Of a stretch of 64,000 nt of DNA, positions 1 to 64,000 are shown piece after piece. The translations under genes and the position numbers were made by a program. Position 1 is the first letter of the stretch. Each line of letters begins with the position of its first letter. The notes beneath the pieces are model-generated. The model worked only from the letters and a program-made list of their open reading frames with translations, had not been told where the DNA came from and did no database searches. Source of the stretch: Candidatus Poribacteria bacterium (GTDB lineage Bacteria > Poribacteria > WGA-4E > WGA-3G); the NCBI GenBank assembly GCA_965215265.1, contig OZ244048.1:1760001-1824000 (forward strand). The letters are read 5' to 3'.

Positions 1-1537
1 CTGAAATATCCGACACTTGCGTATCACTAAGATCCAACTCTTTCAAGTTGGTTGCGGATTGAAGGAAAGTCAGATCGCTAACGTCTGAGCCACTTAGATC
101 GAGGCTTGTCAATTCTAGCAGATTTGCCTGGGTGACAGTCGTCCCCGCGGGGATGTTGAGTTCCTCCCTGATTCCCGCAAGGAGCGCCGCATCCCGAACC
201 GTATTTACAGACACCGTCAGGGCTTCCGAGGCCTGGCTCATGTTGCCCGCTATGTCCACTGTGGCATTCTCAGGCACCGTTATTTCCACATCTCCGTCAA
301 AATTCAACGGCGGCGTGATAGTCGCTCTGTAGACTTTGAAGGCTGCACTGCGTCGTCTCACCTCATTCGATTCATCCGGCTGTTTCATATCGAGGGCATG
401 AAACATCAGATCGGAAACGGTCCAACCGTCGAGTTCCATACCTTCAGAATCCGTAAACACGAAATCTTCTGCTGTGAAGCTATCGTCTCTCGTGGTTTCC
501 GCAATGGTACTTGTCCCTCCGGCACCAGCTCCCGAATTAGAAAACTTGATCTCTATCTCAAAGTCACCTGTTTCAATGGTTTCAGTCGACGGAAATTTGT
601 ACACGAACGTGCTTGCACGGATGGTATCTACCCCGTGTGAATAGGTATTTACCCCGTTTGAAACACTGGGAGCATACACGTAAAAATAACCTGCTCCGTA
701 TCTGGCTTCTGTACTATAGAACCGGGTGGTCGGATGATCTTTCCACCTATTGTTGCCGCCCCATGGAAGAGGATCATCAGTAATCAGGTTGGCAGAAGTA
801 ATAGCAGCCTCCCGTTCTGATTTTATCTGATTCGGCCCTGCTTCTGTCGACCATCCTGCGCCCTGCGTTAGGTCTTCCTCGGCTATAGCAAAGAAACCGT
901 GCCTATCAAGAGCAGTATTTATCCCATTGAAATCGTTATCGTTATCAGCTGAACTGACCTCATACTCAAAGGTTAAGGTTGCACCACCAGCGGTGGTCTG
1001 GTAATACGTATTATCAGCTTGAACTGTATAATGGGAATCGCTGAAAGTGCCAGCTGCTATCCCTGTGAGGGAATCCAAGTTAAGAGAGAACCATCTACTT
1101 GCACCATCGAAGTGCAATTGGAGACGAAGATCCTTATGGACAAACACGTCAACATCGAAAACGAACTGAATTTGAATCGTATCACCGGCGTTATAGAAGC
1201 CAGCCGTTATAGGACTCGCATGAGCCTTATCAGTAGAATAACCTGTCTCCGCATCCACGAGACCCTCAGTCACTAGATGGTTCCCAGCTCTTGCTAAATC
1301 CTGTGAACTCCAGCCCTCATCTCCTCTAAAATTAGCCCAACCTGCATCTTCGGCTGCTTTGTGAAACGTAGCAAACATAGATGTACCAGTATGCGAGGGA
1401 TTATTCACTATAATGTTCTGTAACACAGCTGCTTGAGCGTGAGCAGATGTCGAAATTACCGAGGAGATAAATCCGACACTCAACACGCAAACTAAAAAAC
1501 CTACTAATGATAATGGAAAAGCAAAGTTTCCTTTCAT
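1..1537 (-). CDS. Secreted/surface protein with Ig-like (Big) region and leucine-rich repeats; runs off the window edge
   Basis: Not in the ORF track because it has no stop in the window. Translated by hand from ATG 1537: signal peptide MKGNFAFPLSLVGFLVCVLSVGFISSVISTSAHAQ, then ...ATITPPLNFDGDVEITVPENATVDIAGN... (Ig-like) and LTSLDLSGSDVSDLTFLQSATNLKELDLSDTQVSDIS (internalin-type LRR). Frame checked at start, middle and end. Confidence 0.85.
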   Translation of the reverse strand, partial: MKGNFAFPLSLVGFLVCVLSVGFISSVISTSAHAQAAVLQNIIVNNPSHTGTSMFATFHKAAEDAGWANFRGDEGWSSQDLARAGNHLVTEGLVDAETGYSTDKAHASPITAGFYNAGDTIQIQFVFDVDVFVHKDLRLQLHFDGASRWFSLNLDSLTGIAAGTFSDSHYTVQADNTYYQTTAGGATLTFEYEVSSADNDNDFNGINTALDRHGFFAIAEEDLTQGAGWSTEAGPNQIKSEREAAITSANLITDDPLPWGGNNRWKDHPTTRFYSTEARYGAGYFYVYAPSVSNGVNTYSHGVDTIRASTFVYKFPSTETIETGDFEIEIKFSNSGAGAGGTSTIAETTRDDSFTAEDFVFTDSEGMELDGWTVSDLMFHALDMKQPDESNEVRRRSAAFKVYRATITPPLNFDGDVEITVPENATVDIAGNMSQASEALTVSVNTVRDAALLAGIREELNIPAGTTVTQANLLELTSLDLSGSDVSDLTFLQSATNLKELDLSDTQVSDIS

Positions 1538-1630
1538 TTTATTTAATTCCTCATTTATTTTTTTTGCACTCATTATGCAAAATTTATAACCTTCTGGCTA
1601 AGTTATCGAACCAAAAAACACTTTAACTAT

Positions 1631-1815
1631 ATTATAACACAAACCACGAAAAACGTCAACTTTTTTTCCTGGTTTATCGCACATTTATACAAGCTATCGA
1701 TATAAACTAAAAGACGTTGTAAATATAGGAATGTCTCATTAATTAATTGAATCACAAAATCACTACTATATTACAATACAAATATATTATAACACAAAAA
1801 TCCGGAATATGTCAA
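1631..1815 (-). promoter_or_regulatory. Two tandem sigma70-type promoters for the LRR gene
   Basis: TTGACG-17-TATAAT (1659..1631) and TTGACA-18-TATAAT (1815..1786), both with TG extended -10. Confidence 0.7.
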
Positions 1816-2078
1816 CTTTTTTTATTGAATCCACGTCCGCTGCCCTCTTCTCAGGGAGACACGGCTTGCTGTGCCATCTGACTAATTAGTGACTTTTCAC
1901 CCACCGACTTGAGTCCGGTGGTAAAAAGGGCCAATTGGACTTAATGAGATAACGATGAAAGCGAATTGTAAGTTACGCGCTGAGACACTTTTTTGTTGAT
2001 ATTCAATCCAGAATCTCGCTGCCGATTGATGTCCGAGGGTGGACCTGCGAGCGGGTATCAAGGGACGGCGGCTCTCCG

Positions 2079-2366
2079 TTAGGTGTCGGTGTGGTTGTCA
2101 GCTGCCACCAGCTGTCGGACAAGCTCTGCCCGCACCTCCGCAGATAAATTCTGAATCTCCGCCGGGCGAAGTCCGGCTAACCGCTCATCGGGGCTGAGTC
2201 CTTTGACACGCTCATCGGGGCTCAGCCGTGCTAACATGTCGGCACGCTCTTCGGGAGTGAGTCCTTTCATCCGTTCGGCAGGCGGAATTCTCGCCAGAAT
2301 CTCGGTGCCGAACGTGTCTGCCAATGCTTGCATTTCGGTGTCGTAAAAGTTCTGTCTTTTTCCCAT
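2079..2366 (-). CDS. Stand-alone copy of the Rpn-like C-terminal tail (95 aa, RpnS-like)
   Basis: MGKRQNFYDTEMQ...AADNHTDT, preceded by GGAGATATTACAA-ATG (SD-like). The longer ORF-track start is read-through of the previous copy. Confidence 0.65.
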   Translation of the reverse strand: MGKRQNFYDTEMQALADTFGTEILARIPPAERMKGLTPEERADMLARLSPDERVKGLSPDERLAGLRPAEIQNLSAEVRAELVRQLVAADNHTDT

Positions 2367-2433
2367 TTGTAATATCTCCAATGATGTACGAGGGTGGACC
2401 TGCGAGCGGGTATCAAGGAATAGGGACTCTCCG

Positions 2434-2721
2434 TTAGGTGTCGGTGTGGTTGTCAGCTGCCACCAGCTGTCGGACAAGCTCTGCCCGCACCTCCGCAGAT
2501 AAATTCTGAATCTCCGCCGGGCGAAGTCCGGCTAACCGCTCATCGGGGCTGAGTCCTTTGACACGCTCATCGGGGCTCAGCCGTGCTAACATGTCGGCAC
2601 GCTCTTCGGGAGTGAGTCCTTTCATCCGTTCGGCAGGCGGAATTCTCGCCAGAATCTCGGTGCCGAACGTGTCTGCTAATGCTTGCATTTCGGTGTCGTA
2701 AAAGTTCTGTCTTTTTCCCAT
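2434..2721 (-). CDS. Second stand-alone copy of the Rpn-like C-terminal tail (95 aa)
   Basis: Same protein as 2079..2366; I see one synonymous difference. Same SD. Confidence 0.65.
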   Translation of the reverse strand: MGKRQNFYDTEMQALADTFGTEILARIPPAERMKGLTPEERADMLARLSPDERVKGLSPDERLAGLRPAEIQNLSAEVRAELVRQLVAADNHTDT

Positions 2722-2788
2722 TTGTAATATCTCCAATGATGTACGAGGGTGGACCTGCGAGCGGGTATCAAGGAATAGGGACTCTCCG

Positions 2789-3796
2789 TTAGGTGTCGGT
2801 GTCGTTGTCAGCTGCCACCAGCTGTCGGACAAGCTCTGCCCGCACCTCCGCAGATAAATTCTGAATCTCCGCCGGCGACAAACCTTGAAATGCCTTGACG
2901 CGTTCATCGGGGCTAAGTCCTTTGACGCGTTCATCGGCACTCAGGCGTGCTAACATATCCGCCCGGTCCTGAGGGCTCAAGCGGGCCAGCATGTCCGTGC
3001 GGGCTTCAGCGGGCAGCCGTGCTAACATGTCGGCACGCTCTTCGGGAGTGAGTCCTTTCATCCGTTCGGCAGGCGGAATTCTCGCCAGAATCTCGGTGCC
3101 GAACGTGTCTGCCAATGCTTGCATTTCGGTGTCGTAAAAGTTCTGTCTTTTTCCCATTTGTAATATCTCCATTGATGTTTGAGGGTGGACCTGCGAGGCA
3201 TATCTAAAATAGCGCTCATTTTCTTCTGCAACTAGCTGCCTCACAAACGCACGGAATTGTTCCGCTGATGCCGTAAAAGGCAGCAACAAATAATTCTCTC
3301 GCACCAGTTCCAGCTCGTTGCACACTAACAGATGCACTGGAAACGTCTCCGTTATCTGGTAGTGTCCCGGCTTGACGCGTTCCCATTGTCCCTTGTAATA
3401 AGGCCGCGAGAGCAGTGCGCGAGGGTAGCGGGCGGAGACAATCGTCAAGGTGAGTACCTGCTTTGAAAGCCTGTTATCAGCCAGATAAAGACACGCACGC
3501 GCCTGGATGCGGTAATAGTCGCTCTCTGTCAAAGCGTCGGCTTGACTTTTGAACTCTATGAGATTATGCGTTCGGAAGTAGCGGAAAATCGGCTCTTCGG
3601 CGAGGAGGTTTGCCCGGTCAGCGGTGTCTCGCAAAATCACGCAGATGTCTATCGTGAGAGGCAGGTAGCTGACGGCGAGTTCTGCCTGTATCGGCAGCCC
3701 GAGTCGCTCTCCGAGCTGCGCGTTGAGATTCTGTTTGAAGCACGCATCATAAGCCGCCCGGACACCGCGCGGTTTTTCATCGCCTGCTCTGCGCAT
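2789..3796 (-). CDS. Rpn/YhgA-like PD-(D/E)XK nuclease-fold protein with repetitive helical C-terminal tail
   Basis: N-terminal YDACFK, LPLTIDICVIL and HNLIEFKS motifs (D...ExK); C-terminal L[ST]P[DE]ER repeats; GGAGG SD before ATG 3796. Confidence 0.75.
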   Translation of the reverse strand: MRRAGDEKPRGVRAAYDACFKQNLNAQLGERLGLPIQAELAVSYLPLTIDICVILRDTADRANLLAEEPIFRYFRTHNLIEFKSQADALTESDYYRIQARACLYLADNRLSKQVLTLTIVSARYPRALLSRPYYKGQWERVKPGHYQITETFPVHLLVCNELELVRENYLLLPFTASAEQFRAFVRQLVAEENERYFRYASQVHPQTSMEILQMGKRQNFYDTEMQALADTFGTEILARIPPAERMKGLTPEERADMLARLPAEARTDMLARLSPQDRADMLARLSADERVKGLSPDERVKAFQGLSPAEIQNLSAEVRAELVRQLVAADNDTDT

Positions 3797-3839
3797 AACT
3801 CCTCCATCCTGACTCTCTTTACTTTACTTCTTCTTATGT

Positions 3840-4109
3840 ATTGTAAAAGGGTGAGAAAAAATGTCAACCCATTTTACGTGATGTTGCCTCAAACCGGTTC
3901 GGCAACTCACTTTTAATTAAGTATACCTGCAATGTAAAAAAAATGTCAACTTTTTTCTCTTATATTATGATACCCGCAATCTGAGAAAATTTCAACTCTT
4001 TTTTTTCGAATTCCTGAATCGGTTTCCGTTCCGAAATAAACACTACAGAATTGCACGAATTTTCGAGAGTTAACAATAATATTATATCTCAAGCCCCAAA
4101 GTTTGTCAA
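3840..4109 (-). promoter_or_regulatory. Four stacked sigma70-type promoters upstream of the Rpn-like gene
   Basis: TTGACA-16-TACAAT (3867..3840), TTGACA-18-TATACT (3949..3920), TTGAAA-17-TATCAT (3995..3967), TTGACA-17-TATAAT (4109..4081). Confidence 0.65.
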
Positions 4110-4247
4110 CTCTATTTTCGGTTTTTTTCGGAATCCGGACGCGCTGCCCCGCAAAAACTTGTAAAATATGTGGAATCGGTGTGTTCACAGAAGCATCGGT
4201 CTCCGTATTTAAACCGCAGCGGGTGAGCCGCAGGTGCACCTGCCGTG

Positions 4248-4352
4248 CTACTCCTCCGTTCCATTCTCCGCAGCCAGCAACTGCCGCGCCAGTTTCACAC
4301 GCATCTCCATCGACAAGCCCCGGAGCACCTCCACCAATTCGGCGTGAGACAT
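4248..4352 (-). pseudogene. Diverged remnant of another Rpn-like C-terminal tail
   Basis: MSHAELVEVLRGLSMEMRVKLARQLLAAENGTEE* aligns with LSPAEIQNLSAEVRAELVRQLVAADNDTDT*. Confidence 0.6.
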
Positions 4353-4369
4353 CGCTTTGAAAAATAGAC

Positions 4370-4398
4370 TTGATATTTTAAATTTAACTTGATATAAT
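4370..4398 (+). promoter_or_regulatory. Sigma70-type promoter of the TIR operon
   Basis: TTGATA-17-TATAAT. Confidence 0.55.
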
Positions 4399-4450
4399 AA
4401 TCTAATCTAAACTGAGGTATAATACGAAAACTGCAACCAGAGGTTGTCAC

Positions 4451-4866
4451 ATGAAAAAATATAATCTCTTTATTAGTCATTCGTGGGCCTACGACAATCA
4501 ATATCAAAATCTAATCAATTTGCTTGATGCAAGGCCATATTTCCACTATAGCAACTATTCCGTACCCAAAGACGATCCGCTACATACCAGCGGAACGGAC
4601 CGAGCATTGTATAATGCGATAAAAAATCAGATAACGCCTAGCAGTATTGTGCTGATATTGGCAGGCATTTACGCAAGCTATAGCAAATGGATCGACAAAG
4701 AAATCCAGATTGCACAAACTGAGTACTGGACTCCCAAACCGATTCTTGCTATTGAACCTTGGGGGAGTCAAAATACATCTGCCAAGGTAAAGGAAAGGAT
4801 GCCGCGGATAAAATCGTTGGCTGGAATACGGACAGCATTGTCTCTGCAATTCGGGAGTTAGCGTGA
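4451..4866 (+). CDS. MTH538/ThsB-like TIR-domain protein, frameshifted near the C-terminus
   Basis: YNLFISHSW and SKWIDKEI (catalytic Glu region) motifs. An AAGGA duplication at 4790-4799 shifts the frame; the expected end DAADKIVGWNTDSIVSAIRELA* lies in the other frame (stop 4864-4866). Confidence 0.85.
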
Positions 4867-4868
4867 AC

Positions 4869-5330
4869 ATGGACGGAAAACAGGAATTGCTAGAAATCTA
4901 CAAACTCCACGCGGAACTCGCCAACAGTGTCAGCAAGCAACGGGTTACCGCAAACCGTTTCTATATGCTGGTCTTGTCTGGATTGTCGGTGCTTTTCTCC
5001 GCGTTCCTACAACGCAGAAATGGAGTACCCCTATCGTGGCTCATGATAGGCTTTGGGTTACTCGGTACACTTTTGGCAGCAGCATGGTATATTATCATCC
5101 GCTCCTATCGTCAACTGAATTCTGGGAAATTCAAGGCATTGCATGAATTGGAGGAAAAACTCGCCTATCCGTTTTTCAAACGCGAATGGGAATTGCTGCA
5201 GGAAGGCACAGAACGAAAAACCTATTGGCGACTCACCATTGTTGAGACGTTTGTTCCGGTGATCTTCTTTGTCTGTTTTGCAGTGTTGTTGATAATTGGC
5301 ATTTGTTTACTCTTTATTGACGGAGCCTGA
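4869..5330 (+). CDS. Small multi-pass membrane protein (about 3 TM), RipA/octameric-pore-like candidate effector
   Basis: ELLEIYK...R..ANRFY, two TM helices, W...IRSYRQLNSGKF..LHELEEKL, then a third TM. Directly coupled to the TIR gene. The family name is from recollection of the motif. Confidence 0.75.
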   Translation: MDGKQELLEIYKLHAELANSVSKQRVTANRFYMLVLSGLSVLFSAFLQRRNGVPLSWLMIGFGLLGTLLAAAWYIIIRSYRQLNSGKFKALHELEEKLAYPFFKREWELLQEGTERKTYWRLTIVETFVPVIFFVCFAVLLIIGICLLFIDGA

Positions 5331-5401
5331 GATGTCTTATTCAAAATGATAATGATTCGCATCGCCTTGATGGCAACGGATGGCGACATTTCAGCGCAAG
5401 A

Positions 5402-6418
5402 CTACGAACAACTCAAGCATGATTTCCTAGACTCAGGAATTGAGGTTGAAGAGGTGTAACGTTCCACTGCCGTCAATACCTGCTCTACCGTAATTCCGTC
5501 AATCACGGTACAACTTCCAGCGCCGCACCCCCCCGGCCGCCGCCCCGGATGACATGGATTACACCCGAGCTCTACCCGGCTCCGTACGACAGTGTGCTGC
5601 TGCCCATAGGGGCCGCTTCTATGATGGTTGGTTGAGCCAAAGAGCGCAATAACCGGTGTACCTACCGCAGCAGCGATGTGCATCGGGCCAGTGTCGTTGC
5701 CGATGTAGACATCACACGCTGAGATTAACGCGGCGAGATGCCGTAAGTCTTCTGTTTTGACGACAAGCGGTGAGGTGTCCATCATGCTTACGACTTGTGC
5801 TTGGAGCGCACGCTCGTTTGGCCCCGCAAAAAGTAAGATTGAGGCTGCTTGTTTTTGAGGTAAGGCACTCGCGAGCTGAGCATATTTGGCGGGACTCCAC
5901 AGCTTGTATGCCCAATTCCCGCCTGGGTGGATGCCGATGAGGCGGCTTTCTGGCAGGACTCCGTTTCTGCTTAGAAATTGCTGTGCTTCTTTCCGTTCCA
6001 CAGATGTCAGTTGCAGGCGAGGTCGCGCGTCTGTTATCTCAATTCCGTGCCGCCGGAGTACCTCCAAGTAACGCGTAACGGCGTGCAGATTGCCGCGTTC
6101 ATGTCCCATTGCCCAGTGCTGCGCACCGATGAACCGCGCCGTGAGACTATCTCGTAGATTGACGACTAAGTCTATTTTTTTTTCACGCAGCAGCCTTATC
6201 AACCGCAGTCTGCCTTTCCAACCGATGTGCTCGCCTCTATTATCGTAAATATAGACAGCATCGATTTGCGGGTCCGGGGATAGCAGCGCCGCTACGGGTG
6301 TACCGACAAGGAAGGCGATGTCCGAATTAGGAAAGTGCTGGCGCAACGGTTGGATAACAGCCGTAGACAATACGGCATCGCCGATAAAACTAAAACTAAA
6401 GACCAGAATTTTCCGCAT
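5402..6418 (-). CDS. Glycosyltransferase family 9 (heptosyltransferase-like)
   Basis: IGDAVLS, HPGG..KLW and NDTGPMHIAAA motifs. Confidence 0.93.
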   Translation of the reverse strand: MRKILVFSFSFIGDAVLSTAVIQPLRQHFPNSDIAFLVGTPVAALLSPDPQIDAVYIYDNRGEHIGWKGRLRLIRLLREKKIDLVVNLRDSLTARFIGAQHWAMGHERGNLHAVTRYLEVLRRHGIEITDARPRLQLTSVERKEAQQFLSRNGVLPESRLIGIHPGGNWAYKLWSPAKYAQLASALPQKQAASILLFAGPNERALQAQVVSMMDTSPLVVKTEDLRHLAALISACDVYIGNDTGPMHIAAAVGTPVIALFGSTNHHRSGPYGQQHTVVRSRVELGCNPCHPGRRPGGCGAGSCTVIDGITVEQVLTAVERYTSSTSIPESRKSCLSCS

Positions 6419-6466
6419 ATTTGTATACTGCAGCACGTCAACGCCTGCTGTTTTGCTAAATACTTT

Positions 6467-6590
6467 ACAAATCTCGCCAGAGGTTTATTATGTATAGAAT
6501 CGTAACATCAAAGGATTTGGGCGGGCGACGAGATTTACATCGGAGCTGGCAAAACATAACCGTCGATGGTACGGAAATATACAAAAAATG
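6467..6590. repeat. Composite dispersed intergenic repeat modules
   Basis: AAATCTCGCCAGAGG, GGATTTGGGCGGGCGACGAGATTT and GATGGTACGGAAATATACAAAAA all recur elsewhere in the window. Confidence 0.8.
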
Positions 6591-6704
6591 GTGTCGTCTA
6601 CAAACTCATAAGAAGATAATATAGCGGTGGCACGAACAGAGAGACCTTATCGCCTCTATCGCCTCTGACAAAATAGGCATGTGAGGTTTGGTCCCAGACA
6701 AGCA

Positions 6705-7952
6705 CTATCGCTCCTGAAAACAGAAAGATTCTATCAATTCTACAGCGGTGGTGATGCCGTCCTCTGATTCCATTTGTGTGCCTAACCGCTGTGCCTGCTC
6801 AGCCATTGCCGGTGTTTCCAAGACCTGCCCGATTCGCTTCGCGAGCCGGTTTGCTGTCATGTTGCGACGGTGCAAGATTCTGGGTGCCACCCCAAGGGCG
6901 TGGAGGAGTTTTCCCCAATACGGTTGATCTGCGTGGTGCGGCACGACAACCGATGGTACTTTCGCACGACAGGCGGCCGTGGTCGTACCCGCCCCACCGT
7001 GATGTACAACGCAACATGCCTGAGGAAATAGCCAACGGTGCGGTACGTAGTCGGTGAAAAAAATGTCCGGCAAACTGTCTACCCTTCTCAATTGTCCCCA
7101 TCCAGCTTGGATGATGGCCCGCCGGTTCACTTGTCTAACACCATCTATGAGAATTTGGCTTGTCTCACGTCCATTTGTACCACCCATAGAACCGAACGAG
7201 ATAATAACCGGCGGCGTGCCATTCTCCAGAAAATCACGCAATTCCGATGGTGTGCAGTAGTCCGGCTCATCCAAATACCAAGCGCCCGTGATTTTGTAGT
7301 TCTCTGGGAAATCCGTCTGCCTGCAGAACGTAGGGGAGGCAGCGATGAGATTCAAGTGTGGCGAATATTTTCCTTCGAACGCCACAGATTTTCGTGCCGT
7401 GCCACCGACAGTCGTTATAAATTGATTAAAAAGCGGGTTGATGACCCGACCGACGCGCAGCTCTGCCAATTTCCACACAACGGAATTGAAGAGAGGACCC
7501 CAATTCGGGAACGGATACGGGGCAGTATACCGGGATTTAATGAAACCAGGGCAGTAGGTTACGGTAAACCACGGTACCCCGTTGCGGATGGCGGCTTCTT
7601 GTGCCGGCAGGTCCACCGAGTGGCATATTGCAAGGTCGTAGCCTCTCATCGCAGGTAGGCAATCGTCGTACCATTTTTTTCCACGGTTCAAAATGCCTTC
7701 CTCAGCGATGATGCGGAAGTGACGCAGTGGGTCACGCATCCGAATGACGGTGTCCATCACCTTATGGAATTCTGCCAGGTCAAAACTCACCCTGACCTCG
7801 TGGAAATCCATGCCGAGCTCATCTATCCGTTCTCTGTATAACGCAGGCGCACAGACGCGTATCTGATGCCCACGGTGCCGTAAACGTTGTGCCAACGCCA
7901 AAACAGGATACACATCGCCTGTTGAACCCCAGGCACTGAATACAATTTTCAC
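6705..7952 (-). CDS. Glycosyltransferase family 1 (GT28-N type; sterol-glucosyl/rhamnosyltransferase-like)
   Basis: GSTGDVYP and HHGGAGTT...VVVPHHADQPYWG motifs. Confidence 0.92.
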   Translation of the reverse strand: MKIVFSAWGSTGDVYPVLALAQRLRHRGHQIRVCAPALYRERIDELGMDFHEVRVSFDLAEFHKVMDTVIRMRDPLRHFRIIAEEGILNRGKKWYDDCLPAMRGYDLAICHSVDLPAQEAAIRNGVPWFTVTYCPGFIKSRYTAPYPFPNWGPLFNSVVWKLAELRVGRVINPLFNQFITTVGGTARKSVAFEGKYSPHLNLIAASPTFCRQTDFPENYKITGAWYLDEPDYCTPSELRDFLENGTPPVIISFGSMGGTNGRETSQILIDGVRQVNRRAIIQAGWGQLRRVDSLPDIFFTDYVPHRWLFPQACCVVHHGGAGTTTAACRAKVPSVVVPHHADQPYWGKLLHALGVAPRILHRRNMTANRLAKRIGQVLETPAMAEQAQRLGTQMESEDGITTAVELIESFCFQER

Positions 7953-8983
7953 AATCGCTCCTCAACGGCTTTCCAGACAGTATTGACAGCGAGTTTTTTT
8001 GTACATTCCCACCCGATTTTACACTTATGCGCGCTGCACGGCCAACAAGGCATATCTCGCCGTACAATGGACGCGTTTTCGCTTAGCGGATGCCAGACCA
8101 CATGATCCGTAGGTCCAAAAATTGCCACCGTCGGTACATCTAAAGCGGCGGCGATGTGCATAGGACCGGAATCGTTGCAAACGACGAGGGCACAGCAGTT
8201 TAAAAGAGCCGCCAACTTGCGAATTGTTGTCGGTGCGTGGATGATAACATTATGCCGCATTATTTGCTGGATATTACGCGCCAGCCCTGCCTCATCCGGC
8301 CCGTGCAAGAGCAGTATAGTAGCGTTATACTGGGCCGCCAGCATGTCAGCGAGCGCTGCGTACTCTTCTTCCGGCCAACGTTTATCGTGAGAGCTCCCCC
8401 CCGGGTGAATGCCGATGAGCATGTCTTCTCCACATAAATTCCAAGCAGCAATCCGTTCTTTGGCGTTGGCAATTTCATTCGGAGTGAGTCGCAACACGAG
8501 CTGCCGGGTGCCTTCGCCTAGACAAATTAACCGCACCAATTCCAAGTTTCTGTCAACTTCGTGGGTTTCACCTTTCTGGTATCTGCCGTGCCAGGCATGC
8601 GTGAACGTGGATTTGAACCGTTTCTGATACCGCCCCAGGCGGTAGGGGGCACCAGAGAGAGAAGCCACCAGATGCGGCCATGTTGCAGTTTGCATCGCTA
8701 CGACGAGTTGAAAACGTTCGCGGCGCAGTGCACGGTAGAATCGGAGCCGCTCCCTTAATCGTTCATGTTTCCCGTCACGGTTGAACCGAAGAATCCGGTC
8801 AACATCAGGATTACCGAGTAGAATTGAGGCATTAAGCGGACCTGCCAGTACCGTAATTTCTGCATCTGGATAATTTTGCCGGAGTAACGCTATCGCAGGG
8901 GTAGAGTTCAGCATATCTCCGATGCCATCCATGCGGATGATGAGGATTTTGTCGATATCTGGCAGTATCTCTCCATGTCGCAT
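7949..8983 (-). CDS. Glycosyltransferase family 9 (heptosyltransferase-like)
   Basis: GIGDML, HPGGS..KRW and NDSGPMHIAAA motifs; overlaps the next gene by 4 nt. Confidence 0.93.
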   Translation of the reverse strand: MRHGEILPDIDKILIIRMDGIGDMLNSTPAIALLRQNYPDAEITVLAGPLNASILLGNPDVDRILRFNRDGKHERLRERLRFYRALRRERFQLVVAMQTATWPHLVASLSGAPYRLGRYQKRFKSTFTHAWHGRYQKGETHEVDRNLELVRLICLGEGTRQLVLRLTPNEIANAKERIAAWNLCGEDMLIGIHPGGSSHDKRWPEEEYAALADMLAAQYNATILLLHGPDEAGLARNIQQIMRHNVIIHAPTTIRKLAALLNCCALVVCNDSGPMHIAAALDVPTVAIFGPTDHVVWHPLSENASIVRRDMPCWPCSAHKCKIGWECTKKLAVNTVWKAVEERL

Positions 8984-9196
8984 TGTGTTTCCTTGTCCGT
9001 AAGTGCGGCACCAACCGACTGAAAAGTGTATAAAAAACGTGCGGGTAAATGCTAGTTCGTATTATACCATAAAGTTTTTATTATACCATAAAATAGTTTA
9101 CAAGCCAAATCCAGGCTTAAATAGGGAATAGGCATCAGAATTGATATTGGACAAAAAAGTTTGCATCGCCGCTACTCCCTATGGTATCATAGAAAC

Positions 9197-11074
9197 ATGC
9201 ACGCAACTGATGATACCCAGAAAACCTCATTACGCCGTTTTGTCCTCAGCGTTCTCGGATTCGGTTCTATTCTCATTATTCTCACCTGTTATTGGATAAT
9301 TTCTGCAGAAAATCGGGTTGTGTGGGAGTTAACGGATTTCTCTATTTTCCCGACCGTGCTTTTCACGTTTTTTCTTCTGGCTGCGATGGCACCGTTTTTA
9401 AGACGCATCCTCAAAAGCGGTATGCCAACATCACGTGAACTGGCGATGACGTATACCATGGTCTCTGTTGCAACTGCGCTGGCTGGGCATGACATTGTCC
9501 GGCAGTTGGTACCCATGATTGCAAACGCCGGCTGGTTCGCAACGCCAGAAAACGAATGGGATGCGCTCTTCTTCCGGTTCATGCCCACGTGGTTGACAAT
9601 TACCGACCGGCGGATTCTACACGGGTATTTTGAAGGGGATGATACGTTTTGGCAAGTGCCGTATATGGAGGCGTGGTTGTTGCCAATTGTTGCGTGGAGT
9701 GCCCTAGTTATCGTCTTGCTGTTCATGATGCTGTGCATTAACCTGATCATCCGACAGCAGTGGATAGAACACGAGAAACTAAGTTACCCGCTCACGACGC
9801 TCCCGATTGAGCTGCTAGGCAATACCTCTGTTCTCTTGCGCAATAGACTCGTTTGGCTCGGTTTAGGGCTTGCGTTCGGATTGGAAATGCTCGCCGGGTT
9901 CAATTATCTGTTTCCGGTCATCCCGTCTCTCAAAATCAAGTATCAACTCTACTTTGCAGAGCGTCCGTGGAATGCGATGGGCCGTTTGCCCATCTATGTG
10001 TATCCGTTCGCGATTGGATTAGGGTTCCTGATGCCGTTGCAGTTATCTCTGTCGTTTTGGGTTTTCTATCTGTTTTGGGGTGTGCAGCGGGTTGTTTTTA
10101 GTGGGCTCGGCTGGACAACAGCGATAGGGTTACAAACAGAACAGCGCGCGGGGGCGTGGCTGGGCATTGGCACGCTTGCTTTGTTGACAAGCCGCCGCCA
10201 GATTTTGGCTGTGCTGCGCGGCGTTTTCTCCTTTGGCGAGAAAAACGGTCTTTACCGACTAGCAGTCTTTGGGTTGATAGGCGGGTTAGTCTTCGTGTTG
10301 GTATTTTGGAACCTCGCGGGGCTATCCGCCTGGGTTGCCTTCGGGTATTTCAGCATCTACTTGGTATTGTGCATTGCGATGACACGGATGCGGGCAGAAC
10401 TAGGACCGCCAACCCATGAATTGCACGGCATGCATCCCGACCGGATTATGCTACTTTTCGCAGGCAGTCGTCCGTTGGGGGCACAGAATCTAACAAACAC
10501 AACCTTACTGTCTTGGTTGGCGTATGGTTACCGGTGCCATCCGATGCCGCATCAGTTAGAAGCTTTCAAAATCGGCAGCTACTTCCGATTCCGCCAACGT
10601 CGGCTGATTGTTGCCTTAATCGTTGCTTCTATTGTAGGTACAGTCATCTCTATCCTTGGGCATGTTGCACTCTATTATGAGTACCGCTTTGCACGATGGG
10701 GTGTGGGTGAATTTAACCGTTTGGAAAGTTGGATAACTGCACCGCGTGCCCCTAACTTCGCAGCAGTTCAGCACATCGCTTTTGGGTTTCTGTTTACTGT
10801 CGGACTGACGTTTCTCAAACGTCAGTTTCTGTGGTGGCCTTTCTATCCGGTAGGTTACGCAGTCGGTAACGGTTGGGCCATCGGATGGATGTGGTTCTCA
10901 ATTTGCTTAGGCTGGCTCTTCAAGCAGCTACTGTTCACAGGCGGCGGTGTTCGTGCGTTTCGCAAGGCGTTGCCGCTGTTCTTGGGGTTCATTTTTGGGC
11001 AGTTCCTGGCTGGGAGTTTGTGGAGTTTACTGGGTGTGTTGCTCAACATGAACATGTACACCCTCTTCCCGTGA
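9197..11074 (+). CDS. Polytopic membrane protein, putative peptide transporter (DUF6785/DUF6784-like)
   Basis: Many TM helices, QW.E.EKL.YPL, RMRAELG and WWPF.PVGY motifs; paralog at 28352. Confidence 0.8.
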   Translation: MHATDDTQKTSLRRFVLSVLGFGSILIILTCYWIISAENRVVWELTDFSIFPTVLFTFFLLAAMAPFLRRILKSGMPTSRELAMTYTMVSVATALAGHDIVRQLVPMIANAGWFATPENEWDALFFRFMPTWLTITDRRILHGYFEGDDTFWQVPYMEAWLLPIVAWSALVIVLLFMMLCINLIIRQQWIEHEKLSYPLTTLPIELLGNTSVLLRNRLVWLGLGLAFGLEMLAGFNYLFPVIPSLKIKYQLYFAERPWNAMGRLPIYVYPFAIGLGFLMPLQLSLSFWVFYLFWGVQRVVFSGLGWTTAIGLQTEQRAGAWLGIGTLALLTSRRQILAVLRGVFSFGEKNGLYRLAVFGLIGGLVFVLVFWNLAGLSAWVAFGYFSIYLVLCIAMTRMRAELGPPTHELHGMHPDRIMLLFAGSRPLGAQNLTNTTLLSWLAYGYRCHPMPHQLEAFKIGSYFRFRQRRLIVALIVASIVGTVISILGHVALYYEYRFARWGVGEFNRLESWITAPRAPNFAAVQHIAFGFLFTVGLTFLKRQFLWWPFYPVGYAVGNGWAIGWMWFSICLGWLFKQLLFTGGGVRAFRKALPLFLGFIFGQFLAGSLWSLLGVLLNMNMYTLFP

Positions 11075-11078
11075 GCAT

Positions 11079-11423
11079 TTAAAAGTCTTTGAGCGCCTCT
11101 TCTTCAGAAGGGAAAACGCCGATACTTTGGGTTAACCCGATGGTATTGAAGATATTTCGGACTTGCTTAGACGGATGCGCGACGCGCAAAACTTGCTCTT
11201 TATCGCGTATCTTCCAGAGCAATTTGATGATGCCACCGAACCCACTACTAGTGATGAAGCTACGCTGCTCAAAATTAAGCAGCAGTTTCCCGCCTTTTTG
11301 CATATCTGCTTCAGCGTACGCCTCTGCGAGTCTCGTTTCCGATGTCTCAGTGAGGTAGCCTGTGATGTCAAAGATAACGGTTTCGCCTAAGTGTCGAATA
11401 GAGAGTTGATGATCCGGTCTCAC
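11079..11423 (-). CDS. STAS-domain anti-sigma-factor antagonist
   Basis: 114 aa, FITSSGFG phosphoacceptor-type motif, AAGGAGG SD before GTG. Confidence 0.88.
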   Translation of the reverse strand: MRPDHQLSIRHLGETVIFDITGYLTETSETRLAEAYAEADMQKGGKLLLNFEQRSFITSSGFGGIIKLLWKIRDKEQVLRVAHPSKQVRNIFNTIGLTQSIGVFPSEEEALKDF

Positions 11424-11546
11424 TGTTTCCTCCTTATAGGAATATCCTTTAATTCCAATGCGTTGCGAAAAACTACTGATATAGGTTGAAATAAAAATCC
11501 TAATTCTTCAGTTTTTGTCAACTTTGTGGACAAAAGGCCTGTTATG

Positions 11547-12470
11547 TTAATTGGGCTGGTGTTTAGGCTGTTGATACACAAGCGACTGATTTTCCAGATG
11601 TAGCCACGTCTCAAACTGGCGTGTGCCCTCGCAAAGTTGAATCACCCGTGCACCGCGCGGGAAATCGGCTCTGCCGTAGGTATTGTAGCCTGTTGCTCTC
11701 CCGTAGCAGAGCCGAATTCCGTGTAGAGTTCCACAGAAATCGTTAATGTGGTCGTGCCCGACGAAAGTTCCTAGCACATCACCTGCGTTGTGCATCGCTG
11801 CAAAAAAGCCTGAATTGACAGACGGCGCGCAAACGTCCTCATATTTCACACCATAGCAGGTGTATTTGTTCCAAATTTCTTCGTACTCCGGAAGAGGTAT
11901 GTGAAAAAAAGCGAGTGCTGGAAGCGGTTGCCCAGCTGTGGTTCTGAACATAGCCGATTCCCGAAGATACCACGCAATTTGTTCCGGTTGAATCCATGCA
12001 TAACCCCCGATATCCGTGGGGGCGTAACTACCAGAGTCGATAAAATAGAGTAGCGCGGCCGGTGTGTCGCCCTCTGCACTAGCAACGGTTAAAACATAAT
12101 TGCCGACTCCCGGAACCTCTGCAGGGCCTGGTTGTACGAGGGCGTTGGTGCTTTCCATCATGATTTCCATCAATTCGTCCCGATTTGCAGTGCCCTCGTC
12201 ATCATGGTTACCGAAAACCGCTGTCCACGGCACGCCACAATGCTCCATAATTTGGATAACTTGTCGAAGCGAGACACACGCATCATGACACCCACCGCCT
12301 GCTAGTATATCACCTGTTAATACAACGAGGTTAGGTTTCTCCGCTGATACAATTTCCACCATTAACGCTTCGGATTGCCGATCTGCAGGTTCGCCATTAT
12401 GCCAATGTATATCGGTAAACTGCACAATCTTGAAGCATCTATTCTCCGCAAACTGCAATTTGAATTTCAC
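11547..12470 (-). CDS. Calcineurin-like metallophosphoesterase
   Basis: TDIH, TGD, GNHD, FHIP and GHDH motifs. Confidence 0.93.
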   Translation of the reverse strand: MKFKLQFAENRCFKIVQFTDIHWHNGEPADRQSEALMVEIVSAEKPNLVVLTGDILAGGGCHDACVSLRQVIQIMEHCGVPWTAVFGNHDDEGTANRDELMEIMMESTNALVQPGPAEVPGVGNYVLTVASAEGDTPAALLYFIDSGSYAPTDIGGYAWIQPEQIAWYLRESAMFRTTAGQPLPALAFFHIPLPEYEEIWNKYTCYGVKYEDVCAPSVNSGFFAAMHNAGDVLGTFVGHDHINDFCGTLHGIRLCYGRATGYNTYGRADFPRGARVIQLCEGTRQFETWLHLENQSLVYQQPKHQPN

Positions 12471-12665
12471 AAATTAACTCCGTCTCTCGGAATGAGTTCT
12501 TTAGAAAAATCCCATGTTACTATATCATAATTGAAAAAAAAAGCAAGAAATTTATTGAGTCAAAAAATAGACTTGCAGGCTGCAACTTTTCATGTTAACA
12601 TATTTCTATAATTAATTGAATTGTAAATGCAACAGCGGCTTTTTCTCTGTTTATGAGCCAATCCC

Positions 12666-13487
12666 ATGATGAAAAAAAAACGTTCGGCACACACCTATGA
12701 TATTGAGACTGTGATCCTATCAAATGATGAAGTTGCAGAGGCACATTATCTTTTGCGGTGTGCGTGTCCCGAAATTGCACGAGATGCACTTCCGGGTCAG
12801 TTTGTTCATGTACTGATTTCGGATGGTTCCGGGTTGTTACTCCGCCGGCCGTTTACTATCTATTCGGTTGCCGGTTCCGAGATAACGGTGCTTTATCAGG
12901 TTATTGGAGACGGGACAAAGCGGTTGGCCAGAATGACAAAAGGGACACCATTACGGGTATTGGGTGCATTGGGGAATACGTTTGATATCACAAGGCACCC
13001 GGATCCGGCGATTTTAGTCGGAGGGGGTGCTGGCATCGCTTCGTTAATGCTACTGGCAGCAGCGTTGCACGCTGGTGGAATCAGGACAGTCGGCTTAGTG
13101 GGGGCACAACATCAGGCGAGACTGCTGAGTGTGGCAGATTTAGAAGCGATCGGCATTCCGGTGCATATCGCGACAGATGATGGAAGCATCGGACATCACG
13201 GGTTTATTACTGAGCTCCTTGAGATGCTGCTCGACAAAACCGCGTGGCAGCACGCGACTATTTATGCGTGCGGACCGCACGGAATGCTTGCAGCTGTGGC
13301 AAAGATTGCCGCTAAATTTGAGATGCCGACGCAGGTCGCGATGGAAAATAGGATGGGCTGCGCTATGGGCGTTTGCCTCGGATGTGTTTGTCCCGTCCGG
13401 ATTGATGGCGATGTCTTTGAATATCAACGCGTTTGCACAGAAGGCCCGGTCTTTAATGCGACTGATATCGTGTGGAACCTATCATAG
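12666..13487 (+). CDS. pyrK: Dihydroorotate dehydrogenase electron-transfer subunit
   Basis: PGQF, LRRPFT, GGGAG, ACGP and MGCAMGVCLGC...RVCTEGPVF (2Fe-2S) motifs. Confidence 0.9.
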   Translation: MMKKKRSAHTYDIETVILSNDEVAEAHYLLRCACPEIARDALPGQFVHVLISDGSGLLLRRPFTIYSVAGSEITVLYQVIGDGTKRLARMTKGTPLRVLGALGNTFDITRHPDPAILVGGGAGIASLMLLAAALHAGGIRTVGLVGAQHQARLLSVADLEAIGIPVHIATDDGSIGHHGFITELLEMLLDKTAWQHATIYACGPHGMLAAVAKIAAKFEMPTQVAMENRMGCAMGVCLGCVCPVRIDGDVFEYQRVCTEGPVFNATDIVWNLS

Positions 13488-13533
13488 CATATACATGTGT
13501 GCCAAGTGCCGCACCTAAATAGAACAAAAAAAA

Positions 13534-14595
13534 ATGGAAAAAACCTTTTATCAGGAATTAATAAAAATAAGTTTACAAGACGAGTTACTTCCAGACGCTG
13601 TCTGTTTAGAACTTTTAACTTCGGCAGAGGTAGAGTTGCTCGCTCTGTTAAATGCAGCATATCAGGTACGCAAAACCTATTTTCAGAACGAGGTCCAACT
13701 GCATATCCTCAACAATGCACAGAACGGCTACTGCCCAGAGGATTGCCACTATTGTGCACAAGCGAGTTCTGCGACTGCAGAGATTGCCAGCTATCCGTTA
13801 AAGCCCGATGCCGAAATTTTAGCGGAAGCGGAACAGGCGTTTCAATCGGGTGCACATCGCTACTGTATTGTCATGAGCGGGCGCGGTCCTTCCCAAAAAC
13901 GGGTTCAGCAGCTCGCAGCGCTAATTCAAACTGTTAAAGCAAAATATCCGATTGAGGTATGTCTCTCTGTAGGATTGATTGATGAAGACGCTGCCGAGAC
14001 GTTGAAAGCGGCTGGGTTGGATCGGTTGAACCATAACCTGAATACCTCAGAAACTTATTATCCGACGATATGTAGCACGCATACTTATCAGGACAGGATG
14101 AAGACGTTGAAATCTGCACAGGCGGTCGGATTGGCGTGCTGTTCGGGTGTGATTGTTGGTATGGGCGAAGGGCACATTGACATCATTAAGGTAGCCAACA
14201 CTTTGCGGCAGTTGGAAGTCGCTTCTATCCCGCTTAACTTTTTCCTTCCGATATCTGGAACCCAACTTCCAGCATCCCCGCCACTGACACCGGCGTATTG
14301 TCTGCGCGTACTGTGTGTCTATCGTTTCCTGAATCCGCGTGCAGAGATCCGGGTAGCAGCCGGTCGGGAACACCACTTGCGGAGCATGGAGGTGATGGCA
14401 CTCTATCCTGCGAATTCGCTGTTCATGGAGGGCTATCTGAATGCGAAGGGCGCGGCAGCATCAAACACGCTCCAGATGATTGAAGATGCCGGGTTCACTG
14501 TCAAAGGAAACCCGGAGCCCTCACCACAAAGGAAAGGAGAAGTGCGCCTAAAAGCACTGGAGGTGCTGCGTCCACGTATCGATGCCAATGTTTAG
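13534..14595 (+). CDS. bioB: Biotin synthase (radical SAM)
   Basis: CPEDCHYCAQ, NHNLNTS, CSGVIVGMGE and IRVAAGRE motifs. Confidence 0.95.
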   Translation: MEKTFYQELIKISLQDELLPDAVCLELLTSAEVELLALLNAAYQVRKTYFQNEVQLHILNNAQNGYCPEDCHYCAQASSATAEIASYPLKPDAEILAEAEQAFQSGAHRYCIVMSGRGPSQKRVQQLAALIQTVKAKYPIEVCLSVGLIDEDAAETLKAAGLDRLNHNLNTSETYYPTICSTHTYQDRMKTLKSAQAVGLACCSGVIVGMGEGHIDIIKVANTLRQLEVASIPLNFFLPISGTQLPASPPLTPAYCLRVLCVYRFLNPRAEIRVAAGREHHLRSMEVMALYPANSLFMEGYLNAKGAAASNTLQMIEDAGFTVKGNPEPSPQRKGEVRLKALEVLRPRIDANV

Positions 14596-14802
14596 TTCTT
14601 GTATCGCAAGCAGGAGATTGCTACCACATCATCTCTAAACAGTGCCCCAGTCTGAAGCGAAAGAAAGATGAAGCAATCAAGCATCTCGTTTGCCATTCGG
14701 TAGCGGTTCATTGGTAAAGATCAGGAAAATTACAAACGGATAACACATCACGGGCAAATATACCTTGATTTTCTTGGAAGCAGGGTTTGATATGCCTTTG
14801 TG

Positions 14803-15789
14803 TTAATAGCAATCGCAGCATCCTTCCTGGATATCCAATTGAAGTTGTATTGTACTACTATCCGGTGTTGTTAGTGGCGTGCCGGGTCTGATTTTTTGAA
14901 AATCGATATGCCGAATGTCCTCGGGAATGAGAAAATATGGTTTTAACCGTTCCCAATCTGTGTCAACAATTGTAACGATTTCGCCACGGTGGAGACTGAC
15001 CCAAGCGTCGCCGATTTTAGCATCTGGAGCTGTCTGCTCTAACTTTCTTTGTGTGATTTTGACGTACTCGCTGTCGATATCTATGCCGATAACCTTTCGT
15101 CCGAGCCTTGCCGCTGCAACGGCTGTGGTGCCAGTTCCCATAAACGGGTCTAATATTACATCGCCTTCGTCGGTACTCATCAGAATCAGACGTTCTAAAA
15201 GATGTACTGGAAGTTGGCAGGGGTGGGCATCCCGGTGTTTGTTGTGACGGATACGGTGAATATCTGACCAGGTATCAGAAACAAGCGGCCCAAACGGGTG
15301 TAAAATCTTTTTTTTGCCACCGTAGTCTTTTGCTAAGTAGCCACATTTCCTACATCGCTTATGTGGATATCGGAGCTCATAGAATTTGTGCTCTCGCCTA
15401 TTTTTTACGTAAAACAGAATACCGTAGTGTGATGGCTGCAAGGTTTTGCCCATCGGTGCAGTCGGGGCATCCCAGGCAATCCAGTGGCGAAACTCAGCGA
15501 CTTGATTGAGGAAACCGGCGTAATACGTGAGCCACTTTGGGATATTGTGGACAAAAATCGAACCAGTCGGTTTCGTAACCCGCACCATTTCTAAGAGCCA
15601 TTGCTGACACCAGCTGAGGTAGGTATCATCGGCTTTGCTGTCTTTATACCTACTGTACTTCTTGTTAAGATTAAAGGGCGGATCGGCAAATGTAACATCA
15701 ACACTGTCAGCAGGAAACTGCTTCATGACTGCTAAGCAATCGCCTTCTATGATTTTGTTGAGGAATTTTTCCACGTTATCGTTATCCAA
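14803..15789 (-). CDS. N4-cytosine/N6-adenine DNA methyltransferase (beta class), orphan
   Basis: FADPPFN catalytic motif, HPCQLP and VILDPFMGTGTT SAM motif. TTG start overlaps the serS stop. Confidence 0.93.
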   Translation of the reverse strand: MDNDNVEKFLNKIIEGDCLAVMKQFPADSVDVTFADPPFNLNKKYSRYKDSKADDTYLSWCQQWLLEMVRVTKPTGSIFVHNIPKWLTYYAGFLNQVAEFRHWIAWDAPTAPMGKTLQPSHYGILFYVKNRREHKFYELRYPHKRCRKCGYLAKDYGGKKKILHPFGPLVSDTWSDIHRIRHNKHRDAHPCQLPVHLLERLILMSTDEGDVILDPFMGTGTTAVAAARLGRKVIGIDIDSEYVKITQRKLEQTAPDAKIGDAWVSLHRGEIVTIVDTDWERLKPYFLIPEDIRHIDFQKIRPGTPLTTPDSSTIQLQLDIQEGCCDCY

Positions 15790-17077
15790 TTTGCGTTACA
15801 CCGCCCATATACGGTTGCAGCACTGCGGGTACTCGCACGCTGCCGTCCGGGTTCTGATACGTCTCGAGAAGTGCGATGACGACGCGCGGTAAGGCTGTCC
15901 CGGAGGCATTCAGTGTATGAATGAACTCTAGCTTTGCGCCGGCCTTTCTACGGAATCGGATGTTGGTGCGCCGCGCCTGGAATGCTTCAAAGTTACTACA
16001 AGAAGAGACCTCTAAAAACCGCTGCGCTGCAGGTGCCCAGACTTCAATATCGTAGCATTTAGCAGCGGCAAAGGAGAGCTCCACCGTGCAATGTTGTACC
16101 ACGCGGTAAGCCAATCCGAGGGCTTGGAGGACGCTCTCCGCATTGGCAAGGAGTGATTCGTGCTCTGCATAGGAGGTTTCAGGGGTAGTGAACTTGACCA
16201 TCTCTACCTTATCAAACTGATGGACGCGTTGTAAGCCGCGCGTGTCCCTCCCGTAAGCACCTGCTTCGCGTCGGAAACAGGGAGTATAGGCAGTGTAGTA
16301 GATGGGCAAGTCATCAGCACTCAAAATCTCACCAGCGAGGAGATTCGTAACCGGGACTTCCGCTGTCGGAATTAGGAACAAGTCGCTGTCGGGGTTCTGT
16401 TCGTCCCGGTCGCATCGGTACATATCCGACTCAAATTTCGGGAGTTGTCCTGTGCCTGTCATTGTCGGACGGTTTGCCAAGAAAGGCGGCGAGACCTCGG
16501 TGTATCCGTGCCGCGTAGTGTGCAGATCCAACATGAAATTGATTAAGGCACGTTCCAGTCTCGCACCTAAACCTTTAAAAAGAAGGAAGTTGCTACCGGA
16601 CACTTTTGCAGCGCGTTGAAAATCGACAATATCCAATTTTTCAGCGACTTCCCAGTGGGGTTTCAATTCAAAATCGAATTTTGGCAGTTCGCCCCAAGTT
16701 TTGATTTCAGTGTTGTCCGCTTCGCTGGTGCCGATAGGGGTACTTGCCTCCGGCATGTTTGGGATTGTCAGCAGTATTCCATCGATGTCGGTTTTCGTCT
16801 GGTTAGTTTCCAGCGTAAGTTTTTTTATTTTTTGGGATAGTTCGCGCATCTCCGCGATAGTTTCTGTTGCATCTTCATTCGCCTTTTTGCGCGCGGCGAT
16901 CTGCTGAGAAACAGTATTCTGGTGTGCTTTCAGGTTTTGAGTCTCCGTCAAATTTTTGCGCCACCGCGTATCTAATTCAAGCAGCCGGTTTAAGTCCGAG
17001 AGTGCATCACTCTGTCTATGGTGTAGCATCTGTCTAACAGCTTCACTATTTTCGCGAATAAATTTCAGGTCTAACAT
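15782..17077 (-). CDS. serS: Serine--tRNA ligase
   Basis: MLDLKFIREN, LIPTAEVP, FRREAG, RVHQFDKVE, EVSSCSN and HTLNASG motifs. Confidence 0.98.
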   Translation of the reverse strand: MLDLKFIRENSEAVRQMLHHRQSDALSDLNRLLELDTRWRKNLTETQNLKAHQNTVSQQIAARKKANEDATETIAEMRELSQKIKKLTLETNQTKTDIDGILLTIPNMPEASTPIGTSEADNTEIKTWGELPKFDFELKPHWEVAEKLDIVDFQRAAKVSGSNFLLFKGLGARLERALINFMLDLHTTRHGYTEVSPPFLANRPTMTGTGQLPKFESDMYRCDRDEQNPDSDLFLIPTAEVPVTNLLAGEILSADDLPIYYTAYTPCFRREAGAYGRDTRGLQRVHQFDKVEMVKFTTPETSYAEHESLLANAESVLQALGLAYRVVQHCTVELSFAAAKCYDIEVWAPAAQRFLEVSSCSNFEAFQARRTNIRFRRKAGAKLEFIHTLNASGTALPRVVIALLETYQNPDGSVRVPAVLQPYMGGVTQIG

Positions 17078-17217
17078 TGGGATTCCCCTGCTCGCTTATG
17101 GGCGGGATTTGTAAACCCGCTGCGCATGATGATAGCTAATTATTATCGGATATAGCAACAAGAAAAGCCACAGAATTTTTAGCAATTGCTGTGACTTTGA
17201 TGCGTCTGGAAAAAAAA

Positions 17218-17292
17218 CGGGCCCGACGGGACTTGAACCCGCGACCTCCTGCGTGACAGGCAGGCGCGCTAAACCAACTGCGCCACGAGCCC
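17218..17292 (-). tRNA. tRNA-Asp(GTC)
   Basis: GGGCTCG/CGGGCCC acceptor stem, anticodon arm CCTGC-CTGTCAC-GCAGG, GGTTCAA T-loop; CCA not encoded. Confidence 0.97.
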
Positions 17293-17389
17293 CGAAGAAA
17301 TATTTAGGCAACGGATAGGTGAACTGCACATCTGCTTGTGAGAACCGCCGTATCTGATAATTGGAACCGATGTAGTGCTTTGTCAAAAA

Positions 17390-17464
17390 CGGGCCCGACG
17401 GGACTTGAACCCGCGACCTCCTGCGTGACAGGCAGGCGCGCTAAACCAACTGCGCCACGAGCCC
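17390..17464 (-). tRNA. tRNA-Asp(GTC), identical second copy
   Basis: Identical to 17218..17292. Confidence 0.97.
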
Positions 17465-17519
17465 TCAAATGCTTGTGTAACCGGAAACACGCTAAACGCC
17501 ATCTCCGCTACCTAACAGG

Positions 17520-17593
17520 TAGGCGGGACAGGACTTGAACCTGTGACCTACAGCTTGTAAGGCTGTCGCTCTAGCCACCTGAGCTACCCGCCC
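17520..17593 (-). tRNA. tRNA-Val(TAC)
   Basis: GGGCGGG/CCCGCCT acceptor stem, anticodon arm ACAGC-CTTACAA-GCTGT. Confidence 0.96.
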
Positions 17594-17629
17594 AAAAGGA
17601 GATTTCGGAAAACCTCAAGGACGTTATTA

Positions 17630-17658
17630 AGTATACCACAAAATTTGACAGTTGTCAA
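17630..17658 (-). promoter_or_regulatory. Promoter of the tRNA(-serS) operon
   Basis: TTGACA-17-TATACT with extended -10 TG. Confidence 0.75.
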
Positions 17659-17711
17659 GAAAAATTAACTTTTTTCAAAAAAATATTGTTTTTTAAATAG
17701 TACACTGGCGG

Positions 17712-18416
17712 TTATTTGCGTGGTGCATCATTGCCACGATACGAACGTTCACCACGGACGAGAACCTTCTTCGGGTTATCCGCTGGTGCGAGTTCATCCG
17801 CACTGTGATAGCCGAGTGTCATGCTCATCCGGGTACCGTCCGTGCGATTGATGCCTGCAGAGTGGATGAGCATACTGTCAATAGCAAGCAGACCGCCGGC
17901 CGGCATAGGTAGCGGGATTGCTTGCCCGGCGGCAATCTTCTGGATGTCGTCATCTTTTAAGTTGGCGAAAGCCGGAAGGTGATGCGACCCGGGCACAACG
18001 CGCGTGCAACCGTTTTCCAAATGCGTCTCTTCCAAGTAGACCAGGACGGTGGCGATGGTCCGAGACCAGTGGCGGACATCGCGATGCAATTCGAGCGAAT
18101 GGGTTGAACCGGCATCGCGGAGGTAGATGTGATTATGGCGGTTAAGCACGTACTCTATATTTTTCCCCAATAATGATTCCAGAGGGTCTAGGATTTCAGC
18201 GGAGGTTATTGTTTCTCGGAATATACCGCCGCGCTCCCAAATTGCAGAAATTCGGATGATCCTGTCGCCTTGACGGGCAACAGGTTCAACCGATTCCGCC
18301 ATATCTTTCAATGCTGCAGCCTTGATGGCATCAACCTGGGCAGCGGAAACTTGCGTTGGGAATTTGATGAACCCGTTGTGACGGAAGAGTTGAATTTCTT
18401 GAGATGTGAGTCTCAT
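17712..18416 (-). CDS. Phytanoyl-CoA dioxygenase (PhyH) family protein
   Basis: F..NGF, HRD, NGCTRVVPGSH and HSAG.N...R motifs. Confidence 0.92.
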   Translation of the reverse strand: MRLTSQEIQLFRHNGFIKFPTQVSAAQVDAIKAAALKDMAESVEPVARQGDRIIRISAIWERGGIFRETITSAEILDPLESLLGKNIEYVLNRHNHIYLRDAGSTHSLELHRDVRHWSRTIATVLVYLEETHLENGCTRVVPGSHHLPAFANLKDDDIQKIAAGQAIPLPMPAGGLLAIDSMLIHSAGINRTDGTRMSMTLGYHSADELAPADNPKKVLVRGERSYRGNDAPRK

Positions 18417-18810
18417 CGGTTTACCTTGTTTGTGACGCTGGATGCTGGTATTGTGTTTAAATGACTTATTTTAGCATAGATTTTAAAAGTGTGTCAACAG
18501 AAAATTCTTTTTTTCAGAATCCACGGACATCCGGGTCAGTTTAACCGCCTAAATCCCCTTATCAGACGGAATCTTACCCATAAATTACCCCTGGGTTACC
18601 GCGATTAGGAGTTAGCTCCTACAAACAGCCGATCGACAGGCGATAAATCGCCCTAGTTCAAACAGATCTTTTTTGGAAGTAGCAGGAAGTCGGCCTCAGT
18701 GCGGTTCCATCCTCGTATTCGCGGGCTAATAAAAAATTGGTAACGAAACATGAGAATATTGCGTTTTATAAAGTATTACATCTTATTTAAACAGAAAGGA
18801 AGTGTAAAAC

Positions 18811-20211
18811 ATGAAACCGTTGCATTTCTTGCTTTTGGTGTTAGCCTTATTGATATCAGGATGTGCGGGGAGTTATAAAGAAGTATCAAAATTACACTAT
18901 GCGTATGCGACTGGAGAAAAACGTGCGACGCTAACAGAGTGGCGTGAACTGATTTCAGCGTTTGAAAACGTCATTCGTACCGATGAACAAGGTCCCTGGG
19001 CGGATGATGCCCAATACGGGATTGCGTCTTGTTGGATATGGCGCGCCAAGGGCGGGGAAGCAGAAGCCTTGCCGCAGGCGATGAAGACTTTGCAAACATT
19101 GATTCAACTGTATGGCGACTCGCCGTATGTACCGAATTCGCACTATTGGTTAGGACGGTGCTACGCGCATAGTGGACACAATTCCCAAGCGATTATGCAG
19201 TATCAACTTGTGATGAACCGTTATGCTCATACGGATGTGGCTGAGTATGCACGGCTAGAATTAGCACGTGCATACTCAAAACAAGGATACGTTTCCCGCG
19301 CCGAAACTCTCTATACGGCAGGAATTGAATCCGCAAAGAAACCGGAGATTGCGGCAGTAGCGGCCGAGGAGATGAAGCGGCTCCTTGCACAGCAGGCACA
19401 AAGCAGACCAGGTTCCAGGACGCGTGGCTCTAAAAAGCGACCGGTGAAGCAGCCCGCTCAGACCTCTGTAAAAAAGAACGTTCCGAAGTTAGACACAGTT
19501 TCCCCAGAATCGTTAACACGCGATCTAGGTTTAACTGCGAAGACAATTGTCATCGACGCAGGACACGGCGGGAAAGACCCGGGTGCCTTAGGGATGCAGG
19601 GCAATCAGGAAAAACTCGTTGCACTTAGCATCTCGAAAAAGTTGCGACAGAGCTTAGTTAAAAGAGGCTACAAGGTGCTGCTGACGCGCGACACCAACAG
19701 GTTTATTCCGCTAAAAGAACGGACGGCATTTGCGACACAGCACAAGGCGGATTTATTCATCAGCATCCACGCCAACGCCAGTAAGAATCCTGAAGCGAAA
19801 GGAATTGAAACCTACTATTTAGATGTTAAGAGTACAGATAAAGCCGCGGAACGGATAGCAGCACGCGAAAACGCAGACTCCGGCTATAGCATTCAAGAAC
19901 TCAATAAACTGTTAGAGGGTTTGGTTATGGAGAGTAAAAGTGCGGACAGTCAAAGACTTGCGACACAAGTGCAGCAGGAATTGGTGAAAGCGACAGGGGC
20001 TGTCAACCGCGGTGTCAAACATGCACGCTTTGTGGTGCTTATTGGCACGAGAGTACCGGCTATCTTGATTGAAACTGGTTTTATGACGCATTCAACGGAA
20101 GGGAAACGTCTCACGACGACAGCGTATCAACAGAAAATTGCAACTGCAATTGCCATCGGGATTGACAAGTTTTTGAAGCAAACTTCCGCTAACCAACTCG
20201 CACAAAAATAG
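18811..20211 (+). CDS. Lipoprotein with TPR domain fused to N-acetylmuramoyl-L-alanine amidase (Amidase_3)
   Basis: Lipobox-like LISGC; BamD/CpoB-like TPRs; IVIDAGHGGKDPGA, FISIHANA and ILIETGF motifs. Confidence 0.92.
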   Translation: MKPLHFLLLVLALLISGCAGSYKEVSKLHYAYATGEKRATLTEWRELISAFENVIRTDEQGPWADDAQYGIASCWIWRAKGGEAEALPQAMKTLQTLIQLYGDSPYVPNSHYWLGRCYAHSGHNSQAIMQYQLVMNRYAHTDVAEYARLELARAYSKQGYVSRAETLYTAGIESAKKPEIAAVAAEEMKRLLAQQAQSRPGSRTRGSKKRPVKQPAQTSVKKNVPKLDTVSPESLTRDLGLTAKTIVIDAGHGGKDPGALGMQGNQEKLVALSISKKLRQSLVKRGYKVLLTRDTNRFIPLKERTAFATQHKADLFISIHANASKNPEAKGIETYYLDVKSTDKAAERIAARENADSGYSIQELNKLLEGLVMESKSADSQRLATQVQQELVKATGAVNRGVKHARFVVLIGTRVPAILIETGFMTHSTEGKRLTTTAYQQKIATAIAIGIDKFLKQTSANQLAQK

Positions 20212-20272
20212 ATATCGGCCAGACTCATAACGCAAGTGTGCCAATTCGCACCTTCTAAAGGAGAAAGCAGCT

Positions 20273-22276
20273 ATGCTTTTCAAACAGGATGCTCGCCCCA
20301 TCTTGAATCAGAAGTCTTTTCAAAACTTTAGACACTGTATCACACTCTTTTTCTTTATTTTCTCTACGTTTCTCTATAGTCGTGCGTCCACAGTTTTTGC
20401 ACAAGCAGCGGATATCGGGATTATCTTACCGCAGTCGGATGTGAGTTATGCACGTTCTGTTAGTAAACGACTGACGCGGCTGTTGAACAGTATCGGGCTG
20501 GCTGCGGATACCTATGAAGAAGCCTCTATTTCAGAGCAACACCTGAAACGGTTGGTTGTTTTGCCGCTGAACACAGAAGTATCGACAAAGACTGCTAACC
20601 TCCTGACAGATTTCGTGGGGCGCGGAGGCAAACTGTTGGTAACGTACGGGCTTGCAGATGAAGTAGCGGACCTTCTTGCTTTGCGCAAAACCGGATGGCT
20701 CAAGGAGGAGGAAGCAGGACAGTTTGCTGCTGTGCATCTAAACGCACCGGAGATATCGGGCATACCGTCATCTGTCCGGCAGGCATCGTGGAACATTACG
20801 CTGGCTGAGCCAACTGCACCGCAAACTAAAATTATCGGTTATTGGCATACTGAGAGCGGTGAATCCACTGGCTATCCTGCGCTGTTCGTCGGGGGAGGCG
20901 GGGCATTCTTCAGTCACATTTTTCTCTCGGACGACATTGAGACAAAAAAGCGGTTACTCGCTGCACTGTTGGGACACTTAGTGCCTGAATTTCGGCGTGC
21001 GATTGCCGAACACGCCGTGGATAATGTCACTACGATTGGACACACAAAAGATAGTGAGGCTTTGAGGCAATTTGTTGTACTGCACGGGGTGCCGGAGGCA
21101 CGCGAAGCGTTAAAAATCGGGCAGGATTTGGTTCAGCACGCACGAGATGCTTATGCACGTTCGGAATATGAGACAGCGATATCCACAATCCGCGCAGGAC
21201 GTGACGTGCTTTCAAGAGCCTACTCTCTGTCGCAGACGAGCGTTGCAACGGAGGGACGCGCCGTCTGGAATCATTCTGGACTTGGCGCGTATCCGGGGGA
21301 TTGGGAACGCTCGGCGCAGGAATTAGCAGCGGCAGGCGTGAACATGATTCTGCCGAATATGGCGTGGGGCGGCATCGCACATTACCGTAGCGAATTTCTG
21401 CCACCTAGTGAGAAGTTTGCACAATACGGAGACCAGATTGAACAGTGTGTTAAGGCAGCACACCGGCACGGATTAGAGGTGCATATCTGGAAAATTACGT
21501 GGAATCTGGAAGGTGCACCCACTGAATTCCAAGAAAAAATGAGAAAGACTGGACGCACACAAGTCTCTGCGAAGGGCGAACAGCTTAATTGGCTTTGTCC
21601 ATCCCAACCTGAAAATGTTCAGTTGGAGTTAAGCAGTTTGCTGGAAATCGTGAAGAATTACGATATAGATGGCATCCATCTTGACTATATCCGTTATCCG
21701 GGTTCGCATGCGTGCTATTGTCAGCAGTGCCGTAAAAGGTTTATCGTCGCCACAAAAAAGCAGGTGAACGAATGGCCGGCAGCGGTGTTGCCAGGGACCG
21801 GAAAGTACGGTGCTGAGTATACTACTTGGCGGACAGAGCAGATAACCCGGTTGGTCCGGATGCTCCACAAACGTGCACGTGCTGTGAAGCATGACATCAA
21901 AATCTCCGCCGCGGTCTTCGGGGGCTATCCAGCGTGTGTCTCATCAATTGGTCAGGATTGGGTTGCGTGGGCCAAAGCAGGCTACCTCGATTTTGTCTGC
22001 CCGATGAACTATACAGAGGAAATGAGTTATTTCACCGAGTTGTTAGAGAACCAACTCGCTTTGCTGCCGCAAGGGGTTGCTATCTACCCCGGCATCGGCG
22101 CGACTGCCTCTAATTCCATACTCACAGCGGATAGCGTGGTAGGTCAAATTTACCTCGCGCGCTACTTAGGGGCTGCCGGATGGACGATTTTTGACTATTC
22201 GGCTGATATTTCCCACTCTGTTCTGCCTGCCATCGCGATGGGGCTCGGAACACGAAAAGCAGTACCACCCCACTAA
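20273..22276 (+). CDS. Glycoside hydrolase-like 10 (GHL10/YddW-like) protein
   Basis: EGRAVW, AH..GLEVHIW, YDIDGIHLDYIRYP and QDW..W...GYLDFVCPMNY motifs. Confidence 0.88.
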   Translation: MLFKQDARPILNQKSFQNFRHCITLFFFIFSTFLYSRASTVFAQAADIGIILPQSDVSYARSVSKRLTRLLNSIGLAADTYEEASISEQHLKRLVVLPLNTEVSTKTANLLTDFVGRGGKLLVTYGLADEVADLLALRKTGWLKEEEAGQFAAVHLNAPEISGIPSSVRQASWNITLAEPTAPQTKIIGYWHTESGESTGYPALFVGGGGAFFSHIFLSDDIETKKRLLAALLGHLVPEFRRAIAEHAVDNVTTIGHTKDSEALRQFVVLHGVPEAREALKIGQDLVQHARDAYARSEYETAISTIRAGRDVLSRAYSLSQTSVATEGRAVWNHSGLGAYPGDWERSAQELAAAGVNMILPNMAWGGIAHYRSEFLPPSEKFAQYGDQIEQCVKAAHRHGLEVHIWKITWNLEGAPTEFQEKMRKTGRTQVSAKGEQLNWLCPSQPENVQLELSSLLEIVKNYDIDGIHLDYIRYPGSHACYCQQCRKRFIVATKKQVNEWPAAVLPGTGKYGAEYTTWRTEQITRLVRMLHKRARAVKHDIKISAAVFGGYPACVSSIGQDWVAWAKAGYLDFVCPMNYTEEMSYFTELLENQLALLPQGVAIYPGIGATASNSILTADSVVGQIYLARYLGAAGWTIFDYSADISHSVLPAIAMGLGTRKAVPPH

Positions 22277-22986
22277 TTTTGAACACAGCACAAAATATCA
22301 TATAGATTTGAGACTGAGTAGGCTGGGCATCCGTCCCCCATTTTCGGTATCAACACATCTGATTGTCTATTGATGAAAACGCTTGTCATGCCTACACGGT
22401 TGGCACCAATGATGTCGTTTTGAATAGAATCACCGACAAACACAGTTTCTTCCGGTAAAACGTCAGCACATTCACAAGCCGATTTGAAGATTTTGATATT
22501 CGGTTTTCTGACACCCACCTCATCAGAAATCGTCAGCGAATCAATACGTTCGCTGAGTCCAAGGTGTTTGACTTTAGAAAGTTGACTGTCAGGATGTTTA
22601 TCGTGTGCACCGTTTGTAATGATACCGACATGGTATGTGCGTAACTCCTCAAGCACCGTAACATCTTCGTAAAGACGTAAACGCGTGAGGTAGTGGAAAC
22701 TGAGAAAGTCGTTGAATTCTTCTATAATTTTACCTGTGGACAAACATAGTTCTTTGAATACATACTGGAAACGTAAGTCTCTCACTTCTGCCATGGAGAG
22801 CTTCCCGGCGTTGAGTTGCTGAAAAAGTAGCTGATGAACTGTTGTCCATGCCCTTGTAAGATCTTCTTCCGAAACCTCAGGCTTCTGCTTGCATAAAAAC
22901 TGAAATGTCTCTCTTTTTGCGATGCCCCATGCTGTATCGGAGTCGCAGAGCGTTCCATCAAGGTCAAAGAATACTGCCTTAATCAT
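22273..22986 (-). CDS. HAD-family hydrolase
   Basis: FDLDGTL, ITNG, KP and VGDS..NDI.GA motifs. Confidence 0.93.
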   Translation of the reverse strand: MIKAVFFDLDGTLCDSDTAWGIAKRETFQFLCKQKPEVSEEDLTRAWTTVHQLLFQQLNAGKLSMAEVRDLRFQYVFKELCLSTGKIIEEFNDFLSFHYLTRLRLYEDVTVLEELRTYHVGIITNGAHDKHPDSQLSKVKHLGLSERIDSLTISDEVGVRKPNIKIFKSACECADVLPEETVFVGDSIQNDIIGANRVGMTSVFINRQSDVLIPKMGDGCPAYSVSNLYDILCCVQN

Positions 22987-23020
22987 CGCAACACCTTAGG
23001 GATCATAATCTAGTGAGGCT

Positions 23021-23104
23021 CCGACGAGATTTTTCGTATAGTGCAGCCCGCAACAAGGCTGCTGCAATGTTAAACCCTTTACAAATCTCGCCAGTGGGTT
23101 CTGA
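23021..23104. repeat. Dispersed repeat with an inverted near-identical copy at about 53277-53349
   Basis: TTTTCGTATAGTGCAGCCCGCAACAAGGCTGCTGCAATGTTAAACCCTTTACAAATCTCGCCAG is the reverse complement of the 53.3-kb copy. Confidence 0.9.
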
Positions 23105-23578
23105 GTCATCGTTTTAATTTTTCCAATCAATTCGCAGTAGACACAACTCATATTAACACATCCACTGCTATTTAATCAAAAAATAAACAAAAGTGAACAT
23201 ACATTCCTCGTTTTGTGTCCAAAACAGGGATAAACCTGTAATCTGAACCGCCTCGGTTTTGACAGCGTCAAAAAAATTGGACAAAATGCACCCCTTGTGG
23301 TATCCTTTTATAATAAACTTGTAGACAGGATTTTCACCGCAAAGGATTTGGGTGGGTGTCCTGTCCGTTGAAAAACAAACGGGCATAATGAAAATAGCAC
23401 TGCTGTCGGATTCTCTCAATGCCATGGATTTCCATGACTCCTCATCCAGACAGCAGGCTGACAGCCCAAAATCGGTTGACATCGCTCTGGAAACTCTCGG
23501 TTGAGACATAGCAGCGCCAAAGAAAAGCCGTGTCTGGTTTCCTTTAGCGAAAGCCGGCACCTGAAAGGAGAACACATA

Positions 23579-25042
23579 ATGAAACGTCACAAAACGCAGG
23601 TGCCAGAGATTCTCGCCAGCCGTTTTTTTCACATCTCCTGCCTTGTGTGCATCCTAGCACTCGGCGGCCTCTACCTATATACACAATGGGAGCTTGGTCG
23701 CCTGGCTGAACAACGCCCACCGGCTCTAGAGAAGGACCAGGAATCCATGGGCGAAGAGACGGTGCCCGACACCCGCGAAGAAATGCCACGCTGGCAAATG
23801 GAGCAAGCGAAGCGCCGAGCCGAACAAGCACGCATCGTTGAAAAATGGCGTGCCCGCGGCGAAGCCCTCGGGCTTTTTGATGAACAGGACTTCGGTTGGT
23901 TCGCAAGGCTTGCTGAAGACGCAGAGCTGCGCGGCATTGATCCGGAAAAACTCTGGCGTGTTGATGAGTTACTCGGACAGTGTCAAGGGGGTAAAATATC
24001 CTTCGCCTCGTATGAAGAACAAGCGGTTGCCATTCTCACAGAGGGGATGGATGCACTGACGGCCGCGAAGTATCTCGAACAATACTTTCCCGGTGTGCAT
24101 GAGGAACAAGTCAAAGAACTGGCGAACCAAGCGATGCGTGAGAACCCCGGTGACTTTGAGACGCTGTTCCTCTGGGCGAAATACCTGCCATACGACCCAT
24201 TTGGGGAGAACCCAGAACGGGTCATCGCCTACCGCAAACTCGTTGAAATGCGCCCAAACTCGGTGGACGCGCTGTATCACTTGGGTAATGTCCTGATGTG
24301 GTTTTCCCCTGCAGAAGCACTTGAAATGTTTAAGCGTGCGAACAAACTCAAGCCTCAAAGAGGGATACTCTTAGATATGGGCTTTGCCTACGAAAGGTTA
24401 GCCGACTACGATGCCGCGATGGATGTCTATTCAAAAGCGATTGAACAGAGAAGGCAGATAGAAGAGGCGCAAGGGCACCCCATACACGAACATCGGTTAG
24501 CAAAGGCTTTTTTTGAAGGTCTCAAAGCAGGGACACCACGTGTTCCACCGCTAGCGAGCACCATTTCAGACATAGGTGCCGCCGCGAAGGCAACTGAAAC
24601 CTTCGCCCGAGAAACCCTCCCGCAAGGCCCGCCCGAAACGGTAGACGCGCCCTTTGAAACAGTTGGGGCGGCGGAAATACCGCCTCCCCCCGCACCTGGG
24701 TTCAGCGAGGGAGAACGCGCCGACATCGCTCAATACCTCACCGAGATGAACGATGCCCAATACGCGGAACTCAAGCAGTTCCTCAAAGCCGAAATCCCCG
24801 AACTCTTCGAGTTTTTGGAATCGTCAACGGTTAGCTTAGAAAGCACGGAAATCCCCGAAACCTTGAACCTGCCAGACGCACGCCAAGGCGGAGTTTCCGA
24901 TACATCCTCCCCGCAAGCCGGGCTCGCTCGCAGCTTGCAGCAACTCCGTGCGGACTCCCCGGAACTCGCCGCGCAAGTCGAAAGGCACCTCCGCCGCCGC
25001 ATGCCAAAACGCCAACACCCACAAGAAAGGAGCAACCAATGA
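23579..25042 (+). CDS. Membrane-anchored TPR-repeat protein
   Basis: AAAGGAG SD, N-terminal TM, TPRs (YRKLVEMRPNSVDALYHLG, MGFAYERLADYDAA), Pro/Glu-rich tail. Confidence 0.8.
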   Translation: MKRHKTQVPEILASRFFHISCLVCILALGGLYLYTQWELGRLAEQRPPALEKDQESMGEETVPDTREEMPRWQMEQAKRRAEQARIVEKWRARGEALGLFDEQDFGWFARLAEDAELRGIDPEKLWRVDELLGQCQGGKISFASYEEQAVAILTEGMDALTAAKYLEQYFPGVHEEQVKELANQAMRENPGDFETLFLWAKYLPYDPFGENPERVIAYRKLVEMRPNSVDALYHLGNVLMWFSPAEALEMFKRANKLKPQRGILLDMGFAYERLADYDAAMDVYSKAIEQRRQIEEAQGHPIHEHRLAKAFFEGLKAGTPRVPPLASTISDIGAAAKATETFARETLPQGPPETVDAPFETVGAAEIPPPPAPGFSEGERADIAQYLTEMNDAQYAELKQFLKAEIPELFEFLESSTVSLESTEIPETLNLPDARQGGVSDTSSPQAGLARSLQQLRADSPELAAQVERHLRRRMPKRQHPQERSNQ

Positions 25043-25437
25043 AACTCTCAGCACTCAGCCTGATTTTTTTCACGTCGATGTTAATCCATACTGCCCCTCA
25101 CGCCGCCGCAAACATCAGTCTGGCTAGCACTGCACCCCTTAATAATTGGTATCCGCAGGGCGGTTCACATAGCAACACCGTCGCCCTCACCTTCAACATC
25201 CAAAATCCGGCCCGGAAAGGGCGTGTCAACTTTCGCCTCGAAAATACCACAAACTGGAAAGGTTACTGCACCAACATAGGTACACAGACAGGCCCCGACC
25301 TGCAGCTGCTCTCTGGAGATCAGATCCCTAGGCAGGAAAGGCAACCAAACATACCGGGATGCTGTTTTTGTATATTTCAGCCCCATCAACGCTTAGGTAT
25401 CGACAGCCCGTGTGAAAATCTCGTCGGAGCCTCTTGA
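25039..25437 (+). pseudogene. Probably 3'-truncated secreted protein
   Basis: Good SD and signal peptide, coupled to the TPR gene; the last ~30 aa look non-coding and overlap a convergent ORF. Confidence 0.5.
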
Positions 25438-25939
25438 TGTTTAGTCTCTAAATTAAACCCTCCTTCTCCAACTCCGATACACAGACAATCGGGCATGAGA
25501 TTGGGCATCACCCGCTGCGTCACTATAGTTGAGTGTGAGTGCCAGGTCATCCGCGGCATGTAAGATCTTAGATTCGGGTTGGGCCCCAATTTATCAATGA
25601 GTGCCGCTTCTAATAAATCAAACTTTTCGTCTAAATTCGGGACATTTGTTTGACTCAGTTCGTGAGTTAACTCATTTAGTTCATCAACCGTCAAGCCGCC
25701 ATAACGCTCAGGTTCGTTACCGCCTCCCGCTTCTGCCTTCTCCGTATTTCCATCCCCATGAGTGTGATTTCCTGCATGGTTACATCCTGTGTTTTCGCTA
25801 AAGGATTTGGGTGGGCGGGCGCCCCTGCATTCAAAGCATCATCTTCTTCAATGGCGACAGTAAAGTTCGCAATTGCCATGTACGTCATTAGCATCATTAA
25901 TCTTAGTGCGTTGAATTTGCGCCACGTAATACGCTTCAT
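25386..25939 (-). pseudogene. Hypothetical secreted protein split into two frames, with a repeat insertion
   Basis: Signal-peptide-like N-terminus at 25939; dispersed repeat GCGCCCGCCCACCCAAATCC at about 25803-25822; the downstream frame (…EPERYGGLTVDELNEL…) is open from the repeat onward. Confidence 0.45.
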
Positions 25940-26090
25940 TCCCCAATCCTTTTTGGTCCTGTTAAAGCAACTGTTGGGACCTCGTATCGTCTTCCTGAAT
26001 GGTACGGGTTCATGCTACATATAGAATAGGCTGCTTGCAACCGTGAGAATACAGAAGAAGAGACAAATGAGCAAAGCGATTAGGCACAAT

Positions 26091-26168
26091 TGTTGGTAGT
26101 AGGACGCGAGGTACACTGTTGGTAGTAGGACGCGAGGTACACTGTTGGTAGTAGGACGCGAGGTACAC
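26091..26168 (+). repeat. Perfect tandem repeat, 3 x 26 bp
   Basis: TGTTGGTAGTAGGACGCGAGGTACAC x3. Confidence 0.97.
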
Positions 26169-26199
26169 AGATTACTGGCCCGGTTAGCAGCTATACTTG

Positions 26200-26303
26200 G
26201 TATTCATCTCATACTTGAGAGGCTTATCTACGAGTTAAATTAAGGTGTAGCATACACCCATGCTAATATTTCAATCTCGTTATCGAGAGGCTTCTCGCAT
26301 GGA
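26200..26303 (-). CRISPR. Degenerate two-repeat CRISPR-like mini-array
   Basis: Minus strand: AAGCCTCTCGATAACGAGATTGAAAT, a ~33-nt spacer, then AAGCCTCTCAAGTATGAGATGAATA. Period 68 bp, ATTGAAA-type 3' handle, no cas genes in the window. Confidence 0.45.
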
Positions 26304-26477
26304 TAATATATTACCATACTTTAACCAGAGAAATCAAGGAAAAATATAGGGGCATTTCATTTTCAACATTTTCTCATATTTTCGAAGGATGTCACGAGCC
26401 GGTGCTTAATCCTATAGCGGAGTCTTACGATTTAGCCCTCGTTCTTAACGGAGAACGAAATAGCCCTATAATAGGGG

Positions 26478-26506
26478 TTGATTTATAGCATGAAATTAAG
26501 TATAAT
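26478..26506 (+). promoter_or_regulatory. Promoter of the sulfatase gene
   Basis: TTGATT-17-TATAAT. Confidence 0.6.
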
Positions 26507-26612
26507 ATGAACAATCTGTGGGATTTTAGGTCAAAAACAGAGAGTAGCTCTTATCAACGACTTCTATAAACATGCCTTTTCAAATCAACAAGGCGAAGGA
26601 GATTTTCACGGA

Positions 26613-28067
26613 ATGGCAAAAAAACCGAATATCTTATTTCTCATGAGTGATGAACACAGTCCACACGCTATTGGGTGCGAAGGCAACGAGATTGTGCAAA
26701 CGCCGAATCTCGATCAGCTTGCAGCATCGGGGAGTTACTTTGAGAAGGCATATTGTCAAGTGCCGCTCTGCACGCCTTCACGGATGTGCATGCTGACAGG
26801 GAAATATGCACATCGATGCTCTGCATGGAATAACGGTTCTGTGCTGTTCCCGGAGCATCTTACAATGCCAGCGCACTTTGCAAACCACGGATATAGCACC
26901 GCGCTTATTGGCAAGATGCACTTCGGTGGCAAGGAACAGAACAACGGTTTCCAACACCGGCCGTATGGTGACTTGCGCGGATATGCCGGGCATCAAACCG
27001 ACCCGCTGCACGGGCCACCCGGCACTCGGGAGCGAACACGCCAAGCAGGCATCTCCGAAATCCCACCGAGTCTTTTGCAAGAGAGAGTCATCAACACCGA
27101 AACGGTTGAATACTTAAGAGCACACCCACCTGAGCAACCGTGGTTCCTCCTTGCGAGTTATAGCCGTCCGCACTTTCCGCTCACTGTCCCGAAACGACTT
27201 TTTGATAAGTATTGGCCCCATAATGTGGACATGCCGAACATTCCACCGGGGCATTTGGAACAGACACACCCGTTTGCAAAAGGGCTCCGAGACAATTTCA
27301 AGACCGAAGATATCCCTGAGGAAGAAACACGGAAAGCACGGGCAGCTTACTACGCGTGTTGTGAATTCTTGGACGAATGTATCGGCGATTTATTGGCACT
27401 TCTGGAACGGGATGGCCTGTTAGACAATACGATCATCGTCTATACGACTGACCACGGGGAGATGGCAGGCGAGCACGGGCAGTGGTGGAAATCGAGCTAC
27501 TATGAAGCAGCTGCCCGAGTGCCCTTGATTATTGCAGATAGGCGTGAGGAGAATCAGCTGGGGCACGTCCCCTCCCCAGTTGAATTAAATGATCTGTTTC
27601 CAACGTTATGTGCGCGTGCAGATGTTCCAATTCCGAATGGATTGGACGGTGCAGATCTGACACAGCTCATGGCAGGGAACGCGGAAGACTGGCGCAACAC
27701 GGCGATAACCGAATACTGGTCTAACCAATCGACCGGCCCGATGCGAATGCTCCGCACATCACGCTATAAATACGTCGCCTTTCCAGAGGATGAGTCGATC
27801 TTGTTTGATTTGGAGACAGACCCGGACGAATTTGAGAACCTCGCCGGGAAGGCTGAATATCGGCAATTGGAAGCAGGTTTAGACGAACAACTGATGGCGG
27901 GATTCAGTTGGGAAGCAGTTGAGCAACAGAAGGCTGAAGATAGGGAGCGAAGCAAAACCTTTGCAGAGCCATGGGGGCGAGGCACACCTAATCAGTATAC
28001 ATTACCTGACGGGAGAGTTGTGGATGCGGAAACTTGTCTCTATCGTCCCTCAGTGAGGGATGCGTAA
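26613..28067 (+). CDS. Cys-type sulfatase (choline-sulfatase-like)
   Basis: PNILFLMSDEH, CTPSR, GKMH and DHGEMAGEHG motifs. Confidence 0.94.
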   Translation: MAKKPNILFLMSDEHSPHAIGCEGNEIVQTPNLDQLAASGSYFEKAYCQVPLCTPSRMCMLTGKYAHRCSAWNNGSVLFPEHLTMPAHFANHGYSTALIGKMHFGGKEQNNGFQHRPYGDLRGYAGHQTDPLHGPPGTRERTRQAGISEIPPSLLQERVINTETVEYLRAHPPEQPWFLLASYSRPHFPLTVPKRLFDKYWPHNVDMPNIPPGHLEQTHPFAKGLRDNFKTEDIPEEETRKARAAYYACCEFLDECIGDLLALLERDGLLDNTIIVYTTDHGEMAGEHGQWWKSSYYEAAARVPLIIADRREENQLGHVPSPVELNDLFPTLCARADVPIPNGLDGADLTQLMAGNAEDWRNTAITEYWSNQSTGPMRMLRTSRYKYVAFPEDESILFDLETDPDEFENLAGKAEYRQLEAGLDEQLMAGFSWEAVEQQKAEDRERSKTFAEPWGRGTPNQYTLPDGRVVDAETCLYRPSVRDA

Positions 28068-28351
28068 TACGAGTGGGGCTAAAGTAGCACGCCACATGCA
28101 GCAAGAAAAGCACACCCACAAGCGACTCCGTGGCCTGGGACCGCGCTGAAGAGAGGAACCGAGCACGTTCCACATCTAAAGACGAGCGATAAATTGTTCT
28201 TCTACAAACCCGATTTGTCGCGGACGCACATCTGCAAGAATGGAGAAGCCTCGGCCAAAAAGCCATCGACGAGATCTGCACAACAAGGCTCATGCCCAGT
28301 TGTCCTGAACCTTTCCAGCGACGAAAAGACTATTAACGTTAGAGAATATGC

Positions 28352-30370
28352 ATGCCAAACACCCCTAACCGAAGAACGACTATACCTCAAAAAAGCAATG
28401 AAGCAGCGCGCCTGCGATTTCCTGCGATTGTAGTAGGATTGCTCTTAGTGGGCGCGATGTGTGCAATCACACCGTATAACAACTATTTCTTACAGAATTC
28501 CAAGATTGCCGGTAACCATCTCCCTGTCGGCTCTATCTTTGGCATCCTGCTGTTGGTGTTTTTTGTAAATGTACCGCTGCGGAAGTTGATGCAACGTCGC
28601 AGTTTTGCCTTTTCTTCACTCGAGTTAACGGTTATCTGGATGATGCTGATTGTCGCTGTCGGTATCCCTTCAATGGGGTTGTTGCAGTTTCTCCTGCCTT
28701 CGCTGGTAGCACTCCGTTATTTTGCAACGACAGAGAACGATTGGGCAGAAACGCTCCATCCGCATATCCCGGATTGGTTAGTCGTTATGGATGTACGTGC
28801 GTCAACCGACTTCTATGAGGGCATTTCTCCGGGTGAAAACGTTCCGTGGCTGCTCTGGCTCAAGCCTCTTCTCATTTGGGGACTTTTTGTCCTTGTGTTT
28901 TATATCACAACGTTTTGCCTGTCCACAATTCTACGCAAACAGTGGGTAGAACGAGAACGGTTTTCGTTTCCGTTAATTCAGATTCCTATCCAATTAGCGG
29001 CGGAGCCCCCCCGTGGCACGCTGCTCAACACCTTCTTTAAAAATAGGCTGCTATGGGCAGGAATGGCATTGCCTGTGGTGTTGCACCTCATCAACGGTCT
29101 ACATGCACACTTTCCGACGGTGCCCGAAATTCCGCTTATCTACAACATCTATCAGGTGTTTACGGAGAAGCCGTGGCATACACTCGGTTGGTGGCCAGCG
29201 ATGCGACTCGTGATCTATTTTTCGGTCATTGGGATAGCGTCGCTGCTAACGCTTGAGGTGTCGTTTAGTCTCTGGTTTTTCTATCTCTTTTTTAAACTCC
29301 AATACATTATCATGAATGCAAGTGGATTGAGCATTAGCCCGTGGATTAGTTGTAGCCGGCAAGTGATGGGTGGTTATCTTGTCTTTGTTCCGGCTGTTTT
29401 CTGGATTGGGCGTGAACACATCTCGACAATTTTTAGAAAGACGTTCGGTCTGGGAGCGGCTCGGCCTTCGCGCATGGGCACTTTTTCCGAGTCCCGCACG
29501 ATAGACGATTCCAACGAACCAGTCTCCTATCGTGTAGCACTGCTCGGATTTGTGATAGGCTTTTTAACTCTCACTGTCTTCTTGGTGATGGCGGGTGTGA
29601 CAACATGGGTTGCCGTCGTAACTCTGCTTTCGATCTTCGTTACCTCTATTGTGTTGTCGTGGATGGTCGTGAATGGTGGGTTGTTGTTGGTGCAAGCCCC
29701 CTTTTTCCCTTCAGAGTACATTGATATTACGTTAGGTTCGGGCGCGTTAGGGCAGAAGAGCCTCGCGATTCTGAGTTTTCAGCGGACGTTCCTGCGGGAT
29801 TGGGGCGAATTCATGATGCCCAACTTTCTGCACAGTTTCAAAGCCGCGGACGAGGTGCGTCTCGCACGTCGCCGGATTCTTCCGATCCTGGGCATCGCCA
29901 TTGCGGTGGCTATCCTCGTTTCTGTTTACTTTTCTCTCACGCTCATCTACAACAAAGGTGCGCTGTTCCTGCAGAGTTGGAGTTTCGTAGTCGCGCCACG
30001 CAACTATTTTCAACGGATGAGTAGTCTCATCGAATTCCCCGTAGAGACAAAGTGGGACGAGGTTTACAGTATGATTGCAGGTGCCGGCTTTACGGGGTTT
30101 ATGCTCTGGATGCGCCAGCATTTTGTGTGGTGGTCCCTCCACCCGATCGGTTATTTGCTCGGTGCAACTTATCCGCCCTTTCACCTCTGGTCGTCCATTT
30201 TAATTGGGTGGTTCATTAAGTACAGTTCGCTCAAGTTTGGCGGTGCATCGACATATCGGAAACTCCGGCCTGTGGCATTCGGGTTAATTTTCGGGGAGTA
30301 TGTGATGGTTGGCGTGTGGATGATAGTCGGGTTTTTCACGGGGATTGGGTACTTTGCACTGCCATCGTAG
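28352..30370 (+). CDS. Polytopic membrane protein, putative peptide transporter (DUF6785/DUF6784-like)
   Basis: Paralog of 9197..11074: QWVERERFSFPL and WWSLHPIGY motifs. Confidence 0.8.
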   Translation: MPNTPNRRTTIPQKSNEAARLRFPAIVVGLLLVGAMCAITPYNNYFLQNSKIAGNHLPVGSIFGILLLVFFVNVPLRKLMQRRSFAFSSLELTVIWMMLIVAVGIPSMGLLQFLLPSLVALRYFATTENDWAETLHPHIPDWLVVMDVRASTDFYEGISPGENVPWLLWLKPLLIWGLFVLVFYITTFCLSTILRKQWVERERFSFPLIQIPIQLAAEPPRGTLLNTFFKNRLLWAGMALPVVLHLINGLHAHFPTVPEIPLIYNIYQVFTEKPWHTLGWWPAMRLVIYFSVIGIASLLTLEVSFSLWFFYLFFKLQYIIMNASGLSISPWISCSRQVMGGYLVFVPAVFWIGREHISTIFRKTFGLGAARPSRMGTFSESRTIDDSNEPVSYRVALLGFVIGFLTLTVFLVMAGVTTWVAVVTLLSIFVTSIVLSWMVVNGGLLLVQAPFFPSEYIDITLGSGALGQKSLAILSFQRTFLRDWGEFMMPNFLHSFKAADEVRLARRRILPILGIAIAVAILVSVYFSLTLIYNKGALFLQSWSFVVAPRNYFQRMSSLIEFPVETKWDEVYSMIAGAGFTGFMLWMRQHFVWWSLHPIGYLLGATYPPFHLWSSILIGWFIKYSSLKFGGASTYRKLRPVAFGLIFGEYVMVGVWMIVGFFTGIGYFALPS

Positions 30371-30435
30371 CTATTCGTCACGGCGAGAGGACCTTCCCAC
30401 TGCCCTGCAAGAGGCGGAAACGCTTACCATTCTGT

Positions 30436-31090
30436 TTACGAAACCGTATCGTTTCCGTTTTCAGAGAGATGATGGACAACGGCAAGCGGTGTTGCAGCGA
30501 GGAGCCCCGCATCAATCGGAATAACAACCCCGGAAATCCATCGTGATTCTTCACTCGCTAGAAAAACGGCTGCCCAAGCAACATCCCATGCGGTGCCTTC
30601 TGTACCGAGTGGTGCGATAAGTCTGCGCCGTTCCCGCTCGGCTTCACTTAAATACGGTGCCGGAAATGAGGCGTAGAGGTGCCCCGGTGCGATACAGTTA
30701 GTGCGGATATTATCGCGGCCGTGGTGTACTGCCATGACCTTGGTAGTTGAGATCATGCCGCCCTTTGCAGCGGCATAAGGGACGTTCCGGACAGAACCTG
30801 CACGCAATGCGTCAATTGATGAGACATTGATGATGGAACCGCCGCCTGCTTCCGCCATCCGCGGCACGGCATGCTTGCATGCCATAATCATGCTCTTGAG
30901 ATTAACATCCATGACGCGGTCCCACTTTTCCTCTTCGACTTGCGTTACCATGCCGGAGCCGCCTAAGCCGACGTTGTTAAACAGGACGCTCAGGCTCCCA
31001 AACTGTGTAACGGCGGTATCTACCATCGCGGCGCAGTCTGTTTCTTTGGAGACATCTCCGATGAACACAGCTGCTTCACCGCCTTCTGCC
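30436..31090 (-). pseudogene. C-terminal part of a split SDR oxidoreductase
   Basis: GDVS, NNVG, SIINVSS, YAAAK and NCIAPG motifs; the Rossmann N-terminus is missing here and found at 36825..36994. Confidence 0.88.
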
Positions 31091-31747
31091 CAAGTTGACG
31101 GAGGAACTGAAGTCGAAAGACGACGCAGAGACCCGCTTCTCATGCAGAACGACCTCATTAACACCGCGAAAATTACCTGGGAATACCTAGGCATCGACCG
31201 GCTCGTTACAACCGCCCGTGCGAAACTTCAATATAATATCGATTTCGACAATCACAATCAACATTACGAAGTCGGAATTTTCAAAATGCTCTATCGACTG
31301 AGACCTTCCAAATCACTCGAAATCAGTCCTATGTTCAAATACACCGTCCGAAACGGATTCCGGATGGCTGAGGACCGGCTTGAAGACCTCGTCTTGAAAG
31401 AGGAAATCGAGGGGGCGCTCCTTACCCGCCGCCTACGACTCCGCAAAATAGAACAGGCGGATGTACGCGATATGACACCCGCACTCATCCTCAAAGTCGT
31501 CTATCAATTCACAAAAACCATCAAACTTACCGGCGGCGGACAGATTCTGCTCTTTAACGACATGATTAATGACGATAACGATTTTGTGCGGCAAGCCCTA
31601 TTGGCGGAGCTGGAAAAGAGTTTTGTCGCGTACCGCAAGCAACTCTTTCTGCACATCGGCGCCCGATACATAGATCAGCGTGCAATAGGTGAAGTGAATG
31701 ATCAGAATTTCATGGAGCTCTTCGTGCGGGTTTTTGGCAAATTCTAA
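31091..31747 (+). pseudogene. 5'-truncated C-terminal fragment of a beta-rich (outer-membrane-like) protein
   Basis: Protein-like frame begins at the SDR junction; amphipathic strands ending ...ELFVRVFGKF. The ORF-track N-terminus is antisense SDR. Confidence 0.6.
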
Positions 31748-31786
31748 AAGTTTTTTTTGATGATAATCCGGATGTGAGAAAAAGGT

Positions 31787-31940
31787 TTGCCAAAAAGTAT
31801 TGTTTTCGGCTAAAATGTGTTCGTCTCTTTTTTAATTCGGAAAAAAGAGTTGCCAAAAAACGTTCATTGTGCAATAATGCGAACTAACCTTTGAGTCAGA
31901 CAAAAAAAGTTTGCCAAAAAGTGTTGTTTTCGGCTAAAAT
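31787..31940 (+). promoter_or_regulatory. Three tandem sigma70-like promoters
   Basis: TTGCCA-18-TAAAAT (31787), TTGCCA-17-AATAAT (31850) and TTGCCA-18-TAAAAT (31911); the first and third are near-identical. Confidence 0.55.
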
Positions 31941-32371
31941 GCCTTAACTCGAATCAGACAGGGAAAACTCAAAAAGATGAAACACCGAGAGTCCGTTTAC
32001 CAGAAGAGCAGAGTGCCTGGCCCCGTGCTGCGGGTTTGCAGTGTTGGCGGGAAGGCATTCGTATGCCGTGCTGTCGTGTGTTTTAACTGCCTGTTAAGAC
32101 GATTGACCCCTCCCCCTTCACGTGCGTTAACCCTCTTATTAACTCAAGCAGCCTCACCCGTCGTCGCTGCTTTCTCACGCCTGCACGCCTACCGTCTCGG
32201 ACGGTGGAAGCCGTTGCAGGCTTTTTTTCTGATGCGTGCGGTGTTCACTTGCGGAGGCCCTGGGCCCCTGCACGCCTGCCCGCCCGCAATCAAACTGATA
32301 ACGACTTATAAACCTAACCGATGCGATAATCGCATCGACAACGGACACATCGTCCGAAAGGATATTTTGAA

Positions 32372-32980
32372 ATGAAAGATTGGATGAACGCGAAAAAAGG
32401 CATCGTGATTTTATTGGGCGGGCTGGTGTTAGTGTTTGCCTGCTACGGGCTGGTAAGAGCGCAACACGGCTTGAAGCCCGTTCAATCAGAGACGCGGCAC
32501 GTCGCCCCGCCGGTTGACGGGCAGGCAGGCATAGCACGTAGCTTGCCTGCAGTCTCCCCCGACTCGGTTTCTCCTGAAACGGTTGCGGAGTGGTTGTCGC
32601 TCTTACGCGCCAACAATGACGGCTCCGCGGTTTTTGCACAGGGGATAGCGAACCTTGAGCAGGTGCTGTGGGAGATGCAGCCCGTGGAGCGGCCGCGGCT
32701 GTTAGCGAACTATCCGAATCCGTTCAACCCAGAAACGTGGATACCTTATCGGCTGGCAGTGCCAGGGGATGTGGAGATATCCATCTATGCGTTGGACGGG
32801 CGGTTAGTCCGGACGTTAGCCTTGGGACATCAAGCGGCGGGCCGTTACGAGAGCAAGGCACGCGCCGCGTATTGGGATGGGCGCAACGCCTCTGGTGAGC
32901 GTGTTGCAAGCGGTATCTATTTCTATACGCTGCGTGCCGGCGACTTCTCTGCGACGCAGAAGATGTTGATAAGGAAGTAA
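32372..32980 (+). CDS. Stand-alone FlgD-Ig/T9SS-type C-terminal sorting-like domain with N-terminal signal or anchor
   Basis: LLANYPNPFNPETWIPY...YWDGRNASGERVASGIYFYTL...TQKMLIRK. Confidence 0.88.
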   Translation: MKDWMNAKKGIVILLGGLVLVFACYGLVRAQHGLKPVQSETRHVAPPVDGQAGIARSLPAVSPDSVSPETVAEWLSLLRANNDGSAVFAQGIANLEQVLWEMQPVERPRLLANYPNPFNPETWIPYRLAVPGDVEISIYALDGRLVRTLALGHQAAGRYESKARAAYWDGRNASGERVASGIYFYTLRAGDFSATQKMLIRK

Positions 32981-33067
32981 AGCGAGAGAGGGATGTAAGG
33001 CGGGGGTGTGTCGTCTCGTGTTCACGAGGCGGTACCCGCCTCCAACCCCTCGTATTTTTAGCCGCGA

Positions 33068-35965
33068 GTGTTTCGCGGCATTTGGAGGACTGTAATGTAT
33101 GATAAAAACGTGTCAAAGGTTTGGAGCCTTTTGATGTTTGCTAAAAACGATTCAATGATTTGGAGGTCTTTGATGTTTGCTAAAAGTGTGTCAATGATGG
33201 CGTGTGTTCTCACGGTTTTGAGTTTGGGCGTTTTGAGCGATGTGTGTGCGCAAGGGGTAAGCCTGCCTGCGGATGTCGGTGTGCTTTCGACTGTGAAAGG
33301 TGATGCGGATGTGAATGGTGATGGCCGTGTGGATATAGTGGATTTGGCACTGGTAGCGGCGCGCCTGGGAACCCGCGGAAACAGTTCGGCAGATGTGAAC
33401 GGGAATAGGGTAGTGGATATAGGGGACGTGGCGTTAGTAGCGGCGGGGTTTAACGGTGCAGCGTCTGCGCCTGCGGCGCCTGCGTCTGCGCCAGCAGGGA
33501 TGGTGCTCATCCCCGCGGGCGAGTTCCAGATGGGCAGCAACGATGCTGAGAATCTTGATGTACGGGAGACCGAGCAGCCTGTGCATACGGTGCATGTGGA
33601 CGCGTTCTATATGGATACGCACGAAGTGACGAACGCTGAGTATAAAAGTTTTGTGCTGGCGAATCCCGAGTGGCAGAAGGGGCGTATTTCGGCTGTCTTC
33701 CACAGAGATAATTACCTAAAACGTTGGAACGGTAATAACTATCCAGAGGGTAAAGGGGACCATCCTGTGACGTTTGTGCCGTGGTATGCGGCGATGGCTT
33801 ATGCTGCGTGGGCAGGGAAGCGTCTTCCAACGGAGGCGGAATGGGAGAAAGCGGCACGTGGTGGGGAGGCAGGTCTGAAGTATCCGTGGGGAGACACGAT
33901 AACGCCGGACGATGCGAACTACGGTTGGAATGTACGCGGTACAACGGCTGTGGGGAGTTATGCTGCGAACGGGTATGGGCTGTTCGACATGGCCGGGAAC
34001 GTGTCGGAGTGGTGTCTTGATGCGTATAATGCGGATTTCTATTCTGCGTCTCCGTCTAGTAATCCGCTGAGTGGTGTGTCTGGTAATACGCTCGCGAATC
34101 TGGATGAGATTGTAGATGACTACACAAGCGTAAGTACGAGCTTAAATCGGGTGTCGCGGGGTGGTAATTGGCGTGGTGATGTGCGTTACCAGCGCGTCGC
34201 CGATCGTTTCAATAAGCCGCCGACGTTCACGAAAAGCTTCGTCGGGTTTCGTTGTGTGAGTGCAGTGCCGGCGGAACCACCCGCACCGGAGCCTGAGCCA
34301 CCCACACCGGAGCCTGAGCCACCCACACCGGAGCCTGAGCCACCCGCACCGGAGCCTGAGCCACCCGCACCGCCGGCACCGGCAGGGATGGTGCTCATCC
34401 CCGCAGGCGACTTCCAGATGGGCAGCAACGGTGCTGATGCGTGGAGTAACGAGCGGCCTGTGCATACAGTGTATGTGGACGCGTTCTATATGGATACGCA
34501 CGAAGTGACGAACGCGGAGTATCAAACTTTTGTGCTGGCAAACCCGCAGTGGCAGAAGACGCGTCTTCCGGATGTCTTCCACAATGGGAATTACCTAAGT
34601 CATTGGGACGGTAATAACTATCCAGTGGGTAAGGGGGACCATCCTGTGACGCATGTGTCGTGGTATGCGGCGATGGCATATTCCGCGTGGGCAGGGAAGC
34701 GTCTGCCAACGGAGGCGGAGTGGGAGAAAGCAGCACGCGGTGGGTTAGTTGGTAAGAAATACCCGTGGGGGGATACGATAACGGAGAACGATGCGAACTA
34801 TCAAACCGGCCGCGGCGATACAACGGCTGTGGGGAGTTATGCTGCGAACGGATATGGGCTGTATGATATGGCAGGGAACGTTCGGGAGTGGTGTCTTGAT
34901 GCGCATAATGCGGCATTTTATTCTGCGTCTCCGTCTAATAATCCGCTGAGCGGTGTGTCTGGCAGTATGCTCGCGAATCTGGATGAGATTGTAGATAACT
35001 ACACAACTGTTACCTCCTCTCGCGTGTTGCGCGGCGGTAGCTGGCACAATTCTGCACGGAACCTGCGTGCCGCTCTTCGCCACGGGAATTCACCTTCGGA
35101 CGCGCGCGGCAACAACGGGTTCCGGTGTGCGAGGGCTGTAACTCCTTCGCCGGAGGACGAGACACCGGCACCGGAACCGCCCGCCCCGGCACCTGCAGGG
35201 ATGGCACTCATCCCCGCAGGCGACTTCCAGATGGGCAGCAACGATGCTGATGCCTGGGATGACGAGGAGCCTGTGCATACGGTGTATGTGGACGCGTTCT
35301 ATATGGACACGCACGAAGTGACGAACGCCGAGTATAAAAGTTTTGTGCTGGCGAATCCCGAGTGGCAGAAGACGCGCATCCCCCGCACGCTCCACAATGG
35401 TCATTACCTAGCCGATTGGGAAGGTAATAACTATCCAGTGGGTAAGGGAGACCATCCTGTGACGCATATGTCGTGGTATGGTGCGATGGCATATGCTGCG
35501 TGGGCAGGGAAGCGTCTGCCGACGGAGGCGGAATGGGAGAAAGCGGCACGCGGTGGTTGGGCCGGGTTAAAGTATCCGTGGGGAAATACGATATCCCCTG
35601 CGAACGCGAACTACGGTAGGAATGTAGGGGACACCCGTCCTGTGGGGAGTTATGCGGCGAACGGATATGGGCTATATGACATGGCAGGGAACGTGTGGGA
35701 GTGGTGTCTTGATGAGTGGGATGCGGATTTCTATTCTGCGTCTCCGTCTAGTAATCCGCTGAGTGGTGTGTCTGACAGTATGCTCGCGAATCTGGATGAG
35801 ATTGTAGATGACTACACAAATGTTACCTCCACTCGCGTGTTGCGCGGCGGTGGCTGGGGCATTAATACACGATACCTGCGCGCCGCTGATCGCTACGGGT
35901 TTACGCCAACGGGCACGAACATCCTCCACTACGGGTTCCGGTGTGCGAGGGCTGTTACTCCTTAA
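33068..35965 (+). CDS. Secreted dockerin plus 3x FGE-sulfatase-type (C-type lectin fold) protein; putative DGR target
   Basis: Dockerin DVNGDGRVDIVDL x2; three MVLIPAG.F.MG...KRLPTEAEWEKAARGG...RGG.W...GFRC domains; Pro-Glu linkers; no catalytic FGE Cys pair. The true start is probably one of the ATGs at 33095-33173. Confidence 0.93.
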   Translation: MFRGIWRTVMYDKNVSKVWSLLMFAKNDSMIWRSLMFAKSVSMMACVLTVLSLGVLSDVCAQGVSLPADVGVLSTVKGDADVNGDGRVDIVDLALVAARLGTRGNSSADVNGNRVVDIGDVALVAAGFNGAASAPAAPASAPAGMVLIPAGEFQMGSNDAENLDVRETEQPVHTVHVDAFYMDTHEVTNAEYKSFVLANPEWQKGRISAVFHRDNYLKRWNGNNYPEGKGDHPVTFVPWYAAMAYAAWAGKRLPTEAEWEKAARGGEAGLKYPWGDTITPDDANYGWNVRGTTAVGSYAANGYGLFDMAGNVSEWCLDAYNADFYSASPSSNPLSGVSGNTLANLDEIVDDYTSVSTSLNRVSRGGNWRGDVRYQRVADRFNKPPTFTKSFVGFRCVSAVPAEPPAPEPEPPTPEPEPPTPEPEPPAPEPEPPAPPAPAGMVLIPAGDFQMGSNGADAWSNERPVHTVYVDAFYMDTHEVTNAEYQTFVLANPQWQKTRLPDVFHNGNYLSHWDGNNYPVGKGDHPVTHVSWYAAMAYSAWAGKRLPTEAEWEKAARGGLVGKKYPWGDTITENDANYQTGRGDTTAVGSYAANGYGLYDMAGNVREWCLDAHNAAFYSASPSNNPLSGVSGSMLANLDEIVDNYTTVTSSRVLRGGSWHNSARNLRAALRHGNSPSDARGNNGFRCARAVTPSPEDETPAPEPPAPAPAGMALIPAGDFQMGSNDADAWDDEEPVHTVYVDAFYMDTHEVTNAEYKSFVLANPEWQKTRIPRTLHNGHYLADWEGNNYPVGKGDHPVTHMSWYGAMAYAAWAGKRLPTEAEWEKAARGGWAGLKYPWGNTISPANANYGRNVGDTRPVGSYAANGYGLYDMAGNVWEWCLDEWDADFYSASPSSNPLSGVSDSMLANLDEIVDDYTNVTSTRVLRGGGWGINTRYLRAADRYGFTPTGTNILHYGFRCARAVTP
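34277..34380 (+). repeat. 21-bp coding tandem repeat (PP[A/T]PEPE linker)
   Basis: CCACCCRCACCGGAGCCTGAG, about 4.5 copies. Confidence 0.9.
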
Positions 35966-35986
35966 ATCTTTACCCCTTTACCTTCT

Positions 35987-36006
35987 CCGATCTGCGTGCA
36001 GATCGG
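35987..36006 (+). other. GC-rich hairpin just after the terminal variable region (DGR target-recognition-like)
   Basis: CCGATCTG-CGTG-CAGATCGG, about 21 nt after the stop, with no following U-tract. Confidence 0.6.
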
Positions 36007-36359
36007 GTCGGCATAATTTATTAACTAATAGTTAAAAAATCGTTATAAATAGGGTAAAATATTAACTATCTGTTAATTTTCAGTTCATTTTTTGCCCGGT
36101 GCGTGCTGAACCCGGTTCGGTTTTGTGCTGGGCCAAACCGTATCTTGTCCGGCTCGTTTTATGCGCAGCGAAAGATAAAAGCAGAGGTGTGATGGTGAGT
36201 AGGCCGTGTGCCGAATGCTATCACACCTCTTTATTGAATCTTTATGCGATTAACTCCGTTTTTTCCGCTGCAGCAGATGCTCCTGTTTTTCCCAACGTTT
36301 CCCTTTATCCCGTTGCCCGTTACATGCCTGTTATTGGACTCGCAGATGCGATTTATTGC

Positions 36360-36580
36360 GTCCAACCAGAAGGAGCCATCTCTCACCTTGAAAAGGCAAA
36401 ACTGCAGGACCCCAGCCTCGCAAATGCCTATTTAGTTTTTGCATACTAAAAGGTCGGGGATTACGACAAAGCGTTAGAACTTCTAAAAGCAAGGCCTGAG
36501 AGAGAGACATTGTTGCACAGGTGCATCTCCGTGCCATTGAATCCGGAGAGCCCTACATTCCACCCATTCAGCGAGAGGTT
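36360..36580 (+). pseudogene. TPR protein fragment
   Basis: PEGAISHLEKA...LVFAY*KVGDYDKALELLK with an in-frame TAA at 36447 and a later frameshift; resembles the TPR region of 23579..25042. Confidence 0.55.
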
Positions 36581-36769
36581 TCGTCCTAGCAGGAACATTC
36601 TGAGGCGGACGGAGCCTTCATGGATATCCCCCTGAATACCGACCCAGGGTTTTCAACGGAGACGGAAACGCCTTAGTGCTCAACTCCCGAAGTATTAACA
36701 GCAGATACCAGCGGTGGGTTGAAGCCCCGCTGATATCGATGCCGTCTTTGAGAAGAGGTAGTTTCATGG

Positions 36770-36826
36770 GTGGCAGAAAAAGGTAATCTTTGTCTCTCCT
36801 TGCAGGAGAGACAAGAATACCGAACC
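36770..36826. repeat. Palindromic dispersed repeat (related copies at about 53158-53220 and 56280-56337)
   Basis: GGTAATCTTTGTCTCTCC-TTGCA-GGAGAGACAAGAATACC. Confidence 0.8.
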
Positions 36827-36994
36827 TTCCGCCTCAATTTCTGCTCGGTTTGCATTTTCGAGAGAAATATCTGCGAGCAGCACCTTTGCGCCCTCTCGCG
36901 CGAACAGGATTGATGTGGCGTAGCCTGTGCCGTCTACTTCCCCTTTTTTCCCCGCACCTGTAACAATGGCAACTTTTCCGATTAATCGATTCAT
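36825..36994 (-). pseudogene. N-terminal part of the split SDR oxidoreductase
   Basis: MNRLIGKVAIVTGAG...GTGYATSILFAREGAKVLLAD...EIEAEG, with AAGGA SD. Confidence 0.88.
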
Positions 36995-37103
36995 AGGATT
37001 CCTTAACTTTTCGGCAATTATTTATTTTTTCTTGTTCGATAAATAGGTTACTCCGCTGGAGCAGGAGAAGGGTACCCTAACAAGTTCTATAAACATGTCG
37101 CTC

Positions 37104-37150
37104 CGCATCGACGCTATGAATGCTTTAGTAGCATTCATAGCGTCGATGCG
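37104..37150. repeat. Perfect 21-bp inverted repeat with 5-nt loop
   Basis: CGCATCGACGCTATGAATGCT-TTAGT-AGCATTCATAGCGTCGATGCG. Confidence 0.92.
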
Positions 37151-37300
37151 TGCCATTAGCATGACCTGGGTCTCAAGCTCCACCGCCGCGCTGGGCTGGA
37201 TGGCATCACGCTCAGAACATCGCTCTCATAATTGAAAAATAAAGGCAGAAGTGGGTTTTGAGTTCAGTGCACATTGAAACCCGACATCGCTCCAATTAGC

Positions 37301-38467
37301 TTAGATTCCCAACTTATCGTTAATTTCTTTCTGATAGCCCTCTAATTCGCAGTTTTCAATTTCTGCGATTGTTACAGGGCGGCCGAACCATCCAGATTCA
37401 TAGACTGCCATGCAGATTGCCTCAGAGCGCATACCTTCGACGGCATCCACTTCGGGCTTTCCGCTGTTCCGAATCGCATCGGCGAAATACTTAAGCTCAA
37501 TGGCGACGGTATCTTCGAGCCCACCGGGGAAATAGTATTCGCGTTCATCGTTACTGAGGCTATCCATGAACTGCTCCATGAGTTCATCGTTGCTGGTTGG
37601 TTCGCCGCTGCGAGGCACCAACCCCCGGTTGAAATCGAGCGCACCTTCACTACCGTAGACGGTGTGTTGGCGGAAGTGATGCCCTGGTGCAGAGCCGACC
37701 CACGTCCACTGTGCCGTAACGCCCTGCTCAAACTTGATGGTGGCGATGGTTGCATCTTCCACGTCAACAGCATAGCCGCCCTCTCTTTCTGCCGGATTGT
37801 CATAGCGGAAGGGTTCGTACGCTTTATTGATGGCATAGACATCAAGGGCTTCCATGCCGAGGATAAAGCGCATGAGGTCCGTGAAATGCACGCCTCCGTC
37901 TAACGCCCATCCGCCCCCGGCATCCATCTTGAAGTTGCGCCAGCCCCATTTGCCTAACCCTTCACTCACTTCAATCCAGAAGAACATACGGGGTTCTCCG
38001 ATGCGTCCCTCAGCAACTGCCCATCGGCGTGTACGTTGGATACGCGCCAATCGATAGTTCTCGGCAACTGAGATAATCTTGTCGTTTCTCTCTGCTGCTT
38101 CCATCATGAGTTTGCATGCACGCATAGTGATACCGAACGGTTTTTCAATGATGACATGCTTTCCTGCATCCAGTGCAGGCACAGCCAGCGTATGATGCGC
38201 GCTGTGTAAAGCACAGATATCCACGCATTCCAATTCTGGATGTTTGGCGAGCATCTCATCGAGTTCGGTGTAGACAGCAGGCTTGGTGCCGCCTTGGAAC
38301 TCGTGTGCTTGACTGGCACGTTCTTCAGCACGTTCGGGGGCAATATCGCACGCCGCAACGATGTCGTAATCCTGAATTCCGTTCTGCCAAAGTTGTTGAT
38401 AGCCGCGCATGTGTGCGCCGGACATACCACCGCACCCGACTAATCCTATTTTAATCTGTTCTGCCAT
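37301..38467 (-). CDS. Gfo/Idh/MocA-family oxidoreductase
   Basis: IGLVGCGG, GKHVIIEKP, AENYR and DGGVH motifs. Confidence 0.93.
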   Translation of the reverse strand: MAEQIKIGLVGCGGMSGAHMRGYQQLWQNGIQDYDIVAACDIAPERAEERASQAHEFQGGTKPAVYTELDEMLAKHPELECVDICALHSAHHTLAVPALDAGKHVIIEKPFGITMRACKLMMEAAERNDKIISVAENYRLARIQRTRRWAVAEGRIGEPRMFFWIEVSEGLGKWGWRNFKMDAGGGWALDGGVHFTDLMRFILGMEALDVYAINKAYEPFRYDNPAEREGGYAVDVEDATIATIKFEQGVTAQWTWVGSAPGHHFRQHTVYGSEGALDFNRGLVPRSGEPTSNDELMEQFMDSLSNDEREYYFPGGLEDTVAIELKYFADAIRNSGKPEVDAVEGMRSEAICMAVYESGWFGRPVTIAEIENCELEGYQKEINDKLGI

Positions 38468-38654
38468 GTTATTCTCCTCTTAACTGTGGGAACGATGTCT
38501 GCATCGAGACTTCTCCCCAACGGAAGGTTTCCATCCGCGCATCCCGCATTGATTGCACTTGCAGGAGGCATGAAGCGTCTACGTGAGTGCCCCTTCGAGA
38601 CTCCCCGTGGCTATCAAGAAAGATATCTCGCCGGAGAGGTTAAATCCTAACGGA

Positions 38655-38683
38655 ATTGTATCGGATATGCAATGAGATGTCAA
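38655..38683 (-). promoter_or_regulatory. Promoter of the Gfo/Idh/MocA gene
   Basis: TTGACA-17-TACAAT. Confidence 0.6.
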
Positions 38684-39007
38684 TGTTTTTTCTGAAAATC
38701 CAATAAAAGAGAGAGACGGTTCGTAAGAGGGCGATTTACACCCTAAATCTATCTATCAGACCATACCCACTTTTTTTCCTACTTGACACGTGACGCTTTC
38801 TGTCGTTCACAGACACTAAACCCGAACTCCCATCTGTAGGGGCAAGGCCGCCTCGTCCGCCGTAGTTTGAAAAAATATTCATTTTTTGTGGGGGATCTTT
38901 GTTAAAATGAGCGTCTATATAATAAATCGCAAACCATCATTCCGCAATTCCGCCCGAATTGCATTTACGGGTTTCTTTTTCAAAAAGAGAAAGGTGAGGA
39001 TAGCAGC

Positions 39008-39490
39008 ATGAATGACGCTGAGATGATTCGGCGATTGATAGCAACCGCGGGCCATGACGCAGCAGCCGGTCGTCGCATTTTTGAAAAGTATTCTGGTGCC
39101 GTTTATCGGACAGTACATAACGTTTTGCAGGATCATTGGGATGCCGAGGACGTTGTCAGTGAAACGTTCCAGCAAGCCTTGCGCAAACTGGATACACTCA
39201 AGGACCCGACGGCGTTGCAGACGTGGATGTGTCGCATCGGCTATCGGTACGCCGTGTCCAGAAAAAGACGCAGTGCGTTAACTGTTGAATCGCTTGACGA
39301 AATATCTCATGAGGGACTGGTGTTGCCTGCGGAGATGGCGGCACTGTGGGCAGACGAGACTGACGGGATTCGAAGATAAAACAGGAGCGTCTTGAGCTGC
39401 TCATCCGCTTGATTCGCTCACTACCCCCGAGAGATAGTCAGGTGATGGAGCTCTACTATTTTGAGGGGCTCAAACAGGCAGAGATTGCGG
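39008..39490 (+). pseudogene. ECF sigma-70 factor, frameshifted and truncated
   Basis: Region 2 DAEDVVSETF...TWMCRI; region 4 LPPRDSQVMELYYFEGLKQAEIA is in another frame and the HTH end is missing. Confidence 0.8.
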
Positions 39491-39727
39491 TATTTAGATT
39501 CAATACATCCCGTGTCATCAGATCTGCGGGCTCCCACAATCGCTTTGCGGCAATCCTATATAGCCCCACTACAGACGCGACTTGTTATCGGCTAGACACC
39601 ACAACTATTATTTATAAAACGCCTACATGGTAATGTAGGAATAATCCAAAAATCGCAATTCCGACACTTGACTTAAAATCTGCTTTTCGGTAAAATAACC
39701 ACAGAATTAAAAAAAGGGGAACTGAAC

Positions 39728-40528
39728 GTGCGATACAGTGATATTATGACACGACGTTTTGGCACCGTGATAGCAATTTTGATTTGCCTACTCCTCGGGG
39801 GCGGAAATGCCCCAGCAGCAGTGGATGAAAACACCGTCGCCGTCTGGCTCTTTGAGGAAGGCGCTGGGAAGACGGTGAAAGATGCTTCCGGCAACGGGCA
39901 CGATGGGGAATTTGAAGGGAGCCTAAAATGGGTCAAAGGGAAATTTGGAACTGGGTTAGAATTTCCCGGTGATGACAGCGGCTATGTTGTCGTGCAATCC
40001 AGCAAAGCCCTGGAATTGGAAACGCTCACGATTGAAGCGTGGGTGAAAGTGAAAAAATCAACAGGCAAATGGCAAGGCATTATCTGTAAACAGCAAGCGG
40101 GTTGTACGAATAGAAACTACGGCATCTGGGTGCATATAGACAAAAGCGTTCTGCACGCGGAAATCGGCGCGAATGCAGCGTGCGGGTTTAGTATTGATGG
40201 CACAACCCTTATTACTGATGACAAATGGCATCACCTCGCCTTCACGTACGATGGTAAGATGGGGAGGACGTATGTCGACGGGGAATTGGAAACGGAAGCA
40301 CCTAACAATGCCACGTTTCAAAGCGGAGACCCGATTACGATTGGCGTGCCGAATCTGAACAACGCCAACGGGTTGATGGGAATTATAGAGGAGGCACGTA
40401 TTTCCAACGTCGCCCGCACCGAAGAAGAGATTCAGGTGGCGATGGATATCGGCTTAGCAGCGGTGCTCAGTGTAGACCCGGGCGGTAAATTGGCGGCGCG
40501 CTGGGGATACCTTAAGAGTATTCGGTAG
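39728..40528 (+). CDS. Secreted LamG-like jellyroll domain protein
   Basis: WLFEEG.G..VKDASGNG, TIEAWV and WHHLAFTYDG...YVDG motifs; C-terminal SVDPGGKLAARWGYLK. Confidence 0.9.
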   Translation: MRYSDIMTRRFGTVIAILICLLLGGGNAPAAVDENTVAVWLFEEGAGKTVKDASGNGHDGEFEGSLKWVKGKFGTGLEFPGDDSGYVVVQSSKALELETLTIEAWVKVKKSTGKWQGIICKQQAGCTNRNYGIWVHIDKSVLHAEIGANAACGFSIDGTTLITDDKWHHLAFTYDGKMGRTYVDGELETEAPNNATFQSGDPITIGVPNLNNANGLMGIIEEARISNVARTEEEIQVAMDIGLAAVLSVDPGGKLAARWGYLKSIR

Positions 40529-40594
40529 ATTTGAAAGCAGCTGAAATAGGGGCGAGGGGCCTCACCTACTCATTGTAAATAAGGAGAAACAGAT

Positions 40595-41818
40595 TTGAAA
40601 AAAATAGTTTATGTATATTTATTGCTTTTTTGCATGACTACAACGGTATTCGGTCAAGGGCTTCCGAATGCTGTTCCACAGGAAGTCGGACTTTCCGCTG
40701 AACGGTTGCAACGCATCGCCCCTGTCATGCAACGCTACGTTGATAAAGGACAAGTGTCCGGGTTTTTGACAGCCGTGGCAAGGCAGGGAAAACTGGTTCA
40801 TTTTGAAACTGTCGGGATGCGGGATGTAGAGAATAGCAAGCCGGTTGAACCGGATACGATTTTCCGTATCTACTCCATGTCAAAACCAATTACCAGTGTT
40901 GCTGTGATGATGCTCTATGAAGAGGGGCATTTTCAGTTGGGCACACCCGTCTCTAAATTCATTCCTGAGTTTAAGAACATGAAAGTTTACAACGAAGATC
41001 AGACTGAAACTCGGGATGCGAAAAAACCGATAACCGTAAAGCATCTGCTGACACATACCGCGGGGCTTACTTATGGCTGGGGCAAAAGGCCGGTTGATAA
41101 ACTCTACAGTAAGGCGAAAATTTTTGAGCAGGGGAGTACGTTAGCTGATGTAGTCGCAAAATTGAGTGAGATCCCGCTTGTCCACGAACCAGGGGCGGAA
41201 TGGACTTATGGCGTTTCTGTTGACGTGCTTGGGTATTTCGTGGAGGTGGTTTCGGGGATGCCGTTTGAGGAATTTTTGCAGACGCGGCTCTTTGAACCAC
41301 TCGGCATGGTAGACACCGCGTTTTCAGTGCCAATGGAGAAACTTGACAGATTCGCGGCATTGTATACGTATACAAAAACTGATGGACCAAAACTTGTGAA
41401 GAATCCGCCGCTCGAAAATGGCAAACTTAGCTTCTTTCCAGCTGGCGGAAGTGGACTCGTGTCAACAGCATCGGATTATCTGCGGTTTTGCCAAATGTTA
41501 CTGAACGGCGGCGAATTAGACGGGGTGCGCATCTTAGGGCGCAAAACGGTTGAACTGATGCGTCAGCCGCATCATCCATGGGGAAAAGGGGCAGAAAATG
41601 GCGGCTTTGGGCTCGGCTTCGCGGTTGTTAAAGATGTAAGCCAGGCAGATATTCTGGAATCCGTCGGCAATTTCAGTTGGAGCGGTGCTGCCGCAACAAC
41701 TTTCTGGATCGATCCGCAAGAAGAATTGATCTGCGTGCTAATGACGCAGCTCCGCAATAACCCTTACCCTTTCCACAATCAATTCAAAGTGTTAGCGTAT
41801 CAAGCAATTATTGATTAA
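40595..41818 (+). CDS. Serine hydrolase (beta-lactamase class C family), secreted
   Basis: SMSK, LLTHTAG and W.YG.S.DVLG motifs; signal peptide. Confidence 0.92.
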   Translation: MKKIVYVYLLLFCMTTTVFGQGLPNAVPQEVGLSAERLQRIAPVMQRYVDKGQVSGFLTAVARQGKLVHFETVGMRDVENSKPVEPDTIFRIYSMSKPITSVAVMMLYEEGHFQLGTPVSKFIPEFKNMKVYNEDQTETRDAKKPITVKHLLTHTAGLTYGWGKRPVDKLYSKAKIFEQGSTLADVVAKLSEIPLVHEPGAEWTYGVSVDVLGYFVEVVSGMPFEEFLQTRLFEPLGMVDTAFSVPMEKLDRFAALYTYTKTDGPKLVKNPPLENGKLSFFPAGGSGLVSTASDYLRFCQMLLNGGELDGVRILGRKTVELMRQPHHPWGKGAENGGFGLGFAVVKDVSQADILESVGNFSWSGAAATTFWIDPQEELICVLMTQLRNNPYPFHNQFKVLAYQAIID

Positions 41819-41874
41819 AAGCAGAAGCAGGTGCGGCGAACCTGTCTCAATAACAAGAACAAAAGGAGGAATAG

Positions 41875-43047
41875 ATGAAATACTCTCTTCCGTGTGCAGT
41901 CCCCGAAGAGGTCGGAATGTCCGCATCGCGGTTAGAACGCATCGCGCCCGTGATGCAGGGCTACGTCGATGCAGGGAAAATTCCGGGCGCGTTGACTATG
42001 ATTGCCCGTGAGGGCAGACTCGTCCACTTTGAAAAATTCGGCATGCAGGATGTTGCGGAGGCGAAACCGATCGAATTTGATACCATCTTCCGTATTTATT
42101 CCATGACGAAACCGATTACTAGCGTCGCTGTGATGATGCTCTATGAAGAGGGGCATTTTCAACTTAATACACCTATCTCAGAATTTATCCCTGCTTTCAA
42201 GGACATGAAAGTCTATAGTCAGGACTACAGCGACATTATAGATGCAGAACGTGAGATGACGATAAAACATCTGCTGACGCATACGTCCGGGCTCATCTAT
42301 GGCGGTGATGGGAGTAGGCCCATTGATGTAGAGTATGAGAAAGCAAACTTCTACGCCGGAACGTTAGCAGAGATGGCACGCAAATTAGGGGAGATTCCGC
42401 TCTTTCACCAGCCGGGCGCGGCTTGGAATTACGGGATGTCCACGGATGTCTTGGGCTACCTCGTGGAAGTGGTGTCTGGTATACCGTTTGAGGAATTTTT
42501 GAAGACCCGGATTTTTGAACCGTTGGGCATGATGGATACGGCATTTTCTGTACCGGACGCAAAAGCGGACCGGTATGCGACTTTGTATGAACCAGCAGAC
42601 GATGCTGGAATTCAAGTCATTGAGAACGCGCCCGTTTCAACCGGTCCACGCAACTTTCCGCCTTCTGGTGGGGCGGGGCTCCAGTCAACTGCCGCTGATT
42701 ACCTCCGCTTCTGCCAGATGCTGCTCAATGACGGTGAACTTGAGGGTGAACGGCTCCTCGGTCGGAAAACGGTTGAACTGATTCGGTTGAATCATATTGA
42801 AGATACCTGGCAACCGCTTGAGAGAGAAGGGTGCGGATTCGGGCTCGGATTCGCTGTTGTCACAGATGTCGCAGGAACACAAAGCCTTGGTTCCCCAGGA
42901 AGCTACGCTTGGGGTGGTTTGGCGAGTACGACATTCTGGATCGACCCGGTAGAGGAATTGGTAGCAATTTTAATGACACAGCTAATAGGAGATTCGCCTT
43001 TCCACGCACAATTCCGGGTGTTAACCTATCAAGCAATTATTGACTAG
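41875..43047 (+). CDS. Serine hydrolase (beta-lactamase class C family), no signal peptide
   Basis: SMTK and LLTHTSG motifs; tandem paralog of the preceding gene. Confidence 0.92.
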   Translation: MKYSLPCAVPEEVGMSASRLERIAPVMQGYVDAGKIPGALTMIAREGRLVHFEKFGMQDVAEAKPIEFDTIFRIYSMTKPITSVAVMMLYEEGHFQLNTPISEFIPAFKDMKVYSQDYSDIIDAEREMTIKHLLTHTSGLIYGGDGSRPIDVEYEKANFYAGTLAEMARKLGEIPLFHQPGAAWNYGMSTDVLGYLVEVVSGIPFEEFLKTRIFEPLGMMDTAFSVPDAKADRYATLYEPADDAGIQVIENAPVSTGPRNFPPSGGAGLQSTAADYLRFCQMLLNDGELEGERLLGRKTVELIRLNHIEDTWQPLEREGCGFGLGFAVVTDVAGTQSLGSPGSYAWGGLASTTFWIDPVEELVAILMTQLIGDSPFHAQFRVLTYQAIID

Positions 43048-43057
43048 GAGATGAGTG

Positions 43058-43978
43058 ATGGACCTCGTTCAGCTTGAAAAAGTCCGAAAACAGTTCGGTG
43101 ATTTCACAGCGGTTTCGGATGTTTCCTTCAACATCGAAAAGGGGAGCATCTACGGCTTGCTCGGTCCCAACGGTGCAGGCAAAACCACAACACTCCGGAT
43201 GATAATGGGCATCATCGCACCGGATACTGGCAGCATTACCTTTCGCCAGAATCAGCGGATTCAGGATTTCAGCGAGTGCATCGGCTACCTGCCGGAAGAA
43301 CGCGGACTGTATCGGAAGATGAAAGTCCGAGATGTCATCGTTTTCATGGCAGCGTTGAAAGGGGTTCGCAAGCCGGAGGCACTGCGCGAGGGAGACCGGT
43401 GGCTGGAGAAGCTGCAGATGTCCGACTGGCGAGATAAGCGGATTGAGGAACTCTCAAAGGGCATGACACAGAAGATTCAGTTCATCACAACCGTGTTGCA
43501 TCAGCCCGAATTGATTATTCTTGATGAACCCTTCTCCGGGCTGGACCCGATTAACATGACATTACTCAAAGATTTGATACTTGAACTCCGCGACAACGGG
43601 GCGACGATTATCTTCTCAACCCATGTGATGGAACAAGTTGAAAAGTTGTGCGAATGCATCTGTCTTATCCATCAAGGCAAAGTCTTGCTCGAAGGAGAAC
43701 TCCGCGAGATTAAGCAGACATTCGGCAAAAACTCCGTCGAGATTGATTACGTCGATAGCCTTGAACCGATACGCAATTCTCCCTGGATTGAGAACTATAA
43801 CGATTTTGGGCAATCTGCCGAGGTGAAGCTGAAAACTCCGGAGAGTTATCGGCCCTTTCTCCGCGAGATGGTTGAGGCAGGTGTTGATGTGACGCGGTTT
43901 GAGTTGGTAGAGCCGACGCTTCATGAGATTTTTGTGCAGTGTGTCGGAATCGAAAGCGAGACGGAAAATGTGGCATAA
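43058..43978 (+). CDS. ABC-2 transporter ATP-binding protein
   Basis: GPNGAGKTT, LSKGM and LDEPFSGLDP motifs. Confidence 0.94.
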   Translation: MDLVQLEKVRKQFGDFTAVSDVSFNIEKGSIYGLLGPNGAGKTTTLRMIMGIIAPDTGSITFRQNQRIQDFSECIGYLPEERGLYRKMKVRDVIVFMAALKGVRKPEALREGDRWLEKLQMSDWRDKRIEELSKGMTQKIQFITTVLHQPELIILDEPFSGLDPINMTLLKDLILELRDNGATIIFSTHVMEQVEKLCECICLIHQGKVLLEGELREIKQTFGKNSVEIDYVDSLEPIRNSPWIENYNDFGQSAEVKLKTPESYRPFLREMVEAGVDVTRFELVEPTLHEIFVQCVGIESETENVA

Positions 43979-45299
43979 AGTCACCGCGGTGATCAAACGT
44001 GAATATACGACGCGAGTCAAGGCGAAGGCTTTCATCGCTTCAGTGTTCCTGATGCCGCTTTTCATGTGCGCGATGGTGCTTTTGCCAAGTTTTCTATTGA
44101 AAACGGGTCAAAAAACAACAGGCATAAGAACGCTCGTGGTGATAGATGAAACAGGCGAAATTTTTGAGAAACTGAGCGAACGTGCTGCAGTGCATCCTAC
44201 TTTTCAGCACAAGGGCAAGATGATTTATCAGTTCCTCGAACGGAACCCACAAGCAGATGATGTTACCACCACAGCACTCCACCAAGAAATTAGAGCCAAT
44301 AAAATCTATGCCGCTGTTGAAATTCCAAAAGATGTTTTTGAGAACGGAAACGTGGACTACTATGCACGTTCAACGCTCAATTTTGAGTTCCAAGGGGCTC
44401 TGAGCCGGATGATCACTGATATTGTCGTCAGCAAGCGATTCGCAGAAAGTCAATATTCGCAGAAAGAAATCAGACGATTAATGCGCGATGTAAAACTCAA
44501 TACCTACGCGCTTACCAGTACCAACAAGAAAGGCAAAAGGAAGGTTGAGCGGAGCGTAGAAACGGGCATACGTCTCGGTTTGGGGTATATCCTCGTTTTC
44601 ACGCTCTACATGTTTACTGCCCTTTATGCAAATGCTGTGATGCGAAGTGTTTTGGAAGAAAAAACAACGCGCATCACCGAAGTGATTGTCTCCTCCATCA
44701 AGCCGGCGCAGCTCCTATTTGGTAAACTCATCGGCGTCTGCTCTGTCTGTTTAACACTATTTGCGATTTGGGTGATATTCGGCGTGGCACTAGTCAGTAA
44801 CATAAAACCGCTGCTTGGCATTTTTGGTATCAGTGTGCCTCCCGCGCTAGTCGGCCAAGTGATTGCAACGCTCAAAGCAAGTAGCACACCGGTGCTTGCC
44901 TACTTTTTCATTTATTTCATCGGCGGCTTCTTCTTGTATTCAACACTTTACGCAGCTGTCGGTGCAATGTGCAATAGCGACGAAGAGGCGCAACAGTTGG
45001 GCGGTTCTATCATAATGTTCCTTGTTCTTCCATTGGTATTAATGTTCCAATTATTCAGAATACCTGATGCCCCCGTTACGATAGTACTTTCACACATTCC
45101 CTTTTTCTCACCGATTCTGATGTTCATGCGAATCAACGTGCTGATGCCACCGTGGTGGGAGATTCTGCTGAATCTTGGGGTGATGGTTGGCACGCTCTTC
45201 CTTGTCACCGGTATCAGCGGGAAAATTTATCAGGTAGGTATTTTAATGTATGGAAAGCGGCCGACATTCAAAGAATTGTGGCGGTGGCTGAGATATTGA
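43968..45299 (+). CDS. ABC-2 transporter permease (NatB/YhaP-like)
   Basis: KREY..RVK, EEKTTRITEVIVSS...GKLIG and IPFFSP motifs. Confidence 0.92.
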   Translation: MWHKVTAVIKREYTTRVKAKAFIASVFLMPLFMCAMVLLPSFLLKTGQKTTGIRTLVVIDETGEIFEKLSERAAVHPTFQHKGKMIYQFLERNPQADDVTTTALHQEIRANKIYAAVEIPKDVFENGNVDYYARSTLNFEFQGALSRMITDIVVSKRFAESQYSQKEIRRLMRDVKLNTYALTSTNKKGKRKVERSVETGIRLGLGYILVFTLYMFTALYANAVMRSVLEEKTTRITEVIVSSIKPAQLLFGKLIGVCSVCLTLFAIWVIFGVALVSNIKPLLGIFGISVPPALVGQVIATLKASSTPVLAYFFIYFIGGFFLYSTLYAAVGAMCNSDEEAQQLGGSIIMFLVLPLVLMFQLFRIPDAPVTIVLSHIPFFSPILMFMRINVLMPPWWEILLNLGVMVGTLFLVTGISGKIYQVGILMYGKRPTFKELWRWLRY

Positions 45300-45418
45300 G
45301 TGAGACCGAAACAGTCGTGATGCTACATTCCACACGCTGGCACTGAATCTGAGTCGTGCGAAGGATTTTAATTTGTAGACAGGAGCCCAATGCCAGTTGC
45401 TGCTATATTAAATCCCCT

Positions 45419-45540
45419 ACAAATCTCGTCGGAGCCTTCTGATGCTTTGACTTCAAAAGACTATGCCTAAGTAGGCTCTGGCGAGATTTACACACGAGTT
45501 ATTATTACATAAGCGTTGATCGTACGGAGATATACAAAAA
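45419..45540. repeat. ~70-bp MITE-like element with inverted ends plus the GTACGGAGATATACAAAAA module
   Basis: AAATCTCGTCGGAGCC...GGCTCTGGCGAGATTT; similar copies at about 53228-53298, 56362-56423 and 60885-61005. Confidence 0.85.
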
Positions 45541-45541
45541 G

Positions 45542-46153
45542 ATGAATATCGCAGTTGTTACAGGAGAACACGGTTTTCAGAAAAAAGAATTTGATGCAGT
45601 CTTCCAGAGTATGGACGGCATCCAATTTGTACGTGAAGACTTGGATGTCTTTGTCGATGACCTAAGGCAGGCTGAGTACGATACCGTTGTCTTTTATAAC
45701 TTTCATCGTCCTTATCCGACAGAGGCACAAGCCGAGGCGATTCTCGGTTTAACAGAACGTGGGCAGGGTTTGGCCATCCTGCATCATGCTATCCTCGCGT
45801 TTCCCGAGTGGGATGCATACTCAGAAATCTGTGGAATTCTTGATAGAGATTTCGGGTATCATCCGCGGCAGATGCTCCAAGTGCAGATTGCCGATACAAC
45901 GCATCCGATTACAACTGGGATGACACCATGGGAGATGGGAGACGAGACGTATACCATGGAATCTGCCGAGGAGGGAAGCCAACTGCTTTTGACCGTTGAG
46001 CATCCGAAGAGCATGAACGTTCTGGGATGGGCACGTGAATACGGAAATTCTCGGATTTTCTGTCTACAGAGCGGCCACGACAACGTCACCTTTTCTAACC
46101 CCAACTTCCGAGAGGTCCTTAAGCGAGGCATTCAGTGGGCTGCAAAGCGTTAA
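45542..46153 (+). CDS. ThuA-like domain protein
   Basis: G.GL..LHHA, HPI..G, DE.Y, W.REYG..R.F....GHD and RGIQWAA motifs. Confidence 0.88.
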   Translation: MNIAVVTGEHGFQKKEFDAVFQSMDGIQFVREDLDVFVDDLRQAEYDTVVFYNFHRPYPTEAQAEAILGLTERGQGLAILHHAILAFPEWDAYSEICGILDRDFGYHPRQMLQVQIADTTHPITTGMTPWEMGDETYTMESAEEGSQLLLTVEHPKSMNVLGWAREYGNSRIFCLQSGHDNVTFSNPNFREVLKRGIQWAAKR

Positions 46154-46366
46154 CACTTGGAGATGCAGTGCCTTATCTCCAGCTTAGATTCATAGCATAG
46201 AAGGTTTTGGGTGGGCGGGCGACGAGATTTATCTATAGATTGGCAGGTAAAAGGTAGCACTAACGTGTCCTGAAGGACACGTATAGACTACCTATCCTGC
46301 TAACACAGTCATTGACACAACATCAGGCGTTATAGGGCTTAAATATACAAAAAAACGGAGAAAACG

Positions 46367-47365
46367 ATGGAGCCGACAATGTATTCAGTAAAGAACAGGA
46401 CGGTTGATGGGTTTCAAGTTTATGCGATACAAAACGGTGAAAACGCTGTCGCTGAAATCGTACCGGCGCTTGGAAATAATTGCTATGTATTCAAGGTAAA
46501 GGCTGGCGACGAGTGGCTTGATATTATAGATGCGCCACCGCATCTCGCCACGTTGCAAGCGAGACCGACGGCTTACGGTAATCCGATCCTTTTTCCGTTC
46601 CCGAACCGGATCCGAGAGGGTAGATGGACTTTTGAAGGGAAAACCTATCAGTTTGATAAATCGCGCGATGCACCGACGACAATTCACGGTTTGCTACTGA
46701 ATCGGCCATATCGCATTGAACACCACGGGGCCGATGAAAATGGCGCGACACTCGTGTGTTCGCTCAATTCACTCGATTTTCCTGATATCGGCCGGCAGTA
46801 TCCGTTCCCGTTTGAGATTAAGATTGTGTATACCCTCAAAGACTCTATTTTGACAATGACGGTTGCCATTAAAAATACCGGAGATCGGAACATGCCTGTC
46901 GGATTCGGAATTCATCCGTATTTTCGGGTGAGGCTCACCCCTGCTGCCTCCGCCGCAGAGGCGATGATCACTGTTCCGGCGGCGAAATATTGGGAACTTG
47001 ATGACGTGCTGGTCCCGACCGGGAAACAGCACGTTGTGACAGACACACTTGACCTTCGGCACGGGCAGCCCTTCTCAAAACTGAAACTCGATCATGTCTT
47101 TACAGACGTTCAACTCACGGCGGGTGTGAGCCGGTGTACAATCGAGAATTTGGATACCGGGCACGGCATGCTCATGGAATCAGATGCGCCCTTCAGAGAA
47201 CTTGTTGTGTATACGCCACCGGGCAGAGACGCTATCTGTTTTGAGCCTTATACGTGTCCAACGGATGCCATCAACTTAGAGGCGAGAGGCATACCTGCCG
47301 GCGTTATTGTGCTGCCGCCGGGTGAAACCTTTACCGGCACTGTTCGCATGATGCCAGCGAGGTAG
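46367..47365 (+). CDS. Aldose 1-epimerase family protein
   Basis: LFPFPNRI, IHGL, GFGIHPYF and ICFEP motifs. Confidence 0.92.
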   Translation: MEPTMYSVKNRTVDGFQVYAIQNGENAVAEIVPALGNNCYVFKVKAGDEWLDIIDAPPHLATLQARPTAYGNPILFPFPNRIREGRWTFEGKTYQFDKSRDAPTTIHGLLLNRPYRIEHHGADENGATLVCSLNSLDFPDIGRQYPFPFEIKIVYTLKDSILTMTVAIKNTGDRNMPVGFGIHPYFRVRLTPAASAAEAMITVPAAKYWELDDVLVPTGKQHVVTDTLDLRHGQPFSKLKLDHVFTDVQLTAGVSRCTIENLDTGHGMLMESDAPFRELVVYTPPGRDAICFEPYTCPTDAINLEARGIPAGVIVLPPGETFTGTVRMMPAR

Positions 47366-47423
47366 GTAAACGAGAGGACCGTGCCCTTACGGCCCTACCC
47401 CGCGGCTTTCGACAGCCCGTGCC

Positions 47424-47615
47424 ATGTTGTGTAGGCCTTCGTCAAGTTGCCAAAATTGTGAAACAGTTACGAGTTGTTATCCTAGCTGTTGCAGTAGTAC
47501 TTCACCTTGTAATAGTTGTAGTGCACATTGTCAAAATCAAGATAGCGATGAATACATGTGCAATGGTTCTTGCCAACCGACTAAGTGCAAGGTTGCGGTG
47601 GCTTCGATTCCCTGA
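47424..47615 (+). CDS. Cys-rich small peptide (possibly a 5'-truncated remnant)
   Basis: 12 Cys in 63 aa; ends just before the SD of the first WD40 gene. Confidence 0.5.
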   Translation: MLCRPSSSCQNCETVTSCYPSCCSSTSPCNSCSAHCQNQDSDEYMCNGSCQPTKCKVAVASIP

Positions 47616-47637
47616 GAAAAAAAATAGGAGGTCCAAG

Positions 47638-49623
47638 GTGGAAAATACTCCGTTGCAAAAGGTGAGACAAGACATGGGCATCGACAAAGATGTCATGACA
47701 TGGGCTCTGCCAGAAGGTGCAATTGCCCGATTCGGACGAGGTAGAGTCGCGAAGATGGCGTTTGCGCCGAATGGAAACACACTCGCTGTTGGCAGCTGCC
47801 TTGGTGTCTGGCTCTATGATATATCCACCTTGACTCCCTTATGTTTATTTGATACGGAACGCGGCATGGTTTCAGCACTTGCATATTCCCTCAATGGTGT
47901 TTTTATTGCAACCGGTAATTGGGATGGTGACATCAAGATATGGGACGTGCAAAGCAAACGGTGCATTTCCAAAATGAAGCGGAAAGGTCGGTTTGATATG
48001 GCCTCCCACCTCGTTTTTTCACCGGATGGACAACGTCTCGCCTCTTCTGGTGGACGCTACGATGCTGTTTATGTCTGGTGTCCGGAAACCGGGGCACAAA
48101 TTGCGAAATTTGTCGATGAAGCATCCCTGCAACCGCGTCATCGCCCTGGACGCATTCCACTCTCATTTTCGCCTGATGGGAGATTGCTCGCAGGAGCAAC
48201 CCCTAGAAATACTTTTTCTGTTTGGGATCTGGAAACTTGTGAACGTATTGCTTGCGTCACCAGACATACGGATTCTGTCCGTATGCTTCTCTTTTCACCG
48301 TGTGGGCAATTCCTGACTTCCGCGGACCGGGCAGGTGTTTTTCATGAATGGGATGTGAACAAAATTACTGCAAAGGAACCAAGTCCTTGCTTCTCAGTGA
48401 TACCCACTGCCGCGACATCTGTTCAGGCACTCGCTTATTTAACCGACGGCACATTAGTTGCCGCAGGGAAGAATGAAAACACCGTTAGTGTCTGGGATGT
48501 GAAGCATAGAAACACGTTGCGGATTTTAAGAAGCGAATGGTGCCCCAATCCCAATTCGTTCTGCTTTTCATCCAGCGGTTCGCAATTGGCTTTAGTTTGG
48601 AAAGATCAGATTCAAGTGTGGGATATTGGATTCTCCCGAAAGAATACGATTCGTGAACATACGCCAGTGTATGGTGCCGTGACATTTTCACCGGATGGAA
48701 ACACTTTGGCATCAGGGAGTTGGGGCAACGGCATCCGCCTATGGGATGTTGCGCGGTTAGAACCTCAGAAAGCATTTGGAGAGGAATCCGCAATTCGCTC
48801 ACTTGATTTTTCGGCCTGTGGAAATAAACTCGCTTCTGGCTCCTACGATACTGCTGTGAGGATGTGGGACATTAGGAAAGTAGAGACACCCCTTGTTGAG
48901 TTTGCGGCAGATCAGAAATCGATATGGTGCGTCGCGTTTCCTTCAAAAGGTGACACCTTGTTCTGTGCCAATTCAGCAGGCCATCTGTATATGTGGGATA
49001 GGGAACAAAACCGGACTATGTTCCCTATCAGAACAAAGCACATAAAGTCTTTGTCAGTTTCGCCAGATGAAAAAAAGGTGGTGATTGCTTACTTCAACGG
49101 CCCCGCTGAACTCTGGGATGTTGAAAGCAAGCAGTTGATAACAGAGTTATCCTTAGTAAAAGTCAAAAATCGCTCAAAGTATAAAGGCGATACGCACGCA
49201 ATTCAACAATGTCTCCAATGGCAAGAGAAAGATGCAGAAAGCACCCCTATTCAATTGATAGGTCCGATTGTTTTTTCTCCATGTGGTAGCGTCATCGCAG
49301 GAGGGCTATTTAGAGAGATTCGGTTGTGGAATGCGACAACATATCAAATCTATATGGCGATACGTCTGCCTCAGGGATGTCAGAGGCCGGAGGCATTAAC
49401 ATTTTCACCGTGTGGACGCTATCTCGTTTCCGGTGCGTCATGGCAAGGCACTGATAAAGTGTCGATCCGGTTATGGGAGGTTGCCACGGGTGAGAATGTT
49501 ACGACGTTCTGGAGTCACCCGACGGATGTCCAAGACCTAGCGTTTTCGCCGGATAGCACGTTGTTGGCGAGTGGGAGTTTTGATGGCACCATCCTCTTGT
49601 GGGATATGAAGCCTTATCTATAG
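47638..49623 (+). CDS. WD40-repeat (probable double beta-propeller) protein 1
   Basis: AGGAGG SD before GTG 47638; WALPEGAIARFGRG N-terminus; repeated FSPDG/FSPCG...WD; ends LASGSFDGTILLWDMKPYL. Confidence 0.92.
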   Translation: MENTPLQKVRQDMGIDKDVMTWALPEGAIARFGRGRVAKMAFAPNGNTLAVGSCLGVWLYDISTLTPLCLFDTERGMVSALAYSLNGVFIATGNWDGDIKIWDVQSKRCISKMKRKGRFDMASHLVFSPDGQRLASSGGRYDAVYVWCPETGAQIAKFVDEASLQPRHRPGRIPLSFSPDGRLLAGATPRNTFSVWDLETCERIACVTRHTDSVRMLLFSPCGQFLTSADRAGVFHEWDVNKITAKEPSPCFSVIPTAATSVQALAYLTDGTLVAAGKNENTVSVWDVKHRNTLRILRSEWCPNPNSFCFSSSGSQLALVWKDQIQVWDIGFSRKNTIREHTPVYGAVTFSPDGNTLASGSWGNGIRLWDVARLEPQKAFGEESAIRSLDFSACGNKLASGSYDTAVRMWDIRKVETPLVEFAADQKSIWCVAFPSKGDTLFCANSAGHLYMWDREQNRTMFPIRTKHIKSLSVSPDEKKVVIAYFNGPAELWDVESKQLITELSLVKVKNRSKYKGDTHAIQQCLQWQEKDAESTPIQLIGPIVFSPCGSVIAGGLFREIRLWNATTYQIYMAIRLPQGCQRPEALTFSPCGRYLVSGASWQGTDKVSIRLWEVATGENVTTFWSHPTDVQDLAFSPDSTLLASGSFDGTILLWDMKPYL

Positions 49624-49746
49624 CATGAAACGTCATGACGCGACATCTCATCTGTACATCTGGTTTTCACGCCCGCCCACCCAATTCCTATCAAAACATA
49701 AATAGTTGTTGTGCTGCAGTAGACGAAAAAAAAGGATTAATGTAAG

Positions 49747-51720
49747 ATGAAACAAAATCAAAGACATTTTCAGTCATTGCCCGGTGACAACGGTTTTACG
49801 ACGTGGGCCCTGCCGGAAGGGGCTACAGGTCTATTTGGACAAGGCGATGTATTGGATATGGCATACTCCCCAGATGGCAAGTATCTCGCTGTAGCGACCT
49901 CTATTGGCTTGTGGTGGTATGAATTATCCACGATGTCTCCCGTGGATCTGTGGAATACGGGACAAAGGGTAATTTCCACTATATCCTTTTCCTCTGACAG
50001 TAAATGGATTGCCACAGGGGCATCTGATGGAAGCATCAAGGTGTGGGATGTTTCAAGCCGCGTCTGCATCACGCAGGTAACACGATGGAAGCAACAGAAA
50101 CAAAATCAACTGTTGCATCAAAATGAGATTTCTTGTATCACCTTCTCATCCGACAATCAACGAATTGCTGTGTCCGGCAAGCGCGATTATATCGTTGACC
50201 TATGGCACCCTGAAACCGGTGAACGATTTGGGGAAATCAACGGCGATTCTCAAATAGAACTACGACAGTACTGTGGACTTACCCGACCTGTTGCTTTTTC
50301 ACCTGACAGTCAACTGCTTGCATGTTTAAGCCCACACGGCACAAATAATCCAACGTCACCCGAAGCCGAATTCATCTCGGTGTGGGCTATTTCTAGCGGT
50401 GAGTGTGTCGCGACGCTTAACAAATATACTCCCGGTTCTATGTGGTATTCCCTCTGTTTTTCGCCTTGTGGCAGTTACCTTATTGCCAGCGGCAATGTAG
50501 AGGATAAAGTGCAGATATGGGATGCAAGCAGTTGGGAACAGATTAGAACGCTTCCAGATTATGGGGCAAATTGGATAATACCTTCTTATTCTCCTAAGAC
50601 GGTTCTGCATGTAGCGGCGATGTTTGATGATACCAATACCATCGACGTGTGGGACGTAGAACACTCTCAGAAACTCTGGACTTGCCAGACCCCTAAGGAA
50701 ATTTCTGATGTCCTATTTTTTAATGGGACACAGTTAGCAGTAAATAGTGGACTTGAATTTAAAGTGTGGGCAGTTAAAAATAACCAACCCCGGACTATAC
50801 ATCATACACACCTCTCCTTAGTTCACTCGCTAGAGTTTTCATCTGATGGGAAAACTCTAGCGTGTGGATATAGGCGTGATGGAATTCTACTATGGAATAT
50901 TGACATTCCTTCACACCCGCAAAGCGTTTTCAAGCCGCCTGGTATAAAACATCATGTTTGCGCGTTCACCAATGAAAAAATCTATACCGCATGTGTTGAC
51001 GAAAACACCATTAAGGTATGGGAAGTTGGAGGTAGTGCACCTTTTGCCCAAATCACACCAGAGAATCCGCCAACGTATTCGGCATTTGCATTCGCACCTG
51101 TAACCAACCTCCTTGCCTCCGGGGATGACGAAGGCACCGTGAGAGTCTGGGATGTAACACGAGGAGTGCTGCTCTATACCTTCACAAAGCACACCACCAC
51201 AATGCTACGTTTAGTGTTTAGCCTTGATGGGAAATTCCTTGCGAGTTTTGCAAACTACGGACCCGATGCCCGACTCTGGAATATTGAAAGTGGACAGGAA
51301 ATTTCCAATTTTCCAGGAGATCGCATTGAAACGATTGCCTTTTCGCCTTGTGGGACCTTGATTGCCGCTGACACAGAAAAAGAAATTCTTGTGTGGGATA
51401 TCACCTCTTCTGAAACCCAACTCACAATCCCTAAACCAGAAGAGTGGATGGATAATGGCCTCTGGCAGCTTGCGTTTGCTTTTTCACCAGACGGTCGATA
51501 CTTGGCTTCAGGTTCGTGCTGCGATTTAGGTATGGTGAAAATACCTGTGCGGTTATGGGACATGGCAACAGGCGAGAATCTTGCTACTTTCTGGGGGCAC
51601 ACAAGGAGTATTTCCGCGCTCTCCTTTTCACCGGATGGGATGCTTTTGGCAAGTGGGAGTGATGACGGCACCATCCTCTTGTGGGATATGAAGCCTTACA
51701 TACAACATGAAACGTCATGA
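49747..51720 (+). CDS. WD40-repeat protein 2
   Basis: Same architecture; overlaps the permease start by 14 nt. Confidence 0.92.
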   Translation: MKQNQRHFQSLPGDNGFTTWALPEGATGLFGQGDVLDMAYSPDGKYLAVATSIGLWWYELSTMSPVDLWNTGQRVISTISFSSDSKWIATGASDGSIKVWDVSSRVCITQVTRWKQQKQNQLLHQNEISCITFSSDNQRIAVSGKRDYIVDLWHPETGERFGEINGDSQIELRQYCGLTRPVAFSPDSQLLACLSPHGTNNPTSPEAEFISVWAISSGECVATLNKYTPGSMWYSLCFSPCGSYLIASGNVEDKVQIWDASSWEQIRTLPDYGANWIIPSYSPKTVLHVAAMFDDTNTIDVWDVEHSQKLWTCQTPKEISDVLFFNGTQLAVNSGLEFKVWAVKNNQPRTIHHTHLSLVHSLEFSSDGKTLACGYRRDGILLWNIDIPSHPQSVFKPPGIKHHVCAFTNEKIYTACVDENTIKVWEVGGSAPFAQITPENPPTYSAFAFAPVTNLLASGDDEGTVRVWDVTRGVLLYTFTKHTTTMLRLVFSLDGKFLASFANYGPDARLWNIESGQEISNFPGDRIETIAFSPCGTLIAADTEKEILVWDITSSETQLTIPKPEEWMDNGLWQLAFAFSPDGRYLASGSCCDLGMVKIPVRLWDMATGENLATFWGHTRSISALSFSPDGMLLASGSDDGTILLWDMKPYIQHETS

Positions 51721-52969
51721 CGCGATTGCCGCTGGAATTGCACATCTGGCACAAAATCGGTTACGCGCTGGGTTATCTATCCTCGGCATCTTCATCGGGA
51801 TTACGAGTGTACTTTGCATGATAGCCATCGGCAATGGGGCGAAAAAAATCATCGCAGATGGTCTGGAAACGCTTGGCGGTGTAGACCAAGTGCAATTCCG
51901 AAACATTTATAGAACTTACCGAAGAGGCCGCTGGCAGCGAATAACCGAACGCCTCAAATTCGACGATGCACTCGCAATTGAAGCTGAATGTCCAAATATC
52001 CGATTTGTCTTGCCGAAAAATGAACGCTACAGTGTTTTTGTCACCCGGCAAGAAGGCAGCCAAGCTTACCCGATTCTGGAAGGTGTCACAGCAGACTACG
52101 CTCTCGGAATGCACTGGCGTGTCCAAGAAGGCCGATTTCTTTCAGAAAATGATATTATCCAAGCGATGCAAGTCTGTGTTTTGGGTGCCGACGTTGCTAC
52201 GGAGTTGTTTGGAGAAATGAAACCGATTGGGCAAGAGGTGAAGATTCGGTATTATTGGCGGCAAACACCCGTCCGGATGCGTGTTGTGGGGGTGATGAAA
52301 CCTAAGGGCCAAGGGGTTAACTCTACTTGGACACTTGATAATGTCATCTGTGTGCCCTTGACGACGCACCAACAGCGGCTTTCAGGCTATTCTTATGTAG
52401 AACGCATTACGGTTTTCACCCAAAAGTCTGTGGACATGTCTGCGGTTATTGCCTCAGCGCGTGCGGTGATTCGCAAAAGACATCGTAACCGAGACGATTT
52501 TGTCTCCCATTGGGTCCCCACAGGCACAGTGAAAAGGCTAGAACATATCCAAAGGGTGATAAAAATTGCCTTGGGTGGGATAGCAGGTTTCTCGTTGTTT
52601 GTGAGTGGTATCGGTATCATGAACATCTGCCTCGTCTCGGTAGGGGAAAAGACGCGTGAGATAGGGTTGCGAAAGGCGGTTGGGGCGAAACGGATTGATA
52701 TTTTCTGGCAATTCTTAGCTGAGTCGATATGTCTCTGTATGTGTGGTGGCACCCTCGGTATTGCGGGCGGCTGGTTGGCGGCACACGGCATGGCAGAGCT
52801 TGCTGTCCACATTGTGCCGATTGTGCCGGTGTGGCCTGTCGTGCTTTCTTTGCCGTGGCTATTCACGGCTATTCTGTTTTCATTTTTCATGGGTATGAGT
52901 TTTGGTGTCTACCCGGCGATGCGGGCGGCACGACTAGCCCCGATGGACGCACTTCGAACAGAGAACTAG
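51707..52969 (+). CDS. MacB/FtsX-like ABC permease 1 (no ATPase domain)
   Basis: NRLR..LSILGI.IG, GRF and GIGIMNI.LVSV.EKTREIGLRKAVGA...PA.RAARL.P motifs. Confidence 0.93.
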   Translation: MKRHDAIAAGIAHLAQNRLRAGLSILGIFIGITSVLCMIAIGNGAKKIIADGLETLGGVDQVQFRNIYRTYRRGRWQRITERLKFDDALAIEAECPNIRFVLPKNERYSVFVTRQEGSQAYPILEGVTADYALGMHWRVQEGRFLSENDIIQAMQVCVLGADVATELFGEMKPIGQEVKIRYYWRQTPVRMRVVGVMKPKGQGVNSTWTLDNVICVPLTTHQQRLSGYSYVERITVFTQKSVDMSAVIASARAVIRKRHRNRDDFVSHWVPTGTVKRLEHIQRVIKIALGGIAGFSLFVSGIGIMNICLVSVGEKTREIGLRKAVGAKRIDIFWQFLAESICLCMCGGTLGIAGGWLAAHGMAELAVHIVPIVPVWPVVLSLPWLFTAILFSFFMGMSFGVYPAMRAARLAPMDALRTEN

Positions 52970-52971
52970 GA

Positions 52972-53610
52972 CAGAGTAGTACTCAGGGGTTCGCTCCCCC
53001 TGCAGAGAAACAAGATCTTTTCGTATATCTCCGTACCATCAAGGTTTTTTGTATATTTAAGCCCTATAAACGTTTTTGTTTTGATCGCTCGTGTATAAAT
53101 CTCGTTTTTTTGTATCTCTTGGTACCATCAAGGGTTATGTATTGTTAAATCCGATGTTGGCAGGTTCGGTATTCTTTATCTCTCCGTCAGGAGAGATAAG
53201 ATTACCTTATCCTGCCAATCTATAGATAAATCTCGTCGGAGGTTAACTAGGTAATGTCTTTAAAAATCTAAACATCAGAACCCTCTGGCGAGATTTGTAA
53301 AGGGTTTAACATTGCAGCAGCCTTGTTGCGGGCTGCACTATACGAAAAAAGGCACAACTGCCCTTAGGTTTTATAAGAGTCTGCCTGGTTGTCGTTGTTG
53401 AAAACGCAGATGCTTAGCGATGCATGGGTGTATTGAAGAGATAATAATAGGCTATGACGATAATGGAATCCTTTGGTGATTATTCAGATAAAAAAACAGC
53501 ATTTTGAACCTGAACGGAAAATCTGTCTAATATTTAGATTCATTGCAAAAAAAATTGCATTTCTCATTGTGTTTTCGTATATCTCCGTACCCTCAACGTC
53601 TATGTTTTTG
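52972..53610. repeat. Cluster of dispersed repeat modules
   Basis: 52972-53045 is near-identical to 60391-60465; also contains the MITE-like element, the palindrome and the 23-kb repeat copy. Confidence 0.85.
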
Positions 53611-53845
53611 ATAGCCTGCAATGGCGATTGTCCAGAATACGAGGATTATTAAAACTGTATCCAAACTGTCACCTAAAGGGTTCTCAGTGTTCTGAAATCG
53701 CTTTGCTCCGTTTTTTCTTTCAAAACCTTGTGATTTCGTGTTATTCTAGTGTCCTAAACTGATCTGGCTGTACAAATCGGGGCAGTTTGGTATAAAGTGG
53801 CAGCTTAGGTAGGCTGTAATTCCCTGAGAAAAGCATCTAACGCAA

Positions 53846-55798
53846 ATGATAAACCGTGCTTCCAATAGCAAAAGTACCAGGTGGGCATTACCGAACGGGG
53901 CAATGGGTCGATTAGGCCGTGGGATTGTGGATGATTTAGCATTCTCACCCGATGGCTGCTATCTTGCTGTTGGTACCTCTGTAGGACTTTGGTTGTATGA
54001 ACTGTCCACACTACTGCCTATTGCTCTCTGGGAAACAGAGCGCGGGTTAGTTTCCGCGCTCGCTTTCTCACAAACTGGAGAATGGATTGCAACAGGAAAT
54101 TGGGATGGTGCGGCTAAGATCTTGGATGCACAAAGTGGTAGATGCGTCACTAAAATCGCTAGAGGTACAAGGCGAGCGGCTATTTCCACCCTCGCCTTCT
54201 CTCCGACTAAACGCTATCTCGCTGCATCTTCAAGACAGGACGATGTAGTTTACGTCTGGCACTCTGAAACGGGTACACAAATTGCGAAGTTTTCACAAGA
54301 ACGGAAAAATAGGGGGCGGATGCCGACTAGAGCCCTGACCTTTTCGCCTGATGGGAATCTGCTCGCATGTGTAAGTGATAAAGAACCTGATGGCATAGGA
54401 GAAAGCATCAAAGTATGGGAATTAGAAACTGGCAAATGCATTGCCTTACTCCTTGGACATGTTTCTTTTGTCTATGCAATCTCTTTTTCACCATGCGGGC
54501 GTTTCCTCGCTTCCGGTGGACGTGACTTGACGGTTAGAATATGGGATGTGACACAAGGACAATTAAAGGAGGTCCATTCTTATTATGGTCTCCATCGCAT
54601 GCTACCAGCCTATTCCCGTGATGGAGTTCTATATGCAGCAGGGGTGGCTGATAACACGATATCAGTGTGGAATTTGACACTTGGTGAAAAACTCACTACC
54701 TTCAAACATCAAGGGACTATCCGTGTTGTCCGTTTTTCGGATAATCGGTTTCGATTGGCTGTATCTGGCAGGTACGATTTTAAAATATGGGATGCGAATA
54801 ATCCTGATGATGTCTCTTCTGTTTCCGGACACGACCGGTCACATATCCCCTATTTTTTGAGGTTTTCCGCCAATGGGAAGATACTTGCAAGTGCTGGGCG
54901 CGGACCTGCTATTTGCTGGAATGTTGTGCAGAAACAACCACAACGAACCTTGCTTCGCCCAAAAGCAGCAATCCAATCTCTCTATATTTCCGCCGATGGA
55001 AACATACACGCGTTGGGTAGTAAAGGAAACATGTGCTACCTATGGGATGTGGTAACTGATGAAACAATGGCTACGCTTATTGTACACGAAAAAGTTGGAT
55101 ACGCAGTAGCAGTAGCACCAATAGGTGAACCTTGGGCGAGTGCGGACATAGGTGGAAAACTGTACGTATGGAACAGTAACGGAAAACAGACAGTGCTTAT
55201 TGGGCATACTGCTACAATAGCTGCCCTTGACTTCGCGCCGGACGGAAAGCAACTCGCGAGTGCCTCAAGGGATAAAACAGCACGGATATGGGATGTCGCG
55301 TCTGGTGAAGAGATTACCTCGCTTGCCTTAACACCGCTGTTAGATACTACCTTGTATAAAGGAGATGTACATCAACTCCAAAAACGGTGTAAATCGTTAG
55401 CCAAAGCTGCATCGTCACAGAACCCAAAGCCTATTGAAGCAATCGCTTTTTCATCGCACGGAGAGCACATCGCCGGTGGACTCTGGCGCGAGATACGCTT
55501 ATGGGATGCAACAACGTATAAACCTTGTATGGCAATCTTGCTACCAGAAGGGTGTCAGCGTCCGTATGCGTTAGCGTTTTCGCCGTGTGGACGCTATCTC
55601 GCCTCTGGTGCTTGGTGGCAAGGCACGGAGAAAGTCTCCATCCGGTTATGGGAAGTGGCCACGGGTGAAAATATCGCCACCTTCTGGGGACACCCGACGG
55701 ATGTCCAAGACTTAGCGTTTTCACCGGATGGCACGTTGTTGGCGAGTGGGAGTTTTGATGGCACCATCCTCTTGTGGGATATGAAGCCTTATCTATAG
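53846..55798 (+). CDS. WD40-repeat protein 3
   Basis: WALPNGAMGRLGRG start; C-terminus near-identical to WD40-1. Confidence 0.92.
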   Translation: MINRASNSKSTRWALPNGAMGRLGRGIVDDLAFSPDGCYLAVGTSVGLWLYELSTLLPIALWETERGLVSALAFSQTGEWIATGNWDGAAKILDAQSGRCVTKIARGTRRAAISTLAFSPTKRYLAASSRQDDVVYVWHSETGTQIAKFSQERKNRGRMPTRALTFSPDGNLLACVSDKEPDGIGESIKVWELETGKCIALLLGHVSFVYAISFSPCGRFLASGGRDLTVRIWDVTQGQLKEVHSYYGLHRMLPAYSRDGVLYAAGVADNTISVWNLTLGEKLTTFKHQGTIRVVRFSDNRFRLAVSGRYDFKIWDANNPDDVSSVSGHDRSHIPYFLRFSANGKILASAGRGPAICWNVVQKQPQRTLLRPKAAIQSLYISADGNIHALGSKGNMCYLWDVVTDETMATLIVHEKVGYAVAVAPIGEPWASADIGGKLYVWNSNGKQTVLIGHTATIAALDFAPDGKQLASASRDKTARIWDVASGEEITSLALTPLLDTTLYKGDVHQLQKRCKSLAKAASSQNPKPIEAIAFSSHGEHIAGGLWREIRLWDATTYKPCMAILLPEGCQRPYALAFSPCGRYLASGAWWQGTEKVSIRLWEVATGENIATFWGHPTDVQDLAFSPDGTLLASGSFDGTILLWDMKPYL

Positions 55799-55813
55799 TA
55801 TGAAACGTCATGA

Positions 55814-56137
55814 CGCGACATCTCATCTGCACATCTGGCTTTCACTGGCGGTGTTATTTTCGCGGGTGCGTTTGATGGGTTTGTTGTAAAAACGGAAGCC
55901 ACGAGCTGCTGTGGTGGAGGAACAGATGTTTCTCTTTCCTTTACCAATGGTTGTGGAAGTTGTGACGCTGACGATTGTTCGTGCAGCTCATCAAGCGGAT
56001 GCAATGGTACTCGCGGATGTACGGATACTAGCAGTCAAGGCTGTCTGGATGCGAATGGAGTAAACCAGTGTGGAGGTAAGTGTTCAAATCAGTGTGGTGC
56101 TACGAGCGACTGCAGCACTACAAGTCCCTATCATTAA
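55814..56137 (+). pseudogene. Cys-rich secreted-type peptide frame lacking an ATG (absent from the ORF track)
   Basis: ...LAFTGGVIFAGAFDGFVVKTEA-TSCCGGG...CGSCDADDCSCSSSSGCNGTRGC...CGGKCSNQCGATSDCSTTSPYH*; 13 Cys. Confidence 0.65.
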
Positions 56138-56495
56138 TGTGTGTTGCCAGCAGCCTCGCCTAATTTATGATTCAGGCGCGTGAGCAACCTCTCTGACTTA
56201 GCCTAATCCAAGGAAGGTTTTCTATAAGCCTATTCTTACGTTTGGTTTTTTGTAGATTTCAGCACGACAAAGGCTGATGTGGCAGGATAGGTATTCTTTT
56301 TCTGTCCATGAGAAAAGATTACCTTTTACCTGCCATCTATAGATTTTGGTAAAACCTTTACAAATCTCGTCTGAGGGTCCCGATGTTTTGATTCAAAACA
56401 TCAAACGGCTCTCACGAAATTTGTGCTGTTGAATGGTTATTATAAAATCCGTTTTTGTTGTGCTGGTGTAATTATGAAAAAGGGGAGAGACTTTT

Positions 56496-58521
56496 ATGCA
56501 ATGGAAAAATCTATTCACCTCGGTACAGTTGCCTGAGAGTGCTAGTCATCGGGCCACATTGGCACTCCCAGAGGGAACGATTGCCCGGCTCGGGCAAGGC
56601 ACTGTAGAAGACGTGGTCTTTACGCCGGACGGTACCGCTCTGATAGTTGGTACTAGTATAGGGCTGTGGTGGTATGAACTTGAATCCCAGTCACCCAATG
56701 CCTTGCAAGAAACCGAACAAGGAGGCGTTTATACGCTCTCCATTTCTAGAAATAATCGGTGGATTGCCACCGGGTCCGGAAACAATCGTTTGAAAATGTG
56801 GGATATGCACCGTGGTATGCATGTCGCATGGGAAGATTGCCAGAATAAGTTTCATGCAAGATGCGCTTCTACATTTGCCCCGGATGGACAACGTTTTGCT
56901 GTTTTTGCCAGAGACATTGATACTGTCTATCTCGTGCATCCAGCAACGGGGATGCAATCCGCCGCTTTTGGAAGCAGCAGCCCGATACGTACGCGCCGCC
57001 GGGCTGTGAGCCCGCTAGTTTTTTCAGTTGATAGTCAACTGTTAGCGGTTGTGAGTCCAAGAGATATAGATGCATCTAGCGACATTGTCTCTGTGTGGCA
57101 TGTGGAGAGTGGTGAACGCATCGCTGGCTTCACGAAATATCCTGACTTTGTGTACGGTCTCTGCTTTTCGCCGTGTGGACGGTACCTTGCTGTCGGGTGT
57201 TTCAGTGGAATCTTGAGGGTCTGGGATATCTACACAGGAAAATTGGAGATGGCACGCACCGATTTTGGGCGATATCGAATACTTCCAAACTATTTGCCGG
57301 ATGGACAACTGATTGCTACTGGGCTTTATCAGGCATACAATCAAAAGCCTATAGACGTATGGGCGGTAGAAAAAAGCGAGAAACTGGCGGAACTTGACAT
57401 TCATGGACACGTCAAATTTGCTCGTTTTTTCGGAGGCTGGGACACACTTGGCCGTTGCTAGTGACTCTGGCGACATCAAAATCTGGAAAACCGATAGGCT
57501 GATTACCCCGGTTTCAGCCATTTATCATTACACTGGAGTTGCCAGTTCCTTGGGCTTTACGTCGGATAGCAAAATGTTGGTAGCGGCCTATTGGTATGAT
57601 AGCATACGGATATGGAATCTTGAAAAGCAACAGTCCCAGTATCCGCTTGAAACGAAGGCACTCTCGAAATATAGTTTTTTGCAGGTGTCAACTGGTTCTG
57701 AGCTCTTCTTTATAGGAGTCAGTGAGAATACCATCAAGGTATGGAAGGTTGGAAACAGTAAAGTTCCTGTTGCCAAGTTTTCGACAGATGAAAATGTGTG
57801 GTGGCGAGCCGTAGCGTTATCCCCAAAAACTGACCTGTTAGTAAGCGGGTTCAGAAATGGGCGGCTCCTCGTCTGGGATGTACGAACTGGAGATAAATTA
57901 CAGACGCTTACAACAGATACAATTGGAATTCGGGCAGTAGTGTTTTTAGCAGATGGAAAACGGCTTGCGATGACTTCACGAAATGCAACTCAAATCTGGG
58001 ATATTGAGACAGGAAAACAGAGTAGAATCTTACCAGAATCCCCCGTGTTAGATGGAGATATGTATAAAGGGAAAACTCACGACATTCAAGAGAGACTAAA
58101 AGCACTGTCAAAAGGAAATAAATGTCTCTGTTCTCGCTCTATTCAAACACTCTATTCTTCGCCGTGTGGTAAGTTCATTGGTGGTGGGATGCCAGAAGAA
58201 ATCCTACTGTGGAATACTACAACTTATGAAATATGTATGGTTTTACTCCTACCAGCGGGGCAGAGACATCAGTCTGCGTTGACATTTTCGCGTTGTGGGC
58301 GGTACCTTGCTTTTGACACAACGGATGTAGGAACCGCGGAGGTGTCCATCATGGTATGGGAAGTGGCCACGGGTGAAAATATCGCCACCTTCTGGGGACA
58401 CCCGACGGATGTCCAAGACTTAGCATTTTCACCAGATGGCACGTTGTTGGCAAGTGGGAGTTATGATGGCACCATCCTATTGTGGGATATGAAGCCTTAC
58501 ATACAACATGAAACGTCATGA
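56496..58521 (+). pseudogene. WD40-repeat protein 4, frameshifted in a T6 tract
   Basis: Two overlapping ORFs; removing one T at 57425-57430 gives ...KFARFSEAGTHLAV... and a full-length paralog. Confidence 0.85.
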
Positions 58522-59773
58522 CACGATTGCCACTGGAATTGCACATCTGGCACAAAATAGACTTCGTGCAGGATTGTCTATCCTCGGTATTTTTGTTGGG
58601 ATTGCAAGCGTGCTTTGCATGATAGCAATCGGCGACGGCGCGAAAGAAATCATAGAGAAAGACATTGAAACACTTGGAGGTGCCAACCAAGTACAATTCT
58701 GGACACGAGTCGGTTTTTGGAAACGCGGCCGGCTTATGCGCCGGACCACGGAGCGATACACCCTTGAAGACGTTTATGAGATTGAGGCAGCATGTCCAGA
58801 TGTGTTGTTTGTCTTGCCCAAAATATCTCGATACCGAGGCAGCACCACCAGTCGACACGGTGGGCAAGCACGTCCTTATGTGGAGGGTGTGACAGCAGAC
58901 TACGCCCACGGCATGCAATGGACAGTCCAACAGGGTCGTTTTTTCACGGAAGAAGAGATTGATACGGCCGCACAACTGTGTGTGCTCGGTTCCGAAGTGG
59001 CGGTAGATCTGTTTGGCGACATGCCCGCGTTAGGCCACGAGATAAAAATCAAGCTGCGCTGGCGGCAATCTCCGACCCGCTTGCGTGTTGTCGGTATCAT
59101 GGCACCCAAAGGAAGAAGCCTTCGCTACTATAGGTCCCTGGATGATATTGTCTGTGTGCCCATAACAACGCACCAGCAAAGGCTCTCAGGGCTCCGTTAC
59201 ATTGAGGGGATGAACGTCTTTTTTCAAAAGGATGCGGATGTCTACAAGGTGATTGATTCTGTGCGGCAGGTTCTTCGGACGAGACACCGTGGCACGGATG
59301 ACTTTGTGGGGTATTGGATACCGAAACGGACTGTCAAAAGGCTAGAACACATCCAAAAGGTGATAAAAATCGCTTTGGGTGGCATGGCGGGTTTCTCGTT
59401 GTTTGTGAGTGGTATCGGTATCATGAACATCTGCCTCGTCTCGGTAGGGGAAAAGACGCGTGAGATAGGGTTGCGAAAGGCGGTTGGGGCGAAACGGATT
59501 GATATTTTCTGGCAATTCTTAGCCGAGTCGATATGTCTCTGTGTATGTGGTGGAATCTTCGGTATTGCGGGCGGCTGGTGTGCGGCACACGGCATGGCCC
59601 GACTTGCCTTACGTCTCTTGCCCATTGTAGAGGAGTGGCCGGTGGTTATCTCTTTCCCATGGATACTGACTTCGGTTCTTTTTTCACTCGTGATGGGCGT
59701 AAGTTTTGGTGTCTACCCGGCGATGCGGGCGGCGCGGCTAGCCCCGATGGACGCACTTCGAACAGAGAACTAA
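58508..59773 (+). CDS. MacB/FtsX-like ABC permease 2
   Basis: Paralog of 51707..52969 with the same 14-nt overlap with the upstream WD40. Confidence 0.93.
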   Translation: MKRHDTIATGIAHLAQNRLRAGLSILGIFVGIASVLCMIAIGDGAKEIIEKDIETLGGANQVQFWTRVGFWKRGRLMRRTTERYTLEDVYEIEAACPDVLFVLPKISRYRGSTTSRHGGQARPYVEGVTADYAHGMQWTVQQGRFFTEEEIDTAAQLCVLGSEVAVDLFGDMPALGHEIKIKLRWRQSPTRLRVVGIMAPKGRSLRYYRSLDDIVCVPITTHQQRLSGLRYIEGMNVFFQKDADVYKVIDSVRQVLRTRHRGTDDFVGYWIPKRTVKRLEHIQKVIKIALGGMAGFSLFVSGIGIMNICLVSVGEKTREIGLRKAVGAKRIDIFWQFLAESICLCVCGGIFGIAGGWCAAHGMARLALRLLPIVEEWPVVISFPWILTSVLFSLVMGVSFGVYPAMRAARLAPMDALRTEN

Positions 59774-59916
59774 GGAAGCCTCATCCAGTTGAACAAAAAA
59801 AAGAAGATCGGAGATTCGCAGGAATTAGAGTCAATACATCGAATGGCTCAGACGAGATTTTCACAGTCATTGACAATACATAAGGCGTTATCGGGCTGAA
59901 ATATACAAACGAGTGG

Positions 59917-60297
59917 ATGAAGGGCACACTTTCAGACACCGCAGTTGTTGCTGCAAACTGGGACCTTGGCAGTCAACTCAACGTCCTCGGCGGTGTCAAA
60001 ACCGTCATAGATCAAGATCACTACATCCAACATTGGATACATCTCTACAACGAGCATGTCCGTGATGCCACCGATGCACGGGACACGTTAGAATTCCTAA
60101 AAACCCACGGCGCAACACATCTGATGCTAATGCAAAGACAATCTCCTGAGGCATTTCTGCAAGGTGAGCTGAGTGGTGCATTTGTGCCGGTCTACCCAAC
60201 TGAAGACTTCACCGTGGCAGATGTCAAGGTGTGGAAGATTCACTATCCACCTGACATCCAACCCCAGCCGAAATATCTCGCAACAGCACCTGAGTAA
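59917..60297 (+). pseudogene. C-terminal fragment of an STT3/AglB-like membrane glycosyltransferase
   Basis: AVVAANWDLGSQL resembles the WWDYG motif context; no TM part; a repeat module sits immediately upstream. Confidence 0.5.
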
Positions 60298-61010
60298 AAA
60301 CCAATACGGTCCGGTACGGTAAGGTGGGGAGCTGCTCGTAGGAGATTGCTCCTACGAGCAGGATTTGGGCGGGTGAGAGCACGTGAGGGAAGAGTAGTAC
60401 TCAGGGGTTCGCTCTCCCTGCAGAGAAACAAGATCTTTTTGTATATCTCCGTACCATCAAGGTTTATGTTTTGTGAAGTCCTGCCAATCTATAGACGCGA
60501 TTCAGTTTTTTGACTTAAAGTCTACATCTTGATAAAATATCTCCAATCTGTTATACTCAATGATGTTGAGGTAAGGGCGAGGTTCCTTCGCCTCCTGAAT
60601 GAGCTTTCTACCGGGCTCTACGAGGAGGTCTCGCCTACCGGTGGAAGTTGGTGCCCACCCACCCAAATCCACAGGCAATGCGCTGAGACCATCGCACAGT
60701 GCCTCGTCACTGCGATGGCAATTTTCAAAGGTGGGCGTGGCGAGTTTGTCCCTACGAGTGGACATCAGCGGGAATTCATAGATTTCAGCACAACAAAGAC
60801 TTATTTAATATACACCTTAGCACAAATCTCGCTTTTTCGTCTATAGGCACCCAATGACGCTCTATGTTTTGTAAAAATCTGTGTAAATCTCGTCGGAGCC
60901 GTCTGGTGTTTTGACTTTAAAGACATTACCTAGAGCGTCTCCGACGAGTTTTACACACGAGTACTCATGACATAAGCGTTGATGGTACGGAGATATACAA
61001 AAAAACAAAA

Positions 61011-61931
61011 ATGAAAAACGTTGCATTCTTACTTTTTTTGTTAGTGCTCATAAGCGCACAACCGAGTAAAGCAATTCGTCAAGGGGCCGCCAATGCTAAC
61101 ATCTTTATCAAAGCCTACGAGCAGAGCGGCGAATTCGGCAAAGTGGCTCTCTGGCATGAAGCAGCCGTGGCGTGTGTAGACGTGATTTCAGTTCCACTGA
61201 ACCAGATTGCCTATACGTACTACACACAGCATGGGTATCTTAAGTGGGCAAGGCGGGCTGAAAAAGAGGCACTAGAAATTCAAGCACAACGCGAGTATCA
61301 TCTGACACAAGCGATGGCAGCCTGGGAAAAATCAGAAGTCAACGGGTGTGTCCGCCCATTGCTGTTTATGTCAGAGCATGCGAAGATTGCGAAGTTCATG
61401 GCGACGTGGGCACGCTACTATCCGGATAGATTTCATGAATTCGGTATCTATCCGACCTTCTTCAAGCCATTGCGGGAGCGTGCCGAACAAAACGCAGATT
61501 ACGTCAAGGCACTGCAGATTGAGGCAGACGCTGCGGAGATGTGCGCGGGGCTTTATGAAAAGATTCCTATCGCTTACGGTTTGAAAGGTTATGAAAAATG
61601 CAGGGACGCGTATCGCCAGCACGCTGCACGGCTCCGAGTACTCGCACAGCAAAATCCGAAAGCCTTACCACCGGAGGCAGACAAAGGCAAAGTGCTTGTG
61701 GATGACTTTCGTGCAAGCCCACCACAAGGCAGGCAAAATCTCATCCGTCGCATTGCAAAATCAGATGAGCGCGTCAAACAAGCATTAACTGGGCTACAAG
61801 GTATTCGAGAATATGCACATTTTCAAGGGTCTGCTTGGACTGTCAGTTTCTATAATCACGGTTGGGGCAACCTTGCTGTCGCAATCGTTGACGACAAAAC
61901 CGGAGTCGTTCTGCACGTGCTAAAGCATTAG
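61011..61931 (+). CDS. Secreted hypothetical protein (helical)
   Basis: 306-aa ORF with signal peptide MKNVAFLLFLLVLISAQPSKA. Confidence 0.75.
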   Translation: MKNVAFLLFLLVLISAQPSKAIRQGAANANIFIKAYEQSGEFGKVALWHEAAVACVDVISVPLNQIAYTYYTQHGYLKWARRAEKEALEIQAQREYHLTQAMAAWEKSEVNGCVRPLLFMSEHAKIAKFMATWARYYPDRFHEFGIYPTFFKPLRERAEQNADYVKALQIEADAAEMCAGLYEKIPIAYGLKGYEKCRDAYRQHAARLRVLAQQNPKALPPEADKGKVLVDDFRASPPQGRQNLIRRIAKSDERVKQALTGLQGIREYAHFQGSAWTVSFYNHGWGNLAVAIVDDKTGVVLHVLKH

Positions 61932-62068
61932 CCAAGACATCTCCACTGCTACGGAATATGTATACAAAACTGAACCGAAGAACATTACCAAAATGACATT
62001 AGCCAAAACGTCTCTGACTAGATGAACATACGTACGTGAACACGAACGAGGTATTATCAATTCTATTC

Positions 62069-64000
62069 ATGAAAAAGTGGATGGTGGTTCTTTTTTTTAG
62101 CGTTTCCGTTCCTGTAGAAGCGGTCCATATCACACCGGGTGAATTGCTCATTCGTTTAACGCCCGAGGCAGCTGCGGATTCGCAACGTTTGCAAGCGGAC
62201 GCGCCGATAGCCGTGCTACACGCTACGCTTATGGTAGAATCCTTGCGTCCCCTTTTTACGTATCTGGCACGCCCTGCCCTTCAGCTTAACCTAACGCGCA
62301 CCTATCTGCTTCGATTCTCGCCGGACGTGCCCTTGAAGACCATTAAAGCTGCTTATGCCGAGAGTCCACTCATCGAGGCGGTAGAATTTAACTACCTACG
62401 TTCAACCTTCGCCTCAAACGAGGTCCCCAATGACCCGAGATATCCCGAACAGTGGAATTTACCCCTCATGAAATTGCCCCAAGCATGGGCGATTGAGAAA
62501 GGTGATAAAAGGGTTATCATCGCGATTATCGACTCCGGAATTGATTATACACACCCCGACTTAGCACCCAAAACCTGGGTAAACCCCCACGAAATCCCCC
62601 ATAACGGGCTTGATGACGACCGGAACGGCTATGTGGATGATATCCACGGCTGGGATTTCACCGATGCACCCACACTCCAAGCAGAAGGCGATTTCACGGA
62701 AGGCGATAACGAACCCATTGACGAATCCGGGCACGGCACCCACGTTGCCGGCATCGCCGGTGCAATGGTAGGTAACGGCATCGGTATCGCCGGCGTTGCA
62801 TGGCATTGTCCGCTGATGCCCATTCGCGCAGGACTTTCACTCGGCGGCAGTGCACGCATGCAAGATGACGACTCGGCTGCAGCCATTGTCTATGCCGTGG
62901 ATAATGGGGCCAGCATTATCAATATGAGTTGGGGCAGTGAACAGAGTTCTTTCATCATCCAAGATGCCATCGATTACGCCCATGCCCGCGGGGCAGTCTT
63001 AGTCGCTGCAGCCGGCAATTCACAGAAAGCCGCCGCGATCTTCCCTGCCGCCTATACCAAAGTCATCGCAGTCGCGTCCACCGAACAGAATCAACTACGG
63101 TTCTATCAATCAAACTTCGGAGCCACCGTAGATATTGCCGCACCCGGAAACGTCATTCTGAGCACACAGATTCAAAACCGGTACCGGTTGCTTACCGGAA
63201 CTTCTATGGCGGCACCGCATGTTGCTGGTGTCGCAGCACTCATCCGCTCAAAACGGCCTGCGTTGACGCATGAAGAGATTCGGCAAATTCTGATTAACAC
63301 CGCTGATCCGGTGCTGAAGGAGGATAGCGATGAGTTAGATGTGAAATTTGTCGGTGCCGGCACTGTCAATGCCGAGCGTGCCTTGTTAGCAAGCAGCGCG
63401 TTACAAGCACGTATCCTCGCACCGGAAACGAATCAGGGCGGCTCGGATAGAATTGTCATTGTGGGAACCGCCGGCGGCTATAAGTTTGAGAGGTGGCAAT
63501 TAAGTTATGGCGCATCTACTGTGCCGAGTCTGTTTACGCCCTTCACGAGCTCGGAATCGGAGCAGAAAATAGCAGAACAGTTGACAATCTGGGAAACAGC
63601 GGCTGTACCCGAAGGCGTTTACACCGTGCGTTTGACTGTCACGGCTACCGATGGTAGGCAAACCCACGACCAGGTCGTTCTCACAGTGGATAGGACACCG
63701 CCCCGGGTGACTGCACTCACCGCCACCGAAACGTTTTTTCGCAACGGGGCCATCGCAGTGTTCACATGGGCAACCGACGATGTGACGCGGAATACTCTTT
63801 ATTATCGACGCAAAAGCCAACTCGCACCCTTCGCACGAATTGAAGGAAGCGAGTTAGGAACATCGCATGTGCTGTCTGCGGAGTTGGCAGCAGGCACTTA
63901 TCAGTTTTTTGTTCTGTCCCAGAATACCGTCGGCTTACAAACCACTGAAGATAACGGCGGAACATATTACCCCCTGGAAATAAAACCTAGCTTCTTCTCC
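62069..64000 (+). CDS. S8 family serine peptidase (subtilase), runs off the window end
   Basis: Translated by hand: PNDPRYPEQW, IAIIDSG (Asp), GHGTHVAG (His), AAAGN and GTSMAAPHVAG (Ser). Confidence 0.95.
   Translation, partial: MKKWMVVLFFSVSVPVEAVHITPGELLIRLTPEAAADSQRLQADAPIAVLHATLMVESLRPLFTYLARPALQLNLTRTYLLRFSPDVPLKTIKAAYAESPLIEAVEFNYLRSTFASNEVPNDPRYPEQWNLPLMKLPQAWAIEKGDKRVIIAIIDSGIDYTHPDLAPKTWVNPHEIPHNGLDDDRNGYVDDIHGWDFTDAPTLQAEGDFTEGDNEPIDESGHGTHVAGIAGAMVGNGIGIAGVAWHCPLMPIRAGLSLGGSARMQDDDSAAAIVYAVDNGASIINMSWGSEQSSFIIQDAIDYAHARGAVLVAAAGNSQKAAAIFPAAYTKVIAVASTEQNQLRFYQSNFGATVDIAAPGNVILSTQIQNRYRLLTGTSMAAPHVAGVAALIRSKRPALTHEEIRQILINTADPVLKEDSDELDVKFVGAGTVNAERALLASSALQARILAPETNQGGSDRIVIVGTAGGYKFERWQLSYGASTVPSLFTPFTSSESEQKIAEQLTIWETAAVPEGVYTVRLTVTATDGRQTHDQVVLTVDRTPPRVTALTATETFFRNGAIAVFTWATDDVTRNTLYYRRKSQLAPFARIEGSELGTSHVLSAELAAGTYQFFVLSQNTVGLQTTEDNGGTYYPLEIKPSFFS

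Follow-up and report, generated by a model that had tools for sequence, protein, structure and literature searches.

The locus lies on the minus strand near the beginning of the window, by which we mean the whole 64,000-nt stretch of a Candidatus Poribacteria genome that was analysed. One gene, called the parent below, is followed by two copies of its own 3' part and by a stub. Read along the minus strand, the features are:

3840..3867, minus strand: promoter-like site nearest to the parent start, TTGACA-16-TACAAT
2789..3796, minus strand: parent gene, an ORF of 335 aa
Residues 1 to ~205 of the parent: N-terminal PD-(D/E)XK-fold domain (D50, E81, K83), then a linker and a helical-repeat tail
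3155..3170, minus strand: internal start in the parent, with a GGAG Shine-Dalgarno (SD) at 3170..3167, a 9-nt spacer and ATG at 3157..3155; putative start of a 122-aa small protein
2792..3157, minus strand: nested tail, a putative small-protein ORF of 122 aa with a conserved head, 12-aa repeats of the xxxRADMLARLx type and a conserved end
2406..2760, minus strand: cassette 1, a 355-bp unit with 16-mer junction, SD at 2734..2731, 95-aa ORF at 2434..2721 and 3' spacer
2051..2405, minus strand: cassette 2, a 355-bp unit with 16-mer junction, SD at 2379..2376, 95-aa ORF at 2079..2366 and 3' spacer
1990..2050, minus strand: terminal stub, a fourth 16-mer (2050..2035) followed by a decayed, internally deleted tail remnant

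Three further promoter-like sites lie upstream of the parent, their first hexamers starting at 3949, 3995 and 4109.

A repeat finder returned a 184-nt family at 2223-2406, 2578-2761 and 3014-3197 (98-100%), a 139-nt family at 2027, 2382 and 2737 (95-100%) and a 300-nt pair at 2027-2326 and 2382-2681 (98%). The array repeats are spaced by 355, 355 and 436 nt. The 16-mer TCGCAGGTCCACCCTC (minus strand) begins at 3196, 2760, 2405 and 2050, giving units of 436, 355 and 355 nt. Chance is ruled out as the source of repeats of 355 bp at 98% identity, and the two cassettes are tandem duplicates of the nested ORF of the parent. Both cassette ORFs encode the identical 95-aa protein and both are preceded by TGGAGATATTACAA-ATG. 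The cassettes differ from each other at 6 of 355 positions: one is a synonymous change in the ORF, and the other five are clustered in 8 nt of the 3' spacer. The spacer of cassette 2 is a variant seen at paralogous loci. Two 12-aa units of the parent tail are missing from the cassettes, and a region with a 3-aa indel is a further difference between them and the parent. The initial annotation of this locus had described the two downstream recurrences as 95-aa ORFs with their own GGAG and ATG, the same SD and ATG within the parent, cassettes that are not simple copies, and a fourth junction motif ending in a degenerate stub. All of this was borne out. In the stub, positions 2001-2025 are 84% like the tail stretch coding for FGTEILARI, and the same stub with its downstream flank occurs at C1:4104858-4105045, also after an array. 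A search of 1400-4500 against Rfam yielded no match at E <= 0.1.

The copy number of the array comes from one assembly. A single tail mis-assembled into three would also give nearly identical units, and the public short-read contigs of four runs were too fragmented to span the array, many of them fitting two places. Such an artefact is nevertheless very improbable. The genome is one 4.83-Mb contig. Indels and a diverged middle set the cassettes apart from the parent tail, and their spacers set them apart from one another. Two other loci have the same parent-cassette layout with other cassette lengths. Finally, a 151-nt contig of the independent run X5 covers the spacer-to-cassette junction at 2276-2426 with 2 differences.

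We modelled the N-terminal domain of the parent with AF2 using a 150-row alignment and obtained a pLDDT of 90.5 and a pTM of 0.77; an earlier model of the parent from a 15-row alignment was poor (pLDDT 61.5) and was discarded. The order of secondary structure in the model is alpha-beta-beta-beta-alpha-beta. VIA-align matches included NucS (2vld_B, Z 7.5), McrC (6hz4_M, Z 7.1) and AF1548 (Z 6.9), and many of the structural matches listed are PD-(D/E)XK nucleases (Z 4.7-7.5). These matches are moderate, with Z below 8 throughout, and Foldseek against the PDB returned none at E <= 0.001. The domain contains a conserved D...ExK: among family representatives, D50 is conserved in 128 of 130, E81 in 124 of 136 and K83 in 134 of 135. 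From sequence and model, the long product is thus predicted to consist of a PD-(D/E)XK-fold nuclease domain and a helical-repeat tail. The family of the N-terminal domain comprises 1195 cluster representatives at E <= 0.001. In a metagenome scan with the parent, none of the 79 pattern matches encoded a relative.

The initial annotation had called the parent an Rpn-like nuclease and suggested an HMM search against Rpn families. The N-terminal domain gave no match at E <= 0.1 to Pfam, NCBIfam or PADLOC models, those for Rpn included. Among 150 family representatives, none matched the Rpn Pfam models (PF04754/PF12784), nine matched TIGR01784 at E <= 0.01 (best 1.9e-8) and two had DUF4351 tails. 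By coordinate comparison, the 26 places of the paralogs do not overlap any of the 41 TIGR01784 matches in the same genome. An hhalign comparison with a profile of E. coli RpnA/B/C/E, which had only 4 rows, gave probabilities of 2.9% and 0.4%, neither significant. None of the models used thus places the parent in the Rpn family. The likeness holds at another level: the PD-(D/E)XK fold with D50, E81 and K83, the conserved internal SD and ATG, and the repeat-variable tail make the parent Rpn-like in design. None of the nearest clusters in the ESM Atlas has a name; one of them, at a score of 0.90, has PF04754 on 16% of its members and is a lead only.

The internal start is widely conserved. GGAG(G)-N9-ATG is present in all 26 paralogs in this genome, and AAGGAGGT-N9-ATG at 5 of 5 loci from other genomes. 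A methionine lies at the site, or at most two columns away, in 82 of the 107 family representatives that cover it. The SD glutamate is encoded by GAG in every case, and the codon that precedes it (ATG, TTG, CTG, GAG or AAG) invariably ends in G. Translation from this start would yield a tail-only protein of 122 aa. Measured from the internal methionine, the tail varies from 69 to 238 aa across the 26 paralogs. Pfam MgtE_N (PF03448) matches residues 246-318 of the parent with 31.8 bits (cut-off 25.9), and the tail superposes on the MgtE N domain and FliG with Z 6-6.6. Repeat composition is the likely cause of the MgtE_N score. The transporter context is absent, with no CBS or membrane domain and an unrelated setting, and the resemblance to MgtE and FliG probably reflects helical repeats in general. 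DUF4351 (PF14261) had no Pfam match on the parent or the cassettes. No RpnS structure was among the structural matches listed for the tail, which says nothing about a difference in fold.

Several features of this family have counterparts in the Rpn anti-phage toxins of E. coli, as described by Zhong et al. 2023 (PMC10400941). In both, a PD-(D/E)XK nuclease domain precedes a variable C-terminal domain, a conserved internal SD and ATG would yield a tail-only protein, and repeat number is hypervariable in the region common to the long and small proteins. Both have many paralogs per genome with tandem whole-gene duplications, a patchy distribution in close relatives, and small tail genes that lie directly 3' of the parent and arose independently. 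Alignments also show a DxxFK motif close to the N-terminus in both. There are differences too. The third catalytic motif is E-F-K (ExK) here and E-H-Q in E. coli Rpn. The tail here is built of 12-aa units in an MgtE_N/FliG-like helical repeat, that of Rpn of 4-aa units in a DUF4351 three-helix bundle. Because the two tails differ in type and repeat length, the Rpn mechanism can be applied by analogy only. Free-standing DUF4351 genes are another case of small genes that correspond to a nuclease family's C-terminal domain, although neither the parent tail nor the cassettes match DUF4351.

The initial annotation knew of no described externalised RpnS array. For single copies this was wrong: Zhong et al. 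(PMC10400941) place rpnSs genes downstream of rpnE (ypaA) and rpnC, and in the K-12 annotation ypaA begins 13 nt after rpnE. Like these, each cassette is a small ORF directly 3' of the parent, of parental C-terminal origin and with its own start. An externalised tail gene is thus not new, the RpnL/RpnS plus RpnSs layout (rpnE-ypaA) being already in that paper. In our literature search, downstream RpnS copies were treated only there and in a commentary, and the supplement of the paper may show multi-copy cases. The new elements are a sister family without a model, repeats of 12 residues and an array of two copies, with two cassettes and a stub in place of the one downstream gene of Rpn.

Promoter-like sites numbered 11, as against 3.4 ± 1.6 in shuffles. 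Within 2000-3800 the minus strand had none, and the stretch between the parent and the cassettes is free of terminator-like sites. Since neither kind of site separates them, parent and cassettes are probably co-transcribed.

Taking sequence, model and analogy together, we consider it somewhat more likely than not that this is an Rpn-type gene-within-a-gene nuclease locus, that its family is a sister family without a model, and that its small-protein gene is present in two further, externalised copies. The array would have begun with one illegitimate duplication that placed short homology between the gene interior and the 3' flank, and would have grown by unequal homologous recombination; reshuffling would continue through gene conversion among 5 close paralogs. 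The cassettes, co-transcribed with the parent, would be translated from their own SD and ATG into 95-aa proteins that combine the head and end of the parent tail with two fewer 12-aa repeats. By analogy with RpnL, RpnS and RpnSs, tail-only proteins would bind full-length tails and keep the nuclease inactive, partner choice being set by repeat number. The cassettes would then act as expressed modulators of altered specificity and as raw material for tail replacement, which could proceed by deletion-fusion or conversion.

Tail-only downstream copies are not confined to the window. They follow 4 of the 26 paralogs in this genome and also the single family gene of a genome from another genus (G004); none of the 17 subfamily-B paralogs has one. 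Cassettes across the loci of this genome encode 95 to 170 aa. At all three subfamily-A loci with cassettes, the repeat number of the cassette differs from that of its parent. This argues against simple antitoxin dosage, and the proposal in the initial annotation of an amplified antitoxin array conflicts with the Rpn rule that a repeat-number mismatch abolishes neutralisation. A scan of a genome collection found 5 loci, in 4 Candidatus Poribacteria MAGs and, as a weak match, in Lachnospiraceae; the four Poribacteria loci lack a cassette. A genome of the same genus had no family member, against the 26 copies here.

Some of the tail-only copies are intact and others have decayed. The copy at C1:4102959 reads MGKK-stop, and in G004 the ATG has become ATA and a TAG stop is present. 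Together with the stub in the window, these show that duplicates can be neutral. All the cassettes might be such by-products: the repeat-rich 3' end and the homologous stub would favour unequal crossing-over, functionless cassettes would decay, and intact ORFs would reflect youth and conversion. The 6 differences in 355 nt between the window cassettes, the restriction of copies to so few paralogs, and conversion patches that could refresh ORFs without selection all fit such an origin, which we regard as a real possibility though well below even. It accounts less well for the intact ORFs elsewhere. Three other assemblies contain four free-standing MGK[KR]Q ORFs of 92, 125, 130 and 146 aa that vary in sequence and repeat number; one of these ORFs resembles this genome's 170-aa cassette with two repeat units removed. 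Three distinct 5' boundaries are seen among the tail duplications, and each lies upstream of the internal start, so that SD and ATG were included in 3 of 3 independent duplications. The pN/pS between cassettes across loci is ~0.12-0.37 (56 alignable codons), a value below 0.4 that speaks for selection on the cassettes but may reflect only conversion from selected gene tails. In E. coli, the counterpart YpaA/RpnESs is produced as a protein (PMC10400941). The process is one of birth and death, with some copies intact across strains and others decaying, and the reading as externalised small-protein genes is the one we prefer.

The cassettes also carry traces of exchange. At the head and the end they are 99% like the parent in the window; the upstream 45 nt and the middle are 97-98% like the gene and cassette at C1:4.10 Mb, compared with 91-92.5% for their own parent. 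A full-length gene in assembly P0001 has a tail end otherwise seen only in the cassette of that locus. The cassettes are thus mosaics of several paralogous tails, and such mosaic tails point to ongoing recombination. The 16-mer, at which the initial annotation had placed a possible recombination of tails, is a different matter. It has 9 occurrences in the genome, all of them within the 4 closest paralog loci, and is itself coding (SQVHP); the boundaries of two other tail duplications are different. As a general mechanism, site-specific recombination at the 16-mer was therefore rejected. The 16-mer instead marks the 5' boundary of the duplicated unit, an inherited feature of one subfamily.

The initial annotation's other suggestion, a reservoir of swappable tails, gains some support from the mosaic cassettes and the chimeric full-length gene. 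In Neisseria pilE/pilS, an expressed full-length gene is accompanied by partial copies of its 3' end that diverge in the variable region, and the products are mosaic. By comparison, the cassettes here could be mainly donors for non-reciprocal recombination that re-programmes the tail and with it toxin and antitoxin specificity, their own expression being incidental. The repeat-number difference between cassettes and parents would suit this, as would the report of Zhong et al. (PMC10400941) that rpnSs genes, which arose independently by duplication, can disappear when the N-domain is fused to the Ss region. Yet there are just one or two cassettes per locus, and the 25 other paralogs are equally usable as donors. 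A silent cassette would have neither promoter nor start; although no promoter of their own was found, the cassettes retain SD, ATG and full ORF, none of which silent donors need. No recombinase or specific site is evident, breakpoints differ between lineages, and conversion is deduced here from mosaicism only. Cassettes that serve chiefly as donors are accordingly unlikely, and we return to expressed small-protein genes as the better account.

A bolder extension, which we consider just as doubtful as the donor role, is that tail repeat number is an address code keeping 26 nuclease/antidote pairs private. The cassettes would then be a reservoir that re-keys the toxin in one step by fusion or conversion, a pilE/pilS-like variation of defence in a family outside the current defence-system models.

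If the preferred reading is right, the gene-within-a-gene toxin/antitoxin design with shed tail genes would extend by analogy to a PD-(D/E)XK family that Pfam, NCBIfam and PADLOC do not model. It would in that case be general to a wider nuclease clade and not a property of Rpn alone. The 26 copies, the 12-residue repeats and the intact, mosaic and decayed cassettes form a natural series for the study of repeat-number specificity and tail exchange. The cassettes are also putative small genes of a kind that gene callers sometimes skip or extend upstream.

The last part of the parent, a minus-strand nuclease-fold gene, was found in two further copies downstream on the same strand, at lower coordinates. 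The features of the locus, including four near-consensus promoter-like sites, are as follows (window coordinates).

First-hexamer starts 4109, 3995, 3949 and 3867, minus strand: promoter-like sites upstream of the parent
2789..3796, minus strand: parent ORF, 335 aa
3157..3155, minus strand: ATG of an internal Shine–Dalgarno (SD) + ATG in the parent, the same signal as in the cassettes
2434..2721, minus strand: cassette ORF 1, 95 aa
2079..2366, minus strand: cassette ORF 2, 95 aa
2050..2035, minus strand: fourth copy of the 16-mer TCGCAGGTCCACCCTC, then the stub, a remnant that is decayed and internally deleted

A repeat finder returned families of 184, 300 and 139 nt with 95–100% identity and spacings of 355, 355 and 436 nt. 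When the sequence is cut at the 16-mer, the parent-tail unit measures 436 nt and each of the other two 355 nt. Each cassette (a free-standing tail copy) is preceded by GGAG + 9 nt + ATG, and both encode the identical 95-aa protein. The cassettes differ from each other at 6 of 355 nt; one of these differences is synonymous, and the other five lie close together in the 3′ spacer. Counted from the internal Met, the parent tail is 122 aa long. The cassettes do not simply reproduce this present tail: they lack two 12-aa units, and their middle has diverged. Everything that the initial annotation had observed here (recurrence of the tail with its own SD and ATG, fewer repeats, a terminal stub) was borne out.

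The genome, a single contig of 4.83 Mb (C1), encodes 26 full paralogs in four subfamilies, and GGAG(G) + 9 nt + ATG occurs at the same position in all 26. The SD glutamate codon is GAG in every one of them; the residue preceding it varies (M, L or E), always with a G-ending codon. AAGGAGGT + 9 nt + ATG lies at this position in five loci of other genomes, and in 82 of the 107 family representatives aligned across it a Met falls no more than two columns away. Judged by this conservation, the putative nested start is a trait of the family. The tail that it would yield ranges from 69 to 238 aa among the 26 paralogs.

To search for further tail copies, each of the 26 paralogs was compared with its own 1.5-kb downstream flank. 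Tail-only copies followed four of them; the first three loci below belong to one paralog group, subfamily A.

Paralogs followed by tail copies
Window locus: 335-aa parent with a 122-aa tail; followed by two 95-aa cassettes and the stub
C1:4101304: 380-aa parent with a 167-aa tail; followed by a 125-aa cassette and, after it, a decayed copy (MGKK-stop)
C1:4103406: 290-aa parent with a 77-aa tail; followed by a 170-aa cassette and the stub also seen at the window locus
C1:3426783: 45%-identical paralog; downstream copy begins at residue 159

The family was present in two of 21 related genomes searched, this one and G004, which belongs to another genus. In G004 the only family member is directly followed by a 188-nt tail copy of 94% identity that starts at the SD, with ATG changed to ATA and a TAG stop shortly after. 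The copies of the window/C1:4.10 Mb type, at C1:3426783 and in G004 have three different boundaries, which indicates three independent duplication events, each taking in the internal start. Across loci, part of the copies are intact and part decayed. Gene callers gave four more free-standing MGK[KR]Q ORFs in three other assemblies (92, 125, 130 and 146 aa), one of which corresponds to the 170-aa cassette with two repeat units fewer. Four loci from Candidatus Poribacteria MAGs contained one gene each, without a cassette. Just one other genome of this genus was searched (95% complete), and it had no family member; against the 26 full copies here, the 19 other relatives gave one copy in one genome.

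The initial annotation called the parent an Rpn-like nuclease and proposed an HMM check against Rpn families. The check came out negative: the N-terminal 210 residues matched nothing in Pfam, NCBIfam or PADLOC at E ≤ 0.1, and only the tail matched Pfam (MgtE_N, 31.8 bits; cut-off 25.9). A profile search with the N-domain yielded 1195 cluster representatives at E ≤ 0.001 (245 at ≤ 1e-10). Among 150 scanned representatives, none matched the Rpn Pfam families, two matched DUF4351 (the RpnS domain) and nine matched TIGR01784 (Rpn family; best E 1.9e-8). Alignment by hhalign to a single profile built from E. coli RpnA, RpnB, RpnC and RpnE was not significant (probability 2.9% and 0.4%); a low-stringency path paired DxxFK with PHDAVFK and EFKS with EHQS.

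An initial structure model, built on 15 aligned rows, was of low quality (pLDDT 61.5). AlphaFold2 with a 150-row alignment of the scanned representatives gave a confident model (pLDDT 90.5, pTM 0.77) with the order helix, three strands, helix, strand. Foldseek found nothing at E ≤ 0.001. With an exhaustive structure aligner, residues 6–202 matched PD-(D/E)XK nucleases, including NucS (2vld_B, Z 7.5, rmsd 3.0, 100 aligned), McrC (Z 7.1), AF1548 (Z 6.9), Can2, FokI, BglII and NucC. The tail matched the MgtE N domain and FliG (Z about 6–6.6). Since no Z reaches 8, it is the agreement among the listed matches, together with conserved residues, that carries the fold assignment (D50 in 128/130, E81 in 124/136, K83 in 134/135 representatives). 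We read the family as PD-(D/E)XK and Rpn-like in design, and as at most a remote relative of Rpn.

According to Zhong et al. 2023 (PMC10400941), rpn genes encode a toxic nuclease, RpnL, and an internal-start antitoxin, RpnS, which also occurs as a separate DUF4351 gene. The shared region varies by 4-aa repeats, and neutralisation is lost when a single repeat is added; a commentary stresses that repeat mismatch blocks inhibition in trans (PMC10400984). Both rpnE and rpnC have a second copy downstream (rpnSs; ypaA in the case of rpnE); these copies have independent origins and can be lost via fusion of the N-domain to the Ss region (PMC10400941). In E. coli K-12, ypaA is annotated 13 nt after rpnE. 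The externalised tail gene as such is therefore already described. In a literature search with the supplementary information of Zhong et al. outside its scope, we found no paper on an array of at least two tail genes. The present family differs from Rpn in its N-domain, which has no model and carries ExK, in its MgtE_N-like tail of 12-aa units, whereas Rpn repeats are of 4 aa, and in having two cassettes and a stub at the window locus. Moreover, cassette and parent differ in repeat number at all three subfamily-A loci with cassettes. In our analysis this mismatch speaks against plain antitoxin dosage, and with it against the proposed amplified antitoxin array.

A second expanded family, at about 24 places in this genome (e.g. 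C1:4188017-4189174, C1:70807-71952 and C1:3218098-3219258, among L021–L028), weakly matches the start of TIGR01784. All members are below cut-off save one (55.9 bits), which passes only together with in-frame neighbours. All eight ORFs inspected in this family contain an EHQS motif of Rpn type as well as 4-aa repeat runs (GIEQ, GREE), with repeat numbers that vary between paralogs. The repeats follow a MEVxxMAETMAE motif, recalling MEILQM around the internal start of the parent's family.

The alternative proposal, a reservoir of swappable tails recombining at the 16-mer, received some support. The window cassette is a mosaic.

Identity of window cassette segments
Head (141 nt): own parent 99.3%; C1:4.10 Mb sequence 93.6–95.0%
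End (72 nt): own parent 98.6%; C1:4.10 Mb sequence 93.1–94.4%
45 nt upstream of ATG: own parent 92.5%; C1:4.10 Mb cassette 97.8%
Middle: own parent 91.2% (34 nt aligned); C1:4.10 Mb gene 97.1%

Cassette 2 has the 3′ spacer variant that is also present at the other loci. P0001, a full-length protein from another assembly, combines an N-domain of C1:4.10 Mb type with a tail end known in this genome only from that locus's cassette, as would be expected of gene/cassette fusion or conversion. The mosaic and P0001 lend some support to tail swapping. As for the 16-mer, its nine genomic occurrences all lie inside the four closest paralog loci, and it is simply the inherited boundary of the duplicated unit. 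Between cassettes of different loci, pN/pS was about 0.12–0.37 over 56 alignable codons, which is compatible with constraint but confounded by conversion from gene tails.

On the best reading, the locus is a nuclease system of Rpn type, built as a gene within a gene and belonging to a sister family. RpnSs-type cassettes would arise through tandem duplication, be reshuffled via recombination among paralogs, and then either persist or decay. Their putative proteins may be antidotes or modulators of altered specificity, or the cassettes may be no more than spare parts.

Other rearrangements were seen. C1:1755684-1763796 and C1:4103406-4111463 form a segmental duplication of ~8 kb in opposite orientations, in the order subfamily-A gene, cassette(s), stub, promoter-like site, two large genes (leucine-rich-repeat-like by eye) and a paralog of another group, subfamily B. 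Of the subfamily-A paralogs C1:1734615-1735607 (minus) and C1:2224913-2225671 (plus), one shows an in-frame duplication of the tail head (TEMQALADTFG.EILERIPPAERMKGL); in the other, ~30 residues are missing and residue 178 directly abuts the MEILQM motif. In G004, direct repeats of 63 nt (98%; 3109-3171 and 4329-4391 of L034, G004:C1:5312500-5319500) lie on either side of the family member and its decayed tail copy; they represent the 3′ end of the upstream gene, which is ArgJ-like by eye. A further 70 nt is repeated at 76%. This could be either a long target duplication or insertion by recombination.

Promoter-like sites were enriched (11 versus 3.4 ± 1.6 in shuffles). The four minus-strand sites upstream of the parent lie within about 270 nt of it; none was found inside the parent gene or cassettes, nor any terminator-like site between them, and parent and cassettes are probably co-transcribed. 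The four are sigma-70-like and in tandem (3840..4109, minus), and two more follow the array (1631..1815, minus). Several have an A-tract ahead of TTGACA; A-tract + GTTGAC[AG] + TA[TC]AAT occurs just 20 times in the 4.83-Mb genome, four of them adjoining subfamily-A loci.

About 650 bp from the start of the parent gene lies what looks like a two-gene defence pair: a ThsB-type TIR protein gene (4451..4861, plus strand; PF08937, E 2.3e-16; PADLOC ThsB models) directly followed by an 8xMP octameric membrane protein gene (4863..5330, plus strand; PF24838, E 6.2e-35).

Follow-up and report, generated by a model that had tools for sequence, protein, structure and literature searches.

The locus considered here raises the question of how the ends of two lectin-fold domains within one gene acquired the adenine-centred substitution pattern of a diversity-generating retroelement (DGR) with no reverse transcriptase (RT) or template (TR) at hand, and whether such rewriting still goes on. 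The original prediction took the gene for a remote target of a trans-acting DGR. Analysis of the whole 64-kb stretch of DNA (the window) leads to a related but narrower answer: the variable regions of domains 2 and 3 (VR2 and VR3) are very probably DGR-written tips of a secreted, multivalent ligand-binding protein of the TvpA class, mostly retained since they were written, with the template lying elsewhere.

The coordinates and reading frame originally given for the gene are correct (Table 1). Translation probably begins at an ATG, at 33095, 33134 or 33173; the N-terminus is hydrophobic and signal-like when read by eye, so that the protein would appear to be secreted. Pro-rich linkers connect its three FGE-type C-type lectin (CLec) domains. 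The 202-aa upstream gene is co-oriented with the target gene, has a hydrophobic N-terminus as well and is possibly co-transcribed with it. Apart from this gene with its T9SS tail, the neighbourhood consists of housekeeping and transport genes; 5 kb upstream there is a gene for a sulfatase, and SerRS is encoded at 15782-17077. An Rfam scan of the window returned three tRNAs only. Domains encoded in the window include WD40, PF12799 LRR and TIGR04183, features that the accessible text of PMC3909097 also describes for Poribacteria, uncultured bacteria known from sponges, in which they live as symbionts.

Table 1. Features of the target gene and of its immediate surroundings, in window positions.
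Feature	Position	Strand	Basis or remark
Upstream gene, 202 aa, FlgD/T9SS type A sorting-like C-terminal domain	32372..32980	+	Profile matches
Target gene, 965 aa from first GTG	33068..35965	+	ORF and Pfam (PF03781 x3, PF00404)
Dockerin type I-like module, residues 81-125	33308..33442	+	PF00404, E=8.8e-7
CLec domain 1	33497..34267	+	Pfam PF03781
VR-like end of domain 1, putative fossil	34148..34267	+	Codon comparison
CLec domain 2	34385..35146	+	Pfam PF03781
VR2, internal variable region of domain 2, 42 codons	35021..35146	+	VR alignment
IMH-like constant 3' end of VR2, 30 nt	35117..35146	+	Putative IMH role, from position
CLec domain 3	35198..35965	+	Pfam PF03781, AlphaFold2 model, structure match
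VR3, C-terminal variable region of domain 3, 43 codons (one extra)	35834..35962	+	VR alignment
IMH-like constant 3' end of VR3	35933..35962	+	Putative role
Hairpin 3' of target gene, 8-bp perfect stem	35987..36006	+	Possible DGR target cruciform, non-consensus loop

The comparison of VR2 with VR3 carries the main conclusion. With the best gap placement the two differ by 28 substitutions, 23 of which have A in one copy (29 and 24, respectively, with the second-best placement); the extra codon and the A excess of the original prediction therefore stand, while its counts (27 substitutions, 22 with A) were each one off. As control we took the 633 nt that precede the VR in domains 2 and 3. Differences involving A make up 24/29 in the VR versus 50/106 in the control (Fisher p=6.5e-4), third-position differences 5/29 versus 51/106 (p=0.003), and the third base is kept in 16 of 17 non-synonymous VR codon pairs versus 21 of 43 upstream (p=0.001). 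All 12 template-Asn columns read NNY in both regions, with the same third base at 12/12, against a scaffold background of 215/422 for NNY codons. As predicted, four of the five non-A differences fall at positions 1-2 of NNY codons (CAC/GGC, CTT/GAT, CAC/TAC, GGC/ATC); the fifth, a third-position CGT/CGC, is the only difference that template-A mutagenesis leaves unexplained. The constant 3' ends, IMH-like by position, agree at 29 of 30 nt. Template-adenine mutagenesis accounts for such a pattern, in which variation is confined to the first two bases of AAY and the first base of ACN codons, leaving third bases and the 30-nt 3' end constant. At the level of sequence there is good support for the proposal that one template, lying beyond the window, gave rise to both VR2 and VR3 through DGR adenine mutagenesis. 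Furthermore, a single non-A difference between the two regions, versus 56 in the 633-nt scaffold, implies rewriting that is recent relative to the domain duplication. One detail of the implied template did not hold: the column taken as a fixed Gly reads G35, R26, W13 and K7 among 122 non-redundant homologous VRs, which points to an A-bearing Arg-type template codon instead.

The window and 120 homologues together supplied a family set of 245 domains (182 with a canonical-length VR, 122 non-redundant); domains whose VR departs from the canonical length or motif (63 of the 245, window domain 3 among them) were left out of the column counts, as was column 22, at which TR-like ORFs disagree. In 30 variable scaffold columns, K, E, Q, M or W take up 678 of 3501 sites (19.4%), but at template-Asn sites 49 of 1464 (3.3%; Mann-Whitney test by column, p=6e-5), a near-exclusion that AAY mutagenesis predicts, and template-Thr sites hold T, A, S or P at 303/366. 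The VR is kept in 49 of 61 domains having a partner of at least 90% scaffold identity (the pairs are not independent), which agrees equally well with episodic rewriting that ended in fixation or in loss of the machinery. A division into frozen internal and active terminal VRs is unsupported, with retention at 23/29 versus 26/32 and K/E/Q/M/W at 3.6% versus 3.1%; in P0003, whose domains 1 and 2 share 94% of the scaffold and 8% of the VR, an internal VR was fully rewritten too. At least two full CLec domains occur in 108 of 120 homologues, a figure that partly reflects the length limits of the search. The members are mostly signal-peptide-bearing (judged by eye) and multivalent, and some carry a caspase-like N-terminal domain (PF00656). 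Six lie on what is seemingly one contig of 3,261,609 nt and four on one of 5,661,971 nt, which suggests many DGR targets per genome.

The predicted absence of a local RT or template is borne out. A Pfam scan of the window found no RT in 71/71 ORFs of at least 120 aa, a six-frame search of the same stretch gave no YxDD match, blastn of the three VRs against it matched only the VRs themselves, and no complete DGR cassette (RT, TR and accessory gene beside the target) lies within it. A scan of GTDB with a degenerate VR/TR motif, which may be too strict or may have met a collection in which the lineage is unrepresented, returned 4 loci from other phyla; these are CLec genes in Competibacter, Zetaproteobacteria, Gallionella and Alphaproteobacteria, and their flanks hold no RT ORF. 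VR2 had no blastn match in phage and plasmid collections. It was also searched by phmmer against 1.84 billion representatives, with a ranking that followed repeat number; short multi-VR proteins from other lineages (26 inspected) were rejected as templates, and P0121 was the only single-stretch match among the 150 matches listed. The label Ca. Poribacteria is attached to four short Asn-rich ORFs (P0121, P0266, P0353 and the partly mutated P0274) that hold only the VR-like stretch and so resemble TRs in translation. P0267, 72% identical to P0266 with flanks included, accounts by A-to-N changes alone for 34/36 codons of VR2 and likewise of VR3 (2/36 columns mismatch). In a test accepting any codon of each template residue it was the best of 62 TR-like ORFs, with 4 incompatible codons against 7 in the runner-up; these ORFs came from a search that took P0121 and the VRs of the window as seeds. 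At the protein level, the TR-like ORFs depart from the VRs after GFRCA.

The three VRs are of different ages, as the scaffold of domain 1 no longer resembles that of domains 2 and 3. Its VR-like end still has NNY in 10 of 12 variable codons, but only 5 of the 19 scaffold codons common to the other two are unchanged, Lys stands in two columns and the IMH-like 3' end has drifted; by its codons it is an old, drifted fossil whose template match is lost. Identity to the nearest homologue, P0001, is 81% for domain 1, 97% for domain 2 and 88% for domain 3. P0001 keeps 33 of 36 VR2 residues, and one of the three changes (Ala/Val) is not A-type. The domains nearest to domain 3 (88-89% scaffold) bear unrelated VRs, and the difference between VR3 and P0001 could reflect a domain swap, the scaffold being 88% identical. 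The hairpin predicted 3' of the stop codon is real, with a perfect 8-bp stem (5 GC) around the 4-nt loop CGTG, 21 nt past the stop. For VR3 alone among the three, its position and stem agree with published target hairpins (GC-rich, 7-10 bp, 4-34 bp downstream of the VR); the loop, CGTG on the sense strand and CACG on the other, departs from the tetraloop consensus GRNA, which was derived from phage DGRs. The 64 kb contain about 10 different perfect stems of at least 8 bp, and the 91-nt stretch with the hairpin has a folding z-score of only -1.2. It was not called as an intrinsic terminator and is without a T-tract. VR3 is the only plausible candidate for a live target; since retention is equally frequent among terminal and internal VRs, this choice depends wholly on the hairpin and on precedent.

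Two further readings compete with this one, and the fold bears on one of them. The AlphaFold2 model of domain 3 (mean pLDDT 90.9) matches FGE with Z 29.7 and the DGR variable protein TvpA (2Y3C) with Z 26.6 (rmsd 2.0, 209 residues aligned), and the VR sits at the C-terminal end of the CLec1/FGE fold. FGEs being the best matches in sequence and structure, and a sulfatase gene lying nearby, the protein might be a formylglycine-generating (SUMF1-type) enzyme for sulfatases, or a GldK/PorK-like secretion-ring protein, for which the summed three-domain score of 403 exceeds the cut-off of 350. This is scarcely credible, as a hypervariable region stands in place of the FGE active-site stretch: in the alignment to FGE, the stretch with two catalytic cysteines after an RGGS-like motif is absent, the catalytic Cys pair is missing from domain 3, and each VR has a single Cys, in GFRC. 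The GldK score, moreover, sums six stretches over three repeated domains, the best spanning model positions 223-406 only. A non-catalytic, ligand-binding protein of the TvpA class (FGE-type CLec1), probably from Ca. Poribacteria, fits these features. Ordinary diversifying selection with gene conversion on the ligand-binding pocket of duplicated domains is likewise highly improbable. The domains are indeed mosaic, and upstream scaffold divergence is also patchy (up to 16 differences per 10 codons), but selection fixes no third bases, gives neither the A-bias nor the K/E/Q/M/W exclusion, and leaves the match to Asn-rich TR-like ORFs unexplained.

Given DGR writing, the choice lies between a target that is still live and one that has been orphaned. 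That an intact RT, Avd and TR elsewhere in the genome still rewrite VR3, and VR2 less often, in trans is a tentative reading that we hold at somewhat less than an even chance. It draws on the nearly perfect common scaffold and 3' ends of VR2 and VR3, the perfect stem within the published distance, the unrelated VRs in the closest relatives of domain 3, intact TR-like ORFs in Poribacteria-labelled records, fully rewritten VRs in some close family pairs such as P0003 domains 1 and 2, and the precedent of Thiohalocapsa DGR 4 and 5. It sits less well with the non-consensus loop, the near-unchanged VR2 of P0001 and its non-A Ala/Val change, the retention of most VRs between close relatives, and a GTDB motif scan that located neither RT nor TR. 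Loss of the DGR core, leaving three fixed VRs that vary only by ordinary mutation and domain shuffling, is possible, yet we would stop short of calling it likely. Here the same retention, the fossil domain 1, the partly mutated P0274 and the lack of a lineage match among GTDB representatives count in favour, as do precedents in which targets persist in Treponema denticola isolates without RT or TR (accessible text of PMC4891356) or in cyanobacteria (PMC7517822, likewise in part); the intact hairpin and the single non-A difference, which argues for relatively recent rewriting, count against. The original remote-target claim is supported for DGR writing from an outside template and is possible, no more, for a live trans-DGR target; most related VRs, terminal and internal alike, are kept between close relatives.

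Under the preferred reading of DGR-written, mostly retained tips, a DGR RT would make cDNA from one TR elsewhere, template adenines being read as random bases, and this cDNA would once have overwritten the ends of domains 2 and 3 that bind the ligand. Whole CLec domains would have been duplicated and exchanged between paralogues, as the mosaic identity to P0001 suggests. Chosen variants would mostly have been retained, domain 1 as an old fossil and domain 2 kept since the split from P0001, leaving domain 3 with the hairpin after its stop as the sole plausible live target. Judging by the fold and by DGR precedent, the ligand is most likely carried on the surface of phages, of neighbouring cells or of a host. 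A wider and rather unlikely reading is that one trans-acting Poribacteria DGR serves an antibody-like, genome-wide repertoire, in which it writes the binding tips of many scattered genes for secreted tandem lectins. Selected tips would be archived as whole domains are duplicated and shuffled into multivalent arrays, the scaffolds of which carry dockerin, caspase or PEGA modules, and the domain that stays editable might be licensed by a hairpin whose loop is not GRNA. If so, one gene would preserve a history of selection over several rounds, with domain 1 as the fossil, domain 2 fixed and domain 3 live. Three VR ages in one gene, together with closed genomes that seemingly hold several members, make the rate of internal-VR rewriting, the need for a hairpin and the retirement of targets testable.

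In the openly accessible literature searched, no DGR report for Poribacteria came to light; PMC10504277 has both terms in unrelated passages, and "Poribacteria" is absent from the supplements of PMC8144416 (its two large tables to a depth of ~4 million characters each), PMC11661182 and PMC10907252. Neighbourhood-based DGR surveys miss remote targets by design (PMC8144416). Like the targets of Thiohalocapsa PB-PSB1 DGR 4/5, the present gene has three tandem CLec domains with VRs and no complete DGR at the locus. According to the accessible portions of PMC10907252, those targets are diversified in trans from a TR elsewhere, with TR match and read-level variation demonstrated and the third VR most often variable; the DGR 5 target has a signal peptide. 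They differ in their N-terminal vWA, part of a MoxR/VMAP conflict system, where the gene here has a dockerin-like N-terminus. The FGE-type CLec1 fold without enzyme activity is shared with Treponema denticola TvpA (PMC4891356, PMC5758913, 2Y3C, in the text available). This species has surface-located targets, several scattered per genome (PMC4891356); the available sections of the two papers describe no tandem-CLec target for Treponema, whereas such targets are the rule in the present family. The accessible part of Wu et al. 2018 (PMC5758913) lists 73 non-adjacent (category b) targets for 45 of 372 DGRs, and also a gene in which three FGE-sulfatase domains stand in tandem, two of the VRs being internal and all of them apparently mutagenised; unlike in that gene, domain 1 here has lost its scaffold match to domains 2 and 3. 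Cyanobacterial remote variable proteins, as covered in the accessible text of PMC7517822, similarly have CLec modules dispersed within genomes on varied N-termini, including caspase-like ones, and their paralogues show remnant TR homology, for which retirement after selection was proposed; they are, however, mostly cytosolic kinase fusions with one CLec, as opposed to the largely signal-peptide-bearing, multivalent members here. Remote, multi-VR (triple-CLec) and orphan DGR targets are thus already published and the mechanism is not new; what the present locus adds is a large secreted tandem-CLec family with a clean DGR signature, most likely from Poribacteria, most of whose tips now look frozen.

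The ORF listed below as the target gene is most probably a target of the FGE-type C-type lectin (CLec1) class that was written by a diversity-generating retroelement (DGR) and carries no local cassette, while the DGR origin taken alone merits higher confidence than this whole account. Pfam assigned three FGE-sulfatase/CLec domains (domains 1, 2 and 3). Modelled with AlphaFold2 (pLDDT 90.9), domain 3 matched FGE at Z 29.7 (rmsd 2.5 over 232 aligned residues) and TvpA, a DGR variable protein of Treponema, at Z 26.6 (rmsd 2.0 over 209); its match to Mtd was lower, at Z 14. The multi-domain lectin fold read in the original prediction is correct. An enzyme role was rejected, since the variable region (VR) takes the place of the FGE stretch bearing two catalytic cysteines. 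The N-terminus, read by eye, looks like a signal peptide, and the product is likely a secreted, multivalent binding protein. The rest of the neighbourhood comprises metabolic, transport and WD40 genes. In a 1489-aa database protein (P0235), a T9SS/FlgD-like domain resembling that of the upstream gene is fused to CLec domains, a hint that the upstream and target genes may work together.

Features of the target gene and of the remaining window
Feature	Position	Strand	Remarks
ThsB-like TIR gene, directly followed by 8xMP membrane protein gene	4451-5330	+	PF08937 (PADLOC ThsB E=2.8e-6); PF24838; low-GC end of window; candidate two-gene anti-phage system
Three tRNA genes	17218-17593	-	adjoin seryl-tRNA synthetase gene
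Motif in three spaced copies	31778-31941		two 39-nt copies 95% identical; overlaps sigma-70-like promoter matches; upstream of 32372 and 33068 genes
202-aa gene, FlgD/T9SS type A sorting-like tail	directly upstream of target gene	+	co-oriented
Target gene	33068-35965	+	ORF, 965 aa counted from first GTG
Three 39-nt tandem copies	33080-33194	+	each with RBS-like stretch and in-frame ATG (alternative starts for target gene); N-terminal length varies here among homologues P0001, P0002, P0006, P0007, P0008
Dockerin type I module of target gene	residues 81-125	+	Pfam
Three FGE-sulfatase (CLec) domains of target gene		+	Pfam; Pro-rich linkers between
VR2 (end of domain 2)	35021-35146	+	
VR3 (end of domain 3)	35834-35962	+	
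8-bp hairpin	35987-36006		21 nt past stop
AT-rich direct and inverted repeats	36014-36077		directly past hairpin; possibly operator
MacB/FtsX permease genes alternating with WD40 beta-propeller genes	47419-59773	+	two similar blocks; second WD40 gene appears split into two overlapping ORFs (56496-57461, 57394-58521)

The DGR signature claimed originally is real, resting on adenine bias, third-base constancy and the near absence of other change. Between VR2 and VR3 there are 28 substitutions, 23 of them involving A, or 29 with 24 involving A, according to where the extra codon is put; the earlier counts (27 substitutions, 22 with A) were each off by one. As control, the 633 nt preceding the VRs in both domains gave 50/106 differences involving A (Fisher p=6.5e-4 vs VR). 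Third positions account for 5/29 differences in the VRs against 51/106 upstream (p=0.003), and the third base is kept in 16 of 17 non-synonymous codon pairs compared with 21/43 upstream (p=0.001). Where template-like ORFs carry Asn (12 columns), NNY stands throughout in both VRs (12/12), with the same third base in all 12. Only one difference (CGT/CGC) lies beyond A-to-N change, and the final 30 nt are identical at 29/30 positions. By arithmetic rather than observation, twelve AAY codons alone would allow 15^12 (about 1.3e14) protein variants per domain.

A protein-level signature in the homologue family is independent of the window DNA. The protein search gave 4993 matches among 8000 candidates, and the best 120 of the 4993, which were analysed, are tandem-CLec proteins with varied N-termini (dockerin, caspase-like PF00656, PEGA PF08308, cohesin) and with hypervariable VR-like ends in internal as well as terminal domains. 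Among these 120, a longest contig of 3,261,609 nt is common to six homologues and one of 5,661,971 nt to four, suggesting several targets per genome. Lys, Glu, Gln, Met and Trp are unreachable from AAY via adenine changes. In 122 non-redundant VRs (from 245 full domains, 182 with a VR of canonical length), these residues occupy 49/1464 template-Asn sites (3.3%) against 678/3501 sites in 30 variable scaffold columns (19.4%; p=6e-5, columns taken as units), and template-Thr sites hold Thr, Ala, Ser or Pro at 303/366. Within the domain 2 VR of P0002 a short stretch is duplicated in tandem, an expected outcome of reverse-transcription slippage or of recombination.

The absence of a local reverse transcriptase (RT) or template repeat (TR) was upheld: none of the 71 ORFs of at least 120 aa in the window encodes an RT, a six-frame search found no RT motif, and blastn and motif searches for VR-like DNA returned the target gene only. 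The post-stop hairpin is real; its distance fits the 4-34 bp range given for phage DGRs, whereas its loop (CGTG) differs from the GRNA consensus of PMC3240598. The folding z-score at this site is only -1.2.

Scanning genomes with a degenerate motif matching both VRs yielded four CLec loci, in other phyla and with no RT nearby, and phage and plasmid collections gave no match. One of these loci (L002, Zetaproteobacteria) has two adjoining CLec genes that share 86% identity in their VR-like ends (8802-8957 and 9998-10150) and in the sequence beyond them; the flank examined showed no RT, and this is likely another multi-target or remote DGR locus. Among database proteins, P0121 (78 aa, labelled Ca. 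Poribacteria) resembles a translated TR because it consists of an Asn-rich VR-like stretch alone. That label also stands on the TR-like ORFs P0266, P0274 and P0353, whereas two relatives with shared flanks, P0265 and P0267, have none. P0274, apparently mutagenised already in its first half and Asn-rich in its second, is possibly a damaged template. The best of 62 TR-like ORFs, P0267, covers 34/36 codons in each of VR2 and VR3 by A-to-N alone (29/36 only in domain 1), in a lenient test allowing any codon per residue and on a set whose search query contained the VRs of the window. With four incompatible codons in total (seven for the runner-up), P0267 is closely related to the cognate template without being that template. 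Some short proteins (P0125, P0131, P0135, P0142, P0144, P0148, P0150, P0156 and others) consist solely of 2-4 tandem VR-like motifs, already diversified, and lack the remainder of the CLec domain, an odd minimal architecture.

Evidence on whether the target gene is still rewritten is mixed: its VRs may be rewritten in trans by a DGR elsewhere or, about equally probably, may be orphans left without the machinery. The original prediction of a remote target of a trans-acting DGR holds for a DGR-written gene without local cassette, while its live status is matched in likelihood by the orphan reading. Continued rewriting agrees with some close pairs in the family that are wholly rewritten, internal VRs included, and with rewriting recent relative to duplication, since a single non-A difference separates VR2 from VR3 against 56 in the upstream scaffolds. 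It sits less easily with retention. Scaffold identity to the nearest homologue (P0001) is 172/212, 206/212 and 186/212 for domains 1, 2 and 3, and VR identity 18/36, 33/36 and 23/36; these unequal values indicate that VR2 was kept and that the gene is a mosaic of exchanged whole domains. When the scaffolds of 37 domains (window plus 14 homologues) were placed in a tree, domain 2 paired with its counterpart in P0001, and domain 3 grouped with the third domain of P0001 and the second of P0007. Across the family, most VRs are retained where a partner has at least 90% scaffold identity (26/32 terminal, 23/29 internal; pairs not independent), which contradicts the idea of active terminal and frozen internal VRs. 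The domain 1 VR is a fossil: it has NNY at 10/12 and retains only 5/19 shared scaffold codons, two of its codons encode Lys, and its 3' end has drifted. It is conserved in P0002, P0006, P0007 and P0008.

The labels of the TR-like ORFs and the domain content of the window make Poribacteria the probable host, and its WD40, PF12799 LRR and TIGR04183 domains agree with Poribacteria features in PMC3909097. No DGR report for Poribacteria was found in the literature and supplements searched (large supplement tables possibly incomplete; subscription papers and bioRxiv supplements outside scope), and a term search of PMC8546597 gave no relevant passage. The significance lies in a probable new DGR host group, the family size and a testable layering of VRs differing in age. 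One survey, by its own statement, could not see remote targets (PMC8144416). Known systems offer close parallels: non-adjacent targets for 45/372 DGRs, along with a gene bearing three FGE-type domains in tandem (PMC5758913), dispersed paralogues with proposed retirement after selection (PMC7517822), remote targets as well as targets persisting in strains without RT or TR (PMC4891356), and triple-CLec targets diversified in trans, one bearing a signal peptide, together with a silent target still matching a TR (PMC10907252).
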